Below, piece by piece: positions 1 through 64,000 of a stretch of 64,000 bases of DNA (the first letter of the stretch is position 1; each line of letters begins with the position of its first letter). The notes below the pieces were generated by a model. That model was not told the origin of the DNA. It saw only the letters and a program-made list of their open reading frames with translations, and made no database searches. The position numbers were made by a program, and so were the translations under genes. Origin of the DNA: Marsupella aquatica (lineage: Eukaryota > Plantae > Marchantiophyta). The stretch is from contig OZ316893.1 of assembly GCA_973895155.1 (NCBI GenBank), forward strand, positions 9,487,839 through 9,551,838, in the 5' to 3' direction.

Positions 1-113
1 CAAAATATGGAACCTCTTTACATTGAAAGTGTGGATCGCCAACAACTTCAAGACAGAAAAACGGTAAGAGTCGACCTCGACCAGTACATCCAGTCCTACT
101 TCCTCTTACTTGT

Positions 114-3100
114 TCAGTCATAAACTTCATCCTCTGATTCATCAGAGATGTCACTACTACTAGGATCGCTACTGGTCTCCCTCTCCGTGGACTCGGCAGA
201 CTCATCTAAATACTGACGGACTGTCCCCGCCTCATTGTCAATAAACCTTGAACAATCCAGATATCTTCGAGCACCTCTCATGGACCGAAGTCCTTTCGCC
301 TCCCAAGTCAAGACAACAGGATCTTCATCAACCTGCCTCGCCGATGTCTCAGCATAGCACGGAAGAGTAAAAGGCTTCTCAGGAGTAACCACAATGGACT
401 CCTGGACTTCCCTCCGAAGACGAAATCTCTCCTCAGAAAACCAATCCACCCTCCTATCACTGACGCAACCACCGACATCAGTTGACGAAGAGCAACAAAA
501 TAAAGAAAACAAAAGAAACCAAATAGGGAGTCCGACATCAGAAGAGGCCAAGTACTTTACTCCAGGTCGAATTCGTCTTTCTCGCTTGAAGGCCCAGCCT
601 GTTCATCCCCTGGAATCGTGAACTCATCATCCGACCCAGCGTCTTGATTAACCTTGGCTGGCTGATCCCTAATCTGTTTTGCCTTGCTCGAATGCCTCGC
701 CAGAACACTGTTTAAAGTTTTTTCTGCACAGCAATGGAGAATGTCCCTGTCTTCAACACCGACAACAAATCTCCCGGAGAATTCTCCGGCAGAAAACGAG
801 CTACGGTCACACACAGTCCAGTCAAGGACTATATCTTTGGGCTTCGTGAGGAATTCCATCACGGCTTGCATGAACCCAATTGAAAGCCTTTTCGATCCAG
901 CAACAGCCGCTTCTGGACAGGGGTCAGTCTTAGGGTAACAAACACTCAACATTGACTTATGTCTTGCATCTTCCGAAGATGTCAATGGAACATACGCTGG
1001 GTCTTTAGGAATCTTTGCACTAAATTCCACCCGACAAAAAACATCCAGGATGAGAGTGCACACCTGCATAAAAACCAAAATACATCAGAAACAATGCTAA
1101 CTTTGTTAGCGAGCTCGCTAGCATTAACTTAGTCGGAAAATAGAAAATTAACACCTAAAGAAGATATGTTTGGTAGATAAAACTTATAATTTTGTTAGCG
1201 ACATCGCTAGCATTAAAACTCTCAAGAAATTTAAGGGATAACTACCTCAATATCCATATCTGCCCTCCATAAAGGGGTGGACAACAAAACGGTATATTGC
1301 TGCACATGTTTGAATTTGTTTTTTTGCTCGACTGCCGTAAATATTTGCCTCATGTGATTGAAGTCTGAGCTGTGCAAGACAGCAACATATCCGTCGTCTG
1401 AAAGCATTGGTCTCATCACTCCAAAAAAATAATATGGGAGTTTCTCGCTCCAAACATTCCAAGACGGAACCTGTTTGTCTGTAACGCTTGTTCTATGCCC
1501 AGTTGGAAGAGAAATGAATCCCAAATGTGCTCCAATCCCAGCATAAGGCTTTCCATTAATTACGACATGGTTTGGGCACTCTACGCTCTTTGACATCCGA
1601 GTAATCCATCGATCTCCATCTCCCATCCAAGATGGCCTCACTTTACTTACACTAATTGAGTTTGCAGTATTGGTCAAATTGCTACGAGCCAGGAAATGTC
1701 ACTGCCCATCCATCTTCAAACCACACATCCGAGCAACACCTTGAGCAACTGAAACTTCCTCATCGTCCGAATCTGAAAGAATCTGGATGTTCCGCTTCCG
1801 TTTCAAACATTTTATACTTCCTAAATCCACTGCGCTCTTTATTGTGACTTCGGCATCTGGGGACTGAGGTTCCTCACCATCATCTGCTCCACTCTTCAAA
1901 CTCTCAGAAGCCGCTCCCTTCCTCCTCTCTGTGAAGCAAAAGACATTAGTGTCTGTATATTCGACACCCATCCGGACTTAAAAATAAAAAGTAACATACA
2001 ATTAACAGACTTACTTGGCTTTCCGGAAATCTGGGACCCATCTTTGGATGTGTCCTTCAATGCTCCTTTTCTTGGCTTCCATGCTCGACTCCTATCCACT
2101 ATGGCAACTACACCAAGACAAGCTTTTTCCATCGCCTCGCAACCACCAACTTCAGCATCAGTGGGTGCCAATTTGGACTCGGAGATGTAAGATTCCGGAA
2201 GGAATCCTCGATTGATCATGTGAAGAGCTGCTTTCTCTGCAGTGTCAAATGTCACAGACCATTTGTCCGAGTCCAAATACCATGGACAATGAAGAACCTC
2301 CCACTCGCTCAATCTCCTCGGAGCTTCACTTCCCTCGCATGGAAACATACAATATTCCCCAAATCACTTGTAGGGTCCTCTTTAACCCCGGCTATCCATG
2401 GGGAGAAACAGGCTGGGTAGGACCACCAGTAAAATTTGTCTGCTACTTCTCTGTCTACAAAAAATCGATACGTGTATCTCTTCGCTCTCCTCCGAAACAA
2501 TGTAATGTCTACCTTCTCTCCTGTCTTGGGTGGCCAAATCTGCTTGAAGAAACGAGTTTTCACACGAGTTTGGAAATCCTCAAAATCCTCCTCAATGTCA
2601 AGGATTAGCGAAGCTTTCATCTTCTCTGAAGACGTAAGGATCCTCGACTCAGGGACAGTAGGCATTACCTCAGAAAAAATTTCAGACATGAGGGAAGACG
2701 AAATTGACTCGACTTGCTCCCACACTGCCCAACGATGAAGCCAAAGCTTAGTCTCACCATCTGTGAATTGACCTGGATGAAAGAATTTTTTCCGAAGCTC
2801 AGGACGACACTGTGCCTCCAGGAGTGTACATCGGAGCTCTGGGGATAAAGAGGTCACACCAATGAACAATCGAGCTCGATCAAGACCACAAGAAACATTT
2901 CCCCTGCCTTTATCATCTGTTCTCTGGGCCTCCTTTCTCTCGTTCTCGCAATAGTTATGCATTTCGACACATTTCTTGAAAAAGTCTCCAAACTCAGGAT
3001 TTAGTAATGGACCAATCTTTGGAACTTTCACATTCCAATCAGCAAGTTGTTCTTTCATCATGTCACGCATTGCTAAGTCCTGTGCAGCCTTGGAAAGGGG

Positions 3101-4178
3101 CTCGCCTTGAGCCTCCTTAAGAGCAAATTTCTTCTTAAGGTCCTCGGTCTGCGATGCAATGTTAGCAGCGGATAGAATATAAGTGCAGGCATCCAGCGTC
3201 ATGTTCTTCGAATACCATGTCGCCTTTCGCACATTGGCCATCTTCTGCTGGAAAAGTTTGTAATTCTCAGCGTCGATGATATCTTTGTAAACGGATAAGT
3301 CATTGTTCAGAATCTTTTGGATGCGTTCAGCCTCCAAAACCCAGGAATTCTCTACATGACATTGAGTTAACCTGCCACAACATGCCTCATGTTAGCGAGA
3401 TCGCTAGCTGAAAGTGACCTGGTAAAAATGAAATTTCAGAACTATCTTATCATGAGAAGTCCCACCTGTTCAATGCGTGCATAGCCGACTCGATCTGAAC
3501 GAAAGAGTTCTTTTCACCCTTAAAGATCTTGCAGACCACTCGAGGATGGTACTTAATATCATCCGGATGTTCCTACGCCAATTGGCTCCACGAATACAAT
3601 CGGTGGTTCCCATCAAAAACACAAAACATTTTGTCCTTGAGGATCTGGAAAGAAACATGAGAATCACATTCGCGCTCAAACTCCTCGTTTTGCAACACCC
3701 AAATATCATCCCAAGTTTTGCGGATGGCATCTGTACAGATCTGGATTTCTCCATCCTCGTTTGTCATCTGAACGTAAATCGAGGCGCATCCTCGATGTAA
3801 CCCTGGGTTTTGAACTCGGACTTCAATGTGTCTATCGTAGTGGAATCCTTCTGTAGAGACCGGACAATCTGCATGTTTCTCATCCGGCACAGAGGAATTC
3901 GGGGGGGAGCCAATGCAAATCCGAACTCATTCACTCCAAACAGCAACTACATCTACCGCTGTCACCATCTTGGGCCGCCTTGGAGTCTTCAATCCCGCTG
4001 CAAGTGCTTTCTTGTTTGCTGTGGACCTAGTTTCTCTCCTTGTCGACTCCCTCGACTGAAATGATCCTCTCGAAGAAATACTCTCTGGAGACAACGATGA
4101 CTCCATGAAATAAAACCCTTCGGAGAAGAGTGCTCGAGCCCGGAGACTGCAGCGGCTGCACGCGTCAAAAACGTCCAC
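114..4178 (-). pseudogene. Multi-exon gene for a ParB/Srx-like N-terminal domain + long helical/low-complexity region + beta-class N4C/N6A DNA methyltransferase-like domain; frameshifts and stops
   Basis: ParB-like segment IVRSLQKD..TLKSEFKTQGY ... KMFCVFDGNHRLYSW (3570-3900). MTase-like motif order IV..X-I-II: AHLGFISLPTG, PMLSDDGYVAVLH (1231-1677), then RLSIGFMQAVMEFLTKPKDIVLDWTVCDRSSFSAGEFSGRFVVGVE (557-1078), resembling 'KP..L...LI...T.PGD.VLDPF.GSGTT..AA...GR..IG.E'. Putative GT-AG introns at about 3372-3464, 1930-2014 and 1064-1244. Confidence 0.6.
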
Positions 4179-4786
4179 AGAGCACCTCCTTTCGGAGAAT
4201 TAGGACAGCCGTACAAACTGCTACAAACTCCCTCTGAAGCCTTACAGAGTTACGATAGTGAATACTGACAACGATCGACAGTACGATGTAAGGAATAACA
4301 GAAATCTCCTGGCAGGGACCACTAGTTGTACCTTTTGGAAAACACGAAGAACAACCTTCACGATCGATAATCTTATCCATACAAAATACTCCAGGTGTCC
4401 CGTGTAATTTGTACCGTTGACATTATGGTACCCGTTGACTATTCCCAACGGAATCCTAACGGTAAACTTCGTCAAAAATCAGTTTGACTTTTTGGCTAGC
4501 GAGATTGCTGACATAAACTCAATGACACAGATATCCTTAAAAAGAGTTGAAATCAACGGTTTGCTTGCCATAAAACTATCAAAACCAAGCTAGCAAGATT
4601 GCTAGCATGGGAGACGTCCCTATACGTTGAGTAAAAGACAAAATAATGGTAAAATCAACGGGAACAGACTGACAATCTGTTTGGATTGTTGTTTCCGTTG
4701 GGAAAAAACCCAGTTTTGGTCCTGCAAATAGGATTCGTATGGGCGATTCAAAACATAGTCGTTGTATTTTTGTATGCTGAGAAGAG

Positions 4787-7700
4787 ATGATGTCGATGAA
4801 TTCCAAGGTGGTTTTGGAGCGTAGAATGACGGGAGACGTGGTGGTACTCCCAAGTGCCCCTGACTCGTCGGAGGTTAGGGTGACAGAGTCATTCCTTGCA
4901 ACTCGTTTGGGAATTCCAAAAGATGACCTTGTCATGAAGTTGTTTGAGTTGTATTCTCAAAATGGGCCACGGAGTCACGAGTTGAGAGAGGACAGTAGTA
5001 CTTCCGGGAAGGTCTGGACGCTGAAGGTTGGATCTTGTGTCGAGGTTCTGTCCAGTAAAGATGGTTTTCCTGATGTCATTTTGGAACCCATGGAATTAGA
5101 TCTCGTTCATCAAACTCCTGTGATTGATCTTGGGACGCCTCCCAAAGACAGAGCTCCCGAGGTCATTGAAATATCTCCAGAGAGTATAAGGCAAGACACA
5201 TCTTGTGGTTCGATGAAGTCACGAGATGGTTCCGAACCCGAAGGGTTAGCGACAAATTTGATTGAAAGGACTGGGGATAGCATGACCACAGTATATCGGA
5301 TGAGTGCCTATGACGCTTTTCTCAATATCAATGGAGCGAGTGAACTTGCACAATTTAGAAGAGGGAATCAATGGAATGAATGTCAGGTTTCGACTCTGCC
5401 ATCGACATACAATGGTAACGTTGTTTTTGAACTTCCTCCAGTCGAGGGGGCCGGGAGGGGAGGAGGTCTCCAAGATATGGATCGAGAGAAGGACGACTAT
5501 CCTTGGACGAGACTAGTCACTACATCTGCGAATTTGAAGCCAAGGTTTCATTGGGCTGTGTCGAAAGTTCGTTGCGCTGGAATTCTTGAATGCCATAATT
5601 TGGGTTGCCGGAAGTTGAAACATATTGGAGTCAAAAATGACTGCGCTTTCAGAGGGAAAGGGTTGTTGACTGACATCTTTTGTCTTGGAGAGCAAGTGAG
5701 TGAGGGTGGACTTGTCTATGGCTTCTGTGAAGAGAGGCCTCTCTGTATTCGAGAATGCCCGGCAAAACTGTTGTATGTTTACCCTAAGCCAGGTTTGGAG
5801 AGTCACATTTCAATGCATATGTCCAGATTGGCTGTGCATATGGGATTCCACGATCACCCTGTTTGGAAGGGAAAATCTCGTTCTGCAAGAAAAACAGCGG
5901 AAGATGTTGTTTTAGGGGTCCATCGGTTGAATCCAGTCTCAACTCCCGCACGTCTGAGAAACCAGTCAATTGGGAACCTTGTCTCGCTATTGCATCCAGA
6001 ATCATCGGCTTAGTTGTCGAGAGAAGAACAACAAGAAATTTGGAGTTCGATCGGAGTAGTTTCTACCGCTCCAAAGTTCCAAGCTATTCTTCGGAGTGTG
6101 AAGATGGATAATCCTAAAAAAGGAGAACTTGACTCACTTCGTGAAATGCAATCACGTAACAATTTCCCTTTCGTGCAGAGGTACCTGTTTCCCGGTCAAG
6201 GAAACATAAATGATCGAGCGCATGTATTCAAAATGAGTACAAATGGTCCTGGATCGGGTGTGGAAATTTTGAGGAGCATGGAGGCTGGAGGAGCATTGGA
6301 AGGTTCGTGGGTCAGTTTTGATGTAATGCATCGTATCACTAGTGGATGGTTGACCTTCAGCGCACACGTGTATGACCATAATTACCGCGCTCTGTGTACA
6401 ATTTTCAGTTGCGAGTTGAGAGCCGAAGACACAGAGTCGCTTGAAACTGCGTGGAGGTTAATGGTAGATGTCGCATCCGAGAATGGAGTGCATAATCCCA
6501 TTATTGGAGGATTCATAGCAGACAATGCGGAGGCTGGCTGGATTTCTGTGAGAAGGGTATTTTTGGGGGTGTCAGAAATCCTCTGAAAGAGCATAGTGAT
6601 GCTTTCCATCTCTCTCAATCCCTCAGAAGACACACTTTGGAGGGGATCAAGGAGGGGTGTCATGCGGAGCACTATAAGATGTGGGAGAAGTTAAGAATTG
6701 CTCCAACATACGTCGAAGCATATCGTATCGCCGAAGACATTCAAAAATGGTGGAAAGAGAGGAATTGTCACCCATCCAAGCATAAATCACTACAAGGGTG
6801 GATTTCATGGTGGGTTGTGCGGTGGAGACAATGGGGTAACTTTATTCGTGTGGTGAGTAACGGTGAATTCTTTCTGATGAGTTTAAGCTAGCGAGATCGC
6901 TAGCAATAAAACTTCTTTCGTAAATGTATTTTGGTCACCGACTGAAACATTAGACTGTCTCAAAATAGACATATCGCTAGTGAATACAAGTGTTAACTCT
7001 GCTCATTTTTCAAACGCAAACTGCGAAGGAGTCTGCTCTGATGCCAAACTGTGCTGGAGCTGAATCTGCTCACGCATCAATGCGTTCCTGCCAGCCGAAG
7101 AAGAAAATTGGTTTGATTGAAGCCTGTGAAGTTGACCAGAATCGAGCAGCTGGACAGATTGCAGCGTTCACTGCATACTTGGAAGGGTGTCACCGTGGGA
7201 ATGGTCCTACAATATTTGAGCTGGCCTTCAGAAATGCAGATACAATGGGGTCTATGGATGCCTATGAGAAGGCATCCAATCTACTATTTGAATCATCTGG
7301 AAAATATGAGTTCTATAGAACTGTGCCTTTACATGGAGATCTTAGAACAACGTCAGGAAAACGGAAGGGTAGTGCTTCTGCTTCTATTCATGAAAACGAT
7401 TCTCATAGACATGATAAGATATTGCGCACAGTGGCGTCGCGGTCTAGTTTGAAAAGGAGAAATGTTTACACAGAATTTGGTAACTTCAGCGGTGCTTCTG
7501 ATATTGGTGGACCTTCAGACTTTCCTGGCGATGAAGACAACCCCACTTGCCATGGACCTTCTCTTCCTCGTGAAGTTATAAATATATCAGATGATGGTGA
7601 AGATCTTAGCCGTGGAGATACAACACAGGACCCGAACTACGTTGGAGAAATACCACAGCCTCAAAATAATCGGGATGAAATTTGGGATGCACCCCGAAGG

Positions 7701-8586
7701 ATCCCTTTTGTTGAAGAGGTTGATGTGACATATGGGACCTGGCACTTGAGGCGGAGTGGAAAAGGGAGTGGACCTGTTTGCAATGGACGAGTGGACCAAA
7801 GTGTGTTTGGAAGAGATGAGTGCAGGAATCTCATCAAAGAAACTGGAATGAAGGCATTCCGGGCTGTAGTGGTTGGTGTTGCGATTCACGGATTGAGGTT
7901 GTCATCTCCACATCGTCAGCTTCTATACTTCTGTCTGAATAATAGGTGCCATAAAACAGGTGGCAGAAGGACTCTTGCCCAGCTTCCGGAACCACCTGAG
8001 GCATTGCAAGTCCAGCGTGGGACCAGGCTGACCCCAACAGAGATTGACTTTCTTCTTCAAAATGGGATTGAAATCAGAGGATTATCATACTCTGATCCAG
8101 CACCGATTGGGTCGTTCTCCTCTCCAAATCGTGTTGACCTCCGAATTGATGTGAACTCCTTCCCAGAAAGAGTTGACATTGGTATTCCAAACCGTAGATT
8201 CAAGACCCGGAATGCGAAAGGCGTTCGTCAACGTTTCCAGAACACCCCGGAGCTTCTCAAACGCATTCGATCTGCGACTGACGAACATATGAGAGTCATT
8301 GGAAGTCCTCGGAAACGGGTGGGGATGGCAACATCTTATCGTCACTCACGAGACAGATTCTAAAATTGCACACAAGTACTGGGTGCAAGTGTGTTGCTTT
8401 CCTTCTTGCTCATGTGATGACTTCTACAAGAGACACATGAGAGGAAGACCCTATATGTCTTGTAAACACCTCCTCTAGGTGTACTTAAACAAGTTCTCAC
8501 TGAATCTAGACAGAGACGATCTTGTGAAGCAACCAATTCTGACTGTTGTTGAAGTAAGGAGTTTGATTCCGTTGCAGTGTAGTTGA
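4787..8586 (+). pseudogene. Mutator-like DDE transposase with N-terminal GCM/WRKY-like Cys/His domain and C-terminal SWIM zinc finger (disrupted)
   Basis: CAGILECHNLGC...CEERPLCIRECPAK...HMGFHDHP (GCM/WRKY-like). VSFDVMH (D1); GFIADNAEAGWISVRRVF (D2); frameshifted HSDAFHLSQSL (C/DxxH); NCAGAESAHASM (E). PSCSCDDF...SCKHLL at 8401-8475 is a SWIM CxC..CxH motif. Stop at 6011-6013, frameshift near 6570, intron from 6853. Confidence 0.75.
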
Positions 8587-9142
8587 CTTAATCTCTATTA
8601 TCCGTTGAGGTGAACGTTTCAGCGTCCCTAATTTTGTCGCCTTTTTGGTTTTCAGAACAGAGGAAAGTTGTCCACCTCACTAATTATATTGCGTATGCAA
8701 TGTTAGCGAGGGTCTAGTACTATTCTATACGTATCGGCAATAGTGTTTATTTTGCTAGCGAGGTCTCTGGCGTTAAACCCGTAAAGTAAAGTTTTATGTT
8801 TCCCGTAAACGGTTTCTTTTTGACCAAGTTCTACATAACGTAGAGTTCAATAACTCATGTATTTTAATTGGTTTTTGGATATACATTCGGAGAAACAAAC
8901 CATTTTAGTCACGCATAGTTTTGCTAGCGATGTCGCTAGCAAAACTAGTACTGTAAGTCCAAACATTGCAGTTGGAAATCTTCTCAAGAAGTTATTTCAA
9001 AATGAACAAAGATGTTCTCCCTTACAACTGTGTTGGACATTGAGTGTCGATATCACGTTTTCGGATCCCAGATCTACAAAATAGACACAGTCTACAAAAT
9101 GTCTATGCCCCTACACCATGGACTACCGTTACTGTTTCCTAT

Positions 9143-10039
9143 TCAAGGGCTCGCTACCTTGTACGCATCGGAGTCAGAGTCGGAGACTGTATCATAGTCG
9201 GAGGAAGCGAGGATGTTTTCCGTGAAATAGTCGTGGATCTCGAGGTCCCTCCAGTATGACTCCTCCTCTTCTCTCTTCCGCTTCGCCGATACCCCCTTAC
9301 AGACAGGCGCTTTCGAACGAGAAGAAACTTGTGTGTGGGAGACCGGATTCGTCAATGTCTCCTTACAAGGTGCGGCCGTCTTGTAGTCCTTGGACAGGAC
9401 GGGAGCCTTGCTACCGGAAGGGGATGTACTCCTCTTAGGTTTGTCGATAGTACTCTGAGTCTGCTTCGATTCTGTGGACCTTGGAGGTGAATCCAGTTGA
9501 CCGTCAGTTTCGGCGTTATATCGCCGAACTTCCAGAATCCATTTACGAGAAGATCCACCCTCGTTCCGTGCCGTTTCTCCCTGAAACGAAAACAAATGCG
9601 ATAAGTTTACTTGAAATCTTTCGAAAAGTCTTCTTATGTTGACGAACAAGAAAGCGAATGACAACGAATACCTGATAGAACACCAAACTGCAAGTGGACA
9701 ACATATGATAGAGAACGGGGATACCTCGATCCGGATCCGAGCGGAAAATGTATGCTCCTTGCTTCGACGATAGTAACGACAGTTTCCAGGATGACAGTAG
9801 CTTCGCTGACAGTAGCAGAGGTCACAGAAGGGCTTCGACAATCGGGAACACAACAAGCAAATCACGCTTCGAGTAAGCGTCGAGCCCAATGAAAGTCCGA
9901 AAGAATGGCTGAAAGGAAATGAATGGAAATGTTTCTTAAGGAGCGAGTAAGATATAGGGGATGATGGATAGCTGGAGATCCTTCCCAACGGATTGGGATC
10001 TTGTCTGTTGGTTGTACTTAGATCTTGTCTGTTGTGCAT
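9143..10039 (-). CDS. Possible third gene of the MULE-like element (Ser/Lys-rich then acidic protein, unknown function, probably spliced and decayed)
   Basis: 298-aa ORF. Putative intron ~9581-9724 (GTATCC...TTTCAG). KRKREEEE NLS-like stretch. No recognisable domain. Confidence 0.3.
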   Translation of the reverse strand: MHNRQDLSTTNRQDPNPLGRISSYPSSPISYSLLKKHFHSFPFSHSFGLSLGSTLTRSVICLLCSRLSKPFCDLCYCQRSYCHPGNCRYYRRSKEHTFSARIRIEVSPFSIICCPLAVWCSIRYSLSFAFLFVNIRRLFERFQVNLSHLFSFQGETARNEGGSSRKWILEVRRYNAETDGQLDSPPRSTESKQTQSTIDKPKRSTSPSGSKAPVLSKDYKTAAPCKETLTNPVSHTQVSSRSKAPVCKGVSAKRKREEEESYWRDLEIHDYFTENILASSDYDTVSDSDSDAYKVASP

Positions 10040-11112
10040 TTCACGCTCGGTGTCCGGATGAAGCTTTGGATTCTGTCCTTGGATGCGCTCCCGAGATTGT
10101 TTAAGTCAAAAAACATGCTTCCTTGTCCCGTGTCATTATGATTTATTCACGTCTTTAACGACTGCGCGCCAAAGTTCGTGCGAGAATTATGGGTGTCACG
10201 ATTGCTAGCGATTTCGCTGGCCTGACGTACGTTCCATGATGATGGTCACTTATAGGGTCTTTAAGTGGACTGTTGTGCGACAATTACGTGATATGTAAAA
10301 ATGTGCGAGAATGATGGGCATAGTTATGGCTAGCGACTTCGCTGTTCTGATGTACGGTAGAATTATATGTTGAATTATGGTGCCGTCAACGACCGTTCGT
10401 GTCCAGGGAATACGTAATATGTACCAATGCATCGTCGGGATCGCTTTTTAAACCCAACGGGAGTTAAATAAATAGGTGGAATAGAAGGTTCCTTTTAGGC
10501 TAGCGAGTGTCACTTTTTGCTAGCGATGTTGTTTTCGTGCTAAATTTTGGGTATTCCAAGGAGAAAATGATCCCGTGCGAGGAAATTTTTTACTGTTTCC
10601 TCGCACGCTACAATGACCCTAGGAGATATACTCCGGCCATTTGGAAACCCCATATGAGTAGTTCATCACAAATAACTATAAAGTCCAGGGTTTGGCCTCC
10701 CAATGGAGATGCTCTAGGACTAATTTGTCCTGCCTCCCTACTCCAGTGGTAGGAAGAGGGGCAAATACCAGAACTTTATCTTGCTCATTCAATGTGTGTT
10801 TCCATGTAATAATTGGATTGACCCCAAAAATCATGTCCAGGATGTCCTCGGGACCAAAGTGAAGCTATCTTGGTACTTCAAAGCTGCACTTGACTAGGCT
10901 ATGATTGAATTGTGGAAATAAGATCCAGGACCGATAATGCAGTGACCACACTTGAATAATAACTGGAAGTCCTTATGATTGAAACGACCTTCTTTATAAA
11001 CGTAGCAATCGTTCTAAAACAAAACAAAAAGAAACAGGAAGAACAGGAGACAAAAGGAAAGTCCACGCTATTGAAAATGGATACAAAGTCATGAGATCAG
11101 ACGTGCTTAACT

Positions 11113-11277
11113 CGAGTACAACTCTTACATTATTTTGTAGAAGTTTGATACTCTGCCCACGCTACAATTTGGCATCTCTCTCATGTGCTGGTGAACCTTT
11201 TCCCTCTCTTCAACACGAGTACAAACTCCTACATTTAATAGTAGTTTGATACTATCCACGCTACAATTCAGCATCTC
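11113..11277. repeat. Diverged ~103-bp-period tandem duplication downstream of the HIBCH-like gene
   Basis: CGAGTACAA(A)CTC(T/C)TACATT...GTTTGATACT..CCACGCTACAATT..GCATCTC occurs at ~11113-11178 and ~11216-11277. Confidence 0.6.
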
Positions 11278-11486
11278 GATGTGTGTCAAAGGACCAGATT
11301 TTGCCTCTTCTAATCTACGTTGCAGCCCAGGATGGAGTTTGTCAACTCGTTGAAGTCTTTTGTAAGCCTGAGCTTGTGCACTTATAGAACTTTCTTCCCA
11401 TGTACTGTACGAATTTCCCAGACAGATGAGGCAGAATTGCATCAAACCAATGTTGAATTAGACTTCGATGAACAAGTGTCGGGGCT

Positions 11487-14400
11487 TCAAAGGCGAGAAT
11501 ATCCTCCCGACTTTGCCTGCGGTTCTCGTTCTTTTACAGGCAGCTGCAAATCTTCTCCAAGGTCTCCCTCGACAGGGGAAAAGTGGTATTCTACTAACTC
11601 GGGAGTTACTTGCTCCAAAACTGGTGGGTTCCACTGCAGCAACGGAATCCAAGCCCCACTCACGGTCAGAAAATACTTTGAGCTGTATGATCTTTACAAA
11701 GTAACAACACAACACGGATATTGGAGGAAGAGAATGACAATATGCCAACTAAAGACGGAACACGAGCTCACACAAATATGATGACTGTACCTTTGGTGAA
11801 TTGTCTTTATCAACCAACATAGCTCGACATCCCTCTCCAAAATCATTGGAGAACCGGCCCTCAACTGCGTGAACGCTCAATCGGAATTCCCGTTCCAGGC
11901 ACTGATGCAAACTCTGTCTCCTGCCTTCCCTCACCTTTACAGCAAGTAATCAAATTCCAGGTGAGTGGCGGAGAAGTTCGTAGAATGTAATATCTCAAAC
12001 TTAGTCATTTGGCATATCGATAGCACTAAGAGTTTTATCTCTGCTTGCAGTGAATCTTCCGTGCAAACATATTTAGTTGACGTGACTTTAAGCTAGAAGT
12101 GATAAAAAGTATCTTTCATAAGAGCTCAATGCCCTACTCACAACTGAGAAGGCAGGAATTTCGTCACACATACCGATCGTAAAGTGATTTTCAGGCTGAG
12201 AGGTGATGCTTTTTTTAAAGCGGTGAGAGTTTCTTGGTACCATGGGTGTCCAGTCTTGATACCAGCCTCCTGCAAAAGGCATTCAAGTAATTCAACTTCT
12301 ATCCATGCACTGCATTCAGTCCAATCTACTACAAGGTCATAAGTCACACAGAGTTGAGGTTTTAAGTGATATGACTCACAAGTGCACGGACTATCTCCTC
12401 CATAGAACTTCTACCAAAACAACTGTCAATCTCCTTTCTTCTGCAAAATGCCAAGAACGTCAATGGTAAGCCAGCCCGTAAAATCCATCATAGAGCCCGT
12501 ATATTTTTCTCCCTCATGCCCTTACAACATCTATACTTAGCTAGACTGGCAACTCTCAATATCTACTGTTAGTACTCACCTGTGAAGAGGGCTCTTCTCT
12601 TTGAGTTGCACTATATCACAATGCTCATCTACAGCATTGCTAATAACTTCTATATCTTCAGTATTTAAACTTCCCAATCGCTCCTCAAGCATCTCCAACC
12701 GCTGCATGTGTAAATGTGGCCATCCCAACTTAGATATATCAGACTCTTATTGGAAGATATCAACGTCTCTTTCATGACTTGGCTTCAGGTTTTAAAATTC
12801 ATAAAAGAGACACGGAACACACGGAAACGACATGATGCTGGAGAACAGGTGATGAATGACTTTGCCTCGCACCAGAAAAAAAAGTAACTGTACTGGAATA
12901 GATAAGGAACACAGATTATGAAGATGCTTACATGTGATGGAACAAAGTGAGTTGCCAAATTGGTTGCCATCATGTCAGCACCATCAAGTCGCGTCCCAGT
13001 AAGAGCCAAGTACTCCCCTGTTCATAGCAGTTTTGTGTCATTAGCACACACCAACACCCGACCGAAAACTAATGCAACTAAGCATTCCACAAACCCTTCC
13101 ATAAATTATAACCGGTAATCTTAACTTTCACCATCACAAAAGCAAAATCAAAAACAAAATCGAAGAAGCCTCACCTAAATGACCTGGCAGACGAGGGAGA
13201 TAAAATGAAGCTCCAACATCTGGATGTAGAGCTATTGCAGTCTCTGGCATGGCAAACACCTAAAATGCATTCCATGAATCCTATGAATCTCAGAAATACA
13301 ATCGTGACAGATATGTATTTCTAAAGCAACAAATCAGAAAAGCATCGAATACTAATCTTTACTGCCTAGGGACCAGGTAACTTTACAAGCATGCGCAAGC
13401 GTGCTCAGATACAGAAGCAGATACTTTGCCAAGAATACAACTAAATACTCGAAAGAATAAGAACGTGAGGAGATAGATAACTGTATTTTCAGTAGCTACT
13501 CTGAAACGACCATGAATTGAGATACCAGTGCCTCCTCCCATTACCACCCCGTCCAGGAAGGCGATCTGTAAATATAGACAACTCAGAGTTAGCATTGCTT
13601 GAAACATGCTGGTCCCCTGCAACCACCATATTTGCGTCAAGATTTCTAAAATAGTCCTCTTGAAGAATCAGAATAAAACTTCCACAAACGACAATAGATG
13701 CTTACAATTTGAACAACAAATATTTGAAAGAGGAAACATGCATGCTTCTATCCAAAATCTTGCGAACATGACCTCGGATCTGTGGACAACGTGAGTTAAA
13801 ATGGGAAGAGTAAAATACTTGCATGCGGTTTCTTGTATGTCCCAACCAAGTAGTTGAGAATATATTCCTTTTTAAAGAAGTCTATCGCTTCATCGTTTTT
13901 TCCTGTAGAGCCCACAACTGTAAGTTTTCATGATCACCTAGCTGCAGACCTGTCAATATAGTTAGCGCTTGTGATATCAAGCTGATGACAGAAGTCTTTT
14001 CTTAAATAACAGTGTACATACTGCTTTGCCTTAAAAAAAACCAGTGGATTCTTTTTAGTAGTGACATAAGTGAAATGATTGTTGCTGAAAACCTACAAAA
14101 GAACTGCGATGTAAATTCGTTTTGATTGCACAAGACGATATCGAACACTGCGTGGACGTCCGTGAAAGTGAATGGGTCGAGCACAGTTTACATATTTAAG
14201 ATAAAATCTTGGGAGAATGATAAAGCCCGTACCTGCTTTCGACATTTGATAAACTCCTGCAACATCTCCACCAGCACAGAAACCTCTACCATTACCCTTG
14301 TACAGCACAGAAAGACACTCCTTCAGGACCTCCACTATGATGTATCTGTCAGCAGAGTTCAAGGCTCTTCTCTAGTCAAACCCTTTCAAGTTATATGTTG

Positions 14401-15416
14401 ACACACTGAATACCTGCTCCTGCTATAATGTATATATACAGGGAGAGGATGTAATACAGGGGATAAGCCTCTTTTCCTTCCAAATTGGATATATGTACGG
14501 TGAGCCAAAATATGGACTTCGGATTTTTTCCCTCCTTCGCACAAATAAGACCATGCCAATTTTGTTTGAGAATCGAAAACAATTCAAAGTCAGAGAGCAA
14601 AGGCCAGTTTAAGGTGCAATTGAAGGCGGAGTAGGGCGTACTCACTTTGACTATCACAATATGCACATGTGGGTCTTTCTCCCACCCTTCATATAGTTTT
14701 AACAAAAGCGAAACCTGTCCAGACGTACCATGCCAGTAGTTTCTCACCTTTCATAATCAGATGTACAAATCAGTTGAAACAACGTACAGGAGACACCAAT
14801 TCTCAATAAAATATAACTGAAACTGCAAATTCCAATTGCTCTGGCTAGACAACTGAAGAAGCGTAAGATGCACATACAATCAGCTGAACAGACTCTCTTC
14901 AGACTCTCTTCAACTCAAATCAAAGAAGCGAAAATTGCGCAAAGCAAAATCTGGAAATTGGTGAGGCACACCATTTTTGGGGTAAGTGCATTCAATTTGC
15001 GAGGCCTATTCAAAATAGCAATTTTCGTTCCAAAACGCTCCTCTGCCAAAACCTGGAAAAAGAACGTTGTGACGGGAAGGTCGAATCCCTTAATCAGAGA
15101 CATCACACAGACACAGAGAGAAAGGATGACGATCAAACTGGTTTTACAATCTGAAGAAAAAACCATGCATGATTCTCAGCAGCCCAGAACTCTAATGTTC
15201 ACCTCAAGAAAAACACAAAATCTGAAGGTCGGGTGTCGTTACGTATAATACCTCCTCATCGAGTGGCACCGCAGTGGAGGGTTTTGCCGCCATGGTTGAC
15301 TGACGGGAAACGCGGAATAAATTATTTGACGGTAGAGCTGTTGATGCCACCACTGCTTTCCCCCCTTCCCAAACCTTCGTCACAAAAAGCGCTCGCAATC
15401 TCTGCACCCCCAGCAT
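11487..15416 (-). CDS. HIBCH: 3-hydroxyisobutyryl-CoA hydrolase-like protein (enoyl-CoA hydratase/isomerase family), probably mitochondrial, multi-exon
   Basis: Exons encode [109 protein letters not shown] and [18 protein letters not shown] at 15416 with a transit-peptide-like N-terminus; TGA at 11487-11489. Confidence 0.9.
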
Positions 15417-16427
15417 TTCCCTCTCCCACGCTCACTCGCTCCTCGCTTCCTTCTTTTTCCTTTTCCCCAGTGCTTGCGAGGTTTCCCTGTTCCCTGTCGT
15501 CTCCTGCTCGAGCTTTGGATCTGTTGATCTTCCTCTACTTCAGAATTGTTCCTGCTCTCTTTGGATCTGTTGTTCTTGTTACTCGTTCTGTACTTCAGGC
15601 ATCCTCTCCAGATTTGCAACGGGCCCAGCTGTGTTGTGTTTGTGGGTTCTCAAATTCACTCGAGAACAGTCCACTTTACACTGGATCTGGTTTAGAACAG
15701 CATACTTGGTGTGATAGACGGAGTACTGTACTTCATTCAGGCACGTGAATCTTATATCTTAAGTCCCATTGTAGGTTTTTTTTTCTTTTTGTATTTTTGT
15801 TAGATTTTGGGTGGGTGACATTCAAACAGATTTGATGCTGCAACTACAGTACCTGCAGGGTAATTAGGTCTTTACTCACCCTGAATTGGGCTGGTAATTG
15901 CTACCGACTCACGCATTTTTCTTACCTTAGCTAATGCCATTCGTGAGTTTTCCCTTTGCAATTTTCAGGGCATTATTGAAGAAGAATGCACACTCAAGAT
16001 TTGGATCTCTCCTTATGACGGTTCTCCCCTGCTAGTACAAAATTAGTAAAAACAAAAATCTCGTAAAACAAATAAGTGTATTAAGGTCCTACCATAATGG
16101 GCAATTATGGCCCCTCAAAACTTGAACTGATATTCTCATTCTTGAGGCACTTCATCTTACAATGCCCTTTAAACAGGACTTTAGTGTATATGTACAGCTA
16201 TCATATAACACTCTTTTTAGAAAACTTTATACACTATTTATGTTGTGCCCTACTAGCCCACCCTACTAGCTCAATGCTTCCGCGCTTGTGGCTCTGGTCA
16301 TGGTATCATTGCAAGAGTGTTGTCATTGGAGAAGTATTGTATACAAAATTCAGTGTAGTACAATGATGCAGAAGTACAAATGGTAGGCTGCAGATGCAAA
16401 GCAGAAATAGGTAGGGAGAGTCAAAGC

Positions 16428-16768
16428 TGTTAGATATTGTTCTAGTCTTGTGACTCATGAGCTAACTACAGTTAAAACTCGGGTTAGGACTTAGCTAATG
16501 TTAGCGGTAGTGTTGTTGTGCTTATAGCCAGGGCTGATGCTAGACCCTGGTGGAACTTAGGCTCATTGTTACGGAGCTAGTTGAGAGATAGGGAGAGCTT
16601 GTGCTGTGGATGCTTGGTATGGCCGGTTGGCCTAGAGTGCAGTAAAGCTCTTGTGTGTTCCCGTGGACGTAGCCTCATGTGGAGGTGAACCACGTATCTC
16701 TCTGTGTCGACTATTGTGCGTTGGATGGTTCATGGGCTTGCCGTTACGAATGTCGTCTATGCTCAACA
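16428..16768 (+). repeat. Copia 5' LTR
   Basis: TGTTAGATATTG...ATGCTCAACA, direct repeat of 32441-32781. Confidence 0.97.
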
Positions 16769-16770
16769 AG

Positions 16771-16782
16771 TGGTATCAGAGC
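16771..16782 (+). other. Primer-binding site (tRNA-iMet)
   Basis: TGGTATCAGAGC 2 nt after the 5' LTR. Confidence 0.95.
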
Positions 16783-18622
16783 ATGCCTGGGAGGTGACGA
16801 GGTTTTTTCGTGATAGGTTTTTCAGCGTTCATTGTCGATGGTACATTCGGAGTTTCGTCGCTTGAAACTCGAATGTGTGTGGCTGAGTGGATAGGTTAGT
16901 GAGAGGGTTTTCTAACGGTGGTTAGAACTCGCTGATCGGTATCCGTGGTGCGGAGGAATTGAAGTTTGCATCGTTCAGGGTTTATTCGTGTTCGACGGTA
17001 TTTCGGGGGAGAGACCAGAGTTTGCATTTTTCAACGGTGTGAGTTGTGCGGTGCGGGAGGGGTCGTACATTATAGCTCAAGTTGAAGGTTGAAGCGAGTT
17101 GGTCGTTTCGGTAGCTGGATAGTTGTCGAGTTGTTACCGAGTGAGACGTGACGAGTGACGGAGGCGTTCAGGTTTTTTCACAAGCTATGGAGCTTGTTCA
17201 CATCTGAACCGGGTTTCTCTTCGTGACGTCCGACTCGGTGGAAGAGACGCGAAGTGCCACGGCTCAACGGTTTGATCGCGGTGAGGCGGTTGTTTTGAGC
17301 CCGGGATTGGCACTTGACGCGGAGTGAAGACAACGCAGCGGAATTTTATTTTTTCTGAGCTGGGGCTGCAAACTGTGCCAGTGCAATTCGGCAACTTTTT
17401 CCGTCGGCGGCGTTAACTTTACTTGTTTAAAACAGCGGCAATTCAAGTGAGTTATTTCATTTTTAACTTTAGTGGGAGGTTTTTGGCTTTAAGGGGTGAT
17501 TTGGGGCATTTTTGGTGTGTGTATACACACACACACACCCCGCCTGGCCCCAATACCCCAGTCTTTGCCCCGATACCCCCCTCTTGCCCGATATTGAATA
17601 TGCAGACGCCCAGCCCCGGACGGCGCTTTGTACGCGCCCGGCCTCATCGGGCTTGCCGCCCCCTCCTCGCCAGTCGGCCTCCCCGCTACGCCCTCCGGCC
17701 TTCGCCCCGCGTACCTGCTGTTGCCGGTGAACGACCCCGGCCCAGATCGGGCTGTACACGGCTGCGTAAGCAGCCGCCCGATTGCCCCTACCTGTACTTT
17801 TTTACTCCCGGTCCCAGCCTCAATACCCTGTATTCCTCCTGGCCCACCTCGCGTCGCCTATACGACGCGGATGCGCCCTTTTCTTTTTCTTATACAGGTA
17901 TTTTTGTAATTAAGGGGCGTTTACACCCCTTTAGGGCCCATTTTTAGCCTTTCTTTTCTTCCCCTTTGTTCTCCTTGTGCCGGGACCTGCCGCCCTCCAT
18001 TTTAACCGCTCCGACAGGGGGAACGGCCCCCTGTGAGACCTGTCGGACTGTGCGGGAATATTCCCAAAAAACAAAGAGCTGTTTTTCGGCCGTCCGACAA
18101 AGATTCTGTCCGCTGAAAGGTAACTTTTTTGGTTCTTTTTTTGTGAGGATGTTGCCACTGGAGTTAGCAACGCGGCGCACCGATCACATCACGATTCCGA
18201 CGACGGGTTGTACTTGGTATTTTGGGTATTCTCTGCGGTGGTCAAAACGGGGGAGTTTTCCAAGGTTTTACCCACTCGACCAAAATTTGAATAACTTTTC
18301 CATCGAATTTTGATTTTGATTTCGGCTTTCAGTATTGGACTCCTAGCTTTGTGGGCTACGCGGCGGTGTTGAGTTTTGAGTTTTATGAGAAGTTTTGAAA
18401 AAAGACATTTTTTCGTGATTGTTTCATATGAGTGACTCGGGGGATACTAGAAGAATTGGCATCGGTGGAGCTTCAGGATTGTGACGGTCAGACGGACAGT
18501 CTGAGGAGGAGCTGCTACCGTTTGAGGAGGAACTTGAATCACCGGTATGATCACCGGTGAGGCGTGCAATGGAGGAAGCTGTACTACTACCAGAGCTGTC
18601 GATAGTAGGGAAGAAGAGGGAG

Positions 18623-20984
18623 ATGGCTAGATTTGGAGGAGTGAAGTTTGAGATAGAGAAGTACGATGGTCGTACTGATTACTTGTGGGAGAAGCAAGTG
18701 AAGGGTGTCCTTCGGGCCATGGGCTTAGCTCATCTACTTTCTTCGCGAGAGCAGTATGATGGAGAGGAGGAGATTTCTGTGAGACAATGGAGACAGGAGA
18801 CAGGAGCAGGTGATTGTTGTCAATGCAGTGATGCTTTATCTGAAGCCGCACATCATCAAGCAGCTGGATGATTATGCGGATTGCGCATCACTGTTCAAGG
18901 CTTTTAGAGAGAAGTACTACCGGGAAGATGCGTCAGACCGGCTGTACAAGAAGTTTTTCTTGATGAGCCTCAGGCTCAAGGAAGGGAGCAAGATGCAGGA
19001 TCACCTGGATGAGTTTGATAGTCTAGCGGTGGATCTGTCAAACTTGGGAAAAGGAGTTGAAGATGAGGATAAGGCTTTGCTTCTGCTAAGCTCCTTACCG
19101 CCGTCATATCAGGGCTTGAAACAGGTGCTCTTGTAAAGAGATCTGAAGTCCATTTCGTATAATGAGGTGGTGAGCTCATTATTGTCTGATGATGCTCAGA
19201 AGAAGTTGGGTCAATCACAGATTGCATCTTCTTCTGGCACTACGCTCAATGTGAACAGGGGAAGAGCAGCGTAGCGCACGAATGGGCAAAATAGGTTTAG
19301 ATCTACATCACGAGGGAGATCTAAATCCAGAGGGAAATCACAAGAGAGGAAGCCTCTTGCATGTTGGAATTGTGGCAAGCCTGGCCACATGAAAAGGGAT
19401 TGTCGAGTAAAGGTCCCTACTGCATCTGCTAATGCGGCATCGAGCTTGCATGAGGTAGATTTACTCGATGATGATGACATATTGTGATGCCAAGGTTATG
19501 CTCTCAACGTAGTGTCAAATCCAGGTATTGATGACTGGATTCTAGATAGTGCATGTACTTTTCACATTTGCTCTATGAGAGATTTTTTCAGTTCTTACAC
19601 GGTTTCCAACGGGTCAGTGTTGATGGGAAATGGAATCCCATGTCAAGTTGTTGGACTTGGATCTGTAAGATTTCAGATGTTTGATGGTGCTGTGAGAACG
19701 TTGAGGAATGTGAGACATATTCCCAGCATGATGAAAAATATCATTTCACTTGGAGTTTTAGAAGCAAATGGCCATCAGTGGAGTTCTGCTAATGGTGTCC
19801 TTCAGGTTTCAACTAGTACTAAAGTTGTATTGAAAGGAAAGAGACATTGCAATCTATACGTTTTAGAGGGCAGTATAGTTTGTGATGAAGCCAATGTAAC
19901 CTTATCTCATGAGGAGACGGCCCGGCTATGGCACTTCCGTTTGGGCCACATGAGTGAAAAAGGTTTGGCTATTCTTCAGAAGAAAGGATTACTTTCTAAT
20001 TTGCTATCTTGTAAGTTGGAATTTTGTGAGCACTGTGTGTTTGGGAAGCAGCACAGGAAACCCTTCGGAGTTGGAACTCACACCAGCAAGGAGGTACTTG
20101 AGTATGTACATAGTGATGTGTGGGGTCCAGCCCCTACTCCCTCACATTCTGGATGGTTATACTATGTCACGTTCATTGACGATTACTCAAGGTATGTGTG
20201 GATATACTTTTTACACAATAAGTCTGATGTTTTTGCCACTTTTAAGGAGTAGAAAGCCCAAGTTGAGAATCAGACTGGTAATAAGGTGAGATATCTTTGA
20301 TCGGATAACGGCGGTGAATACAGTTCTGGTGAATTTGGAACGTATTGTAAGGAGTAGGGGATTACCCGCCATCTCACAACAAGTTATACTCCTCAGCAGA
20401 ATGGTGTTTCTGAGAAACTTAACCAAACACTATTGGACCGCTCGAGGAGTATGTTGAGTCAATCATGCTTATCACATGAGTTTTGGGCTGAAGCTGTCAA
20501 CACTGCAGCTTATTTGGTAAATTTTTCTCCATCCAGTTCTATTGGATTCAAGACGCCATATCAAATGAGGTACGGGCGTCCAGCAGATTACTCACATCTG
20601 AGGATTTTTGGATGTGATGCTTATGTGCTTACACCTTCCCAGCTTCAATCCAAGCTGGAGACCAAGTCAAAGAAGTGCATTTTCCTTGGCTATCAGAAAG
20701 GTGTGAAGGGTTATAGGTTATAGGATCCAGTAACCTGTAAACTAATTGTCAGTAGAGATGTGTCCTTTAATGAATCCAGATCATCAAAGGAGGGGGAGAG
20801 TTCTCAGGACTCCCATACTGACAAGGGGAAATCCCCCATCCCGGACCGGGTTGAGGGGGAGATTAGTCATGATGTTATTCATGACAGGAGAGATGGAGAA
20901 GCTCCGGGCTTGGAGCTGATTCCTGTGATGGAACAAGAGGAGCAGATTGTTGCTGGGGTACCTCAAATTCAACCAGCAGCAGCA
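18623..20984 (+). pseudogene. Copia gag-protease-integrase (5' part of gag-pol), stops and frameshifts
   Basis: KFEIEKYDGRTDY.WEKQV; LLLLSSLPPSY; zinc knuckle CWNCGKPGHMKRDC (~19360-19400); WILDSACTFH (protease); LWHFRLGHMS..CEHC; YVHSDVWGP; FIDDYSR; FWAEAVNTAAYLVN; KCIFLGY. Confidence 0.95.
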
Positions 20985-22785
20985 TGTCACACCATTCTAG
21001 GTAGTGTTAGAGTATATCGTACTATCTAGATCCGTATGTTTGGTATGTGTGCTATATGAGCCAATAAGGTTCCGTTAGGTTTGTGTGAGAGGGTACTTGA
21101 GCCTTGGAGAGAGAGAAGCTTGAGTGACTATGGTGGCTATGAGCTCTGCTTGTGTAACGTGGATTCCTTGAGTAGGGCAAGGTGCGTTGGCTTGACATAC
21201 GTGTGTGATCGGATCTGTGCGAGATCCATGGGGTATTGCTGACCAGGATTGTTGTGCTGATTGTTGAGGAGATTACATTGAAAGATCATGAGCTTCAAAC
21301 TCTGTTGTGCGGACAGAAGCTCAGTCTGAGTTTGTCGTTGACGATTTGCGGTAGATCAAATCGATTTGAGCTGTTATTTTGATCCGTGGTACCTCGGATC
21401 ATGGAGTGGATTGCTGGTATTGAGAAGTTTGTGTCTGATCTGTGCTACCATTTTACGGACAGTATGCTGCTGCCCCTGTTTTTGTGAAGTAGATCGGGTT
21501 GGCTGAGTGCAGATGCTGATAGATCTGCGATTGTACGCTACAGATCTATGATTGGTGATAGGTTTTGAGTTGGAGGTCGTTTGATGATTCGTGGAGGAAA
21601 GCGAATACTGAGTAGATGTCGGATAGTGGAAGTCGATCCCTTGAGGCTTCAGATCCGATTGCCGGCTACTATGGGATGATGTTGGCAAGGCACAGGTGAA
21701 GCGACGGTTCTTTTCCTAAAGGAACGGATCTGCCGATGCCCCGTGCGGCGGTACCATTGTTTCCGTGAAAGAAATGAGGGTCGAAGGTGTTGAATCGAGC
21801 TGCTGCCAATTCTGTGGAAGGGTTGCGTCCAAAGTTCTCTGGAAAGGCTACGTTTTTCATGAAGGAAATGACTCACAAAGTTACTGCAACTCGCGGATCC
21901 ATTCGATAGGGCATCGACGCGGCAGACTGTCCATCACCTGTTTGCAATTGATTCGGATGCATTCTGCGAAGGGAAACCGAGAGACAAAAATCTGAATGTT
22001 GCCAAAACTATATTCGGCGTAGCAAAGCGTTGCAGGCGTGAAGGGCTCACTCTTTGGCTCATCTTGGCGTTTAGAGGCTTCGAGGTAACTCGGGACGAGG
22101 GGCGTGAGGGCAGAGCAGGCGGGCCACAAGCCAGCTTGCTGGTACGTGAGGAGTAGTTGCAAGCTGCTGATTTTTGAGCGGCCATTTTGGTGCATAACTA
22201 CAAGTGAGAGGTCACCCATCCCAAAGCTATTCCTTCCCCACGCGCTTAACTATGTGGTTCTTAAGTGCTCTTGTGTACACACACTCCTTTCCACTTTGAT
22301 GTTAATGGAATGAGCACTTAGGCATTTTATACACATACTAGTTTGTTTAGATTACCATTTTGGGGCAAATCATAAGCTCCCTCGAGGTTTTTGATGCTTC
22401 TGAATCCATCTAGATCCATGGATTGAACCAATTGTGCATGGATCCTTAGCTACGACCTTGAACATTGAGAGGCCTATTATGAAGGCCCTACATTGAACAT
22501 TATGAACATTGTTTGATTGATGTATGATCACTATTGATGTGGAGAGTTATTGTGGATCTCTTCTTGTTGATTGGATCCTCTCCACATATACTTCCTGTTT
22601 ATGCGCCATGTTGGCGTGGGCGCTTGATTCTATAGGAGTGATCCGGGTTTGCAACCGGACATTCTAGTTGTGCTACGTATTTCTCTCCTGGTGATGTTGG
22701 AGTGATGCCCAACACACCATGGTAAGTGCTTGTGTTGCTGACATGGACAGATTGCCCTTAGGGTTAGCATATAGATTAGGTTAAG

Positions 22786-25190
22786 TTGGTCACCATAGAT
22801 TCTTCTGGTGTTGTTGGGTTACCCAATGGACAACGGACCGGTTTCACTCAGAGTGGGACACAGTTTCGGCCAGCGGCATTGGTAGCAGTCAACAGTGCAG
22901 CTTCAGACAGTGATTCCGATGAGGACTCAGTCACCAGTTCTCCTCGTCATCAGGTGGTTGCACCTTTGTTGTGGGATATGGACGAGATGTACGGGGCTAC
23001 AAAGGGCCCACGATGATGCTCTGGTGCAGTTGGCACAATTGATCTGGATGACTTCATCTAGGAATTTGATACGTGGTGCGATATGTAGACCTGCGTAACG
23101 CCACGTTGTTTACCCCTTTCATGGCATGGAAGGGATTATTTCAGCATTTGGAGGGGCCACCCATGGATGACTACCATGAGTTTTGGAAGGCTCATTTGGT
23201 TGAGATTGAGGCATGGAGGCAGCATTGGTCGCCTAATTATGTGTCCATCACCTATGGCACTAGTGCGGCTGTCCAACCCATTGCCACAGCTGCTGCTTCT
23301 TCTAGCAGCACTAGCCAAAGTGGCACACCATCCACCAGTAGCACTCCAACAACATCCACCGCTACTCTTGCCGATGTGATTGTGACAGGAACTGGAGTTG
23401 CGCCAGCATTTAACCCTGTGGTGGAATTCTTTGAGGTACTGAAGCAGAACTATCAGGGTGTGAGAACGGATAAGTTGAAGGGTCTCCAGGAGTTCCAGCG
23501 CAAGACTGGAGAAAGTCTACGTGAGGGATACACTCGTATGCGCAGATTGATCACTGTCACCAAGGGAGTGACAAAGGCTCAGGCAGTCCAGTTTTGGTAT
23601 GCAATTCTGGATAGAGAATTACGACGTTAGAGTGAGAGATGTCACTCTGCTTAGGGATGCAGATCCTACATTAGCAGTTGTTTTTACCCTTTCTGAGCGC
23701 ATTGAGCTCAATATGGTGAATGAGAAGGTGGTGACTTTCGGATTTGCCAAGGAAACACCAAAGGCTGCATCTACATCCACACCACAGCCTACTGCACGAA
23801 AGAGCCAGAGGGAGAAGCCTACTGCACGAGAGTCTACCAGCCAGAGACCTGTGCCCTCTTATGCTGGACACCAGTCAGGATGTTGGACCTGTGGTGGGGA
23901 TCATGCACAGAGATATTGCCCAGATCATAGAGGATTAGGGGGAGCATCAGCGCCTGATCAGCGACAGTGCGATCACTGTGGAGCTCCTGGACACACCAAA
24001 GATAGGTGTTTCTCACTCCACCCTGAGTTACGGACTCGGGGGTCTCACTACATGGGGACCTCCCCATCACCTGCGACGTTTTTAGGCCTTGGACCCCCTA
24101 AAATGTAAGAAAAAATATTATTTTTTAACCCCTATAAAGTTGGAATATTCTTGGAATATTCCAAAAATTGGATTAAAAAGGCTCTATTGTTCTTATAAGT
24201 CTCAAAATTGAATTTAAAAGACCCTATTGTTCTTCTACAAAAATTCTTAAGTCTTCCCTTACAACCAATAAAATGACCCTATCCTTCGTCGCACGTGATA
24301 TGCCATTTTTGTGAAAGTGAAACCCCTGAGGTTACGGAGAGGAGGATCCCGTACACATGATTAGGGAAGAGGAGGAGGAGGAGGTAGAGGTGGTGGACGT
24401 GGTCGAGGCATGCCACGTGCAGGGAGACAGGGAGGTGACGCTGCCCCTGCTGTAACCATAGATCCAAAGGATGCTAAGATTGCTCATTGGAGCAACAACT
24501 AGCTGCCATGGCTAGTTCCCAAGTGAGACCTAATTCTGGTGATGGGGCATCTACATCCTATGGACCTTCCACATCCCATGGTCCTTCCACATCTTATGGA
24601 GCTGATGGAGACCTTGCCACCATGGGATTCATGTGTGGCACTGCACATATTGATGCATCAGCAATTTTGACACGTGGGGCAGCTAAAGCTCTTGAGCCTC
24701 GAGGAGCAGTAGTGGAGTTAGATCCACAAAGGGGGGATGCACGTCGGCAAACAAAGCTTCCTCAGTCTTTTACATTGTTAGAGACAGTTCAGACTGCCTC
24801 TATGAACCCGATTCGGAAAAACCCTGGCGTGGGTAAGTTGGCAGAATCAAGTAGTGATGCAACAGGGATGATAGGTACCCTACTGGGGGCGGCTACTGCC
24901 ATGGTACGCACCCCATTATTTTCAGCGACAGACATGCTGAACTTGGGAGTTGGTCCTGCAAAGGTGTTTAGATTGGCAGCTACACTCTGTGAGAACACTC
25001 TAGTGGTTGCTTCCCATGCAGAAGCAGCTTGCAGTGTTGAAGTAGTGAAGACCATGCCACCTACTACTACTAGTGAGACATGGGATGCAGCAACAGCGAG
25101 GTTGGTGGATTTACCAGCACACCCTGCATTTGAGAGGACTAGGTTTAAACCTAGTGTTGTATCATTGGATAATTGGAGTGGCATCTTCTG
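22786..25190 (+). pseudogene. Gypsy gag-like region with two CCHC zinc knuckles, interrupted by a MITE
   Basis: LQEFQRKTGESLREGYTRMRRL (retrotrans_gag-like); CWTCGGDHAQRYC and CDHCGAPGHTKDRC; Gly/Arg-rich stretch resumes after the MITE. Confidence 0.8.
24035..24330 (+). mobile_element. MITE (296 bp), copy 1, inserted in Gypsy gag
   Basis: 15-bp imperfect TIRs CTCGGGGGTCTCACT / AGTGAAACCCCTGAG. 8-bp TSD GTTACGGA at 24027-24034 and 24331-24338. Homologous to 53136-53433. Confidence 0.93.
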
Positions 25191-25560
25191 ATTAGTTGGG
25201 CCTTTTGGAGCAGTATACCAGCCAGAGAGGGTGTTACTAGATACTGGTGCTCAGCCCTTGATGTTGGGAAAGTTTGCCATACGTGGATTGGGATTACGTC
25301 CAGAGGATTTAGAGGATTGTCCCTTTCCCATTCAGACTTCATTGGGGGGACCTACACCTACACAGCACATTACCATGAGACCTCTTGATTTGAGGATTCA
25401 GGAAGGTCATACCACAGATAGCTCACAGATACAGGCACGAGCTATTTTGACTAAGGCAGAGTCATATGATGTGTTGGTGGGATGTACAGTGCTTTACCCC
25501 ATGAGATTTATTCTTGATTTTGGGGAGGAATCAGTGTCATATAGACCTGATTGGCAGTCA
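25191..25560 (+). pseudogene. Gypsy aspartic protease
   Basis: VLLDTGAQP (DTG active site) ... YDVLVG. Confidence 0.8.
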
Positions 25561-25934
25561 GGAGATGCTCGATTGAGCAAATTGCTAGTGAGATTTAGTG
25601 GACTTGTGGGAGGCCCTAAATCCACACCATTGTCTTTGGCAGCATTCAGTGGTCTAATTGCTGGACTTGATGATTTGATTGAGGGTAATGCGCATGCAAC
25701 AGATGTTCCACCATTGGAGGAGTCTCATGAGGAGCACATCATGCAAGGATTACCTAATGGCAGTGTTGTGCCACCAGTGTGGGGCACTGCACAGGCCTTG
25801 CCACAGATAGCAGCACGATTGGTACATGATGCATGGCGTCATGCTTTTACACCACAGTCAGGAGCAGAACAGTCTCTTGCAGATGGACATGTGACTCTTT
25901 CACCATTGGATACCACTCCTATTGCTTGGCAGTA

Positions 25935-26900
25935 TCCACCGGAGGGTATTTGTTTGTTGGATCTTTTTGGTGGGATTAGCACTGGATTGGCTGCGGTTCT
26001 TCAGGCAGGAATTCCTGTGCGTCTTTATTTGTATGTGGAGACAGATGAGATAGCACGGAGGGTCTCATTGCAACATGTGGCTATGTTGGTGGATAGATAT
26101 CCACAGTTGCTGCCAGTGGATGTTGTTCGTGGTTATCAGCATGCACTACCTACTGATATTTCATTGTTGGGGGCGGATCATCTGCATTGTGTTGGCCCCA
26201 TTGATTTGGTGATTGCTGGTTGGCCATGTCAGGGCCAATCTAGAGCTGGCGTTGGGCATGGACTTCATGATCCACGCTCTGCATTTTTTTGGGAGATGTT
26301 ACGGGTGCTGCGTCATCTCTAGCTACATCAGACACAGTCTCCAACATACATTTTGGAGAATGTGCCATTGTTAGGTGATGATCGTAGTCGGATTGTTGCC
26401 AGTGTTCACCAGGTGAGGTCTTGGATTGGACCTGTTGTGTTATTGGATGCTGCACATGTGGGTTCTCATGCACATCGTCCACGCTTGTGGTGGACTAATT
26501 TGATCCCATGTGAGGTGTTGAAGCGCGCATTTGACAGTATTCCACGCTCACCCGCCTTAGTGGTGGATGCTATTTTGGATCCAGTGCGTCGTGCACAGGG
26601 TGTGACCCAATCTGATAGACCTCCATTGGCAATGGTCAATGCAGTTGGGCGCCCATGTTGTGCATTACCCACTCTTGTAAGCTACTCTGCTTCATATGCA
26701 TTCAGAGCAAGTGGCCCTGGACTTGTGTGGGACACAGCTCTCCAGCAGTTAGTGGAACCTACTGCTGATGAGAGAGAGCGTGCTATGGGATTTTTGACTA
26801 GCACCACTGCAGTTGCCTCTGTGTCAGAGGGTTTGCGGCGCCAGGTTCTTGGCCAAGCAATGGATCTGAATTGTTTGACTTGGATTATCAGCTTGGGAGT
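25935..26900 (+). pseudogene. DNMT3-like C5-cytosine DNA methyltransferase domain within Gypsy pol (one in-frame stop at 26320-26322)
   Basis: Motif I LLDLFGGISTG; II YVETDE; IV DLVIAGWPCQGQS (catalytic PC); VI YILENV; VIII AHRPRLWWTN; IX ERERAMGF; X RRQVLGQAMD. In frame with the protease. Confidence 0.92.
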
Positions 26901-27131
26901 AGCTGAACAGTTGCGGATGCGCCTGCTGGAATTATTGATCATTGTCCCTTGGTGAGCTTGCGGTCCACTGAGATAGTACTGACCACAGCTGGGGGCGAGC
27001 AGATAGTCCATGGACCTATGGCAGGATTGGCCAAGGCTGGACAGATTGTTGAGCAGGAAGGGACTGCTCAATCTACTGCTAAATAGCAATCATCGGCTAT
27101 CTCTTCTACCCTACAAAGAGATATTAGGGAT

Positions 27132-28610
27132 TTGGTGGAGAGTTGGGAACCACAACTTGGCCCTAAGTTGACAGGGGAGGAGAGATGTCGCATGCATCGA
27201 TTCCTGAAGAGTTACTGGAATTGTTTTGCATTTAGCATGAAGGATTTGGGGACATTAAAGGGTCTTGGTATTCAAATTGAATCGGCTAGTGATGCGCCAA
27301 TCTTTCGTAGGCCATACCGTTATAGTGACATGGAGAGAGCTTTGATTCAAAGCAGGATTCAAGATTTGTTGGAGGCTGGATTGGTGGAGATTTCATATGG
27401 GGAGTATGCATCTGCCACAGTGATGCCAGCCAAGAAGGATGTGCATGGCAATTACACAGATAGGCGCATGTGTGGTGATTATAGACCCATTAATCGCCAG
27501 ACAAAATTTGATAGATATGCCATGCCCACACCTGAGGAGATCTTTGATGCAGTGGGGCATGCAAAGGTTTTCAGTTCATTGGATCTGGGGGCAGGGTATC
27601 ATCAGCTTCCAATTAGGCATGCTGACAAGTCCAAGACAACATTCTGGGGGATTGATTCTTATGGCAAAGATCGTTTGTATCAATGGTTATTCTTACCATT
27701 TGGGTTGAAGAATGCACCAGCTGAGTTCCAGAGAGTCATGGATCGAATCCTTGCAAGTTTGGATTTTGTCAGATGTTATATTGATAATATTTTGGTTTAT
27801 TCTGCTACTGTGGAAGAACATCAGCAGCACTTGCAGATTGTGTTGGAGAAATTGAGAGCACATGGGTTGAAGCTCTATCCTAGCAAGTGTAAGTTCTTCC
27901 AAGACCAGATTGAGTATTTGGGCCACACTATATGCCCAGGGGGATTGGGTGTATAGCAGACTAAAGTGGAGGCCATTACACAGATTCCTTGTCCTACTGA
28001 TGTGAGTAGAGTTCGTGCATTCTTAGGATTGGCGAGCTACTACAGGAGGTATGTTAAAGGATTTAGCCAGCTTGCTAAACCTTTGACCATACTCACTAAG
28101 TTGGATCAAGAATGGATTTGGGGTGATGACCAGGAGCATGCCTTTCAGGAGTTGAAGCAAAGGTTGGCATCATCCCCTATTTTGAGAAGACCCATTTCAG
28201 GCAGACCATTTCAGCTACACATTGATTGGAGTGGAGTAGGACTTGGAGCAGTGTTGACTCAGAAGGATGATGGGGGGAATGAGTTTGTTGTGGCTTATGC
28301 CAGTAGATCAAACAATTCAGCAGAGGCTAAGTATAGCTCTTATGAGGGAGAGTGTTTGGCAGCAGTGTGGGCTATTGCACATTTTTGTTGCTACTTGTTT
28401 GGTAACCCCTTTACCTTGATCACTGATCATCAGCCTCTTAAGTGGTTAATGGAGTCTGACAAGCTTACAGGGAAGCTTGCACGATGGGCATTGTTGTTAC
28501 AGGAGTATGATTTCCAGGTGGTGCATAGGCCTGGAAAAGTGAACTTGGATGCAGATGGATTAAGCCGCAATCCATGTACCAGTCAACAGGATGAGACTGG
28601 AGCCAAATGA
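27132..28610 (+). pseudogene. Gypsy reverse transcriptase and RNase H
   Basis: RMCGDYRPIN; FSSLDLGAGYHQ; LPFGLKNAPAEFQR; YIDNIL (YxDD-like); YLGH; FLGLASYYRRYV; YSSYEGECLAAVWA; TDHQPL; NLDADGLSR. Confidence 0.95.
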
Positions 28611-28779
28611 CATGATGAGTCAGATAAGGAGATGGTGTCAGGATGGCATGCATCTGCCTTTCTTTGTTGGGTGCCAGCATATAGTGGATCTGTGGACTCT
28701 ACCTCATTGGATGGAGTGGATGAGGAGTCTTCAGATGTGGATGTTGGTGAGGTAACTTCTGGACAGCAAGATATTCACA

Positions 28780-30030
28780 ATGATGTGAGAGTGTTGGAAT
28801 ATCTGCGTAGTGGTTCTATTGTTGGTAGTGTTGATGCCAAAGAACGTGACAGGGTTCTACAAAGAGCCAAGAGATTTCGATGGGAGGGAAACCATCTTTT
28901 GAGAGTACTGCATGATGGTAGGGTGTTGGTGGTACCAAAACCATCACAACGAGTACATTTGGTGCGACATGCACACGAGGAGTTGGGGCACTTTGGTGTG
29001 AAGCGCACTTATAGCTTGTTGCAGACACAGTATTGGTGGCGTGGTATGCACATTCATGTCCAGTAGTTGATAGCTAAGTGTGTGGTATGTGATAGAGTGA
29101 GAGCATCATTTAATGCTCCCACTCCCCAGTTGCACCCGTTGCCGATCATGGGTTTGGGATATCGTTGGAGTTTGGATTTTGCTGGTCCATTACCTCTTAC
29201 CCAACGTCATAATTGGTATGTTTTGGTCATGGTGGAGCACTTCTCCAAGTGGATTGAGCTAGTGGCGTTGCCCGATAAAGCTAGTGGAGGAGTTGCTACT
29301 ACATTTTTGGATCGTGTATTCAGTCATTTTGGAGCACCAGCTGAGGTGTTGACTGATCAGGGAACTGATTTCCGTGGAGAGTTTGAGAGTTTGTGTGAAC
29401 AAGCTCTGATTGATCATTGTACTACCTCTTGTGATCATCCTGAGGCAAATGGATTAGTTGAGAGAGTTGTGCAAACTGTGAAGAGAGGATTGCGTAAATA
29501 TGGCTTGTAGGTTGGTCATTTGGGAGATTGAGATCTCCAGCTACCTTGGTTAGCTATGGGCTACCGTTTCAGTCGGCAAGCATCACTTGCATCCTTCTCA
29601 CCTTACTTTTTGCTTTATGGTAGAGAGCCAGATTTGCCAGCAGCTATTCGTCGTGATGCTGCACCAGTTGTGAACTTGGATGATCCTGATGTTTGGGTCA
29701 CTCAAGGTGTATTCAAAGAGAGCATGAGTATTTCAGATAGTGATGCCCATGGCTTTTGACAACCTTGCCATTGCCCAACATCGTGATACTTTGAGGTATG
29801 CCACTATTCGTGGAGGAGGTTACCGTGCAAGCATTTGACGATTTCATCATGGTGATTATGTTTATTTGCAACAGACAACACCCACAACACTTGATGTGAC
29901 CGCAGGTCGGACAATCTTATGAGTGCGTGAAGTGTTGCCTTTTGGTGCCTTGATGTTGGAGGGACGCGATGGTATGGTTTGGAAGGATCATGTGCGCAAC
30001 TGTGCACCATGTCACCTTCCCAACATTGAT
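28780..30030 (+). pseudogene. Gypsy integrase (HHCC, DDE core)
   Basis: HEELGHFG...CVVC; WSLDFAGP; VEHFSKW; VLTDQGTDF; NGLVERVVQTVK; SPYFLLYGRE. Confidence 0.93.
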
Positions 30031-30074
30031 GGTACAGTAGATCCAAGCTTGGCACATGTTCGTGCTGGCTTGAA

Positions 30075-30216
30075 ATATATATTGTGTGGATCTGCTCAGG
30101 GAACAGCTACTATGTTGATTTATGATAAGTGTTCTAGAGGATGACACATGTCATGTTTGACACCACCATTGCAGGTGATTCCTAGTGGATCATGGTTGTG
30201 TCCTCAGTGTCGGTGA
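30075..30216 (+). pseudogene. C-terminal PHD finger of Gypsy pol
   Basis: YILCGSAQGTATMLIYDKCSRG*HMSCLTPPLQVIPSGSWLCPQCR*, which is C4HC3 if the two Tyr (TAT) and the stop (TGA) are G>A decay of Cys (TGT) and Trp (TGG). Confidence 0.85.
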
Positions 30217-30517
30217 AGCCGACTAGTTATCATTTGTGTTCTCTTGGCAGATATGGATTGCAGGTAGGTGATCGATGGGGCTCACCCTCCTGATCTTCAC
30301 ACCTAAAAAGGTGTATATCAACCTTGTAGAACTCATGGCTAGCTAGAGTTAGGGGACCTTACTCCCAGCTACGGGGGCGATTGTGGGTTTTGGACATGTG
30401 TGGACATGAGTTCCACTTGTATTCCATTCTCTTGTGTTTGTGATGTGGCAGTGTGACTATGTCTGGATGTATGTGACAAGCGATGTATATTGTGTAGCAA
30501 TGTGTATGCGCACGACA

Positions 30518-32233
30518 AGCAGTAGATCAGCCTGAGTCATCTACTAGAAGAACTTCCAATCATTCTACTAGAGCTCCTACCAGGTATGGTCAATGGGCAG
30601 ACTCATCTAAGCTAGATGATATTGACATTGCACCTGATGATGATGATATGGCTTTGATCTTGGAAGAAGAAGAGCCTTCTTCATACAGTGAGGCTTGTGC
30701 TTCAGAGCAGAAGCATGAGTGGAATGCAGCAATGCAGAGGGAGTTGCAATCTTTGAGTGACAACAAGACATGGGAGCTGGTGGAGCTTCCAAGAGGTCAG
30801 CAAGTGGTGGATAGCAAGTGGATTTACAAGTTGAAGGACAAAGGGTGGAGATAAGATCTACAAGGCAAGGCTTGTTTCCAAGGGGTTCACTTAGGAGAAA
30901 GGAGTGAATTACAATGAGGTCTTTCACCGGTGGCTAAGTATTCCACAATACGGATCTTGTGTCAGCTTGTTGTGTTTTTTGGTCTGGTGATGGATCAGAT
31001 GGATGGTGTTACTGCTTTTCTCTATGGCAACTTGGAAGAGTTGATCTTCATGAGACAGCCACTAGGCTTTATGAAGAAGGGCCAAGAGAACTTAGTTTGC
31101 AGATTGCTCAAGTCCTTGTATGGATTGAAGAGTCTCCCAGATAGTGGAACAAGCGGTTTGATGATTTCATGCTTGCTCAAGGTTTTACAAGGATGGTGTA
31201 TGATCTTTGTGTGTATACAAAATCAGTCAAGAATGATGTATTTGGTTTCATCATTCTGGTGATCTATGTGGATGACATGTTGATTGTGGCTAAAGATCAA
31301 TCTGAGGTTGACAGTCTTAAGGCAAAATTGAGTGCTGAATTCAGGATGAAAGATCTTGGTAAGGCCAAGAGGATCTTAGGGATGGAGATTTTTAGGAACT
31401 CTGAGACTGGACAGTTGTGCTTGAGTCAAGGCCAGTATGCGAAGAAAGTACTTGCACGATTCAACATGGAGAACTGTAAGCCAATGAGTATTCCTTTAGC
31501 TTCACATTTCAAGTTATCATCGGCTTTCTCTCCTATGGATGCTGTGGAGAAAGTTCTGATGGCTAAGATTCCTTATGAGAAGGCAGTAGACAGTCTGATG
31601 TATTTGATGACTTGTACTAGGCCTGACTTGGCCCTAGCAATGGGCAAGGTTAGTAGATTTATGTCAAATCCAGGGAAGGTACATTGGGAAGCTGTGAAGT
31701 GGATTCTCAGGTATCTGAAGGGAACACGGGACTATGGATTACTATTTGATAATAGATCAAATAGAACATTAGTTGGCTATGTAGATTCTGACTATGGAGG
31801 CTGTCTAGATACAAGGAGGTCTAGAACTGGGTTTGTATTTACTCTTGGAGGAGGATGTATCAGTTGGAAATCTACCTTGCAGAAGTGCATATCTCAGTCT
31901 ACTACAAAAGCAGAGTATGTTGCAGCAGCAGAAGCAACAAAGGAAGCAATTTGGTTGGACAAGTTGATCGCGGAGATGGGTTTAGAGCATGGTAAAATGA
32001 CTCTAAACTATGATAGTCAGAGTGCTCTTCACTTGGCTGCTAACCAAGTGATGGATAGCAGGGTAAAGCACATTGATATCAGGTACCATTTTATCAGGCA
32101 AACAGTGTCTGATAAAACTTTTGAGCTAGTCAAGATTGATGGAAAGCTCAAGCCCACTGATGCCTTTACCAAAGTGAATCCTTTACAGAGTTTCTCAAGA
32201 CACCGTGCTACTTTGCAGGTTTTGCAGTTGTAG
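30518..32233 (+). pseudogene. Copia reverse transcriptase / RNase H (3' part of pol)
   Basis: WNAAMQRELQSL..NKTWELV; KWIYK; LLKSLYGLK; IYVDDMLI; YLMTCTRPDLA; GYVDSDYGG; STTKAEY; KHIDIRYHFIR. Removing the Gypsy insert restores the frame QPAAA|VDQPESSTRRTS..RAPTRYG. Confidence 0.95.
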
Positions 32234-32440
32234 TACAAGTAGAGTTATTTAACAATGTGTGACTATTTGTATATGGATTACTCATTCCTGTTTGGCTACG
32301 GCTTAGTTCTAGTTAACCCTTAGTTAACCCTTGTGGTTTTTAGGGGGAGACCTGGTTTAGTGATTGTCTAGAACTTCCCGCTGAGGATTCCATATGGTAG
32401 CATTTAGTCCAGTCCCCAAGACAAGGGTCAAGGGGGAGTT

Positions 32441-32781
32441 TGTTAGATATTGATCTAGTCTTGTGACTCATGAGCTAACTACAGTTAGGCTAACTTGGGT
32501 TAGGACTTAGCTAATGTTAGCGGTAGTGCTATTGTGCTTATAGCCATGGCTGATGCCAGACCCTGGTGGAACTTAGGCTCATTGTTACGGAGCTAGTTGA
32601 GAGATAGGGAGAGCTTGTGCTGTGGATGGGTATGGCCGATCGGCCTAGAGTGCAGTAAAGCTCTTGTGTGTTCCCGTGGACGTAGCCTCATGTGGAGGTG
32701 AACCATGTATCTCTCTGTGTCGACTATTGTACCTTGGATGGTTCATGGGCTTGCCGTTACGAATGTCGTCTATGCTCAACA
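32441..32781 (+). repeat. Copia 3' LTR
   Basis: Preceded by PPT CAAGGGGGAGTT, followed by TSD AAAGC. Confidence 0.97.
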
Positions 32782-33158
32782 AAAGCAAGGCTCTGACCAT
32801 GAATTAAGGATAGTCAAGGGGTGAGGATAATCAAGACTCAAGACCAGGTTTGTTGGGTAGAAGAAAAATCAACCAACTAATCCTTGTTATGGCTTGCTCC
32901 TCACACCACCCTTATTATCTCCTCCCCTGAGTTTTGGGGAATCCAATGGCCATGGGCAAATGTCACCACCTAGTTACACTTGGAGAATTGTGAATATTGA
33001 GAGACAATGGGCAAAGGGCGCAGGCACGGGCAACAAGGTACCAGAGGCTCATAATGAACCTTGAAGTTGTCTTTTGTTTTGAATCAATGCCCTAAAAATA
33101 AGCTGGGATATATTTTCCCCCAAAATGAGAGCTTGAGCACAAGTTTTGAGAGGCTATC

Positions 33159-33795
33159 TTGTTAGGTATTTACTCTTGGGTCTAGAGTAATGACTGTAAC
33201 CATAGTTATGTAGAGCAAAAACGTGACCTCCAATGGTTGCACATGACCATTCAACAAGCAAGTAGTTGGCATACATTGAGAGATATGTGGTTCACCTCCA
33301 ATGAGGCTACATCCACAAGAACATAGAAATATTTTGATGCCCTCTAGGACCGTTAGCTATACCAAGTCCCCACAACATAAGCTCTCCATATCTCTCAAAT
33401 GTCTATGTAACAACTAACTTGAGTTTACAAGCAAACATTGCTTGAGTTTATAGTCCGAGGCAACACAACTAACCTAACCAAGACTGTGACTATGGTTAGC
33501 CCTACTTCTGACTACAATAGTAACTCTAGACTAAGAGCAAATGCCTAACAAGTTAGGCCAACAATAGTTACAAACTTGGTTTATGTATGCAAGCAAGTGT
33601 TTGCTTGTCTAAGGAACTCAGGCTTATTGTTACACAACCACTTGAGAGATAGTGAGAGATTATGCTAAGAAGACTTGGTATGGCCAACAACTTAGAGTGC
33701 AGACTTAAAGCTCTTGTGTGTTCCCATGGATGTGCCCTCATTATTTGGAGACTAACCACATATTTCTTGTTGTTGATTATTTCTTTGTTGGATGC
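33159..33795. repeat. Cluster of degenerate LTR relics related to the Copia LTR, in both orientations
   Basis: 33612-33795 (+) resembles the LTR segment AGGCTCATTGTTAC..GAGAGATAG..TAAAGCTCTTGTGTGTTCCC. 33278-33330 is the reverse complement of GTGGA(C/T)GTAGCCTCAT..GGAGGTGAACCAC(G/A)TATCTCTC. TTGTTAGG(T/C)ATTT(A/G)CTCTT occurs at 33159 (+) and ~33551 (-). Confidence 0.65.
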
Positions 33796-34852
33796 ATGCT
33801 GTTGAGAGTTTTGCCCACTAACCTAATTACCCATTCCTTTGCTCTAGGAAATGAATTTACCTCGAGACCATAGCCCTGGAAAATAGCCTTACATTGCATT
33901 TAATTAGTAATTAGTAAGATGCTCAACATATATTCCTAATGCTCTAGTAAAAGAATCTTAATACACTTGTCTAAGAGATTTTTCTTGTTACTAATTTTAG
34001 TAAAAGTAAAGGAGAACCTTAATGAATGAGATATACAAATCTTGATTGTGCATTTCTCACAAGAATTCCTGTAAATTGAAAGTGAAATAAACATGTAGAT
34101 TGAAAGTGAAAATAAGCAGGAAAAATCACCAAAGACATTAAAGAATATCACAAAGGGCATGAAAGGTATTGTATTAGCTTCCGGAAAATACACAAAGGGT
34201 ATTAAATAGGGCATCTCAAAGTTATCAATTTGATGGACCTACACTCCCTAGTTACCCATTTTGCGCTTTTTCCCCTAAGTATTAGTCTTACATGCCATTA
34301 CCATCAATCACTCTAGAGGCTGGTGACCAAAAAACCCCCAAAAAAAAACTTTACATAACCTTTTGTAAAAGTTATTCCTTTATGGTCTAATGCCATATCC
34401 ATAATCTCAAAGCGTTGAGACTCCGTAATACATAGTAGAGTCCGGGTGAAAGATCACTACTGTATCAGCTTCCGATTGTGCATTCGTCTTGTGTCCACCT
34501 TCCTGATGCGATCGTTTGGCTTTTTGATCATGCGCGAAACAGAAATTTGAGTGAAGGTACCACACCTAGAGCGATTGTGTCAATAGCTGCTCACAGAATG
34601 GTTTGCTGAGCATGCGAGAAAATTGAGGAAGAAGGGCCTGTTTGAGCTCTGTTTCTGAGTTCTGTTCTGACTCTTTAGTACTCAATCCGCGAGATCAATC
34701 CAGACCTCCTAGACCTGCCTGAAGCCAGAGAAGGGAGCTTCTCAATGGTTTCGTCGATGAGGTAAAATGTGTGCGGTCGAGGTGCATTTAGTCTGCTGAG
34801 TTGCTGGGAGAAGGTGGTGGAGGGGAGGGGAAGGGAAGGGAAAGGAAACAGC

Positions 34853-36827
34853 ATGGCCGCCGGAAGGCACGCCTCGCTGCTGAAACCCTTGTTGAGGCAT
34901 TTGACAGGATTTAATAATGTGAGACACAATTCGGAGGGTTTCAGCAGATGCTTGACGTCGTCTGCGCTTGGAGCAGCTTTTGCCGATTCATCTCTTCGTC
35001 ATGCTTGTGCATTGCGTTCTGATTACTCCGGCAGTCTCATTGGAATTCAACTTTTCAAAGGAATCCAGTGCCGTGACTATTCTAGCGGCAGTCAAGGGAT
35101 CCCAGGTGGTCCATCTGGTACGTCGACTCCTCGAAGAGAAAAATCACATCACTTGATATGCACGAGATGGATAATCCATCAGAAGAATTACAAAGAGGGA
35201 CATGAAGATATATGTCTCAAACCGGTATAAATAGAGGAGCTAAGAGGCTAAACCCTAAAGGACTTGCACTACAATGTGAAGTTCGTAAGATTCAGCAGTC
35301 TTCCTCTCGTGACCTGTCCTGATTGTCGATGTTTTGATTCAGTCGGTCCGAAATGTGCATGCAGGGCCTGCAGGGTCGGAGGGGTTTGGAGATCTTACAT
35401 CACAATCCGTTGTGACGGATGACATGCTGGACAGTTTGATAGCCCTGAAGGATTTTGGGGACATCGAAGGCCTCCCGCCGCTGGATCAGATCTTGGACGA
35501 GGATGAGGAGAGGGAAAAGAAGGCGAGGAGGAGAGAAATGGAGAAGAAGAAACAGCTGGAGATTGCTGCGATGCGAGTGAAGACAGTGGATGAGTTCGGG
35601 CGTGCTTATGGAACAGGTAGGAGGAAAGCAAGCACAGCTAGGGTTTGGATAAAGGAGGGTGAAGGGAAGATTACCATTAACGGGAAGCCTCATGATCTCT
35701 ATTTCCCTGACATTGATCAGCGCCTCCAGCTGCTGGAGCCATTCTTGCAAACTAGTCAATTAGGTGTGTTCGACGTTCGAGCAACTGTGAAAGGCGGTGG
35801 TTTCTCAGGTATTTATACTTCGTGCACTTTGTAATGAGAGGAAAGGCTTTTCCCATCAAAATATAGAAAAAAAGAGAGGCAACTCTTGTAACGGAAATAG
35901 TGAAGAGTTAGGGTCACACTGTCAAAATCTGGACTCTAGTTGTTTGTAGACTTTCCTTATTGGGCTCTTCAGTGATGCATTCTCGGTGTAGTACTCGGTC
36001 CCTTGCGCTGGCGAGTTCCCTGGCTTTTTTGTCGAAACAATTTAGGGTTGGGACTGATGGATATCTTGCGTATTCCAGGACAATCAGGTGCCTTAAGGCA
36101 TGGTATCAGCAAAGCTTTGCAACTCTATGATCCAAACTTTCGCCCCGCATTGAAATCAGGTATATGTCGTGGTTTATTCATAACCGATCCCTTTCAAAAT
36201 GATCAATTGTCATCGAGGCATTTGTTCTCGTTTGAGCCAGGTTTCTTGTGGTTTGCTTGGGTTACTTAGGTTTAACTTTGGTGGTCTTATGGAGAGGGAT
36301 GGTGTGGAAATGTCGTCGGTAGATTTCAATCAGACTCTTATTCCCTTAGCAATAATGATCCATCGATCACCCACCTGCTAAATGGAGATATGCAAACAAA
36401 AGAAAAGGGAGTGATTTCTCGTGCTCAGTAAGCCTCTCGTCAATGGGGGCTAGTGCTGGCCATAGAATGAGGAGACCTGTACCCCAGGGTTTATAAGTTT
36501 TTGTTGTTGTCAAGGGAACGCCAGATCTGAGGGTGGCGCATTTTGCCTTCCACTTCTTTCTTTGAATATAAATTCAGCATTAGAGATTTATCAGGTGTTG
36601 GACACAAAGAGGCATCTAGATATACCTCTGCCTGGTTCATCTGTGTACCCAAAACCTTTAGTTGCACTTGTCGGGGTTACCTCGTGATGGATGGAGATTA
36701 ATCTCTAACGGTTTTCCTTATGTTTGTGTGCACAGCTGGAATGCTTACAAGGGACTCTCGTGTCGTTGAGCGGAAAAAACCAGGAAAAGCTAAGGCCCGG
36801 AAGAGCTACCAGTGGGTCAAGCGATAG
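34853..36827 (+). CDS. RPS9: Mitochondrial ribosomal protein S9 (uS9m), 4 exons (34853-35117, 35343-35808, 36079-36159, 36736-36827)
   Basis: [18 protein letters not shown]; [21 protein letters not shown]; [29 protein letters not shown]. Long N-terminal extension typical of the mitochondrial form; GT-AG introns. Confidence 0.93.
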
Positions 36828-37439
36828 AGCTTGGACATCGAGCAAACATTCCTCATATCACTCGTGCATGTGCTGTGACTAGAAATTCACTCTGGATTGC
36901 TGTCACTTTTCTCTGATTACTGGAGGTCAGTTGGGATGATGTTATGGATGACCTACCTATTGAGCATGGAGATTCTTTGAAGAAGTAATCGTACCACTTG
37001 TTAACTGTGGTAGAACAGTTGACATTGGTAACTTAACTTCATGTACCAGTACAAGATTTTGGGAGAATCCTTACCTTCATCCTGTAGTTCTGGTGGTACC
37101 GTGCCTAAGAAAGTAGCGCACTGACCTGTACGGGCAGTCACAACAGATGTTAGCCAACCCAAGAACTTATCTTGGCACGAGAACAGATGCGAATGGTGGT
37201 CTTGAGGATGGATCATTTTGCAGATCCTGTGTAATTATTAGGGTATACTGAGAATACCCATCAAAGCTGTAAATGGGGGTTCTGCGAACAAACTCTTCTC
37301 TGGGAACGCACCCTTCGTCAAAATGAAATAGCACAGTTTTTGTAATTCCTGACGGGTTCCTTATTCCACAGCAGTGGTCACATTGGCCCCCCTCAGTGCT
37401 GTCTGGTTGAAAGCCATCTGTATTTGTATTCCTTGGAGC

Positions 37440-37508
37440 GTTGGTACTATTTTCCTGGATTCTCTAATTGGTGGTGTTGGTATTATTTCCCTGGATTCTC
37501 TAATTGGA
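37440..37508. repeat. 33-bp tandem duplication
   Basis: GTTGGTA(C/T)TATTT(T/C)CCTGGATTCTCTAATTGG twice. Confidence 0.7.
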
Positions 37509-38421
37509 GCTTCGGGAATGTACTTGGAACGCATAATCTGGTCTATTCTAGAATTGAAGTTAGAATGTCGTCTAACCATCTATAGTTGCATGTTGTACAG
37601 AAAAGGGAGACCTTGGCTGCAGTTTTCATTTCTTCCCTTAAACTTGGCTCAGAAAAAGCAATGGCCTGGCTTGTCAAGTAGTCTTGCTCCAAGAGAATGT
37701 TGGGAATCATCGTTGCGATCTCAAGAGATCGCAACGATTCTTACAAAATTTCAAACATCACCGGTCATCTGACGCTAGTAACAAACGTTCCAAGCCTTCA
37801 AATATTTCGATTGTCAATATCATCTTGGCAGCCTCGCTCAGTCCATACCCCGACAAATGCGTCAACGGACATTTCCTTCTTCCGTTATTGTCAAACACAG
37901 TCGACAACCTCAGCCTGTACTAGTAAATAAATAAATAAAGGCTGGACCGTTCAGACAGACAGTACACAAAACGCATCCTGAGCAAGTCCTCGTATTTTGC
38001 TAAAGGTCCGAGCCTCGGCCAATGTCCATTTCATTCGTTCTATATAACACTTCAGTCGGTCTCCTCCAACTCTCCACCACAGGAGACGCCTAAACAACGC
38101 ACGAAATACAACCTGGGCCAGTCCTCGTCTTGCAGAAGTGGAGGCATAATCAAATTTCGATAGGTTTATTGGCAGTCGACGATCCACTTAGATGTCAAGT
38201 TCTCCGTTAAATTGCCATTGATTTGAAACTTTTGTTGTGACAATATGAACAAAATCCTTCGAGAGGCCCTACTACTTGAAAAGTCCGTCGACTCTTTCAA
38301 GGCATCAGGGTGGCCAAAACTCATGTAAAAGCTAACTCATTATCCTCACTAATATCACATACTCGAACGATCTACAAAGTAAAGCGCGCCTATAAGACTA
38401 TCCGAAGTTCCCAACTTGTCC

Positions 38422-40794
38422 TTATACAGTGTATCTGTTCTTGGCATTCTTATCTAGTCTCTTAGCATCATCCTGCAATAGCCAACAAATTCACGAAGTT
38501 AGTATCACAATTCCTTCGCTAAAGCATTGCAGACAGCATACAGTGATGCACTCAAATTCTAAGATAGGAACTCAGCGTGTTGCACTGTCTGTCCCTTCTT
38601 TTATTGGCACGGAAATCACACAGTACGACAACACAATTACTGTAATAAGCTCCATTGTTTCTGTTACCACTCCGTATACTTTAACGTCATCAAGACTTCT
38701 TAGGTGTACTTGATTGTGTGCAATCTATCCAATCGTGATCGTACGACCCTTCGAAAATGTCTTCATTCCTCCTTCAAACTCGTTAAACAGGAGTAAACGA
38801 GAGCACTAAAAGCTCGACATTAGAAGTTCAGAACGAGAGTCAACTTACATGAACAAGGTAGCCGATTTTATCATTGATGTCAAGCACCTGTTTCCACTGT
38901 TTCCCAATGGTAACCTGCAATACACGAACACGAGTATTAGATTCATGCTCACTTCTTGTTTGTAGCAATTCCCCTAGACAAAGTAAAACGGGACTTTCTC
39001 GACTATCGATACGAGTGAGGAAGTGCTGACGCTGGCTCGTACAAACGCCGTCTCATTGACATATTCAAAAAATCTATGCAAACAATCAAGCCCGGGGAAG
39101 AGTGACGCAAAAAGGGCAGCACCGTGATGGAAGCAACAGAGGCAATTAAATCACACTCAAATCATGAACACGGCTATGTTATCAAGCTGGTAGTGTTCGA
39201 GTGTTCTATCCTCCTGACCCGAGTAGGACGACAAGTCCCTAGAAAGATCAAGTGTCTTACATCTAAACTCTAATTGGGCTATCTGTGTGTAAAGAAGAGA
39301 AGTCTCGATCATTGACTCTAGCGTGTCCTTCTACTGTTTCTACATGCAAGTTAGCATTTAAAACAATAGAAACAAGTGCTCGACATCCGGCAATTCCAAA
39401 GAGGAAGATCTTCGATTCCGTCGTGATTAATGATCTACAAAAAGCTTGGACCATGAGAACATCAGACCATGGATCCTATCATGATTACTCGTGGGACCCG
39501 AAGACAAGAACCCAATCTATATAGACATTATGCTCAAATGTGTACCTGAGCTGCTTCATTTGATGCTGTTTTGGTCCACAAGGCTAACTTGTCCTGACGG
39601 GCTCGGACGCTTACAACGGCACCACAGATGTCATCGTACTCGTCGAACTGCTCTCCGATCATGGCCAACAGCTGCCGCAAAGAAAGAAGAGGGTCAATAC
39701 GCCTACTCAACAGCCAAACGTTCCCAACAGATATGCCTTCCGAATCACAGGGAAAAATTCGAGTTCACTTACAGTATGAAGCCAATACGTATCAAGGACT
39801 TGCTTGTTGCTTCCCTTCAAAGCACTAACACTCCACTTTCCTCCTTGTGCACACTTAGGGTCCTCCCACTTCGGTTCAATTCCTTCCTTGAAACAATGGA
39901 AGTCGGCTCCAGCGATCAGTTGGCTTGGCTGGAGGACATTGTTGAACAAGCTATACGGCAACAGCAAAGTTAAAATACAATAAGTATGTTACAAGATGGG
40001 GAATTCTGTCAAGGCCGAGCCCTCACAGCCCAGCATCCTTAACTCCTCATACCCACGTCTCACGAAAGCAGCGGGACTCAGGAAGTGATGACAACGAGAA
40101 AGAAATCGAAGAGGTAAGAAATCCTGTCAATCTTCGACGGACTTTTCCGACTACAAACTAAACAACCAGCAGAAATCCATACTCTGATGCAGGACAGAAA
40201 TATTCCATCCCAGATAGATAAGGAAGAGGTTACGGATGGGGTAGGAGATAACGAAGATGGAAAAGTGAGGACGACGAAAGCACCAGAGAAGATACGTTAA
40301 ATGAGTTAAAACAACGTGAACGAGGGAACATCGAATCACACAAGCCCTCAACAGTATAATTGGAAAGCGAACCATCTTCAAAGTTCTCACATCGCAAGTG
40401 ACACAATGCCCTAATGCTGACCGAAACCGTTCTACACGAGATAGACAAGGGCTTACGGACCGAAGCACCACGCAAGAAAAAGAAGAAGAAAGGAATAATT
40501 TTACACGTACCACCAGAAATCCTCGACAGTCTTGAATGTATAAACGGGCCGCAAAGAGCTACCCCACGTCGCCTGTTTAGACTTCCCATTGGGATTGTCG
40601 AACCAAAACGTCCAGCCATGCTCTAGGGCGTGCTTCGCTTCAATAGCCTTCTCAGGAGCAGGAGTGGAAGCAGCGGCAGTCTCCGCGCTGCTCACGATCT
40701 CCCCGTCTTCCACCTCCTTGCTGCTATCCACCACCTCCGCTTTAGCTGCCACTGGTACTGATTCGGGCGGTGATTTCTCCGCCATATCGGTCAT
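38422..40794 (-). CDS. eIF4E: Eukaryotic translation initiation factor 4E family cap-binding protein, 5 exons
   Basis: [32 protein letters not shown]; [26 protein letters not shown]; [34 protein letters not shown]; IGKQWKQVL; [16 protein letters not shown] (TAA 38422-38424). eIF4E versus eIF(iso)4E not resolved. Confidence 0.95.
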
Positions 40795-42959
40795 ACTTCC
40801 GGAAGAACTCGTCACCAATTCACACTCAAAATCTCCCCCGCCTGTACTCGCTGAGTACAAGATCTCCAAACCCACCAAGATATCTGAAAACCAAACCTGG
40901 TCGATCGATCCTTGAATCCTTCTTTCCCTGTCGACACGATACACAATTGAATTGTTCGGAACACAATGCGAGACGAAGCGAAGGAAAGCACGAGAGTAAT
41001 GAAGACCTGAATGAGCAGAGGTTGATGAGAATTGAGGCCTATAAGGAGGGTTTTGCCCTAAACTGAGGTTGCTCGTGTTTGGGACTCCGGTCAGAAGTTC
41101 ACTCGAGTCGAATGACGTAAAGAGTTAGCACAGAACAGTGTCGTCGCTCGGGTTTAGGTTGGAGGTGGCAATCTCTGGTTGGCCGTGCTTTACCATGGTT
41201 ACCAGAGGCTCCTCGCTATAGTATTCCACTGTTCCCACACTTCCCTTGTTGATGTGCAGCTTAATTAATGTCCTTCCCGTCGTTTTTTCTCGTTTGAATT
41301 TTCAGTGAATTCTTCTACTTTAGAATAATGCTCACTCAAGATTTGGACCAGTTCATTATGATGCAAAGTATACTCTAATTTTACTAAAGTTACTAAAAAT
41401 AAAAGTCTCGTAGTCCTTCTGGTGTAGTATGGCCCTCTTACCTAGACATTATAGGCAACAATAGCCCCTCAAAACTCCTTTTCTTGGCATTATATCCCAC
41501 AATACTGTAAACATTTTTTACTATATACTAAGTTAATGAGTGACCATGAGTTTAGGATTTCTTGGTGTTGTGTGCCAGGTTGGATTCCCACCTCACTCAT
41601 TAGTCAAGTGGGGGACCAAGAGTTGCAGCACACGAACTGAGGCATATCCAAGTACTGCCCATTTGCAATGACAAGAGGGCCATCCAAGTTGCTCTGATGG
41701 TAGTTTCACGACAGTCCAAAGAAATGGCGGACAAGCTTCCCGAACGCACACCAAAGTAAGATCCTACAACTTTCCATACTTTTAATGTTATTTATAAGTA
41801 AATAAATATTTTGTTATGTGGACCCCAAGCGAAAATCTTTTAAGTATTGAAGAGTACTATGAGGGCATTTCTGGGCAATCATAGTCCCTCTAAACTTGAG
41901 CTACAGCCCTCGTTTTTAGGGCATTATAACCCACAATACGGTCTACTGTGGATAAGTGCAACATCTATAACTGCATTCCATGGGTAATTGCAGGGTGGTC
42001 ATGTAGTCCCTCAATAATACAGCAAATTTTTTTGTAAATGCACCAAAAAATGCATCTTCTGTAAATGCAAGTTGCTCATCACTAAACTACAATTACCTAA
42101 GGGCATTTTCAGTCTATAAGAGTACAGATGCATTACTTAATGACTACAATACATACGTAAAAAGCATTTATTGTTGAGTGCAAGAGACAATTACACATTG
42201 TAGTTTCATGCACTTTTCCAGTTGAATCGTTCACTACAAGTATTCTGGGTATGACCTTACAAGACATTTGTGGAAGTGCAGAAGTGATTTCATACACTTA
42301 TTGGAAATTATTGGAAAGTGTAACAGACACATATGGACAAGTGTAATATGCACTTATGCTGAAGTGCATAACATGGATAACTGCCGGTTTGGTGTCTTCC
42401 CAGGAGCTTGCACTTAGAGCCTGCACTTAGACACGGAGACTTTACACTGGAAACATGGCGCAAACGAATCGTTGGAGAGACGAACATCGAGTCATACAGC
42501 AATATCCAACTGAGACCACAGTCCTGTTCGAATTTTGCAATCTTAGTCGGGTAGCGTAACGTAACCGCAACACCTCCTGACTCCTGCAGAGCTGCTTCTC
42601 CCATTATGTTGTCCGTTATTTTGAAGTTTCAACTTGCAACGTTCGATGTTGGACTTCGAGTTGTCAAATTCAATTTTGACTCGTGAATGTGTTAGCTATT
42701 CACCCCAGATTCCGTTTCTGATCATTTTTAATTAGGGGTTGTGAGAGGTTCAAATTCAAAGCACGGTCCACAATGACGGCAAAAATTGTTCGTAGGTTGG
42801 ACAGGGGCACTGAATGCATGTGAGAACCTCCATAAAAGCCCCTACAGCAGGTTGTGGAGTCCAGCGTGACATTCTGAGGAAAATTGTTCGTCTTATAAAC
42901 TGGTTATCGACAGCAGAACTTTGGTTCAATCGAGATGTATCATCGCAGGGAAAGGAAAT

Positions 42960-44474
42960 CTACACAAGAGCTGCTAACGACGGTCGGAGGGTCCACCATG
43001 ACAATGGAAATTGTTCATGTAAGTAGGTGTTCAATTGAGGTAACCTAACGCAAGAATCTTTGGAGGAATCAAAGTGCAGCACCTTCCATCCTTGCATCTC
43101 CCATTCACAGTGTATGTCTCCATCAATGACCTGGTGCATCACAAACAGTGAAGTTCCTTGTCCAATGCAGCTGTATTGGTTGTCGTAGGCGCTTGTCGCC
43201 TTTTCTGACATTTTAGCATCCTGAAGTAATTTGGGTATCCTTCTCTTCTTCAGCGAAATGTCACCAGCGTCAGTATCCTCCTGGACCTCAAACATTCTGC
43301 TTTCCCAATCAGAGGAAGCAACTTCTACTCCTACATTGGCATAGAATGCTCGAAGCCCACCTCCCCTGATGTGCCTCACCATCACCCGCATCCCATCCCA
43401 TAATTTCACGGCCAAAACCTTTCCGTTGAGTTCTACCAAATCTCGAACATTGTGGTCCTCCAATGCCACATCGCACCACTCTCGTGTCGCCACATCAAAC
43501 CTCACAACCTCTCTCACTGGGATATCATCTTCATTCCTCTCCACTATAGACCAGTAGAGTTTTCCTTTGGATGTTACACTTCTTCTCGGGCATTCGTTGC
43601 ACCACACACCAAAATCCAGCTGGAGAGGTGGCAGGGGCAATGCAGGAGCTGGATTCCATGACCTGAAACGAGAGTCATACACAAATGTTGTCCGTGACTG
43701 TCTCTCCTGGTGCGTGTGAGACAGGTTCAAAACTCTCCTCCTGGAGGTAACCATCTTGGGAATCAATCCAGCTAGAACAAGTTTATAATTCACATCATCC
43801 TCGTCATCCACAACGAGACCGACCAGGATATAATTCCCTGGACATCCTGCCACCTGCATTCTAGGGATGTGAGGCAGAACCGAAGTGGGTGGCCGAAGGA
43901 CTCTCCACTGCTTGGACAAAGGGTTACACACCACAAAAGTTGTCCACGTTGTATCGCAAAAACACAGGAGCCCTTTATCTGCAGCAACAAGTGAGTAAGA
44001 ACCAAGTACGCCTTCGTCATGTAAGAAGGACATGTCATGCCTGTCCCACTCATTCCTGCAAGCATTGTAGACGGTGAGGGGCTGACGAGAAAAATCTCCC
44101 TCCTGAGGGAAATAGACAACCACCGTCTTCTTAGGCAAAGTAGCTGACGGAAGCAGCGTTGACATGATGTGGTCGTTCCATGTCTTGCACACTGTGCGAG
44201 ATGCTATCACACAAGGGAGGGGAAGCCTGTCAAGAATCCTCTCCGTGAGCTCTTGAGGCAAATATTTCCAGACTCCAGAGTCCAACTGATCCACGGCTAA
44301 TGTTTTTGACGACGATGATGATGATCTACTCCTTCTGAAAGCCTTTGCATGTCTTCTCCTTCCCTTGTTTTTTGGCGTTTGTCTCTTTCGCATCAAGGTT
44401 CTCCAAACGAGCGGATGTAGCACCACTTGCCGCATTCGTAATGTCCCATTGCATCGTTTCCGCTGCTTCAGCAC
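42960..44474 (-). CDS. F-box protein with kelch-like/F-box-associated C-terminal domain; start codon uncertain
   Basis: VWKYLPQELTERILDRLPL..VIASRTVCKTWN (F-box); GLLCF..FVVCNPLSKQWRVL; TFVYDSRFRSW; GKLYW; uninterrupted 504-aa ORF. Confidence 0.88.
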   Translation of the reverse strand: MLKQRKRCNGTLRMRQVVLHPLVWRTLMRKRQTPKNKGRRRHAKAFRRSRSSSSSSKTLAVDQLDSGVWKYLPQELTERILDRLPLPCVIASRTVCKTWNDHIMSTLLPSATLPKKTVVVYFPQEGDFSRQPLTVYNACRNEWDRHDMSFLHDEGVLGSYSLVAADKGLLCFCDTTWTTFVVCNPLSKQWRVLRPPTSVLPHIPRMQVAGCPGNYILVGLVVDDEDDVNYKLVLAGLIPKMVTSRRRVLNLSHTHQERQSRTTFVYDSRFRSWNPAPALPLPPLQLDFGVWCNECPRRSVTSKGKLYWSIVERNEDDIPVREVVRFDVATREWCDVALEDHNVRDLVELNGKVLAVKLWDGMRVMVRHIRGGGLRAFYANVGVEVASSDWESRMFEVQEDTDAGDISLKKRRIPKLLQDAKMSEKATSAYDNQYSCIGQGTSLFVMHQVIDGDIHCEWEMQGWKVLHFDSSKDSCVRLPQLNTYLHEQFPLSWWTLRPSLAALV

Positions 44475-45703
44475 GCCATCAGATCTGACAAAATTGCCCC
44501 AGAGTGGACTCAGTACCTCATGATGATGATGATCTACTCATATGTTTCCTACAGCTCTCACTGTCTGAAACATACTGAACGGAAACGCAGGAGAGAAATG
44601 AGGAACAAGGTATTGATCAATCTTTTTAGGAGGAGGTGGAGTGAGAGCCAAGACCGAGAGAAACGACTTCCGAAGGATTGTGTTTTCATCCATCCCATCC
44701 CCTGTTTAGAATTGAGCAGAGTAATGTAGCCTGCGCGTTGTCCACGTTCCCGAAAATGAAGCAATGATACGAAACACTATCAAAGGACCCATACACTTTT
44801 CGACATTGCAAGAAAGGACACATCAATATATTATTACCGAAGTAAGAAGAGAATCCAGACAATCTGGACACCCGTTCGTCCAAAAAGACAGGCGCGCTAA
44901 ACTAAGAGAAGATAGGGACTGAAGTGTGGGGAAAAGAAGCAAACCAACCTCATGTTGTTGTACTTGAGCTTCATTCTGCCCTCTCAGCTCGTCTGATGAA
45001 GCAACGATTTTTCATATGAATCGGACGAACTCAAACTCTCGTCGAATCTGTCGAAGAGGATCGTAGGGATTTGGAACCCATGACTCTTCTTCTCGCTCCT
45101 GATGATCACGATCACCATCAGGTTTTCGTTCAGGAGTTTTCACTCTCTCAAAATCCCAAATCCCTTGCAACTTCGCATCGCATTCCGAAGCCCCATCCTG
45201 TACCCTCAACTCCATCATGAATAGCTCATCTCTGGCTCCTCCTCTTCTCGAGCCCAATCCAACAAACCCAAAAGAGGCCATTTGTCAATAACACTAGCAC
45301 AGAGGTAAGTTTCAAGCTCGCCAAGTGTTCGAACCTCACATCACAAATTTTCATAATTTCAATAAGGCCTTCTGTCCCACCACTTTCCCTCCCTTGGCTT
45401 CCCTGCTTGCAAGTCATCGAGCTCGATGATGCAAGTTCCATGTCAGGGATTGTTGACTTGAGTTGCCACCATTGCCCAGTTTTTGGAGACAAATTATGCG
45501 CTGAAGCCTCCCTGACAAATGAGACCTTTACCTCGAGTTTTGAGAGTCTATTATTGCCGTTCATCATGCCCTCCTACGAGGGCACTAATACACTATTAAA
45601 ATTTTTTTATAGGGGAAATCTTTGAAACCCTACACAAAGGGAACATTTGAACTCTAGACTTATGAGTCTCAAGTGAAGTGCACTACAATACAGCCATGCC
45701 TCT

Positions 45704-45840
45704 CTGGCCTGAATTAATAAACTGAAAGGCCTAAGAATTTTTTTAGCTTGCTATTTAGGAGGGATACATGACCTGGCCGGAATTAATAAACTAAAAGGCC
45801 TAAAATTTTTTTTGCTTGCTATTTAGGAGGGATACATGAC
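45704..45840. repeat. ~68-bp tandem duplication
   Basis: CTGGCC(T/G)GAATTAATAAACT(G/A)AAAGGCCTAA...GCTTGCTATTTAGGAGGGATACATGAC at 45704-45772 and 45773-45840. Confidence 0.85.
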
Positions 45841-47306
45841 CAGTTTAATTATACACCATCCAATTTAGACTGTAGTTTATTCTCCGTAAAGCACCATAAA
45901 TTCCCAAGAGAATAATCATGAAGGGCATCAGGTGTAGAGTAAAGCACTATCTTGAGTGCTGTAAGTGTTATAAACACTTGAGGCCCTAAACCCTAAACCA
46001 CCCTTCCTCCAAGTACAAGGAAGAGTGGCAGCAGCAGTATTTTAGTGACAGGAAACATAGGGTGGACAAACGCAACACACTTTCTAGGCTGTACTTTGGC
46101 TTAATTGAGCGAGATAAAGCACAACATTATACAAAGAGAAAGCACACCGTCTGCTCCCGGTCTGGCCAATGGCACCCCACGGCTCCATCCAAGATGATAG
46201 GTCTAGATCAGGACCATTGAATTTAAAGACCAGTTTGGGCCTCAGCAATCCCAAGTGAATTGTTTGACCACACGTGCAGATGGACCACAAAAACGTGCAT
46301 GAACCATTCAAAACAATAGCTTGTCCTTTGGATAACACACTTTCTTTGTTTCAATGCTCACTTTTCTTTGCAGCGAAAAGTGTTTTTTTTCCATCATGAA
46401 GTCAATCTTGGTGGTCCATTGAAGCATGACCCTCTCCCTTTGGTATCTCTCTCTTGAAGAACAGGGATTGCACCCCCCAAAACCGCATCCATATCAACCA
46501 AGGGGGCAAAACCCACCCAAGCAAAGGAGCAGAACAACGACGTTCAAGGTGTCATGGGCAGCTTGGGGGGAAGGCACAGCAAACCAATGCTCACCACCAA
46601 CCCCCACCCGCCAGAATAAAGCACATGGTAGGCCAACTTTTAGTTGTGCAGAACCACAGTTCTTTCATATTCTCTCATCACTATGTCTACAAACAGTTTA
46701 CTCTAGTTAGAGTAGTCGCTCACGGGGACTGAATTAGTCGCTTTGAAAATGTGGCCAACATCTCCCCTTGGCAAGCCTTCCTAGCATTGTGCCCTTTTGA
46801 TGAAATAATTCTGTAGGAGTATAATTATTAAGAGATGGGATCAACTTGCGAGTCACCTGAGGTTCAACTTTGAAATTCTAACCAGACGTGGACAACAGTT
46901 GAACTTGTGACAAAGTTCTAAGCTGGGACATTTTCCATGGCATTCACAAATGGACTTCAGGACAACCCTTGGAGGGTTTCAAGGCGCCACCTAAGGAAGG
47001 TTGCCAGCATAACTGCAAATAGGTCCAGTGATTATCTAGGAAGATTCAGACATAGAAATCTCGGTTTCAAGTTTCTTAATGATCTGAAAAATGTCCCTTG
47101 CAGGTAACCACTTGCCTTCGTAGTCTAGCGGCCCTTGGTTGAGCTTTCCTCCCCACCAACCTCCAAAATTGACCAAAATTTCTAATGGCATTGAAAGTGT
47201 TGAGCATACCTTATCTACCGCACGTTTATGCCACAACAGTTACGAATTGGTGGATTCAAGACTATGAGAGAATCCAATAAATGCATTCAGATGTGTTCCC
47301 CCAAGC

Positions 47307-50300
47307 TTAGGAGCTCATGAGTGAAGATTGTCTTAAGGTGCTGCTAACATCTATCATTAGTTTTCGCCCTCTCAAACCATTGAAAAAATCTCTTCCACTC
47401 ATCACTTTCTTGGCAGGAGGTTGAAGTTGCAATATCTCCAATGTAGAGTCCTTGCCACATGGAACCACTAGGGAACCGTTCACTAGAATTACCTCAAGCC
47501 CACCGTTGTAAGGAGAGGAACCTATCCTTGTCGTAACAACTTTGAGTTCTACAGTCTGCACCTCCCCATCTGGGCTGCAAAGTCGAAAAGTAGCCCTGGT
47601 TCCTGGCCATTCTGCGAATGCCCGCACCTGGAGATGTGCACAATGCAATACAGTTGTGAGCGACATGAGAAAGCTTTGTGAGAGTGCACTAAAAGTTGAC
47701 AGTTTGCACGCACTCTGCAACACACCTTGTTGTGAAGCACCTCCGCAGACTCATCAAAGTTTAACCAAGACTCTTCAACTGTTACCTGGAACATCAGCAA
47801 ATAGATCAACCATGTCAGCTGACAAACAAACCAAGCATGAGTTTCCGCTGCTCAGGACGTGCAAGCTCAGCAGCGTGAACCAATTCTAAGAAATTCTGCT
47901 CAATTAATCTGGTAAATCACATATCCTGAAGTCCTGTTTGATCTGGCATAAACACAGCCCCGTCTACTCACCAATTGATGAGAACGGAATATATAGAAGC
48001 AATGGTGGAAGTTGTATGAAATTTTAACAGTAGGTGTCGAAATGTTGTGTTCATCCAAGGTGAAGGGAATTGTCGGGGAGAGTTCTTGGGTTGTCAACCT
48101 ACAGTGGATATGCAAGCCTCTGAAGCAAATAGTATTACCTTTCTATATAGAAACCTCTTGCCATCAGAATTCAACCTACCTTGGAAGCTAGAGTTGCTTT
48201 GGAACCATCCTGTTCGACAGCCTTTGATCTTGCTGTTCCATCCAGTAAGGCTGGAAGCTCTCCAAGCAGCAATGTCGATCCTGAAAATATGAAGCAGCGT
48301 CCTCTCATTCACACAGGGCTTATTCTTCTGTTACTAGACGTCCACAAACTGTCTGAGAACCAAAAGAAGAGGTGAATTGAGCACTGGGCAACGGACCTTG
48401 CTGGAAAAGTATCTTTAAGAGCTCTGGTGCCTGCATATCAAGTTTGATTTCATTTCTCTAGACTTGTAATGAGATACGATAGTGAGCAAAATCCAACTGC
48501 TTGAGAGACACCTCATCAGGAAGACTTACTTCAAACCCGCAATATCTGCAGCATCATGAGAACACGTAACCTCAAAGACCACGAACTGCACCAATCTTAC
48601 TAAAAAATACACATGATCCAATCAATCTGTTTTACTCGCCCTTCTTGACGCATATTCTAGTCAAACAACCTTTTCTCCTCAAAATTTGGTTTCAGTTAAA
48701 GCCTATCCAAATAAAAATTCAAGTGACTGACATTGAAGCTACCTTTACATCAGGATCCACTTTCGTAGTCTTTGATGCAATGATTGGTCCTGCATCCAAT
48801 GCTCGAACAGTGTAAGCAACTGTAACACCTGACACTTTCACCCCGTCCTTCATACCCCACATAACCACAAACCACTTTAGAATCTTCACAAGTTACAATC
48901 TTTTCTACTCACACAGACGCAGTTCAATTCTAATTGTAAAACTGCCACAAAATCATCACCATTTCACACTCTAGGAATTTTTTTTCACCACATTAATATA
49001 AAAACGAACAGAATGAACTTTTGAACGCTATAACGCTAAACACTATATTCACATAATTTTGCTCTAGAATTGGCGAAATGAATTGTAGGGCCTCGGAAGC
49101 ATTAGATACATTTTCTTTCGATTGGAAAACATCATGTACCTGTAGCGCTCGCTGAACTGGGGCTGCACCTCGGTAAAGGGGCAGCAGACTAGGATGGACA
49201 TTCACAGTACCTGAAAAGCAATCAAGTCATCAGCTTCAGAGAGCTTGCCACACAGTTATGAGAGGAGGTCACATCTGCACGGGAAGTAATTGAAGGCATC
49301 CGTTGTCCTTAAGACAGAGTCGTCCCACACACCTTTGCTATAAAACATCATTGCCACATTCTTCTTACATTCAAGATCAGAAAAAAAAGTAAAACATTTA
49401 AGAATTTCATGAAGGAAGAAAAATGGCTGGTTCGAAGGCTTAGCAATAAAAATACCATAAGTTGGTAAAGAAAGAAATTTGTTGGGAAGAATATTCCCAT
49501 AGGCAGCAGTGACACACAAGTCAGGCTTCAGTTTTTTCAACTCCGCCAAAAAGCTATCCTGTATACATCAAACAAAACTAAAGCTTTACTTTTACAATTT
49601 CTGCATTTTCCTTGAAAAATTACATCAGTAAAATGTCCCGTTCATTTGGGCTCCTATGGCCTGCTCGTTTGCCGAAGCACATGCATTTCGCAGGCTGTGG
49701 CTATCAGTCATTGAAAATAAACAGAGACGGGCTTGCCGACTATTATAACTCCACTATTTATTGACTGGCTCGAGTGCAATTCTTCTCTGCACCCACTTGC
49801 TAAATTCTGGGTATATGCCCCGTCTATTTACCATCAGCCAGAAGCAATGATACAGAATATCCTGACTGATGGTAAATAGACAGTAATTTAGGAATATTAG
49901 ACGGAAATGAAATAAAGACCTGATAGAATGGGAGAGATTCTGAAAACAAGAGCAAACACATGATCATTTAAATCCAAGGTGGGGAACTAAACTAGACGAT
50001 TGTGATCGGTGACTGAACGAGCCTTAAAGAAAAAGTACCATGAAACATTCTGTCATACCTCTCCTGCTTTTTGTGGTGAGAAGATATGAGATGCAGGGAA
50101 ATTTCTTTCGAGTGCACGTTGTTCTACTGGTGAGGGCTCCTTTTTCCTTCCTCTCCCTCTTGTAGAAGCTGGCTGAGTGACTACGCCTGTGACCTGCAGA
50201 CAAAATAATTGTCAGTGGGTCCACGTATTTCGTTAACCAGCAACGCAATTTCATTGCCCAAAAACCTGAGACCTAGGTATACTATTTGAGTCCTGGGATG

Positions 50301-51149
50301 GTGGTGCACAGCCTCTTGCTCAATATGGAGAACAGAGTGCTCAGTTAATGGATTGGTTGACACAAGATCGTACCTCGTGAGATGAACTGCAACTGTTGGG
50401 AGTCTACTTCCAGAGGAACAACAAAATAGTTTCTTCTTGACTGTGAAATTCAAGATGGTCTAGATTGTGATTTAAGACAGAAACAGAGATAAAATTTGAG
50501 TAGCTCTTATGCTGAGGCATGTTTCGTCAGGCAACCTACGCCTAACAAGGACCAGCCTGCTGTCACTACAGCGTGATGCGCGATGCAGGAACTTCGGGTA
50601 CTCGTGTTGACACCACATAATTCAACTACTAAGAAGAATCACCTCAAATAGACTCCTGCCTTCAGCTGCATCAAGTAGAGCATCAAGTACATCTGCAGCA
50701 ACCTGCGGGGAGAAACTTCTCAATGAGCCGAAGGTCCAATTGAGCAGAAAAGCACAGCATATATTTTGCCTACTTGTAAATTCTGACTACTTTGATAAAA
50801 GAGAGACTTTCCCTTATGCTTGGAATGGAGTGCTTAATGAATATAGGCAAAGAACGTGAATGAAGTCTTGGGACCAATCAACACTTCGTCGCCTGCGGAG
50901 CAATCTTAAAAACGTCAGCAATAAGAAACACATACGGATACGTATTTTTTGTATCAATGTGCAGGAAGGTTTGCTGCTTACACTTGGGGTTCCGAGAAAT
51001 ATTACGGACTTCTTTTGTGAAAATTCTATGCTCATGCAACGGACAGTTCCTGCAGTCGCTTGTGGCCTTGGCCGTGGCACCCGATTGCACACTCCCATAC
51101 TCAAGGGTAGCTTCGCTCCCCTTGATATCAGCATCCTCAGAGTTGCCAT
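47307..51149 (-). CDS. FMT: Methionyl-tRNA formyltransferase (organellar), multi-exon
   Basis: KSVIFLGTP; LKPDLCVTAAYGNILP; NVHPSLLPLYRGAAPVQRALQ; GVTVAYTVRALDAGPII; LHNKVRAFAEWPGT; LEILQLQPPAKKVMSGRDFFNG. ATG at 51149 with transit-peptide-like sequence. Confidence 0.93.
49820..49883 (-). other. Intronic hairpin (~22-bp stem, ~20-nt loop) in the FMT gene
   Basis: GTCTATTTACCATCAGCCAG (49822-49841) versus CTGACTGATGGTAAATAGAC (49862-49881). The single mismatch is a G:U pair on the transcribed strand. Confidence 0.7.
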
Positions 51150-53135
51150 CTTCTGCCCAAACACACTCAAACTATTCCTTACGCCCGCTGCAAATCCTAA
51201 ACTCCAAACCTGGACAATGACAAAAATGGTTACTTTCCTAGGGAAGAGCACAACTCGTAAAAAAAGGAAACATTTCTTTCTGCGCACCTGCATACTGGCT
51301 GTTGAAAAAATGGCATTTGTGTGCAACTAAAAATACTATTCGGCTAATTTGTGCCAGAAACAACCAGTTGTCTCCACATCGCACGAAAGGCATCTATTCT
51401 AACTATTATGGATCCAATCACGTTCCGATAGGTATTTTCCAGAGTGAGATGGTTTTGATTGCTGAGATAATTCAAATCACATCATGTCAAACCCGACATT
51501 GATAGCTCCGACTCTGCCCACGCAGTCACAACCTCAAACCCTAAGCCCCCGAGATTCAGTACACAACTGTCGAACTAAGGGGATTCCAGTCCTAAATTCG
51601 ACCCTACAGATCCGGGGGCTGGACCCCTTGACTTCACTGCAAGTCCACGCCCACAACCAATCCCAGATCACAGCCAGCAGCTCGCATTCCAACGGATGTT
51701 GAGGGCCAGGTCAATGAACCACAGCAGAAGTCGACGGCTTCGACAAAGATTTCGCACAACATTTTGCACAACAGACGGAGGAACCGAATTCGCTGGGGAG
51801 ATGAATTACCCCTTGCTTCCACTTCCCGGCAAGTATGCAGACGGGTCCTCCACTGAGGAAGACAAGGCAGTCGAAGAGAGAAAATCCCCAACGATTTCCT
51901 CCAAAAGCAAAGCTGAAGCTCACACTGAAATACAAAATGCGAGCATACATTTACTGCTCCCGGACTTAAAGTGCGCCATCATCTGTTCTTGATTCACTAG
52001 CCATACCTTAAACAAAAACCACTCTTGCTCTGATTCTCATTTGTACTCCCCTCTTCATTGTCCCAAGTCACCCAATCTCTCCCATATCTGTCAATCAGCA
52101 CCGCCGGGCGAAATTCAGTATCGAACTCCACTCAAAACTGTCACCAGTGAACACCTCATCCCCGCATTGTCGTTCGCAGTTACTGTGCAGTCAGGTTTCG
52201 ATAACTGCACACTGAATAAGTGCAAAACCTGGCTAATTGCAAAGCGTCCCGTTCTCCCCTTTTTTCTGACCATTTGCACTTTGGCGAGGAGGGATGCATT
52301 AAACGACCATTATTAGCGTTTAGGAGCACTTGTGGGTAGAAAAGAATTCGGACGCAATAATTATAATTAACTTCTATAAGGTTGCGTTTTTTTATGCACT
52401 GGTTGCCATTCATTATAACTCTTATACTACAAGGTTGCGCCTTTTTACGCACTGGTCATCATTCAAAAATACAGTGTCAAGAAAAAAATAAATCATTAAA
52501 CAGAAGGAATAAAACCAAAATCAAATTAAATATAGAGTGAATAAAAAATACACAAATATTTTCATACAAAAAGGAATCAAATGGTTAAAACAAAAGATGT
52601 CACTAACCCTGTTGATTGCACTTTCACACAAAAAAGAATCGAATGATGGGGACAAAAGACAAAAAAATATAACTAACCCTGTTGCATGCAGTAGTATCAT
52701 AAGTCACTATTATACCATATCCTCTAGAAATGGTACTTTACAAACTCAAAAACAATGTGAACAAATCGTAACCCTCAAGTAAAAATTTGTTTTTCTGTGA
52801 CCGTAGGATCCACGCATCCATACTTCTATTAATCTCAATTATCTATGCCCAAGCTATCCACAGCCTACCCAAACCCGACCAAGATAAAAAAATTAATTTA
52901 ATATTCATTAAAAACTAATTATTAAAATTGAGACTTAATGAATTGGATATTAATCTTAAATTAAAATAAAAACTTGAGTATAAATAAAATATATCCAATA
53001 TTAATTTCTCTAAAAATTTAAAATTTAAAATATTTGTTTTCTATCACTTGGTTGTGCTTGGACTCTATGCTGCGGTGACCATTATCTTTACCTCTCCAAT
53101 TTCTATGTGCAATGCACGAGTTGTTGAACACCACC

Positions 53136-53433
53136 CTCAGGGGTTTCACTTCCACAAAAATGACATATCACGTGTGACGAAGGATATGATCATTTTATTG
53201 GTTCTAAGAGAAAACTTAAGAATTTTTGTAGAAGAAAAATAGGGTCTTTTCAATTCAATTTTAAGACTTATAAAAACACTAGGGTATTTTTAATCCAAAT
53301 TTTGGAATATTCCAAGATTATTCCAACTTTACAGGGGTTAAAAAATAAATATATTTTCTTACATTTTTAGGGGGCCTGAGACCTAAAAACGTTGCAGGTG
53401 ATGGGGAGGTCCCCATATAGTGAGACCCCCAAG
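53136..53433 (-). mobile_element. MITE (298 bp), copy 2, opposite orientation to 24035-24330
   Basis: TIRs CTCAGGGGTTTCACT / AGTGAGACCCCCAAG. 8-bp TSD ACACCACC at 53128-53135 and 53434-53441. Confidence 0.93.
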
Positions 53434-53459
53434 ACACCACCACAACAACTCTACCTGGC

Positions 53460-54620
53460 TTGCTTTGACATATTTTTCTCATCTCGCCATTTTTTCTCAC
53501 ATTGACATCTTTATCTCACATGTTCAACAATTTTTTCTCACCCTCGGCATCTTTTAGGTCCTTGATTATTGTTTCTCTCCTTGATAATTATATTTTCTCA
53601 CTTGACTCGACATCTTTCCTCACCTCCACATCTTTTCTCACCTTGACATCCTTATCTTAACACAACATCTTTCACTCACCTTGCCATGTTTTCTCTCCTT
53701 TACGTCTTCTTTTCACCTTGACTTCTTTGTCTCACCTCAACATCTCTTTTTCTCATTGACATATGTTTTCACCTTGACGTCTGATCTTTTTCTCACCTTC
53801 ACATTTTTATCTCACCACAACATCTTTCTCTCACCCTTGACATTTTTTCCTTATCTTCATATATTTTTCTCACATCGCTATCTTTCTCTCCCTGGAATTT
53901 CTTTTGCTTTACTTTTTTTTGTCAACTTGACACCTCTGTTTCTCATCAAAATCTTTGTTCACCTCGACATCTTCTCCTCGTCTCGCCACCTATTTCCCAC
54001 TTCAACTTCTATTTCTCACCTCAACTTCTATTTTCACTCAACATCTTTTTCTCACCGCATCATCTTTTGTGCAACTGTTGTCTTAACAACATCTTTGTTT
54101 ACTTAAAGACAACTTTTCTCTTAACAACATCTTGGGCAATGTGATGTCTCTTTTCTTAAGGACATCTTGGGTGCCACAACATCTTTTTCTTAACGATATC
54201 TTGGTTGACAGGATATTTTTTTTCTTAAGGACATCTTGGGTGACACATTTTTTTTTCCTAAGTACATCTTGGGTGTCATGATATCTTTTTTCTTAATGAC
54301 ATCTTGGGTGACATGATATGTTTTTTTCTTTATAATGACACATTGGGCAACATTTTTTTCTTCATGACATCTTGGGCGAGACGACATTTTCTTTCTTAAC
54401 GACATCTTGGGCAACAACACATCTTTTCTTCTTAACGGCATCTTGGAAGATACAACATAGTTTTTCTTAAATGACATCTTGGGCGACACAACATCTTTTT
54501 TTCTTAATTGCATCTTAGAGGACACGACATCTTGTTCCTTAACGACATCTTGGGCGACATGACATATTTTGTCTTAACAATATCTTGGGCTACACAACAT
54601 ATTTTTTCTTCACAACATCT
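53460..54620 (+). repeat. Degenerate tandem arrays (~20-bp CTCACCTTGACATCTTTTT, then ~36-bp CTTAACGACATCTTGGGCGACACAACATCTTTTTT units)
   Basis: Units visible by eye at 53460-54060 and 54080-54620. ORFs here are repeat artefacts. Confidence 0.8.
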
Positions 54621-54879
54621 TTGTGCAACGCACGGGTATTGAGCTAGTGGTTCAATAATAAAATTTGATGATAATGCAGCAGTTGTTATAAACCAACAGG
54701 GAAACCCAAATGGAACGCGTGAATGTTGGTCCAATTGCTAGGGAATTAAGAGAAGCCAATTTTACAAAAATAGTTTCTTTACAGTTCCTTTGACTTACAC
54801 TTATTGGTAAATATTTGTCATTGTTACATAGCATAAAACTGCAATCACTACTACATATTCGGCCTTTTTGTGAAGGCGA

Positions 54880-55395
54880 TTTAGTCGCGCTGAAATGCCC
54901 TGCGAGACACTGTCCATCGCTCGCTTTGCAATTGATAACTCATCTCAATTAGCGATGATAAAAGCATCGCAACCCCAATTTGCGATGCGCAACCCATCTC
55001 AAACGCTTGCGATTCTTAATTGATTGCAAACATGTTGCGATATCATTTCCATTCGGCCGCGTTTGCGAATCCTTTATCATCGCAAATACTCTATGATCCT
55101 AATACCCTCAACAGTTTTGCGAGTCATCGGCCATCGCTCGGATGTTTGTGAGACTCATTCTATCGCAAGTTTGCGAATATTAATGTATGGCAACTATGCA
55201 ACCAGATTAATATCGCAATGTCATGCCGAATTAGGCAACAACTCTTGCGTTGAAATAAGGTTCGCAAATTTACGATGCGGGTTAATTTGCAAGATTGCGA
55301 GGATATGGGAATGGACAAGTTGCAAATGTTATTGTATCGGAAATGTTTAGCGAAGGTAGTGCGAAGGAATTCTGTTCGCAAAATGGTTCGCAAAA
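54880..55395. repeat. CACTA subterminal repeats (TCGCAA/TTGCGA, both orientations)
   Basis: Dense ATCGCAA, TTGCGA and TTCGCAA motifs. A second cluster lies at 62636-62770. Confidence 0.8.
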
Positions 55396-55419
55396 TTAAT
55401 AAGTGACGTTGAAGGTAAT

Positions 55420-56280
55420 TTAGGAGAAAAAAGGGGATGGGCCAAGTGAGGGACGATGGAGGGACAAGGGTAGGAGGGAGAAAGAGGGAGAAAGGGGACG
55501 GTTGGGTCAAGGAAAGGAGGGAGGAAGGAGGAGGGTGCGCCAATTTAGGGAAGGCCGGTATATAGGTAAGAGGGAGAAAGGGGGTGGGATGCAATGAATC
55601 GAGGGAGGAAAGAGGGTATAGGCAAGGTAAGAGGGAGAAATTAAGGAGCCAGGGTGGGACAAGGAATGGAGGGAGGGAAAAGGAAAAGATGGAGTAAGGA
55701 AGAGGGTTAGCCAATTAATATAGGTAAGAGGGAGAAAGGGTTTGGAACAAGGAAAGGAGGGAGGGAAAAGGAAAAGAGGGAGGAAGGAGGAGGGTTGGCC
55801 AATTAATTTAGGTAAGAGGGAGAAAGGGTTTGGGACAAGGAAAGGAGGGAGGAAGGAGTTTGGTTATATATAGGTAAGAGGAAGAAAGTAAGGGTCCAGG
55901 ATGGGACAAGGAAGCGAGGGAAGGGGAAGGAGGAGGGTGGGCCATGAATTTAGGGTATAGGGATGAGGGGGTGGGACAAGGAAAGGATGGGGCAGGTTGG
56001 AGGGACAAGCTAGGGAGGGCCGGTATAGGTACTTAAGAGGGATTAAGGGGGTGGGACAAGGAAAGGAGGGAGGCCGGGACAAGTTAGGGAGCCTGGTCAG
56101 TTTAGGTAAGAGGAAGAAATGGTTTTGGACAAGGAAAGGAGCTGGAGGGAAGAAGGGAGGATGTATATAATTATATATATGAGGGAGAAACTAAGGAGCC
56201 AGGGTTTAGGTTAAGAGAGGGAAAAGGAAAGAGGGATTTAGGGGGAAAGGAGGTGTATCAAGGAAAGGAGGAAGGAGAAA
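55420..56280 (+). repeat. Purine/G-rich degenerate tandem array inside the CACTA
   Basis: Recurrent GGTAAGAGGGAGAAA..GGGACAAGGAAAGGAGGGAGG units. Confidence 0.8.
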
Positions 56281-56501
56281 GAGTACAAGTAGCATGAGTT
56301 ATCATAACACAAAGTCTAGCAAAAGGTGTGGAGGCATGGAGTTTAGGGTTTAGAGTATATCAATGACATTTCAAAATGACATGATCAATTCACAAATGCA
56401 CATGAATATATCTCCAACAAAGAAGATAGAGAAATCATCATAAATATGAATCCAATGATAGGAATTGACATCACTATATATCCGCATAATATACATATCC
56501 C

Positions 56502-59500
56502 TCATTTTTGGTCCACATCCTCATCAGGGGGGCACACAACCATAACATCAGGCCTTTCCCCGATAATAGAACGAGATCGTGGCACATACGTGATAACAAG
56601 TGACCACTCCTCTGGGTTTGGGGGGTATGGAATATAGAAACATTGCTCCACATGGCTTGGAAATGTAAATGGCTCTGATGTTTGCCAGTGCGATGGCTGG
56701 AAACTGGTGGCAGACATCTTGAGTCGTGTAAATCTACACTCATCTTGAACCACAGTGAGATTGTTACCTGCAAGGTTCACTTTGAACCACTTGCACTTGA
56801 AGATATACTCTTCAAACTTTGACTGTGCATCATATGATACCACTAGGATCTCCTCTATTTTTCCATAATGTGGCACAACATCTCAAAAAATATTTTTGTC
56901 GTGACGACTGGTGCGAGAATCTTGAGAGAATTATCCTTGAACTCCACAATCAAATGTACGACCCCTCTTCTCATCAAGGGAAGAAATCCTAAATTCAATG
57001 AAACCATATGGACATGTTACAAAAAAATAGATGCAAACATATTACAATTTTAACATAATAGACCACAAATATATTTCCAGTATACATAACTAATATCTAA
57101 TGTTTGACAAAAATATTAAGAGAGGATGGTTAGTAAGGTATGTAGGATCAATCACCTGAAATGCCTCCCTTGTGTCACTCCACATTGTTGTCCTTGATGT
57201 TACAATTCTCAAGGGACCATGCATAATGGTACGAACATCATTTGTGATGGTTGGAAAATGTAATATACTCTCTCCTCTGGCCACCATGTCATCCACCTCA
57301 ACTAGCTTTGCCTTCATATAGTCATGACACTTGGGAAAGATCCTTGGCCTCCGACTGTTACTTTTGGCCTCTTCATAGAAGTTCCTCCATTCTTCCATGA
57401 TAGTGTTGTTACTCAACATGAATGTACTCAGTTGCTTCAACTCCATGGGTGTCAACATGCGGGTTTTTGTGGCCCCTGTCAAACGATCCACCTCATCCTC
57501 CCTCTCCTCCTTCCAAGTACGGGGAGAGGTACAATCTATTGTGGCTAATATATTGCTGCAATAAAACATACTTTTTGCTACCAAATATCCTGTAGCCATG
57601 CTTCCCTCAACTCTTGCACGGTTTCGTACATATCCCTTTAAAACTGCCATGTACCGTTCCAACCAATACATCCACCGATAATGCACAGGACCCGCAATGG
57701 CAACCTCATGAACAAGGTGAACAAGTAAATGCACTTGACAATCAAAAAAGGAAGGAGGAAGGGCCTTCTCCAACTTGCACACCACCTTTGCAGCCAATAC
57801 CTTCATCCCTGGGATCTCCTCACTATAAATCTCCTTTGAGCATATCCATCTCAACAATTTTCCCAATGACCAAAAGGCATCTTTCACTTCTTCACTTGCC
57901 AAACCTATTATTGCCACGGGCAATATATGTTGCAATAGTCGGTAGTAGTCATGTGTCTTCAAATATCGTGGCCACTTATGATTGTCCTCCATCCCAAAAG
58001 CCTTTCGAAGATTGGCTCCATAACCGGTAGGAACCTCATGTCTCCTATGCGATTTCGAAACTCCCTTCGTTGTCCAACAGGAAGCACCCATGGAGCTGAT
58101 GGTCGGTGTTCCATCCCTGTGACTGGATCACTTGTCACACATCTGGATGCATCTCAAGATCCTCACAAGCCTCCCTGAAGTTAGTGTCCTTCTCTCCATA
58201 GAAAGCTTTTATCAATGCCTTTCCCACATTCCCCTCAATGTGCATGGGATCTAATAGATGGCGGATCTTCAATTCTCCCCAATAGGGCAAAGTGGTTAGA
58301 ATACTCCACCTTGTCAACCCACTACCCTCAAACTGCATGGGATCCTCAGGGCCAGCCACTCTATCAGCCAAGTCTTTCCAGTGTGCAAAAGTTGTTGGCT
58401 CAGGTACTTCACGCTCATCACCAAGCGGCATATCAATGGAGGAAAATAGAAGTGGATCAAACCTCATTGCATGTCCCATTGGGAGAAATTTTGTATGCCC
58501 AAGATAAATAATCTTGTGAAGGTGCGATGAGTACTTGGCTATATCACCAAGGCCTGGGCCACAAGTGGAGCAAGCTTTGTAGCCTTGGGTTTGCAACCCA
58601 CTGACAAAACCAAACCCTGCCAAAAAATACATCAGCAAATGATTGTGTTATGATTGACAAAGAAAAGAAAATAATACCATGCATCCTCATATGATGGAAA
58701 TTAAATAAGTAAGTACTATAGTGTAACAGTTCTTACCTGGATAGTCATGCATGGTCCACATACAAATCCCTTTCAGTTTGAAAACCCGTGATAAACCCTT
58801 TGTAATCTATCGACCATCATATGCCCATACTCCCTCCCATAATTTTTGGAGTTCTTGAACCAGTAATGCCATGTAGGTGTCCATGTTCTTCACCTTCTTT
58901 GGCCCTGGGATAATCAAAGATAACAACAAAAACCCCTTTTTCATGGACAACCATGGTGGAAGGTTGTAATTCATGAGAACCACTGGCCAAACCGATGTAG
59001 GCCTCCCCTTCCCCCCAAGTGAATGAGGGCTAACCCCATCTGAAGCCAACCCCAATCGCACATGCCGAGGGTCACGCTCAAAATCTGGCCATGTTGACTC
59101 TACATGTTTATGAGCAGGAGAGTCAACTGGTAATCGCATCACACTAGGCTCTGAACGATGCTTCTTGTGCCATACCATCAACTCGGCCAAGTCAGAACAT
59201 CTATACATGTGCAACAAGCAAGAAATAATGGGGAACCAACAAACAACTTTCCTTGGCACCTTCTGGGTTAGCATGTTTGGCTCATACCGTGGCCCATGAC
59301 ACACGGTGCATACTGTGACATGGGCTTTGTCCCCATGAAATAACATGCAATCATTCACACACGCATGAATGATATGGTAATCCATGCCAATGGATGAGAG
59401 AATCTTCTTTGTATCCTTCCAGGTTCCTGGCAACACATTCTCACTAGGTAACATCAGGTCATGACAATATTCAAATATGTCTGATAACATAGAATTGCTT

Positions 59501-59916
59501 GCCTTACGTTTAGCCTGAATGTTCAACAACCCCAATATGGCTGACAAACGACTCAACCGAGCACCCTCAAAGATAGGTGTCCGGGCATGTTCCTTAGCCT
59601 CCTTCCATTGTTGTTGCCCCTCTGGAGTATGTTGTGGTCGTGGGTCATTTTGGGGGGCAGCTCCTTCAACACTAATGTCAGGGACACCATCCCCAACATC
59701 AGCACCAAACCAATTAACCATGAAGTCATCCATGGCTCTGTCTTGGTCATGCATGACCTGGTCATCAGTTCAGGGTGTCTCTTCCTCATCAGCATCACTT
59801 GGATTATTACTTGACAAGGAATCAGCATCTGATGGTTCTCCTTCTGCTGGCATACCGATCTCTCGATATGCTGCCCTCAACCTTCGTGGTAACATTTGTT
59901 GAGAGGGTTGCGCATT
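56502..59916 (-). pseudogene. CACTA transposase (Tnp2/Transposase_21 + DUF4218 + DUF4216-like), spliced, disrupted
   Basis: IHACVNDCMLF; RHVRLGLASDGVSP; SVWPVVLMNYNLPPW; HDYP|G; LDPMHIEGNV; LKTHDYY; SFFDCQVHLLVHL; RWMYWLERYM; HYGKIEEI..FKCKWF..QCFYIPYP. Confidence 0.93.
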
Positions 59917-60155
59917 CTATGGACAATACAACCAAAAATCCTCTTCATGTATGATTTACCAGGTAAAGTAATACACACTAACAAAAAATTAAGTAACTTA
60001 AGGTAAAAACATTTGCATAAACATAAATAATACAAAGTAAATTATGTATTGCTCCAAAATGAGGCCTAAATGTAATACTCCAAAATGAGGCCAAGGCCAT
60101 ATACATAAAGGTAAGTCTCTAGTACAAAATATGGCAAAGGTGATGACATGGCAGC

Positions 60156-60986
60156 CTAATCCCACTCATAGTGTGTGAATAACTCATCGCCAACTCTAAT
60201 GGTCCTAGTAGCAAGAACTAAGCAATGGTCCTTATGATATCTCTCACCATATGGTGCCGACATTGGACCATCAGTAAAAACCCACTCACAATTGGCCCTA
60301 CGCTTGGGCCGAGTCCCCACAATACTATTTATGAAGCCAACAATATTCCCATTAGGTATGGGGTCACCGTCTATCACTCGTTGTTCACTATACCTTCTAG
60401 TGCTACCATCAAAAGTATCCATCTCTAAGGCATATGTTTTCCACTCAGGATGTTGTGCAAGGATCATGTTCTAGTGTCTTCTCTTGTAGATGGGTCCACC
60501 GTATGGGAACAAAGTAGGACCCTCTCTACCACGAACACTTGACCCACTCACATCATCCACAATGATGTCCTCACAAGCAAAAACCCCATAGCCATGTCTC
60601 TCTCCAAGCGTTGAAGCCTTCACAACCCAACGTCTACCCCAAGCCACAACCTCCTCATCAAAACCGATAAAATATGGCAAGCCAAGAGTCGAGGCATCCC
60701 ACATCTTGATGATAGAAGCACACTTGCCAGTGAACTCACATATACCCCACCTACCCTCAACAAGTGTTCTGGATGGGTCAGTGGGCGCTCGTGGCCTCGT
60801 CCTGGACTTGGGCGTGGACCGCGGTCTTCGTGTCCCACTAGGCACCTGAGGTTGTTCCTCTTCTTCCCCATGAATGGTGCTCATCCCTACACCCAAGGCT
60901 TGTGAAAGTGCATTTCCTATAGCATCTAGAACCCCTTGTGATGGGACATAGGGTGGTGGTGTCACCACTCTACGCATGTTGGATCC
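60156..60986 (-). pseudogene. SET-domain (lysine methyltransferase-like) exon inside the CACTA; one in-frame TAG at 60471-60473
   Basis: VVKASTLGERHGYGVFACEDI (motif I GxG); FPYGGPIY (YxG); IDGD..GNIVGFINS..ANCEW (RFINH..PNC-like); VLATRTIRVGDELFTHY (I..GEEL..DY-like). Confidence 0.8.
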
Positions 60987-61084
60987 CTATTTCATCCAAA
61001 AACCCACAAACAACCATAGGTGTAAACATTGGTTCACTTGTAAGAATATGAGGAGAAAATGGCAAAGCATTGTTACACACTCAC

Positions 61085-61320
61085 CATATGGGATGAAGAA
61101 GCCCCCGGAGTAAAACCTCTATGACGGCCATATCTCTCAATATGTTGAGCACATACATAAGATTTTTGAGAAATTTGGCCCACACATCTGGTGCATTGAC
61201 AGAGTTGTCGGGGTGGACCACGAGGAGGACCGGTAACCTCAGGTTCAGGAGGAGGTGGTATATCCTCATCAGAGGAGGAGAAGTCACTGCTGGAAAGTTC
61301 TGAGGAGGAAGACATATCCA
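61085..61320 (-). CDS. Exon encoding a transposase-associated (CxCxxC..H..G) zinc-binding-like domain
   Basis: LCQCTRCVGQISQKSYVCAQHIERYG; acceptor TTTTGCAG at 61321; phase-0 donor ATG|GTGAGT at 61085/61084. Confidence 0.55.
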
Positions 61321-61439
61321 CTGCAAAATTTAGGGCACAATATGATTAGCATAATATAGGCCAACTAGCAACCTTCTAGGTAACAATTGAAGCCACTCAA
61401 CCATTCCAAAAATGAGGTCCAAAAATAAGTTTCAAGTAC

Positions 61440-62160
61440 ATAGAAAATACCTGTATGGGACCCGGGCTCAGCAGTGCCTATAGGTCATGTGGCTCAAGGA
61501 AAATAAGCCGAATCTGGAAGTAGGAAGAAAAAACTACAGATATAACGTGCATTAAAACAATCATTAGCTAACTTGTTCCAAGTTGTTGGTCCCCAAATAT
61601 ATACATGTACATGCAAAAAAAGAGGTCACACATTAAAAACCCTACAAAGTATATATTTTTACCTTGCAGATGCCCGGGCTCCCACAATGCATATGCATTA
61701 ACATTACTCAAAAGTTGAGGAGGTATTGATGGCCTGCAATGTATCATGTAAGCATAGATTTTTTTCCTCATTTGTTAGGATAAACCCAAACAGAGAAAAA
61801 CTCATTCAATTCCCTCCCTTCAACAACTCTAGAAGCGAACCACTTTAGACCCTTGGAAAACCCTAAAAATTGTAAACCTCAAATGAAGTATGGAAAATAC
61901 CTCTATGGAGCTTGGGCTCAATAGTGCCTAATAGTCTTATGGTTCAAGAAACCATATCTAAGAGTAGCTAGGAGGGAAAAACTGTCTGCAACTCAAGTTG
62001 CAATGCTTCTTTTACCCCAAGTTGTGGGCCCCTAAAAATATATATGTCCGATGAAAAACAAAACCACACCAATACATACACCTTGTACCTTTCAGATGCC
62101 CAAGCTCCCACAATGCCTATGCATTTGTCAAAATCCACCAAAGTAATGGTCACCCTGCAT
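61440..62160. repeat. Diverged ~450-bp tandem duplication in the CACTA 5' region
   Basis: AAAATACCT(G/C)TATGG..GGGCTCA..AGTGCCTA and CAGATGCCC..GCTCCCACAATGC(A/C)TATGCATT occur at ~61445-61700 and ~61895-62125. Confidence 0.7.
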
Positions 62161-62867
62161 CTTATATATTATGTTCCCCTCCTATGTTAGCATAACATCC
62201 AAACACCAACCCCTTCTTACCCTCATAAGTTGCCATAAACCCTAAATGCCAAAGCCGAGGGTCTTACCCTCCTAAATTAACATAATCTGACCCTAAACCC
62301 TCACCACTTAAGCCCTCCTATGTTCCTGTAAAGAGCAAATGCCAAAACCCCTCTTACCCTCCTAAATGACCAAAACTTCACATGCCAAATCCCTCTTACC
62401 ATATGTAGTACCCAATGCCAAAGCCAAGGTCTCACCCTCCAAAATTTCCAGCAGACCCAAATCATTTATCTCTCCTAAATTGGCCATAATCTCAAACAAC
62501 AATAGGATACACCATCCTTCATATCCCTCCAACCTTAAAACCCCTCCTACATACCTTAGCTTATTAGTCTTATCACTTATACACCTGCTTAAGTATACCC
62601 CCACCTTAATTCAAAATTCAAATTCACATGTGATGGGTGCGAGAAGAACATCTTCGCAATCTCATGCGGGAACCTCGTTGCGAACAAAATAACTTCGCAA
62701 ATGGAGGCAATTGCGATGCTTTTTGCGAAAGTTTCTGCATCGCAAGTTGAGATGCGTAGAGTTTTGCAAACCCTATCTCCATTGACCCTTATGAATCCCG
62801 AGCGCGGAACGGCCGGGAGAGTGCATTTTTTCATCGGAAGAGCGAAGGTTAGGGTGCGGGCAGAGCG

Positions 62868-63877
62868 ATGGCGAGCAAAGGAGGTAGTGCTGGAGGTGAT
62901 GGGGCTTCTGGTAGCAATGCGGGTAACAGAGGGGGGGAGGACCGACTGCAGAAGATGGTGGACGAGCACTTTTCCGTGGCACAATTGAGCAAACTGGATT
63001 TGACCACACCAGCAGGGCTGGGATCATTGAGTGCAATTTTAGGCCAGGCATTGCAATTTGGCATGACTGCAGGGCATGCAGCAAGGGATGAGGAGGAGAA
63101 GAAGGCAGCAGAGCAGAAGTCTATTGAGAAGAAGAGGAAGAGAGATGAGAGGGCGAAGGCCGACGTCCTCTCCCCTCATGCCCTGGAAAAGAAGAGAAGG
63201 AAGGAAGAGCGAGACCTGATCAGGAAGCAGAGGGAAGAGCATAGAAAGAAGGAGGAGGCCAGGAAGAAGCTGCCCCTGATTACTCTAGAAGAAGAAGGAA
63301 TTCCAACAGAGCTGGCTTATCTCGGGGCAAAGAGCACAATCAGGCACATTGTGTCAACCAATTTTGCTCGAGGGGTTGAGTGGGGCAGTGTTTCGAAGGC
63401 AGAGCAGAGGCGAGTCATGAATCAAGTGAAGGATGCATTTCGAAACAGAGGAGAGATTGACTCACAGTGGCTTGCAGACAAAATTGTCAATTCTATGTCC
63501 CAAGCAAGATACCACGATAGGAAGAAGATCAGAGCTCACCTGAGAGACCTGGAGGAGTACAAAAATCTGCAGCGGCCGCTGCAATTCTCTGAGGATGTCT
63601 GGAACGCCTTCTACCAGACTGAGTGAAGCTCAAAGCAGCCAGGCTCCTCAAGGAATTCACTGAGAAGTTGGCAAAGGCCCAGAAGGCGAGAGAGGCCGGG
63701 AAGTCTGACCGTGACCTGAAAACTATGGAGCAAAAGGTGGCCCAACTCCTGCAGGTTGTGGCAGATGTTGGCGATCCGCCCAAGAAATTCCTCAAGGCAG
63801 CTGAGCGCATCCAGGAGAAGCCCAACATAACCCACAGGCTCGGTCAAGGTGGCCTCCCCGGCCTAAAGGCAGCATTC
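62868..63877 (+). pseudogene. CACTA second ORF (TnpA/Ptta-like), frameshifted, continues past an intron beyond the window
   Basis: Lys/Arg/Glu-rich coiled region; RPLQFSEDVWNAF; THRLGQGG (Transposase_24-like H..G motif); donor TTC|GTGAGT at ~63878. Confidence 0.65.
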
Positions 63878-64000
63878 GTGAGTGCCTCCCTTTCCTCCCT
63901 TCACTCCTTCCTTCTCCAATTCTTGTTTCAAGACATTTGCAATGGCACCCGATTGTTTCCCTTTTGCTAGTAAGTAGTTACTGTTGAACCTTACAAGTCG

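Follow-up and report, generated by a model that had tools for sequence, protein, structure and literature searches.

Background

A transposon that carries a gene joining a ParB-like domain to a DNA-methyltransferase-like domain raises the question of what the encoded protein does: whether it writes methyl marks, binds DNA without modifying it, or is a mere passenger. Such a gene occurs within a 64-kb stretch of the genome of the liverwort Marsupella aquatica (termed here the window), in which an initial annotation recognized it as a putative transposon accessory gene.

Precedents come from algae and from Arabidopsis. In the brown alga Ectocarpus, the transposon Sola1-1_Ec32 has an accessory gene, oriented against the transposase, for a 1,104-aa protein with ParB-like and N4C/N6A methyltransferase domains. 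In the accessible part of their paper, the authors propose that such accessory proteins form a class whose members bind the transposon encoding them and modify it, and they cite counterparts from green and red algae (PMC12477816). The ParB-methyltransferase architecture of a transposon protein was therefore already in print. Going by that part of the paper, Sola1-1_Ec32 resembles the Marsupella element in combining both domains within one protein of ~1,100 aa opposite the transposase, but differs from it in its brown-algal host, its Sola-1 superfamily, its length of 21.5 kb and its methylase, which is predicted to be active; the likeness is one of description, not alignment, and catalytic erosion, dispersed palindromes and CpG retention are not mentioned there. 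A red-algal cassette in Plavaka and Mutator elements, PAG2/PAG3, also carries a PF01555 methyltransferase and a ParB-like protein as cargo; arrays of inverted repeats adjoin the gene of the ParB-like protein and have been proposed to be its binding sites (bioRxiv 10.1101/2025.02.11.637652). In that cassette, however, the ParB-like and methyltransferase domains reside in separate genes, accompanied by a 2OG-oxygenase and a SET domain, and the repeats form tandem arrays, whereas the Marsupella element encodes one fused protein and its palindromes are single and dispersed.

In Arabidopsis, VANC21 binds a motif found in introns, in spacers and at the ends of the VANDAL elements that encode it, which leads to hypomethylation (PMC5735166); the red-algal study describes VANDALs as the only elements for which binding of their own DNA, with release from silencing, is known (bioRxiv 10.1101/2025.02.11.637652). 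Like VANDAL/VANC, the Marsupella element is of Mutator type and pairs its accessory gene with a short motif that is spread over introns, spacers and the non-coding DNA near the termini; escape from DNA methylation, however, was shown for VANDAL and is presumed for the Marsupella element, and VANC proteins have DUF1985/DUF287 domains and recognize non-palindromic 8-9-mer motifs in tandem repeats. Pfam found neither of these domains in the window pieces or in 31 homologues. ParB-methyltransferase transposon cargo is known already from algae; the Marsupella element adds a land-plant Mutator case with an explicit candidate site. A literature search, whose coverage left out most subscription journals, found no such cargo in land plants.

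The element and its extent

The gene lies in a multicopy Mutator-type DNA transposon whose right end, as read from the divergence of contig records, is at position 10619 of the window. In run X1 the summed contig depth over positions 1-10643 is 190-1060, versus 15 in the flank, bearing out the earlier description of the gene as multicopy transposon cargo, and a depth step occurs at the same place in all four runs. Past 10619, 35 records part company with the window sequence (agreement 0.37), and the element is taken to end there; it reads GGGTC inward from this position, as does the start of the Muta1 terminal motif (PMC5499845). The left end falls outside the window. Substitutions among copies in run X1, tallied without a control and therefore set aside here, comprise 398 C>T plus G>A versus 300 A>G plus T>C. 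Beyond the accessory gene, the element consists of:

4107..4780, no strand: divergent intergenic region, with palindromes at 4495-4512 and 4589-4606
4781..8480, plus strand: Mutator-type transposase pseudogene, with a stop at 6011 and a frameshift near 6565
8481..9142, no strand: spacer, with palindromes at 8754-8771 and 8923-8940 and a half-site at 8701
9143..10105, minus strand: third ORF, 320 codons from stop to stop, possibly with one intron, within the multicopy span
10106..10619, no strand: right subterminal region, with palindromes at 10204 and 10329 and half-sites at 10498 and 10518

The transposase has a Cys/His finger (GCM-like by motif), an Asp within FDVMH, a second Asp within ADNA followed by DxxH, an intron at 6853-7013 (holding a palindrome at 6887-6904) and a SWIM-like CxC..CxH at about 8370-8470. 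D103 and D170 are invariant in 10/10 rows, and DxxH follows the second Asp in eight of nine homologues. A (C/D)xxH after the second Asp is a feature of the MULE DDE core that is common to hAT (PMC5499845), and a MULE-type core of this kind appears, from its sequence pattern, to be present; the third acidic residue of the transposase was not located and Pfam gave no MULE match. MULE proteins typically place a WRKY-GCM1 finger at the N-terminus and SWIM at the C-terminus (PMC1702500); here the Cys/His patterns occur in the expected order, unaccompanied by a profile match, and a PDB sequence search with the transposase returned nothing meaningful.

Structure and decay of the accessory gene

The accessory gene is encoded on the minus strand from its ATG at 4106 down to 114, head-to-head with the transposase, which is plus-strand and begins ~680 bp from the ATG; five exons and four GT-AG introns (94, 86, 182 and 101 nt) specify ~1,180 aa. 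The spliced, divergently arranged gene first described is thereby confirmed, but not its start, which had been placed at 4178. All of the motifs initially named are also present, namely DGNHR (3614-3600), ISLPT (1515-1501), LSDDGYV, TKPKDIVLDWT and SGRFVVGVE. The parts of the gene, all on the minus strand, are:

3466..4106: exon 1, low-complexity N-terminus plus ParB/Srx-fold domain (predicted), with IPLCR..VR, DGNHR at 3614-3600, HPRV and a terminal LN
3372..3465: intron 1, GT-AG, 94 nt, in a position shared across the family, with a palindrome at 3391-3408
2015..3371: exon 2, a middle region of ~450 aa, 28% identical to Riccia P0146
1929..2014: intron 2, GT-AG, 86 nt, free of palindromes
1246..1928: exon 3, acidic/basic linker plus the first half of the apparent beta-class methyltransferase domain, with SLPT (motif IV position) at 1512-1501
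1064..1245: intron 3, GT-AG, 182 nt, with palindromes at 1105-1122 and 1194-1211
561..1063: exon 4, second half of the methyltransferase domain, with SAM-binding motif I at 823-803
460..560: intron 4, GT-AG, 101 nt, deduced from frame continuity
114..459: exon 5 (deduced), C-terminal tail with an acidic end, weakly resembling the Riccia P0167 C-terminus

Splicing preserves one frame over 626 codons from 2360 to 114, with one internal stop; from 3770 to 2363 there are 438 codons, again with one internal stop. If intron 4 were left unspliced, the protein would stop at 557; exon 5 matches the P0167 C-terminus weakly (31% identity, E 2.7e-4). Divergent copies align on the exons either side of intron 3, not across it. 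The intron following the ParB-like domain is conserved: of the 68 homologues that have a conserved Asn in this domain, 50 end one residue beyond it, just where an unspliced phase-2 intron would truncate them.

In the window copy the gene is dead. Exon 1 changes frame near 3945-3955, is frameshifted at 3775 and runs into a stop at 3575-3573, exon 2 has a frameshift at 2362, and exon 3 a stop at 1701-1699; the letters missing at 3775 and 2362 are present in other copies. (A C7 run near 3905 is not the site of the first frameshift, since in the comparison with Riccia the frame runs on to 3946.)

Homologues

A 1,207-aa Riccia protein aligns collinearly with the accessory protein (E 4e-53 for the N-terminal half, with further matches on exons 3 and 4). 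The named relatives are liverwort and fern proteins: a liverwort has collinear homologues of full length, ferns have homologues of the domains, and motifs and intron position are conserved. Searches with the window's own pieces were less informative. Sixteen of them gave no Pfam match below E 0.05; for the middle region (exon 2), Pfam and Atlas yielded no family and a DNA-recognition helix-turn-helix was not located; and a word-based search with the middle ORF against longer proteins returned 0 of 2,704 candidates, a method that also missed the 28%-identical Riccia relatives.

Linkage of the accessory gene to the transposase was seen in the Marsupella genome only. The best 32 of 8,965 contig pieces included none bridging the two genes, and the nine matches of a transposase search included no Riccia or fern protein. 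A metagenome scan for the ParB homologue confirmed none of 64 candidates, while one for the transposase yielded one of 29, locus L001 (2,078 bp), with a transposase 63% identical. No transposase relative was found on viral contigs; seven single palindrome matches there, none near a family protein, were taken as chance.

A ParB/Srx-like N-terminus

The N-terminus is predicted to adopt a ParB/Srx fold, in line with the original assignment. A structure model of a 53%-identical homologue (pLDDT 87.6) was compared by VIA with 48,161 chains: the top eight matches all have ParB/Srx folds, with Z from 6.9 to 4.5 versus 3.8 for the first unrelated chain. The best is KorB (Z 6.9, rmsd 2.6, 92 aligned), a match of moderate strength given the tool's mark of 8. 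The best ParB match by Foldseek was 6sdk (probability 0.98, E 0.076), none falling under E 0.001, and Atlas language-model features placed the domain at 0.92 with a ParB_N cluster. Pfam detected no ParB family in 26 homologues, and a PDB sequence search with the ParB profile gave nothing meaningful.

Among 76 homologues, the G, N, H and R of the DGNHR motif are conserved in 72, 75, 71 and 65, respectively, an upstream Arg is kept in 55 of 63 and a downstream Asn in 68 of 71. By sequence, a nucleotide-binding GxxR motif with its upstream Arg and downstream Asn thus seems to be present, and these residues are assumed here to be equivalent to those of ParB. Direct descent from a prokaryotic ParB-methyltransferase fusion, as initially envisaged, is not supported: hhalign detected no similarity between the ParB profile and a phage ParB-methyltransferase fusion (probability 0.3%), and ~600 unrelated residues separate the two domains. 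The nearest named Atlas clusters are of DUF3723 (0.96 and 0.95; the family occurs on 31% and 47% of their members), a conserved cargo of fungal Starships (bioRxiv 10.1101/2021.12.13.472469); Starships belong to another kingdom and another type of mobile element, and this likeness in language-model features is no more than a lead.

A methyltransferase-like C-terminus

Sequence relationships establish the C-terminus as a permuted beta-class amino-methyltransferase fold, with motif IV before motif I, as first annotated. PF01555 was detected in three of five Riccia relatives (E 9e-6 to 5e-5, narrowly short of the curated cut-off), relatives matched four PHROG DNA-methyltransferase families (best E 4e-9), and a pairwise alignment with a phage PF01555 enzyme spans 230 columns, with DLPT falling on the phage DLPY. 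The best Foldseek match, CcrM (E 1.6e-4), came from a methyltransferase model of low confidence (pLDDT 44.6), with which VIA gave half-domain matches (best Z 7.6). The window exons alone matched no Pfam or PHROG family; in PDB sequence searches the best match of exon 4 was a beta-class methyltransferase (E 1.8), the methyltransferase profile reached E 0.02, and exon 3 gave nothing meaningful.

The same motif order is found in PF01555 enzymes such as the phage DLPY-type enzymes, CcrM, M1.HpyAVI, MpDN4MT1 and bdelloid N4CMT. These are active host or phage enzymes that keep TSPPY, SPPY, DPPY or DLPY, whereas the accessory family is transposon cargo and has lost the aromatic residue. Motif IV reads SLPT in the window, and matching difference counts indicate SLPT also for one X1 contig of high depth and for one X5 contig. 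The fourth residue of the motif is aromatic (Y/F/W) in 0 of 26 aligned rows, 24 of which are paralogues of one species and many of them probably decayed. One fern homologue, among 20 regex matches, has DVPF. On this alignment the catalytic motif is eroded family-wide, and the protein is likely inactive as a methyltransferase. Motif I fared otherwise: its glycine loop is largely kept in the family (DFAGGWG in 14 of 22 Riccia rows, with variants in most others; DWTIGDG in a divergent subfamily), and within DWTVCDR of the window copy the Arg at position 805 is private, Gly occurring there in all covering contigs of four runs. The idea of a degenerate SAM-binding motif therefore has no clear support at the level of the family.

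It has to be asked, then, whether the enzyme might be active despite its non-canonical motif, writing 4mC or 6mA on its own element and thus blocking 5mC or marking activity. Most Riccia rows have an intact motif I, other Marsupella copies have one that contains Gly, the first residue (D/S) and the proline of motif IV are retained, 4mC writers that came from bacteria are known in plants and in animals, and 4mC at CG would presumably also protect CpG from deamination. However, stacking on the flipped base depends on the aromatic residue that is missing, the phage HPTQKP motif is likewise lost, an SPPY-to-APPA change--a double change, not one of Tyr alone--abolishes N4CMT activity (PMC8885841), and inactive transposon-borne methyltransferases are known from DIRS1 (PMC4738411). 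An active writer is thus quite improbable.

Palindromes dispersed through the element

An 18-bp palindrome has 11 matches in the 64 kb, ten of them inside the element (chance, 0.11). All ten lie in non-coding DNA, which makes up 24% of the element, as do 20 of 21 half-sites; the placement in introns, spacers and the end amounts to a VANC-type motif distribution. In L001 three copies occur in the same transposase intron, which otherwise yields no alignment. From these sequence patterns the palindrome is likely a binding site for the accessory protein. Three rival explanations were weighed.

A passively captured gene accompanied by by-product palindromes (such as RNA hairpins or slippage repeats), the two having no joint function, would suit a window copy in which both genes are pseudogenes; yet collinear liverwort homologues and fern domain homologues keep motifs and intron position, the palindrome is conserved where the flanking intron diverges, and palindromes also occur in untranscribed-looking spacers, which makes this explanation very improbable.

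The palindromes might instead be sites for the GCM-like finger of the transposase, the ParB-methyltransferase gene being unrelated to them. MULE transposases do bind subterminal repeats (PMC5499845), and four of the sites here lie close to the element end; WRKY-GCM1 fingers have been proposed to regulate expression of their own MULE (PMC1702500), and the palindrome-bearing L001 was found via its transposase and is too short for an accessory gene. Against this, six of the ten palindromes are >3.5 kb from the known end, three being in accessory-gene introns; a 12-bp terminal hairpin near 10572-10607, in the right subterminal region, differs from the palindrome in sequence; and red-algal ParB-like accessory genes also adjoin inverted-repeat arrays. 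This reading is distinctly unlikely.

Alternatively, the accessory protein could bind the palindromes for transposition mechanics or self-regulation (condensing, end pairing or a divergent-promoter switch) rather than anti-silencing. ParB proteins are described as compacting DNA around palindromic sites and forming bridges there, the divergent promoter region contains two palindromes, and there are four sites within 420 bp of the element end. By itself, however, this would leave unexplained both the retained methyltransferase fold and the CpG content described next, although the CpG contrast has one exception; it is considered unlikely.

CpG retention

The CpG observed/expected ratio is 0.80 for the element (bootstrap 0.71-0.90), 0.81 for L001 and 1.04 for the element's non-coding DNA with palindromes removed. 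Elsewhere in the window it is 0.32 for a nested Gypsy element, 0.36 for a CACTA region and 0.62 for host-gene regions, this being one window, with a first 'other TE' comparison set of hand-picked ORF regions. A neighboring LTR element has 0.49 as a whole and 0.74 in its 5' part, so that CpG retention is not unique to the Marsupella element. Palindromes and CpG retention, both absent from the initial annotation, carry most of the mechanistic case.

Proposed function

The tentatively preferred reading, put at slightly below an even chance, is that the accessory protein is a non-catalytic, VANC-like self-recognition factor that binds its own palindromes and shields the element. The accessory protein, rather than the transposase, would read the 18-bp palindrome, perhaps as a dimer and possibly, by analogy with ParB/parS, spreading from it; ParB clamps spread from parS. 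The methyltransferase fold would serve DNA/base or SAM binding instead of methyl transfer, CpG retention would reflect long-term escape from 5mC, and the accessory protein would cause this escape, keeping host silencing off the element. The 'dead-MTase DNA binder' offered earlier as an option is favored accordingly as regards the missing catalytic residue, the binding part being a prediction, while the active 4mC/6mA writer, lacking that residue in every aligned relative, is not.

A bolder version, speculative and on balance unlikely, is that seed-free land plants host a ParB/parS-like system in which a nucleotide-gated clamp loads at palindromes and slides over the 10-kb element, with a pseudo-methyltransferase shielding cytosines from 5mC. 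If true, this would be a second anti-silencing system, unrelated to VANDAL/VANC; it would account for the protection of kilobases from a handful of short sites, and it may join algal PAG3/Sola1 and Starship DUF3723 within one pan-eukaryotic class.

Implications

Algal ParB-methyltransferase cargo has been proposed to bind and unsilence its own element, but with no defined site; here a candidate 18-bp site, conserved between distant elements, is explicit. Because relatives occur in a culturable liverwort genus, direct tests of binding and anti-silencing are feasible. If the system works, it would provide a sequence-programmed way to hold kilobases of plant DNA unmethylated and would represent a eukaryotic use of the ParB clamp.

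The accessory gene and its repeated element

The spliced minus-strand gene of the initial annotation is real: it comprises five exons separated by four GT-AG introns, with the frame kept across junctions, and all of the motifs named for it lie at the expected places. Exon joining yields about 1,180 codons. The splice model is supported externally, both because exons 3 and 4 align with divergent copies whereas intron 3 does not, and because 50 of 68 homologues terminate one residue past the Asn preceding intron 1.

Coding features of the element (window coordinates)
4106-3466, minus strand: accessory gene, exon 1
3371-2015, minus strand: accessory gene, exon 2
1928-1246, minus strand: accessory gene, exon 3
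1063-561, minus strand: accessory gene, exon 4
459-114, minus strand: accessory gene, exon 5 (from frame continuity and one weak match)
4781-8480, plus strand: transposase, broken
9143-10105, minus strand: third ORF inside the element, a possible further accessory gene

The window copy of the accessory gene is dead: its frame changes near 3945-3955, shifts again at 3775 and at 2362, and is interrupted by two stops. The letters missing at 3775 and 2362 are present in other copies among the DNA-run contigs. Accessory gene, transposase and third ORF (which matches no family in Pfam or PHROGs) lie together in a unit that is repeated at many insertion sites. Four DNA runs were mapped to positions 1-11000 and contig depth, which does not equate to copy number, was summed: in one run (X1) it was 190-1060 over 1-10643 versus 15 in the flank, and the three remaining runs showed this step as well. 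Behind the right end at 10619, 35 DNA-run contig records diverge; the left end falls outside the window.

The element is likely, though not proven, to belong to the Mutator superfamily. Among nine transposase homologues (48-65% identity), two Asp are invariant and DxxH occurs in eight; a Cys/His finger pattern lies ahead of the core and a SWIM-like pattern after it, an order (finger, DDE core, SWIM) that resembles the MULE transposase architecture of PMC5499845 and PMC1702500. The right end reads GGGTC, as in Muta1; no profile match to the transposase supports Mutator. The transposase intron acceptor at 7013 is mutated in the window copy, and nearly all covering contig depth has G there.

Protein family

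In a full HMMER scan, the 101-aa ParB piece had 141 matches; of 26 clusters of such matches examined, 19 have a named representative, all from Riccia sorocarpa or Adiantum. Exons 1 to 4 are collinear with a 1,207-aa Riccia homologue (P0146), and a tree of 44 of the 127 usable ParB-domain rows (the named rows plus the best unnamed matches) places the window sequence on the Riccia side of the Riccia/fern split with support 100/99; a liverwort or another bryophyte is the likely host. That the gene is passive cargo seems very improbable. Two Adiantum capillus-veneris homologues (P0115 and P0055) keep the ParB part and motif I, in gene models without the motif IV half; P0115 ends in a NIF/FCP1 phosphatase-like domain (PF03031, E 2e-12).

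A ParB/Srx-like N-terminus had been proposed, and evidence for this predicted fold is moderately strong. A 53%-identical homologue, modelled from a 76-row alignment (pLDDT 87.6), was searched against 48,161 chains; the eight best were KorB, PadC, sulfiredoxins, a ParB-N domain, SerK, Atu1540 and SbnI (Z 6.9 to 4.5, the best thus below 8), followed by unrelated helices at Z 3.8. Foldseek ranked ParB-CDP second (probability 0.98, E 0.076), and the Atlas protein-cluster comparison listed DUF3723 and ParB_N. Conserved residues are G-N-H-R, an Arg upstream and an Asn downstream. Pfam detected no ParB family in the N-terminal homologues searched, nor did a ParB profile show similarity to a phage ParB-MTase fusion. 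The 450-aa middle region received no Atlas assignment.

The proposed amino-MTase C-terminus is borne out by Riccia relatives, which match PF01555 (E 9e-6 to 5e-5) and phage DNA-MTase families; CcrM, M1.HpyAVI and MboIIA rank first against a low-confidence model. The DLPY of a phage enzyme aligns on the family's DLPT, so SLPT corresponds to catalytic motif IV and ISLPT was correctly placed at the DPPY position. Of 172 proteins searched, 26 rows (24 of them Riccia paralogues) span this motif: DLPS (9), DLPT (6), DMPT (4), DMPS (2), DLSS (2) and three singles. The aromatic residue at its fourth place stacks on the base; it occurs in none of the 26 rows. A fern protein that is not among them has DVPF. 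Of 22 rows, 14 have DFAGGWG as motif I, the SAM-binding glycine loop. At 805, where the window has Arg, every covering contig has Gly, and a divergent subfamily has DWTIGDG. Of the two motifs originally called non-canonical, the catalytic one is so across the aligned rows, and the SAM-binding one is largely kept in the family. These row counts make it likely that the family still binds SAM but no longer has the base-stacking residue, and an active, non-canonical 4mC/6mA writer is improbable. Changing SPPY to APPA inactivated N4CMT (PMC8885841), and DIRS1 provides a precedent for an inactive transposon-borne MTase (PMC4738411).

Palindromes and CpG retention

The window has 11 matches to the palindrome GCTAGCGA-NN-TCGCTAGC (at most 3 mismatches), 10 of them in the element, against an expected 0.11. 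Each of these 10 falls within an intron, a spacer or the subterminal region; such DNA makes up 24% of the element and also contains 20 of 21 half-sites. A 2,078-bp metagenome contig (L001; transposase 63% identical) has three palindromes in the corresponding transposase intron; their arms are those of the window palindrome, and the rest of that intron does not align with its window counterpart. Binding at these sites might serve transposition mechanics or promoter control, which we consider unlikely, or the sites might be bound by the transposase, which is somewhat less likely still.

CpG observed/expected is 0.80 (0.71-0.90) for the element, 1.04 for its non-coding DNA with palindromes removed, and 0.81 for L001. 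Hand-picked ORF regions from transposons nearby stand at 0.32 and host-gene regions at 0.62; unpicked, the LTR element has 0.49 and the CACTA region 0.36. This contrast with neighbours is real in the one window measured, with one exception: the 5' part of the LTR element stands at 0.74 (3' part, 0.31).

Other features of the window

A Gypsy-like retroelement (25192-26955, plus strand) carries a C5 DNA-methyltransferase domain (PF00145, E 2e-6) between protease and reverse transcriptase; such captures have been reported in retrotransposons. It is nested inside a Copia-like element whose LTR pair is 96-97% identical, with a third copy, inverted or partial (16476-16769, 32492-32782, 33273-33741); this is the LTR element whose 5' and 3' parts differ in CpG observed/expected. 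A CACTA/EnSpm element (57000-63700; Transposase_21 and DUF4218) has extra ORFs at 60471-60986 (minus; a SET-like motif by eye, without a Pfam match) and 62853-63626 (plus). An inverted pair of about 280 bp (24035-24331/53135-53433; 90% complementary) spans 29 kb and several host genes, and 53465-54640 and 55430-56275 hold degenerate 19-bp and 35-bp pyrimidine-rich arrays and a purine-rich 88-bp array. Host genes were recognized by eye at 11314-15400 (minus) and 34766-44537; what we take to be a 3-hydroxyisobutyryl-CoA hydrolase-like gene adjoins the element's right end, and others are presumably ribosomal protein S9-like, eIF4E-like and F-box genes.

Known relatives and a possible role

The observation in the window is real, and ParB-MTase transposon cargo is already known from algae. 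As described in PMC12477816, Ectocarpus Sola1-1_Ec32 resembles the element in carrying ParB-like and MTase domains in one gene (1,104 aa; N4C/N6A MTase) opposite the transposase, and a self-modifying function was suggested there. Red-algal Plavaka and Mutator elements differ in having the two domains in separate genes, adjoined by inverted-repeat arrays (bioRxiv 10.1101/2025.02.11.637652). Marchantia DN4MT1 is a host enzyme with TSPPY (bioRxiv 10.1101/2021.02.12.428880). For land-plant ParB-MTase cargo, its eroded motif IV or its dispersed palindromes, no paper was found in the literature covered, with subscription journals and bioRxiv supplements outside it.

In VANDAL21, the introns, spacers and ends are bound by VANC21, which reduces methylation (PMC5735166); the palindromes here are placed much like those sites. 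Of the readings considered, the best supported, though still tentative, is that the accessory protein could be a self-recognition factor for its own element, combining a putative palindrome reader with a disarmed MTase fold; sliding-clamp anti-silencing, specifically, is unlikely. The protein would probably read the palindromes and may spread over the element in ParB fashion, and its disarmed MTase fold would keep 5mC off the element.

What the first reader, a model, noticed from the sequence alone, without database searches (positions are those of the whole stretch)
59916..61320. CACTA transposon with a SET-domain exon alternatively spliceable to the transposase's own N-terminal zinc domain
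Seen: the exon with the CxCxxC..H..G transposase-associated-like domain ends at a phase-0 donor (61085). Downstream are two phase-0 acceptors: AAATAG|GGA TCC AAC ATG (60986), opening a SET-domain exon that ends in a stop at 60156, and CCATAG|AAT GCG CAA..ATG TTA (59916), opening the transposase core. Both joins are in frame. Established: En/Spm uses alternative splicing (TnpA/TnpD), and SETMAR is a host SET-mariner fusion. I do not recall SET cargo as standard in CACTAs. Inference: one promoter yields either the transposase or a Zn-domain-SET protein that may write histone marks on the element. The NH>NS change in the SAM-binding motif suggests a divergent or pseudo-SET.
Basis: partly seen in the sequence, partly recalled or inferred. 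Interest (0 to 1): 0.8.

Follow-up and report, generated by a model that had tools for sequence, protein, structure and literature searches.

The report
Bryophyte CACTA transposon with SET exon
A cut-and-paste transposon family of mosses and liverworts carries a conserved exon with the fold of a histone-methylating (SET) enzyme between the first exon and the body of its transposase gene; the two proteins likely share that first exon by alternative splicing, and the SET protein is predicted to methylate lysines, which would let the element mark its own chromatin.

Summary
Observation confirmed. A CACTA element (left end 54846, running off the window) holds exon 1 (61315-61085, Cys3-His motif), a SET exon (60986-60156) and the transposase core (from 59916). 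The SET passes Pfam's cut-off and folds as a SET (pLDDT 91, Z 12). Relatives occur in Sphagnum, Calypogeia and Riccia; 19 of 25 related loci have the core right behind it. It is under purifying selection (dN/dS 0.20-0.28 across three lineages). The donor and first acceptor are kept in 12 of 12 loci, the second acceptor in 17 of 19, amid diverged spacer. No RNA run was available, so neither junction is shown; no database model shows the exon 1-core join. The NH>NS change is family-wide and does not mark a dead enzyme: active LegAS4 also lacks the His, and four of its six active-site residues are kept or nearly so. The missing post-SET tail leaves a pseudo-enzyme open. This copy is broken. SET cargo is known from HarbingerS, MuDR, Helitron and Plavaka; a SET as alternative exon of a land-plant CACTA was not found in print. 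The scan noted this family three times before on other DNA. New variant; interest 0.6.

The parts
54846..54860 (+). Left terminus of the element (CACTAC...), i.e. the 3' end relative to the transposase gene
   Evidence: the other end of relatives L003 and L004 starts at CACTAC with different flanks. The window's own right end lies beyond 64000, so TIR pairing and TSD were not testable
54846..55420 (.). Subterminal cluster of TTGCGA/TCGCAA motifs, 14 copies
   Evidence: 24 per kb against 0.24 per kb in 1-54000 and 0 in 55500-62500
56502..56990 (-). Last transposase exon (DUF4216), two in-frame stops; 5' boundary approximate
   Evidence: PF13952 E 1.2e-8; stops at 56933 and 56885
57180..58616 (-). 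Middle transposase exon (Transposase_21 C-part, DUF4218), one stop and one frameshift near 58031; 3' boundary approximate
   Evidence: (table 4)
58737..59916 (-). First core exon of the TnpD-type transposase, opened by acceptor 2; conserved in-frame ATG at 59895; stops at 59772 and 58809
   Evidence: PF02992 E 1.5e-33
59917..60155 (-). AT-rich spacer (68% AT, 44% T): likely 3' UTR of the SET isoform and 3' end of the transposase isoform's first intron
   Evidence: the two roles are inferred
60156..60986 (-). SET exon: 75-residue basic linker plus 201-residue SET domain, stop TAG 60158-60156, one premature TAG at codon 172
60987..61084 (-). Intron 1 (98 nt, GT..AG, phase 0)
   Evidence: the same join is made in database gene models P0002, P0004, P0012, P0019, P0038, P0171, P0176
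61085..61315 (-). Exon 1: Ser/acidic leader plus C-x-C-x2-C-x13-H-x4-G motif, a likely zinc site
   Evidence: identical spacing in 31 stored proteins across deep branches; dN/dS 0.055-0.25; AlphaFold pLDDT 68, one helix
62600..62800 (.). Internal cluster of 6 TTGCGA/TCGCAA motifs between the two divergent genes; likely shared promoter region
   Evidence: the same internal cluster in L003 and L004
62868..64000 (+). Divergent accessory gene inside the element (no Pfam family), broken by a stop and a frameshift, runs off the window
   Evidence: present in L003, L004, L006; dN/dS 0.25; no Pfam match under E 0.05

Best explanation
This is a broken copy of a bryophyte CACTA transposon whose transposase gene holds a conserved SET-fold exon after exon 1; exon 1 is likely spliced either to the SET exon or, skipping it, to the transposase core, and the SET product is predicted to be a lysine methyltransferase that would act on the element's own chromatin to keep it expressed. 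Shown: the SET fold, its place inside the element, purifying selection, and conservation of one donor and two in-frame acceptors. Inferred, with my odds: exon 1 to SET join 0.9; exon 1 to core join 0.7, with the SET exon as an alternative last exon polyadenylated in the AT-rich spacer; catalytic activity 0.6; histones of the element as the target, working against silencing, about 0.6 if active. Targeting would come from the shared Cys3-His domain or the basic linker, or through the divergent accessory protein binding the TTGCGA repeats; none of these routes was tested.
For: SET by Pfam above cut-off, AlphaFold pLDDT 91, Foldseek E 2.5e-7 to SET8, Z 12.2, rmsd 2.5, 123 aligned to Set1. Order exon 1, SET, core in related loci: core behind SET in 19 of 25, exon 1 before it in 12 of 25, most others cut by contig ends. 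Inside CACTAC termini. dN/dS of the SET part 0.20 (95% 0.12-0.30) window vs L001, 0.23 window vs L007, 0.27-0.28 L007 vs L001/L002; transposase 0.10-0.17. Donor 12 of 12, acceptor 1 12 of 12, acceptor 2 17 of 19; 61084 is the only high-scoring conserved phase-0 donor upstream of acceptor 2 (weights recalled). Acceptor-2 8-mer 88-100% identical against 45-49% for the spacer in the 6 loci compared. In a distant Riccia lineage 5 gene models open the core at the same place and the first Met comes 69-70 residues later, so that conserved start needs an upstream coding exon. Active-site map on LegAS4: Y159=Y113 (50 of 53), N181=N148 (47 of 53), Y220=Y201 (50 of 53), Y135=Y90 (Y 38, F 15 of 53); GxG 52 of 53. 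En/Spm elements make TnpA and TnpD by alternative splicing and TnpA is an anti-silencing factor.
Against: No RNA evidence for either junction. None of the 16 proteins found with exon 1 alone, and none of 31 stored proteins with the motif, joins exon 1 directly to the core; 28 of 31 continue into the SET exon. An in-frame ATG 21 nt after acceptor 2 is kept in 19 of 19 loci, and the 18 nt before it are no more conserved than spacer. Acceptor 2 rests on only two lineages. The protein ends 3 residues after the last Tyr, so LegAS4's sixth active-site residue (Y231, cSET) has no counterpart, and S158 maps to a variable column. No solved SET stands out as closest (top Z values tied within 1), so no target lysine can be named. 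Loci were found through the SET, so retention across the family is biased upward.
Confidence: 0.42

Rival explanations
1. Same gene layout, but the SET product is a pseudo-enzyme: it binds a lysine-bearing tail or a host silencing complex as reader or decoy and transfers no methyl group.
For: No His in motif III, only 2-18 residues after the last Tyr in most members and no post-SET cysteines; Y90 is F in 15 of 53. Purifying selection does not require catalysis.
Against: GxG, N148, Y113 and Y201 are kept in 47-52 of 53 members at 24-79% identity. LegAS4 is active without the His.
Confidence: 0.22
2. Two transcription units: exon 1 serves only the SET protein, and the transposase starts at its own ATG (59895) behind a non-coding exon or an internal promoter.
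For: ATG kept in 19 of 19 loci; identity jumps at the ATG rather than at the acceptor. A weak GT at 59974 is kept in 19 of 19. No database model joins exon 1 to the core. Split-gene layouts occur in four Arabidopsis EN/SPM families.
Against: The acceptor-to-ATG stretch keeps its frame in all 19 loci; the Riccia lineage has no Met for 68 residues after the acceptor; an intron from 59974 would be only 58 nt.
Confidence: 0.13
3. The SET protein is an active methyltransferase but its substrate is a non-histone protein, such as the transposase, the divergent accessory protein or a host silencing factor.
For: No histone-reader or pre/post-SET domain; equal structural likeness to many SET classes. 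Non-histone substrates of SET enzymes are common (own knowledge).
Against: Best sequence-profile match is a histone H3K14 enzyme (E 1.2e-4); the basic linker (pI 11.2) resembles the NLS that lets RomA engage nucleosomes.
Confidence: 0.11
4. The transposase is a single Zn-SET-transposase fusion made from a donor inside the SET exon, a SETMAR-like chimera.
For: Nine database gene models run from SET into the core (8 Riccia, 1 Sphagnum), and within a Riccia lineage several share a join.
Against: Joins differ between lineages and 8 of 9 drop the last SET strand, whose E196 and Y201 are kept in 53 and 50 of 53. None of the 21 phase-0 GTs in the window's SET exon both scores well and is conserved. 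The Riccia models come from a pipeline with ab initio predictors.
Confidence: 0.1
5. The SET exon is a captured host fragment decaying neutrally (Pack-CACTA cargo).
For: This copy and 15 of 25 loci carry stops in it; pooled dN/dS among the loci is 0.7.
Against: The transposase decays alike within those loci (0.45-0.93); between lineages dN/dS is 0.20-0.28 with upper bounds at most 0.43; the link holds over deep branches.
Confidence: 0.02

Closest known systems
Maize Spm and Arabidopsis EN/SPM3 (TnpD + TnpA by alternative splicing); PMC13547354 and bioRxiv 10.64898/2026.08.24.746577, passages read
   Same: CACTA element, one gene giving a transposase and an accessory protein by alternative splicing; the accessory protein acts against silencing.
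   Different: TnpA is a DNA-binding protein with no SET domain (0 occurrences of the term in both main texts). Here the alternative exon is a SET domain placed before the core, and a further accessory gene lies head-to-head.
Red-algal Plavaka (EnSpm superfamily) accessory gene PAG2; bioRxiv 10.1101/2025.02.11.637652, passages read
   Same: A SET domain carried by an element of the EnSpm/CACTA superfamily, proposed to modulate transcription; untested in the passages read.
   Different: PAG2 is a separate gene fusing an adenine DNA methylase to SET in 17-19 kb Plavaka elements. Here a stand-alone SET exon sits in the transposase gene of a Transposase_21-type land-plant element. Homology of the two SETs was not tested.
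HarbingerS, Phytophthora MuDR and Helitron elements with SET genes; as cited in PMC12730594 and the Bostrychia preprint, passages read; the primary papers were not seen
   Same: DNA transposons that carry a SET gene.
   Different: Other superfamilies and hosts; separate genes as far as these passages say.
Legionella LegAS4/RomA SET domain; bioRxiv 10.64898/2026.05.29.728679, passages and section 5 read
   Same: Best profile match among solved structures (E 1.2e-4), highest identity in the fold search (28% over 130, Z 11.1), no His in motif III, four active-site residues matched.
   Different: LegAS4 has a cSET helix and ankyrin repeats and is a bacterial effector. The match is distant and tied with other SETs by fold; it shows neither origin nor H3K14 specificity.
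SETMAR (recalled; its structure 3bo5 appears at Z 8.3)
   Same: SET domain and transposase in one gene.
   Different: SETMAR is a domesticated single-copy host fusion with pre- and post-SET zinc domains; here SET is cargo of a mobile multi-copy family and is predicted to be exclusive with the transposase core.

Membership tests
CACTA / En-Spm superfamily | Transposase with Transposase_21, DUF4218, DUF4216 domains | tested here: met
   All three above Pfam cut-off
CACTA / En-Spm superfamily | Termini begin CACTA | tested here: met
   CACTAC at window 54846; the opposite end in L003 and L004 begins CACTAC exactly where their homology starts. Both ends were not seen in one copy
CACTA / En-Spm superfamily | 3-bp target site duplication and paired TIRs | not testable with these tools
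   Right end beyond the window; no genome held; no locus spans both ends
CACTA / En-Spm superfamily | Subterminal repeat motifs | tested here: met
   TTGCGA/TCGCAA about 100-fold over background at the end, also in L003 and L004
CACTA / En-Spm superfamily | Accessory ORF2 / TnpA | tested here: inconclusive
   A conserved divergent ORF is present but matches no Pfam family
Transposase-associated domain PF13963 | Profile match of exon 1 | tested here: inconclusive
   None for the window; E 0.031, below cut-off, for 1 of 21 proteins scanned. The Cys/His spacing fits my recollection of the family only
SET domain (PF00856) | Profile match and SET fold | tested here: met
Active SET lysine methyltransferase | GxG, motif III Asn, motif II aromatic and terminal Tyr | tested here: met
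   52, 47, 53 (Y or F) and 50 of 53
Active SET lysine methyltransferase | Canonical NHS histidine | tested here: not met
   S in 51, N in 2 of 53; also absent from active LegAS4, so not required
Active SET lysine methyltransferase | Post-SET / cSET segment closing the SAM pocket | tested here: not met
   3 residues after Y201 in the window's clade
Active SET lysine methyltransferase | SAM-dependent methyl transfer | not testable with these tools
   Needs an assay
Spm-type alternative splicing | Both junctions present in transcripts | not testable with these tools
   No RNA run was offered; only site conservation was tested
Plavaka PAG2 | DNA methylase fused to SET in a separate gene | tested here: not met
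   Only SET found in the exon and in 53 family members

The most novel reading that the evidence does not exclude
An old bryophyte CACTA lineage has put a minimal, His-less and tail-less histone methyltransferase where flowering-plant Spm elements use TnpA: one promoter and one zinc-domain exon give either the transposase or a chromatin writer that is guided to the element and writes a mark that blocks host silencing, and the package has moved between peat mosses and liverworts.
Probability: 0.3. Interest if true: 0.85.

Novelty: new variant of a known kind. Interest (0 to 1): 0.6.

Why it matters
Transposon-borne SET genes are listed for several superfamilies, but the passages read describe no test of what they do, and name VANDAL as the proven self-modifying system, with TnpA now added. 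This family is multi-copy in Sphagnum (a 360-member cluster), has copies without stops (L001), and lives in plants with laboratory models where transposons carry H3K27me3 or H3K9me2. It makes 'can a transposon write its own histone marks?' directly testable, offers a very compact SET variant, and would tie the choice between jumping and self-protection to one splice decision.

Tried and rejected
RNA check: no RNA holder listed. Four of the 11 listed runs were laid twice; they cover introns and element ends and behave as DNA, and no joint at 61085>60986 or 61085>59916 was among those shown; this is no evidence either way. No whole genome is held, so copy number, full-length copies and TSDs were not examined. 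Search for longer SET fusions of 484-2000 aa: none of 601 candidates, weak evidence. Single-sequence search of solved structures: no match. Viral contigs: no match for SET or transposase; prokaryote genomes were not scanned. Exon 1 alone: Atlas hits under 0.8, uninformative; AlphaFold model low in confidence, no fold match at Z>=2 among 48161 chains. A test of whether the exon-1 domain dimerises could not be run because the queue was full, so docking of the two isoforms is untested. Viral SET structures match no better than cellular ones, so origin is unresolved; no tree with host, bacterial or viral SETs could be built. The tree holds 53 family rows chosen by me from about 125 hits, fragments and near-duplicates left out. 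An unbiased survey starting from the transposase was not possible (the one metagenome scan went to the SET). Literature: ten full-text searches listed no paper on a SET in a bryophyte CACTA; most were seen as listings only, and Repbase entries, subscription journals and preprint supplements (including the curated element table of the Bostrychia preprint) were not visible and may describe it. Rejected: neutral cargo; NH>NS as proof of a pseudo-enzyme; a host gene into which the element inserted.

Full report
Observation. On the minus strand exon 1 runs from ATG 61315 to a phase-0 donor after 61085, a 98-nt intron ends at AAATAG|GGA (60986), an 831-nt exon ends at TAG 60158-60156, and 239 nt later CCATAG|AAT (59916) opens the transposase frame. 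Read with X at its one premature stop, the middle exon matches Pfam SET above the cut-off, and the downstream frames match Transposase_21, DUF4218 and DUF4216.

The element. Its left end is CACTAC at 54846, followed by 14 TTGCGA/TCGCAA motifs; six more lie at 62600-62800, between exon 1 and a divergent gene that starts at 62868 and runs off the window. In two related loci with 10 kb upstream, homology begins exactly at CACTAC, about 3.2 kb before exon 1, with different flanks. So divergent gene, exon 1, SET exon and core lie inside one mobile unit. This copy is dead: five stops and a frameshift in the transposase, one stop in SET, a stop and a frameshift in the divergent gene. The host is likely a bryophyte, judged from the relatives.

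The family. The SET exon has 47 relatives among 826 candidates, named from Sphagnum species, Calypogeia fissa and Riccia sorocarpa, and 84 cluster representatives at E<=0.001. Of 25 metagenome loci found with it, 19 have the transposase core about 150 nt behind the stop and 12 have exon 1 in front; five end within 230 nt of the SET or inside it, and one (L018) has a truncated SET and no core in 10 kb. Twenty-four loci are Sphagnum-like and L007 is a third lineage, so these are few independent lineages. The careful tree puts the window with Sphagnum and Calypogeia proteins in one shallow clade (100/99) and shows two deeper Riccia lineages, both linked to a transposase core in gene models. The C-x-C-x2-C-x13-H-x4-G spacing of exon 1 is identical in 31 stored proteins across these branches.

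Selection. dN/dS for the SET part is 0.20 (95% 0.12-0.30) against L001, 0.23 against L007 and 0.27-0.28 between L007 and the Sphagnum type; the transposase gives 0.10-0.17, the exon-1 motif region 0.055-0.25, the divergent gene 0.25 (Nei-Gojobori counts, bootstrap over codons). Within the Sphagnum-type loci both SET (0.7) and transposase (0.45-0.93) show decay, and 15 of 25 loci have stops in SET; the window's stop codon is TGG in 21 of 25. The SET is a maintained part of the element.

Splicing. The donor and acceptor 1 are kept in 12 of 12 loci and acceptor 2 in 17 of 19; nine other AGs in the spacer are kept in none. In six loci compared, the eight bases around acceptor 2 are 88-100% identical against 45-49% for the spacer. 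With a donor weight table from memory, 61084 is the only strong conserved phase-0 donor upstream; a conserved donor-like site at 60745 is in phase 1 and one at 59974 is weak. Database models join exon 1 to the SET exon in 28 of 31 proteins with the motif; they are predictions, not independent proof. None joins exon 1 straight to the core, though one-model-per-locus predictors would tend to miss a skipped exon (inference). Against the skip, an ATG seven codons after acceptor 2 is kept in 19 of 19 loci and identity rises only there. For it, a Riccia lineage opens the core at a fixed acceptor with no Met for 68 residues in 5 models. Nine models run from SET into the core, at joins that differ by lineage and in 8 cases cut off the invariant last strand; I read these as predictor artefacts but cannot exclude a fusion. 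No RNA was available. I put exon 1>SET at 0.9 and exon 1>core at 0.7.

The enzyme. AlphaFold gives pLDDT 91, pTM 0.86; Foldseek and VIA-align return SET proteins, the top rows tied (Set1 Z 12.2, PRC2 12.1, SET8 11.8, SET7/9 11.6, LegAS4 11.1). The family profile's best solved match is LegAS4 (E 1.2e-4), whose motif III reads N-F-S and which methylates H3K14. Counting along that alignment, LegAS4's Y135, S158, Y159, N181 and Y220 fall on Y90, T112, Y113, N148 and Y201, kept as Y/F 53, variable, 50, 47 and 50 of 53 rows; its Y231 has no counterpart, since the protein ends three residues after Y201. The residue at the recalled Tyr/Phe switch position is small (T, A, V, C), which would fit multiple methylation (own knowledge). 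So the His loss is not a sign of death; the missing tail is the open point. I put activity at 0.6. The 75-residue linker is basic (pI 11.2), as is the RomA segment that serves nuclear import and nucleosome binding.

Mechanism. Most likely one promoter region drives exon 1; splicing to the near acceptor gives a 353-residue zinc-domain-linker-SET protein with the SET exon as last exon, and splicing to the far acceptor gives the transposase. By analogy with TnpA and VANC the SET protein would keep cognate copies expressed by writing a lysine methyl mark. How it finds the element is untested: the shared exon-1 domain, or the divergent protein on the TTGCGA clusters, are candidates. Joint confidence 0.42. 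Rivals: pseudo-enzyme 0.22, separate transposase start 0.13, non-histone substrate 0.11, SET-transposase fusion 0.10, neutral cargo 0.02.

Known and new. Alternative splicing of transposase and accessory factor is standard for Spm (PMC13547354, bioRxiv 10.64898/2026.08.24.746577; passages). SET cargo is reported for HarbingerS, Phytophthora MuDR (PMC12730594; passages), Helitrons and red-algal Plavaka PAG2 (bioRxiv 10.1101/2025.02.11.637652; passages). CACTA defining features were taken from PMC4158355 (passages). PMC12477816, PMC11982613, PMC11735767 and bioRxiv 10.1101/2022.10.24.513474 were read in passages and do not describe this family there. Ten searches listed no paper on a SET in a bryophyte CACTA; Repbase and preprint supplements were not visible. 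The scan's own notes hold three earlier reports of this family on other DNA, one from the same genome with the same reading; I had reached my reading before seeing them and do not count them as support. Verdict: new variant of a known kind, interest 0.6.

Noticed in passing
window 25192-26955 (+): A Ty3/gypsy-like pol region carries a C5 cytosine DNA methylase-like segment between the protease and the reverse transcriptase (Pfam DNA_methylase E 2.1e-6, above cut-off): a second element in this window with an epigenetic enzyme.
   Followed up: partly
window 62868-64000 (+); L003, L004, L006: Divergent accessory gene inside the CACTA, under purifying selection (dN/dS 0.25), no Pfam family; a candidate binder of the TTGCGA repeats.
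   Followed up: partly
window 56502-61315 against L001 and L007; P0002, P0004: The clade with the window, Sphagnum and Calypogeia is shallow (paths 0.32-0.34; dS 0.4-1.2), little for a moss-liverwort split: possible horizontal transfer, not tested against host genes.
   Followed up: partly
window 16428-16769 and 32441-32782: A 96-98% identical direct repeat pair about 16 kb apart, likely the LTRs of a copia element with the gypsy element nested inside.
   Followed up: no
window 4781-8363 (+) and 557-3391 (-): Long open frames with no Pfam match, likely remnants of another DNA transposon and its accessory genes.
   Followed up: no
window 53500-54640: Array of about 35-bp repeats (ACATCTTGGG core) just outside the CACTA's left end, probably the end of another element.
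   Followed up: no
Atlas look-up of P0010: The second-best feature match is a SET cluster mostly from Basidiomycota (score 0.96): a lead for a fungal relative, possibly also transposon-borne.
   Followed up: no
window 24035-24331 and 53135-53433: Two inverted copies of a roughly 300-bp repeat, about 90% alike, 29 kb apart.
   Followed up: no
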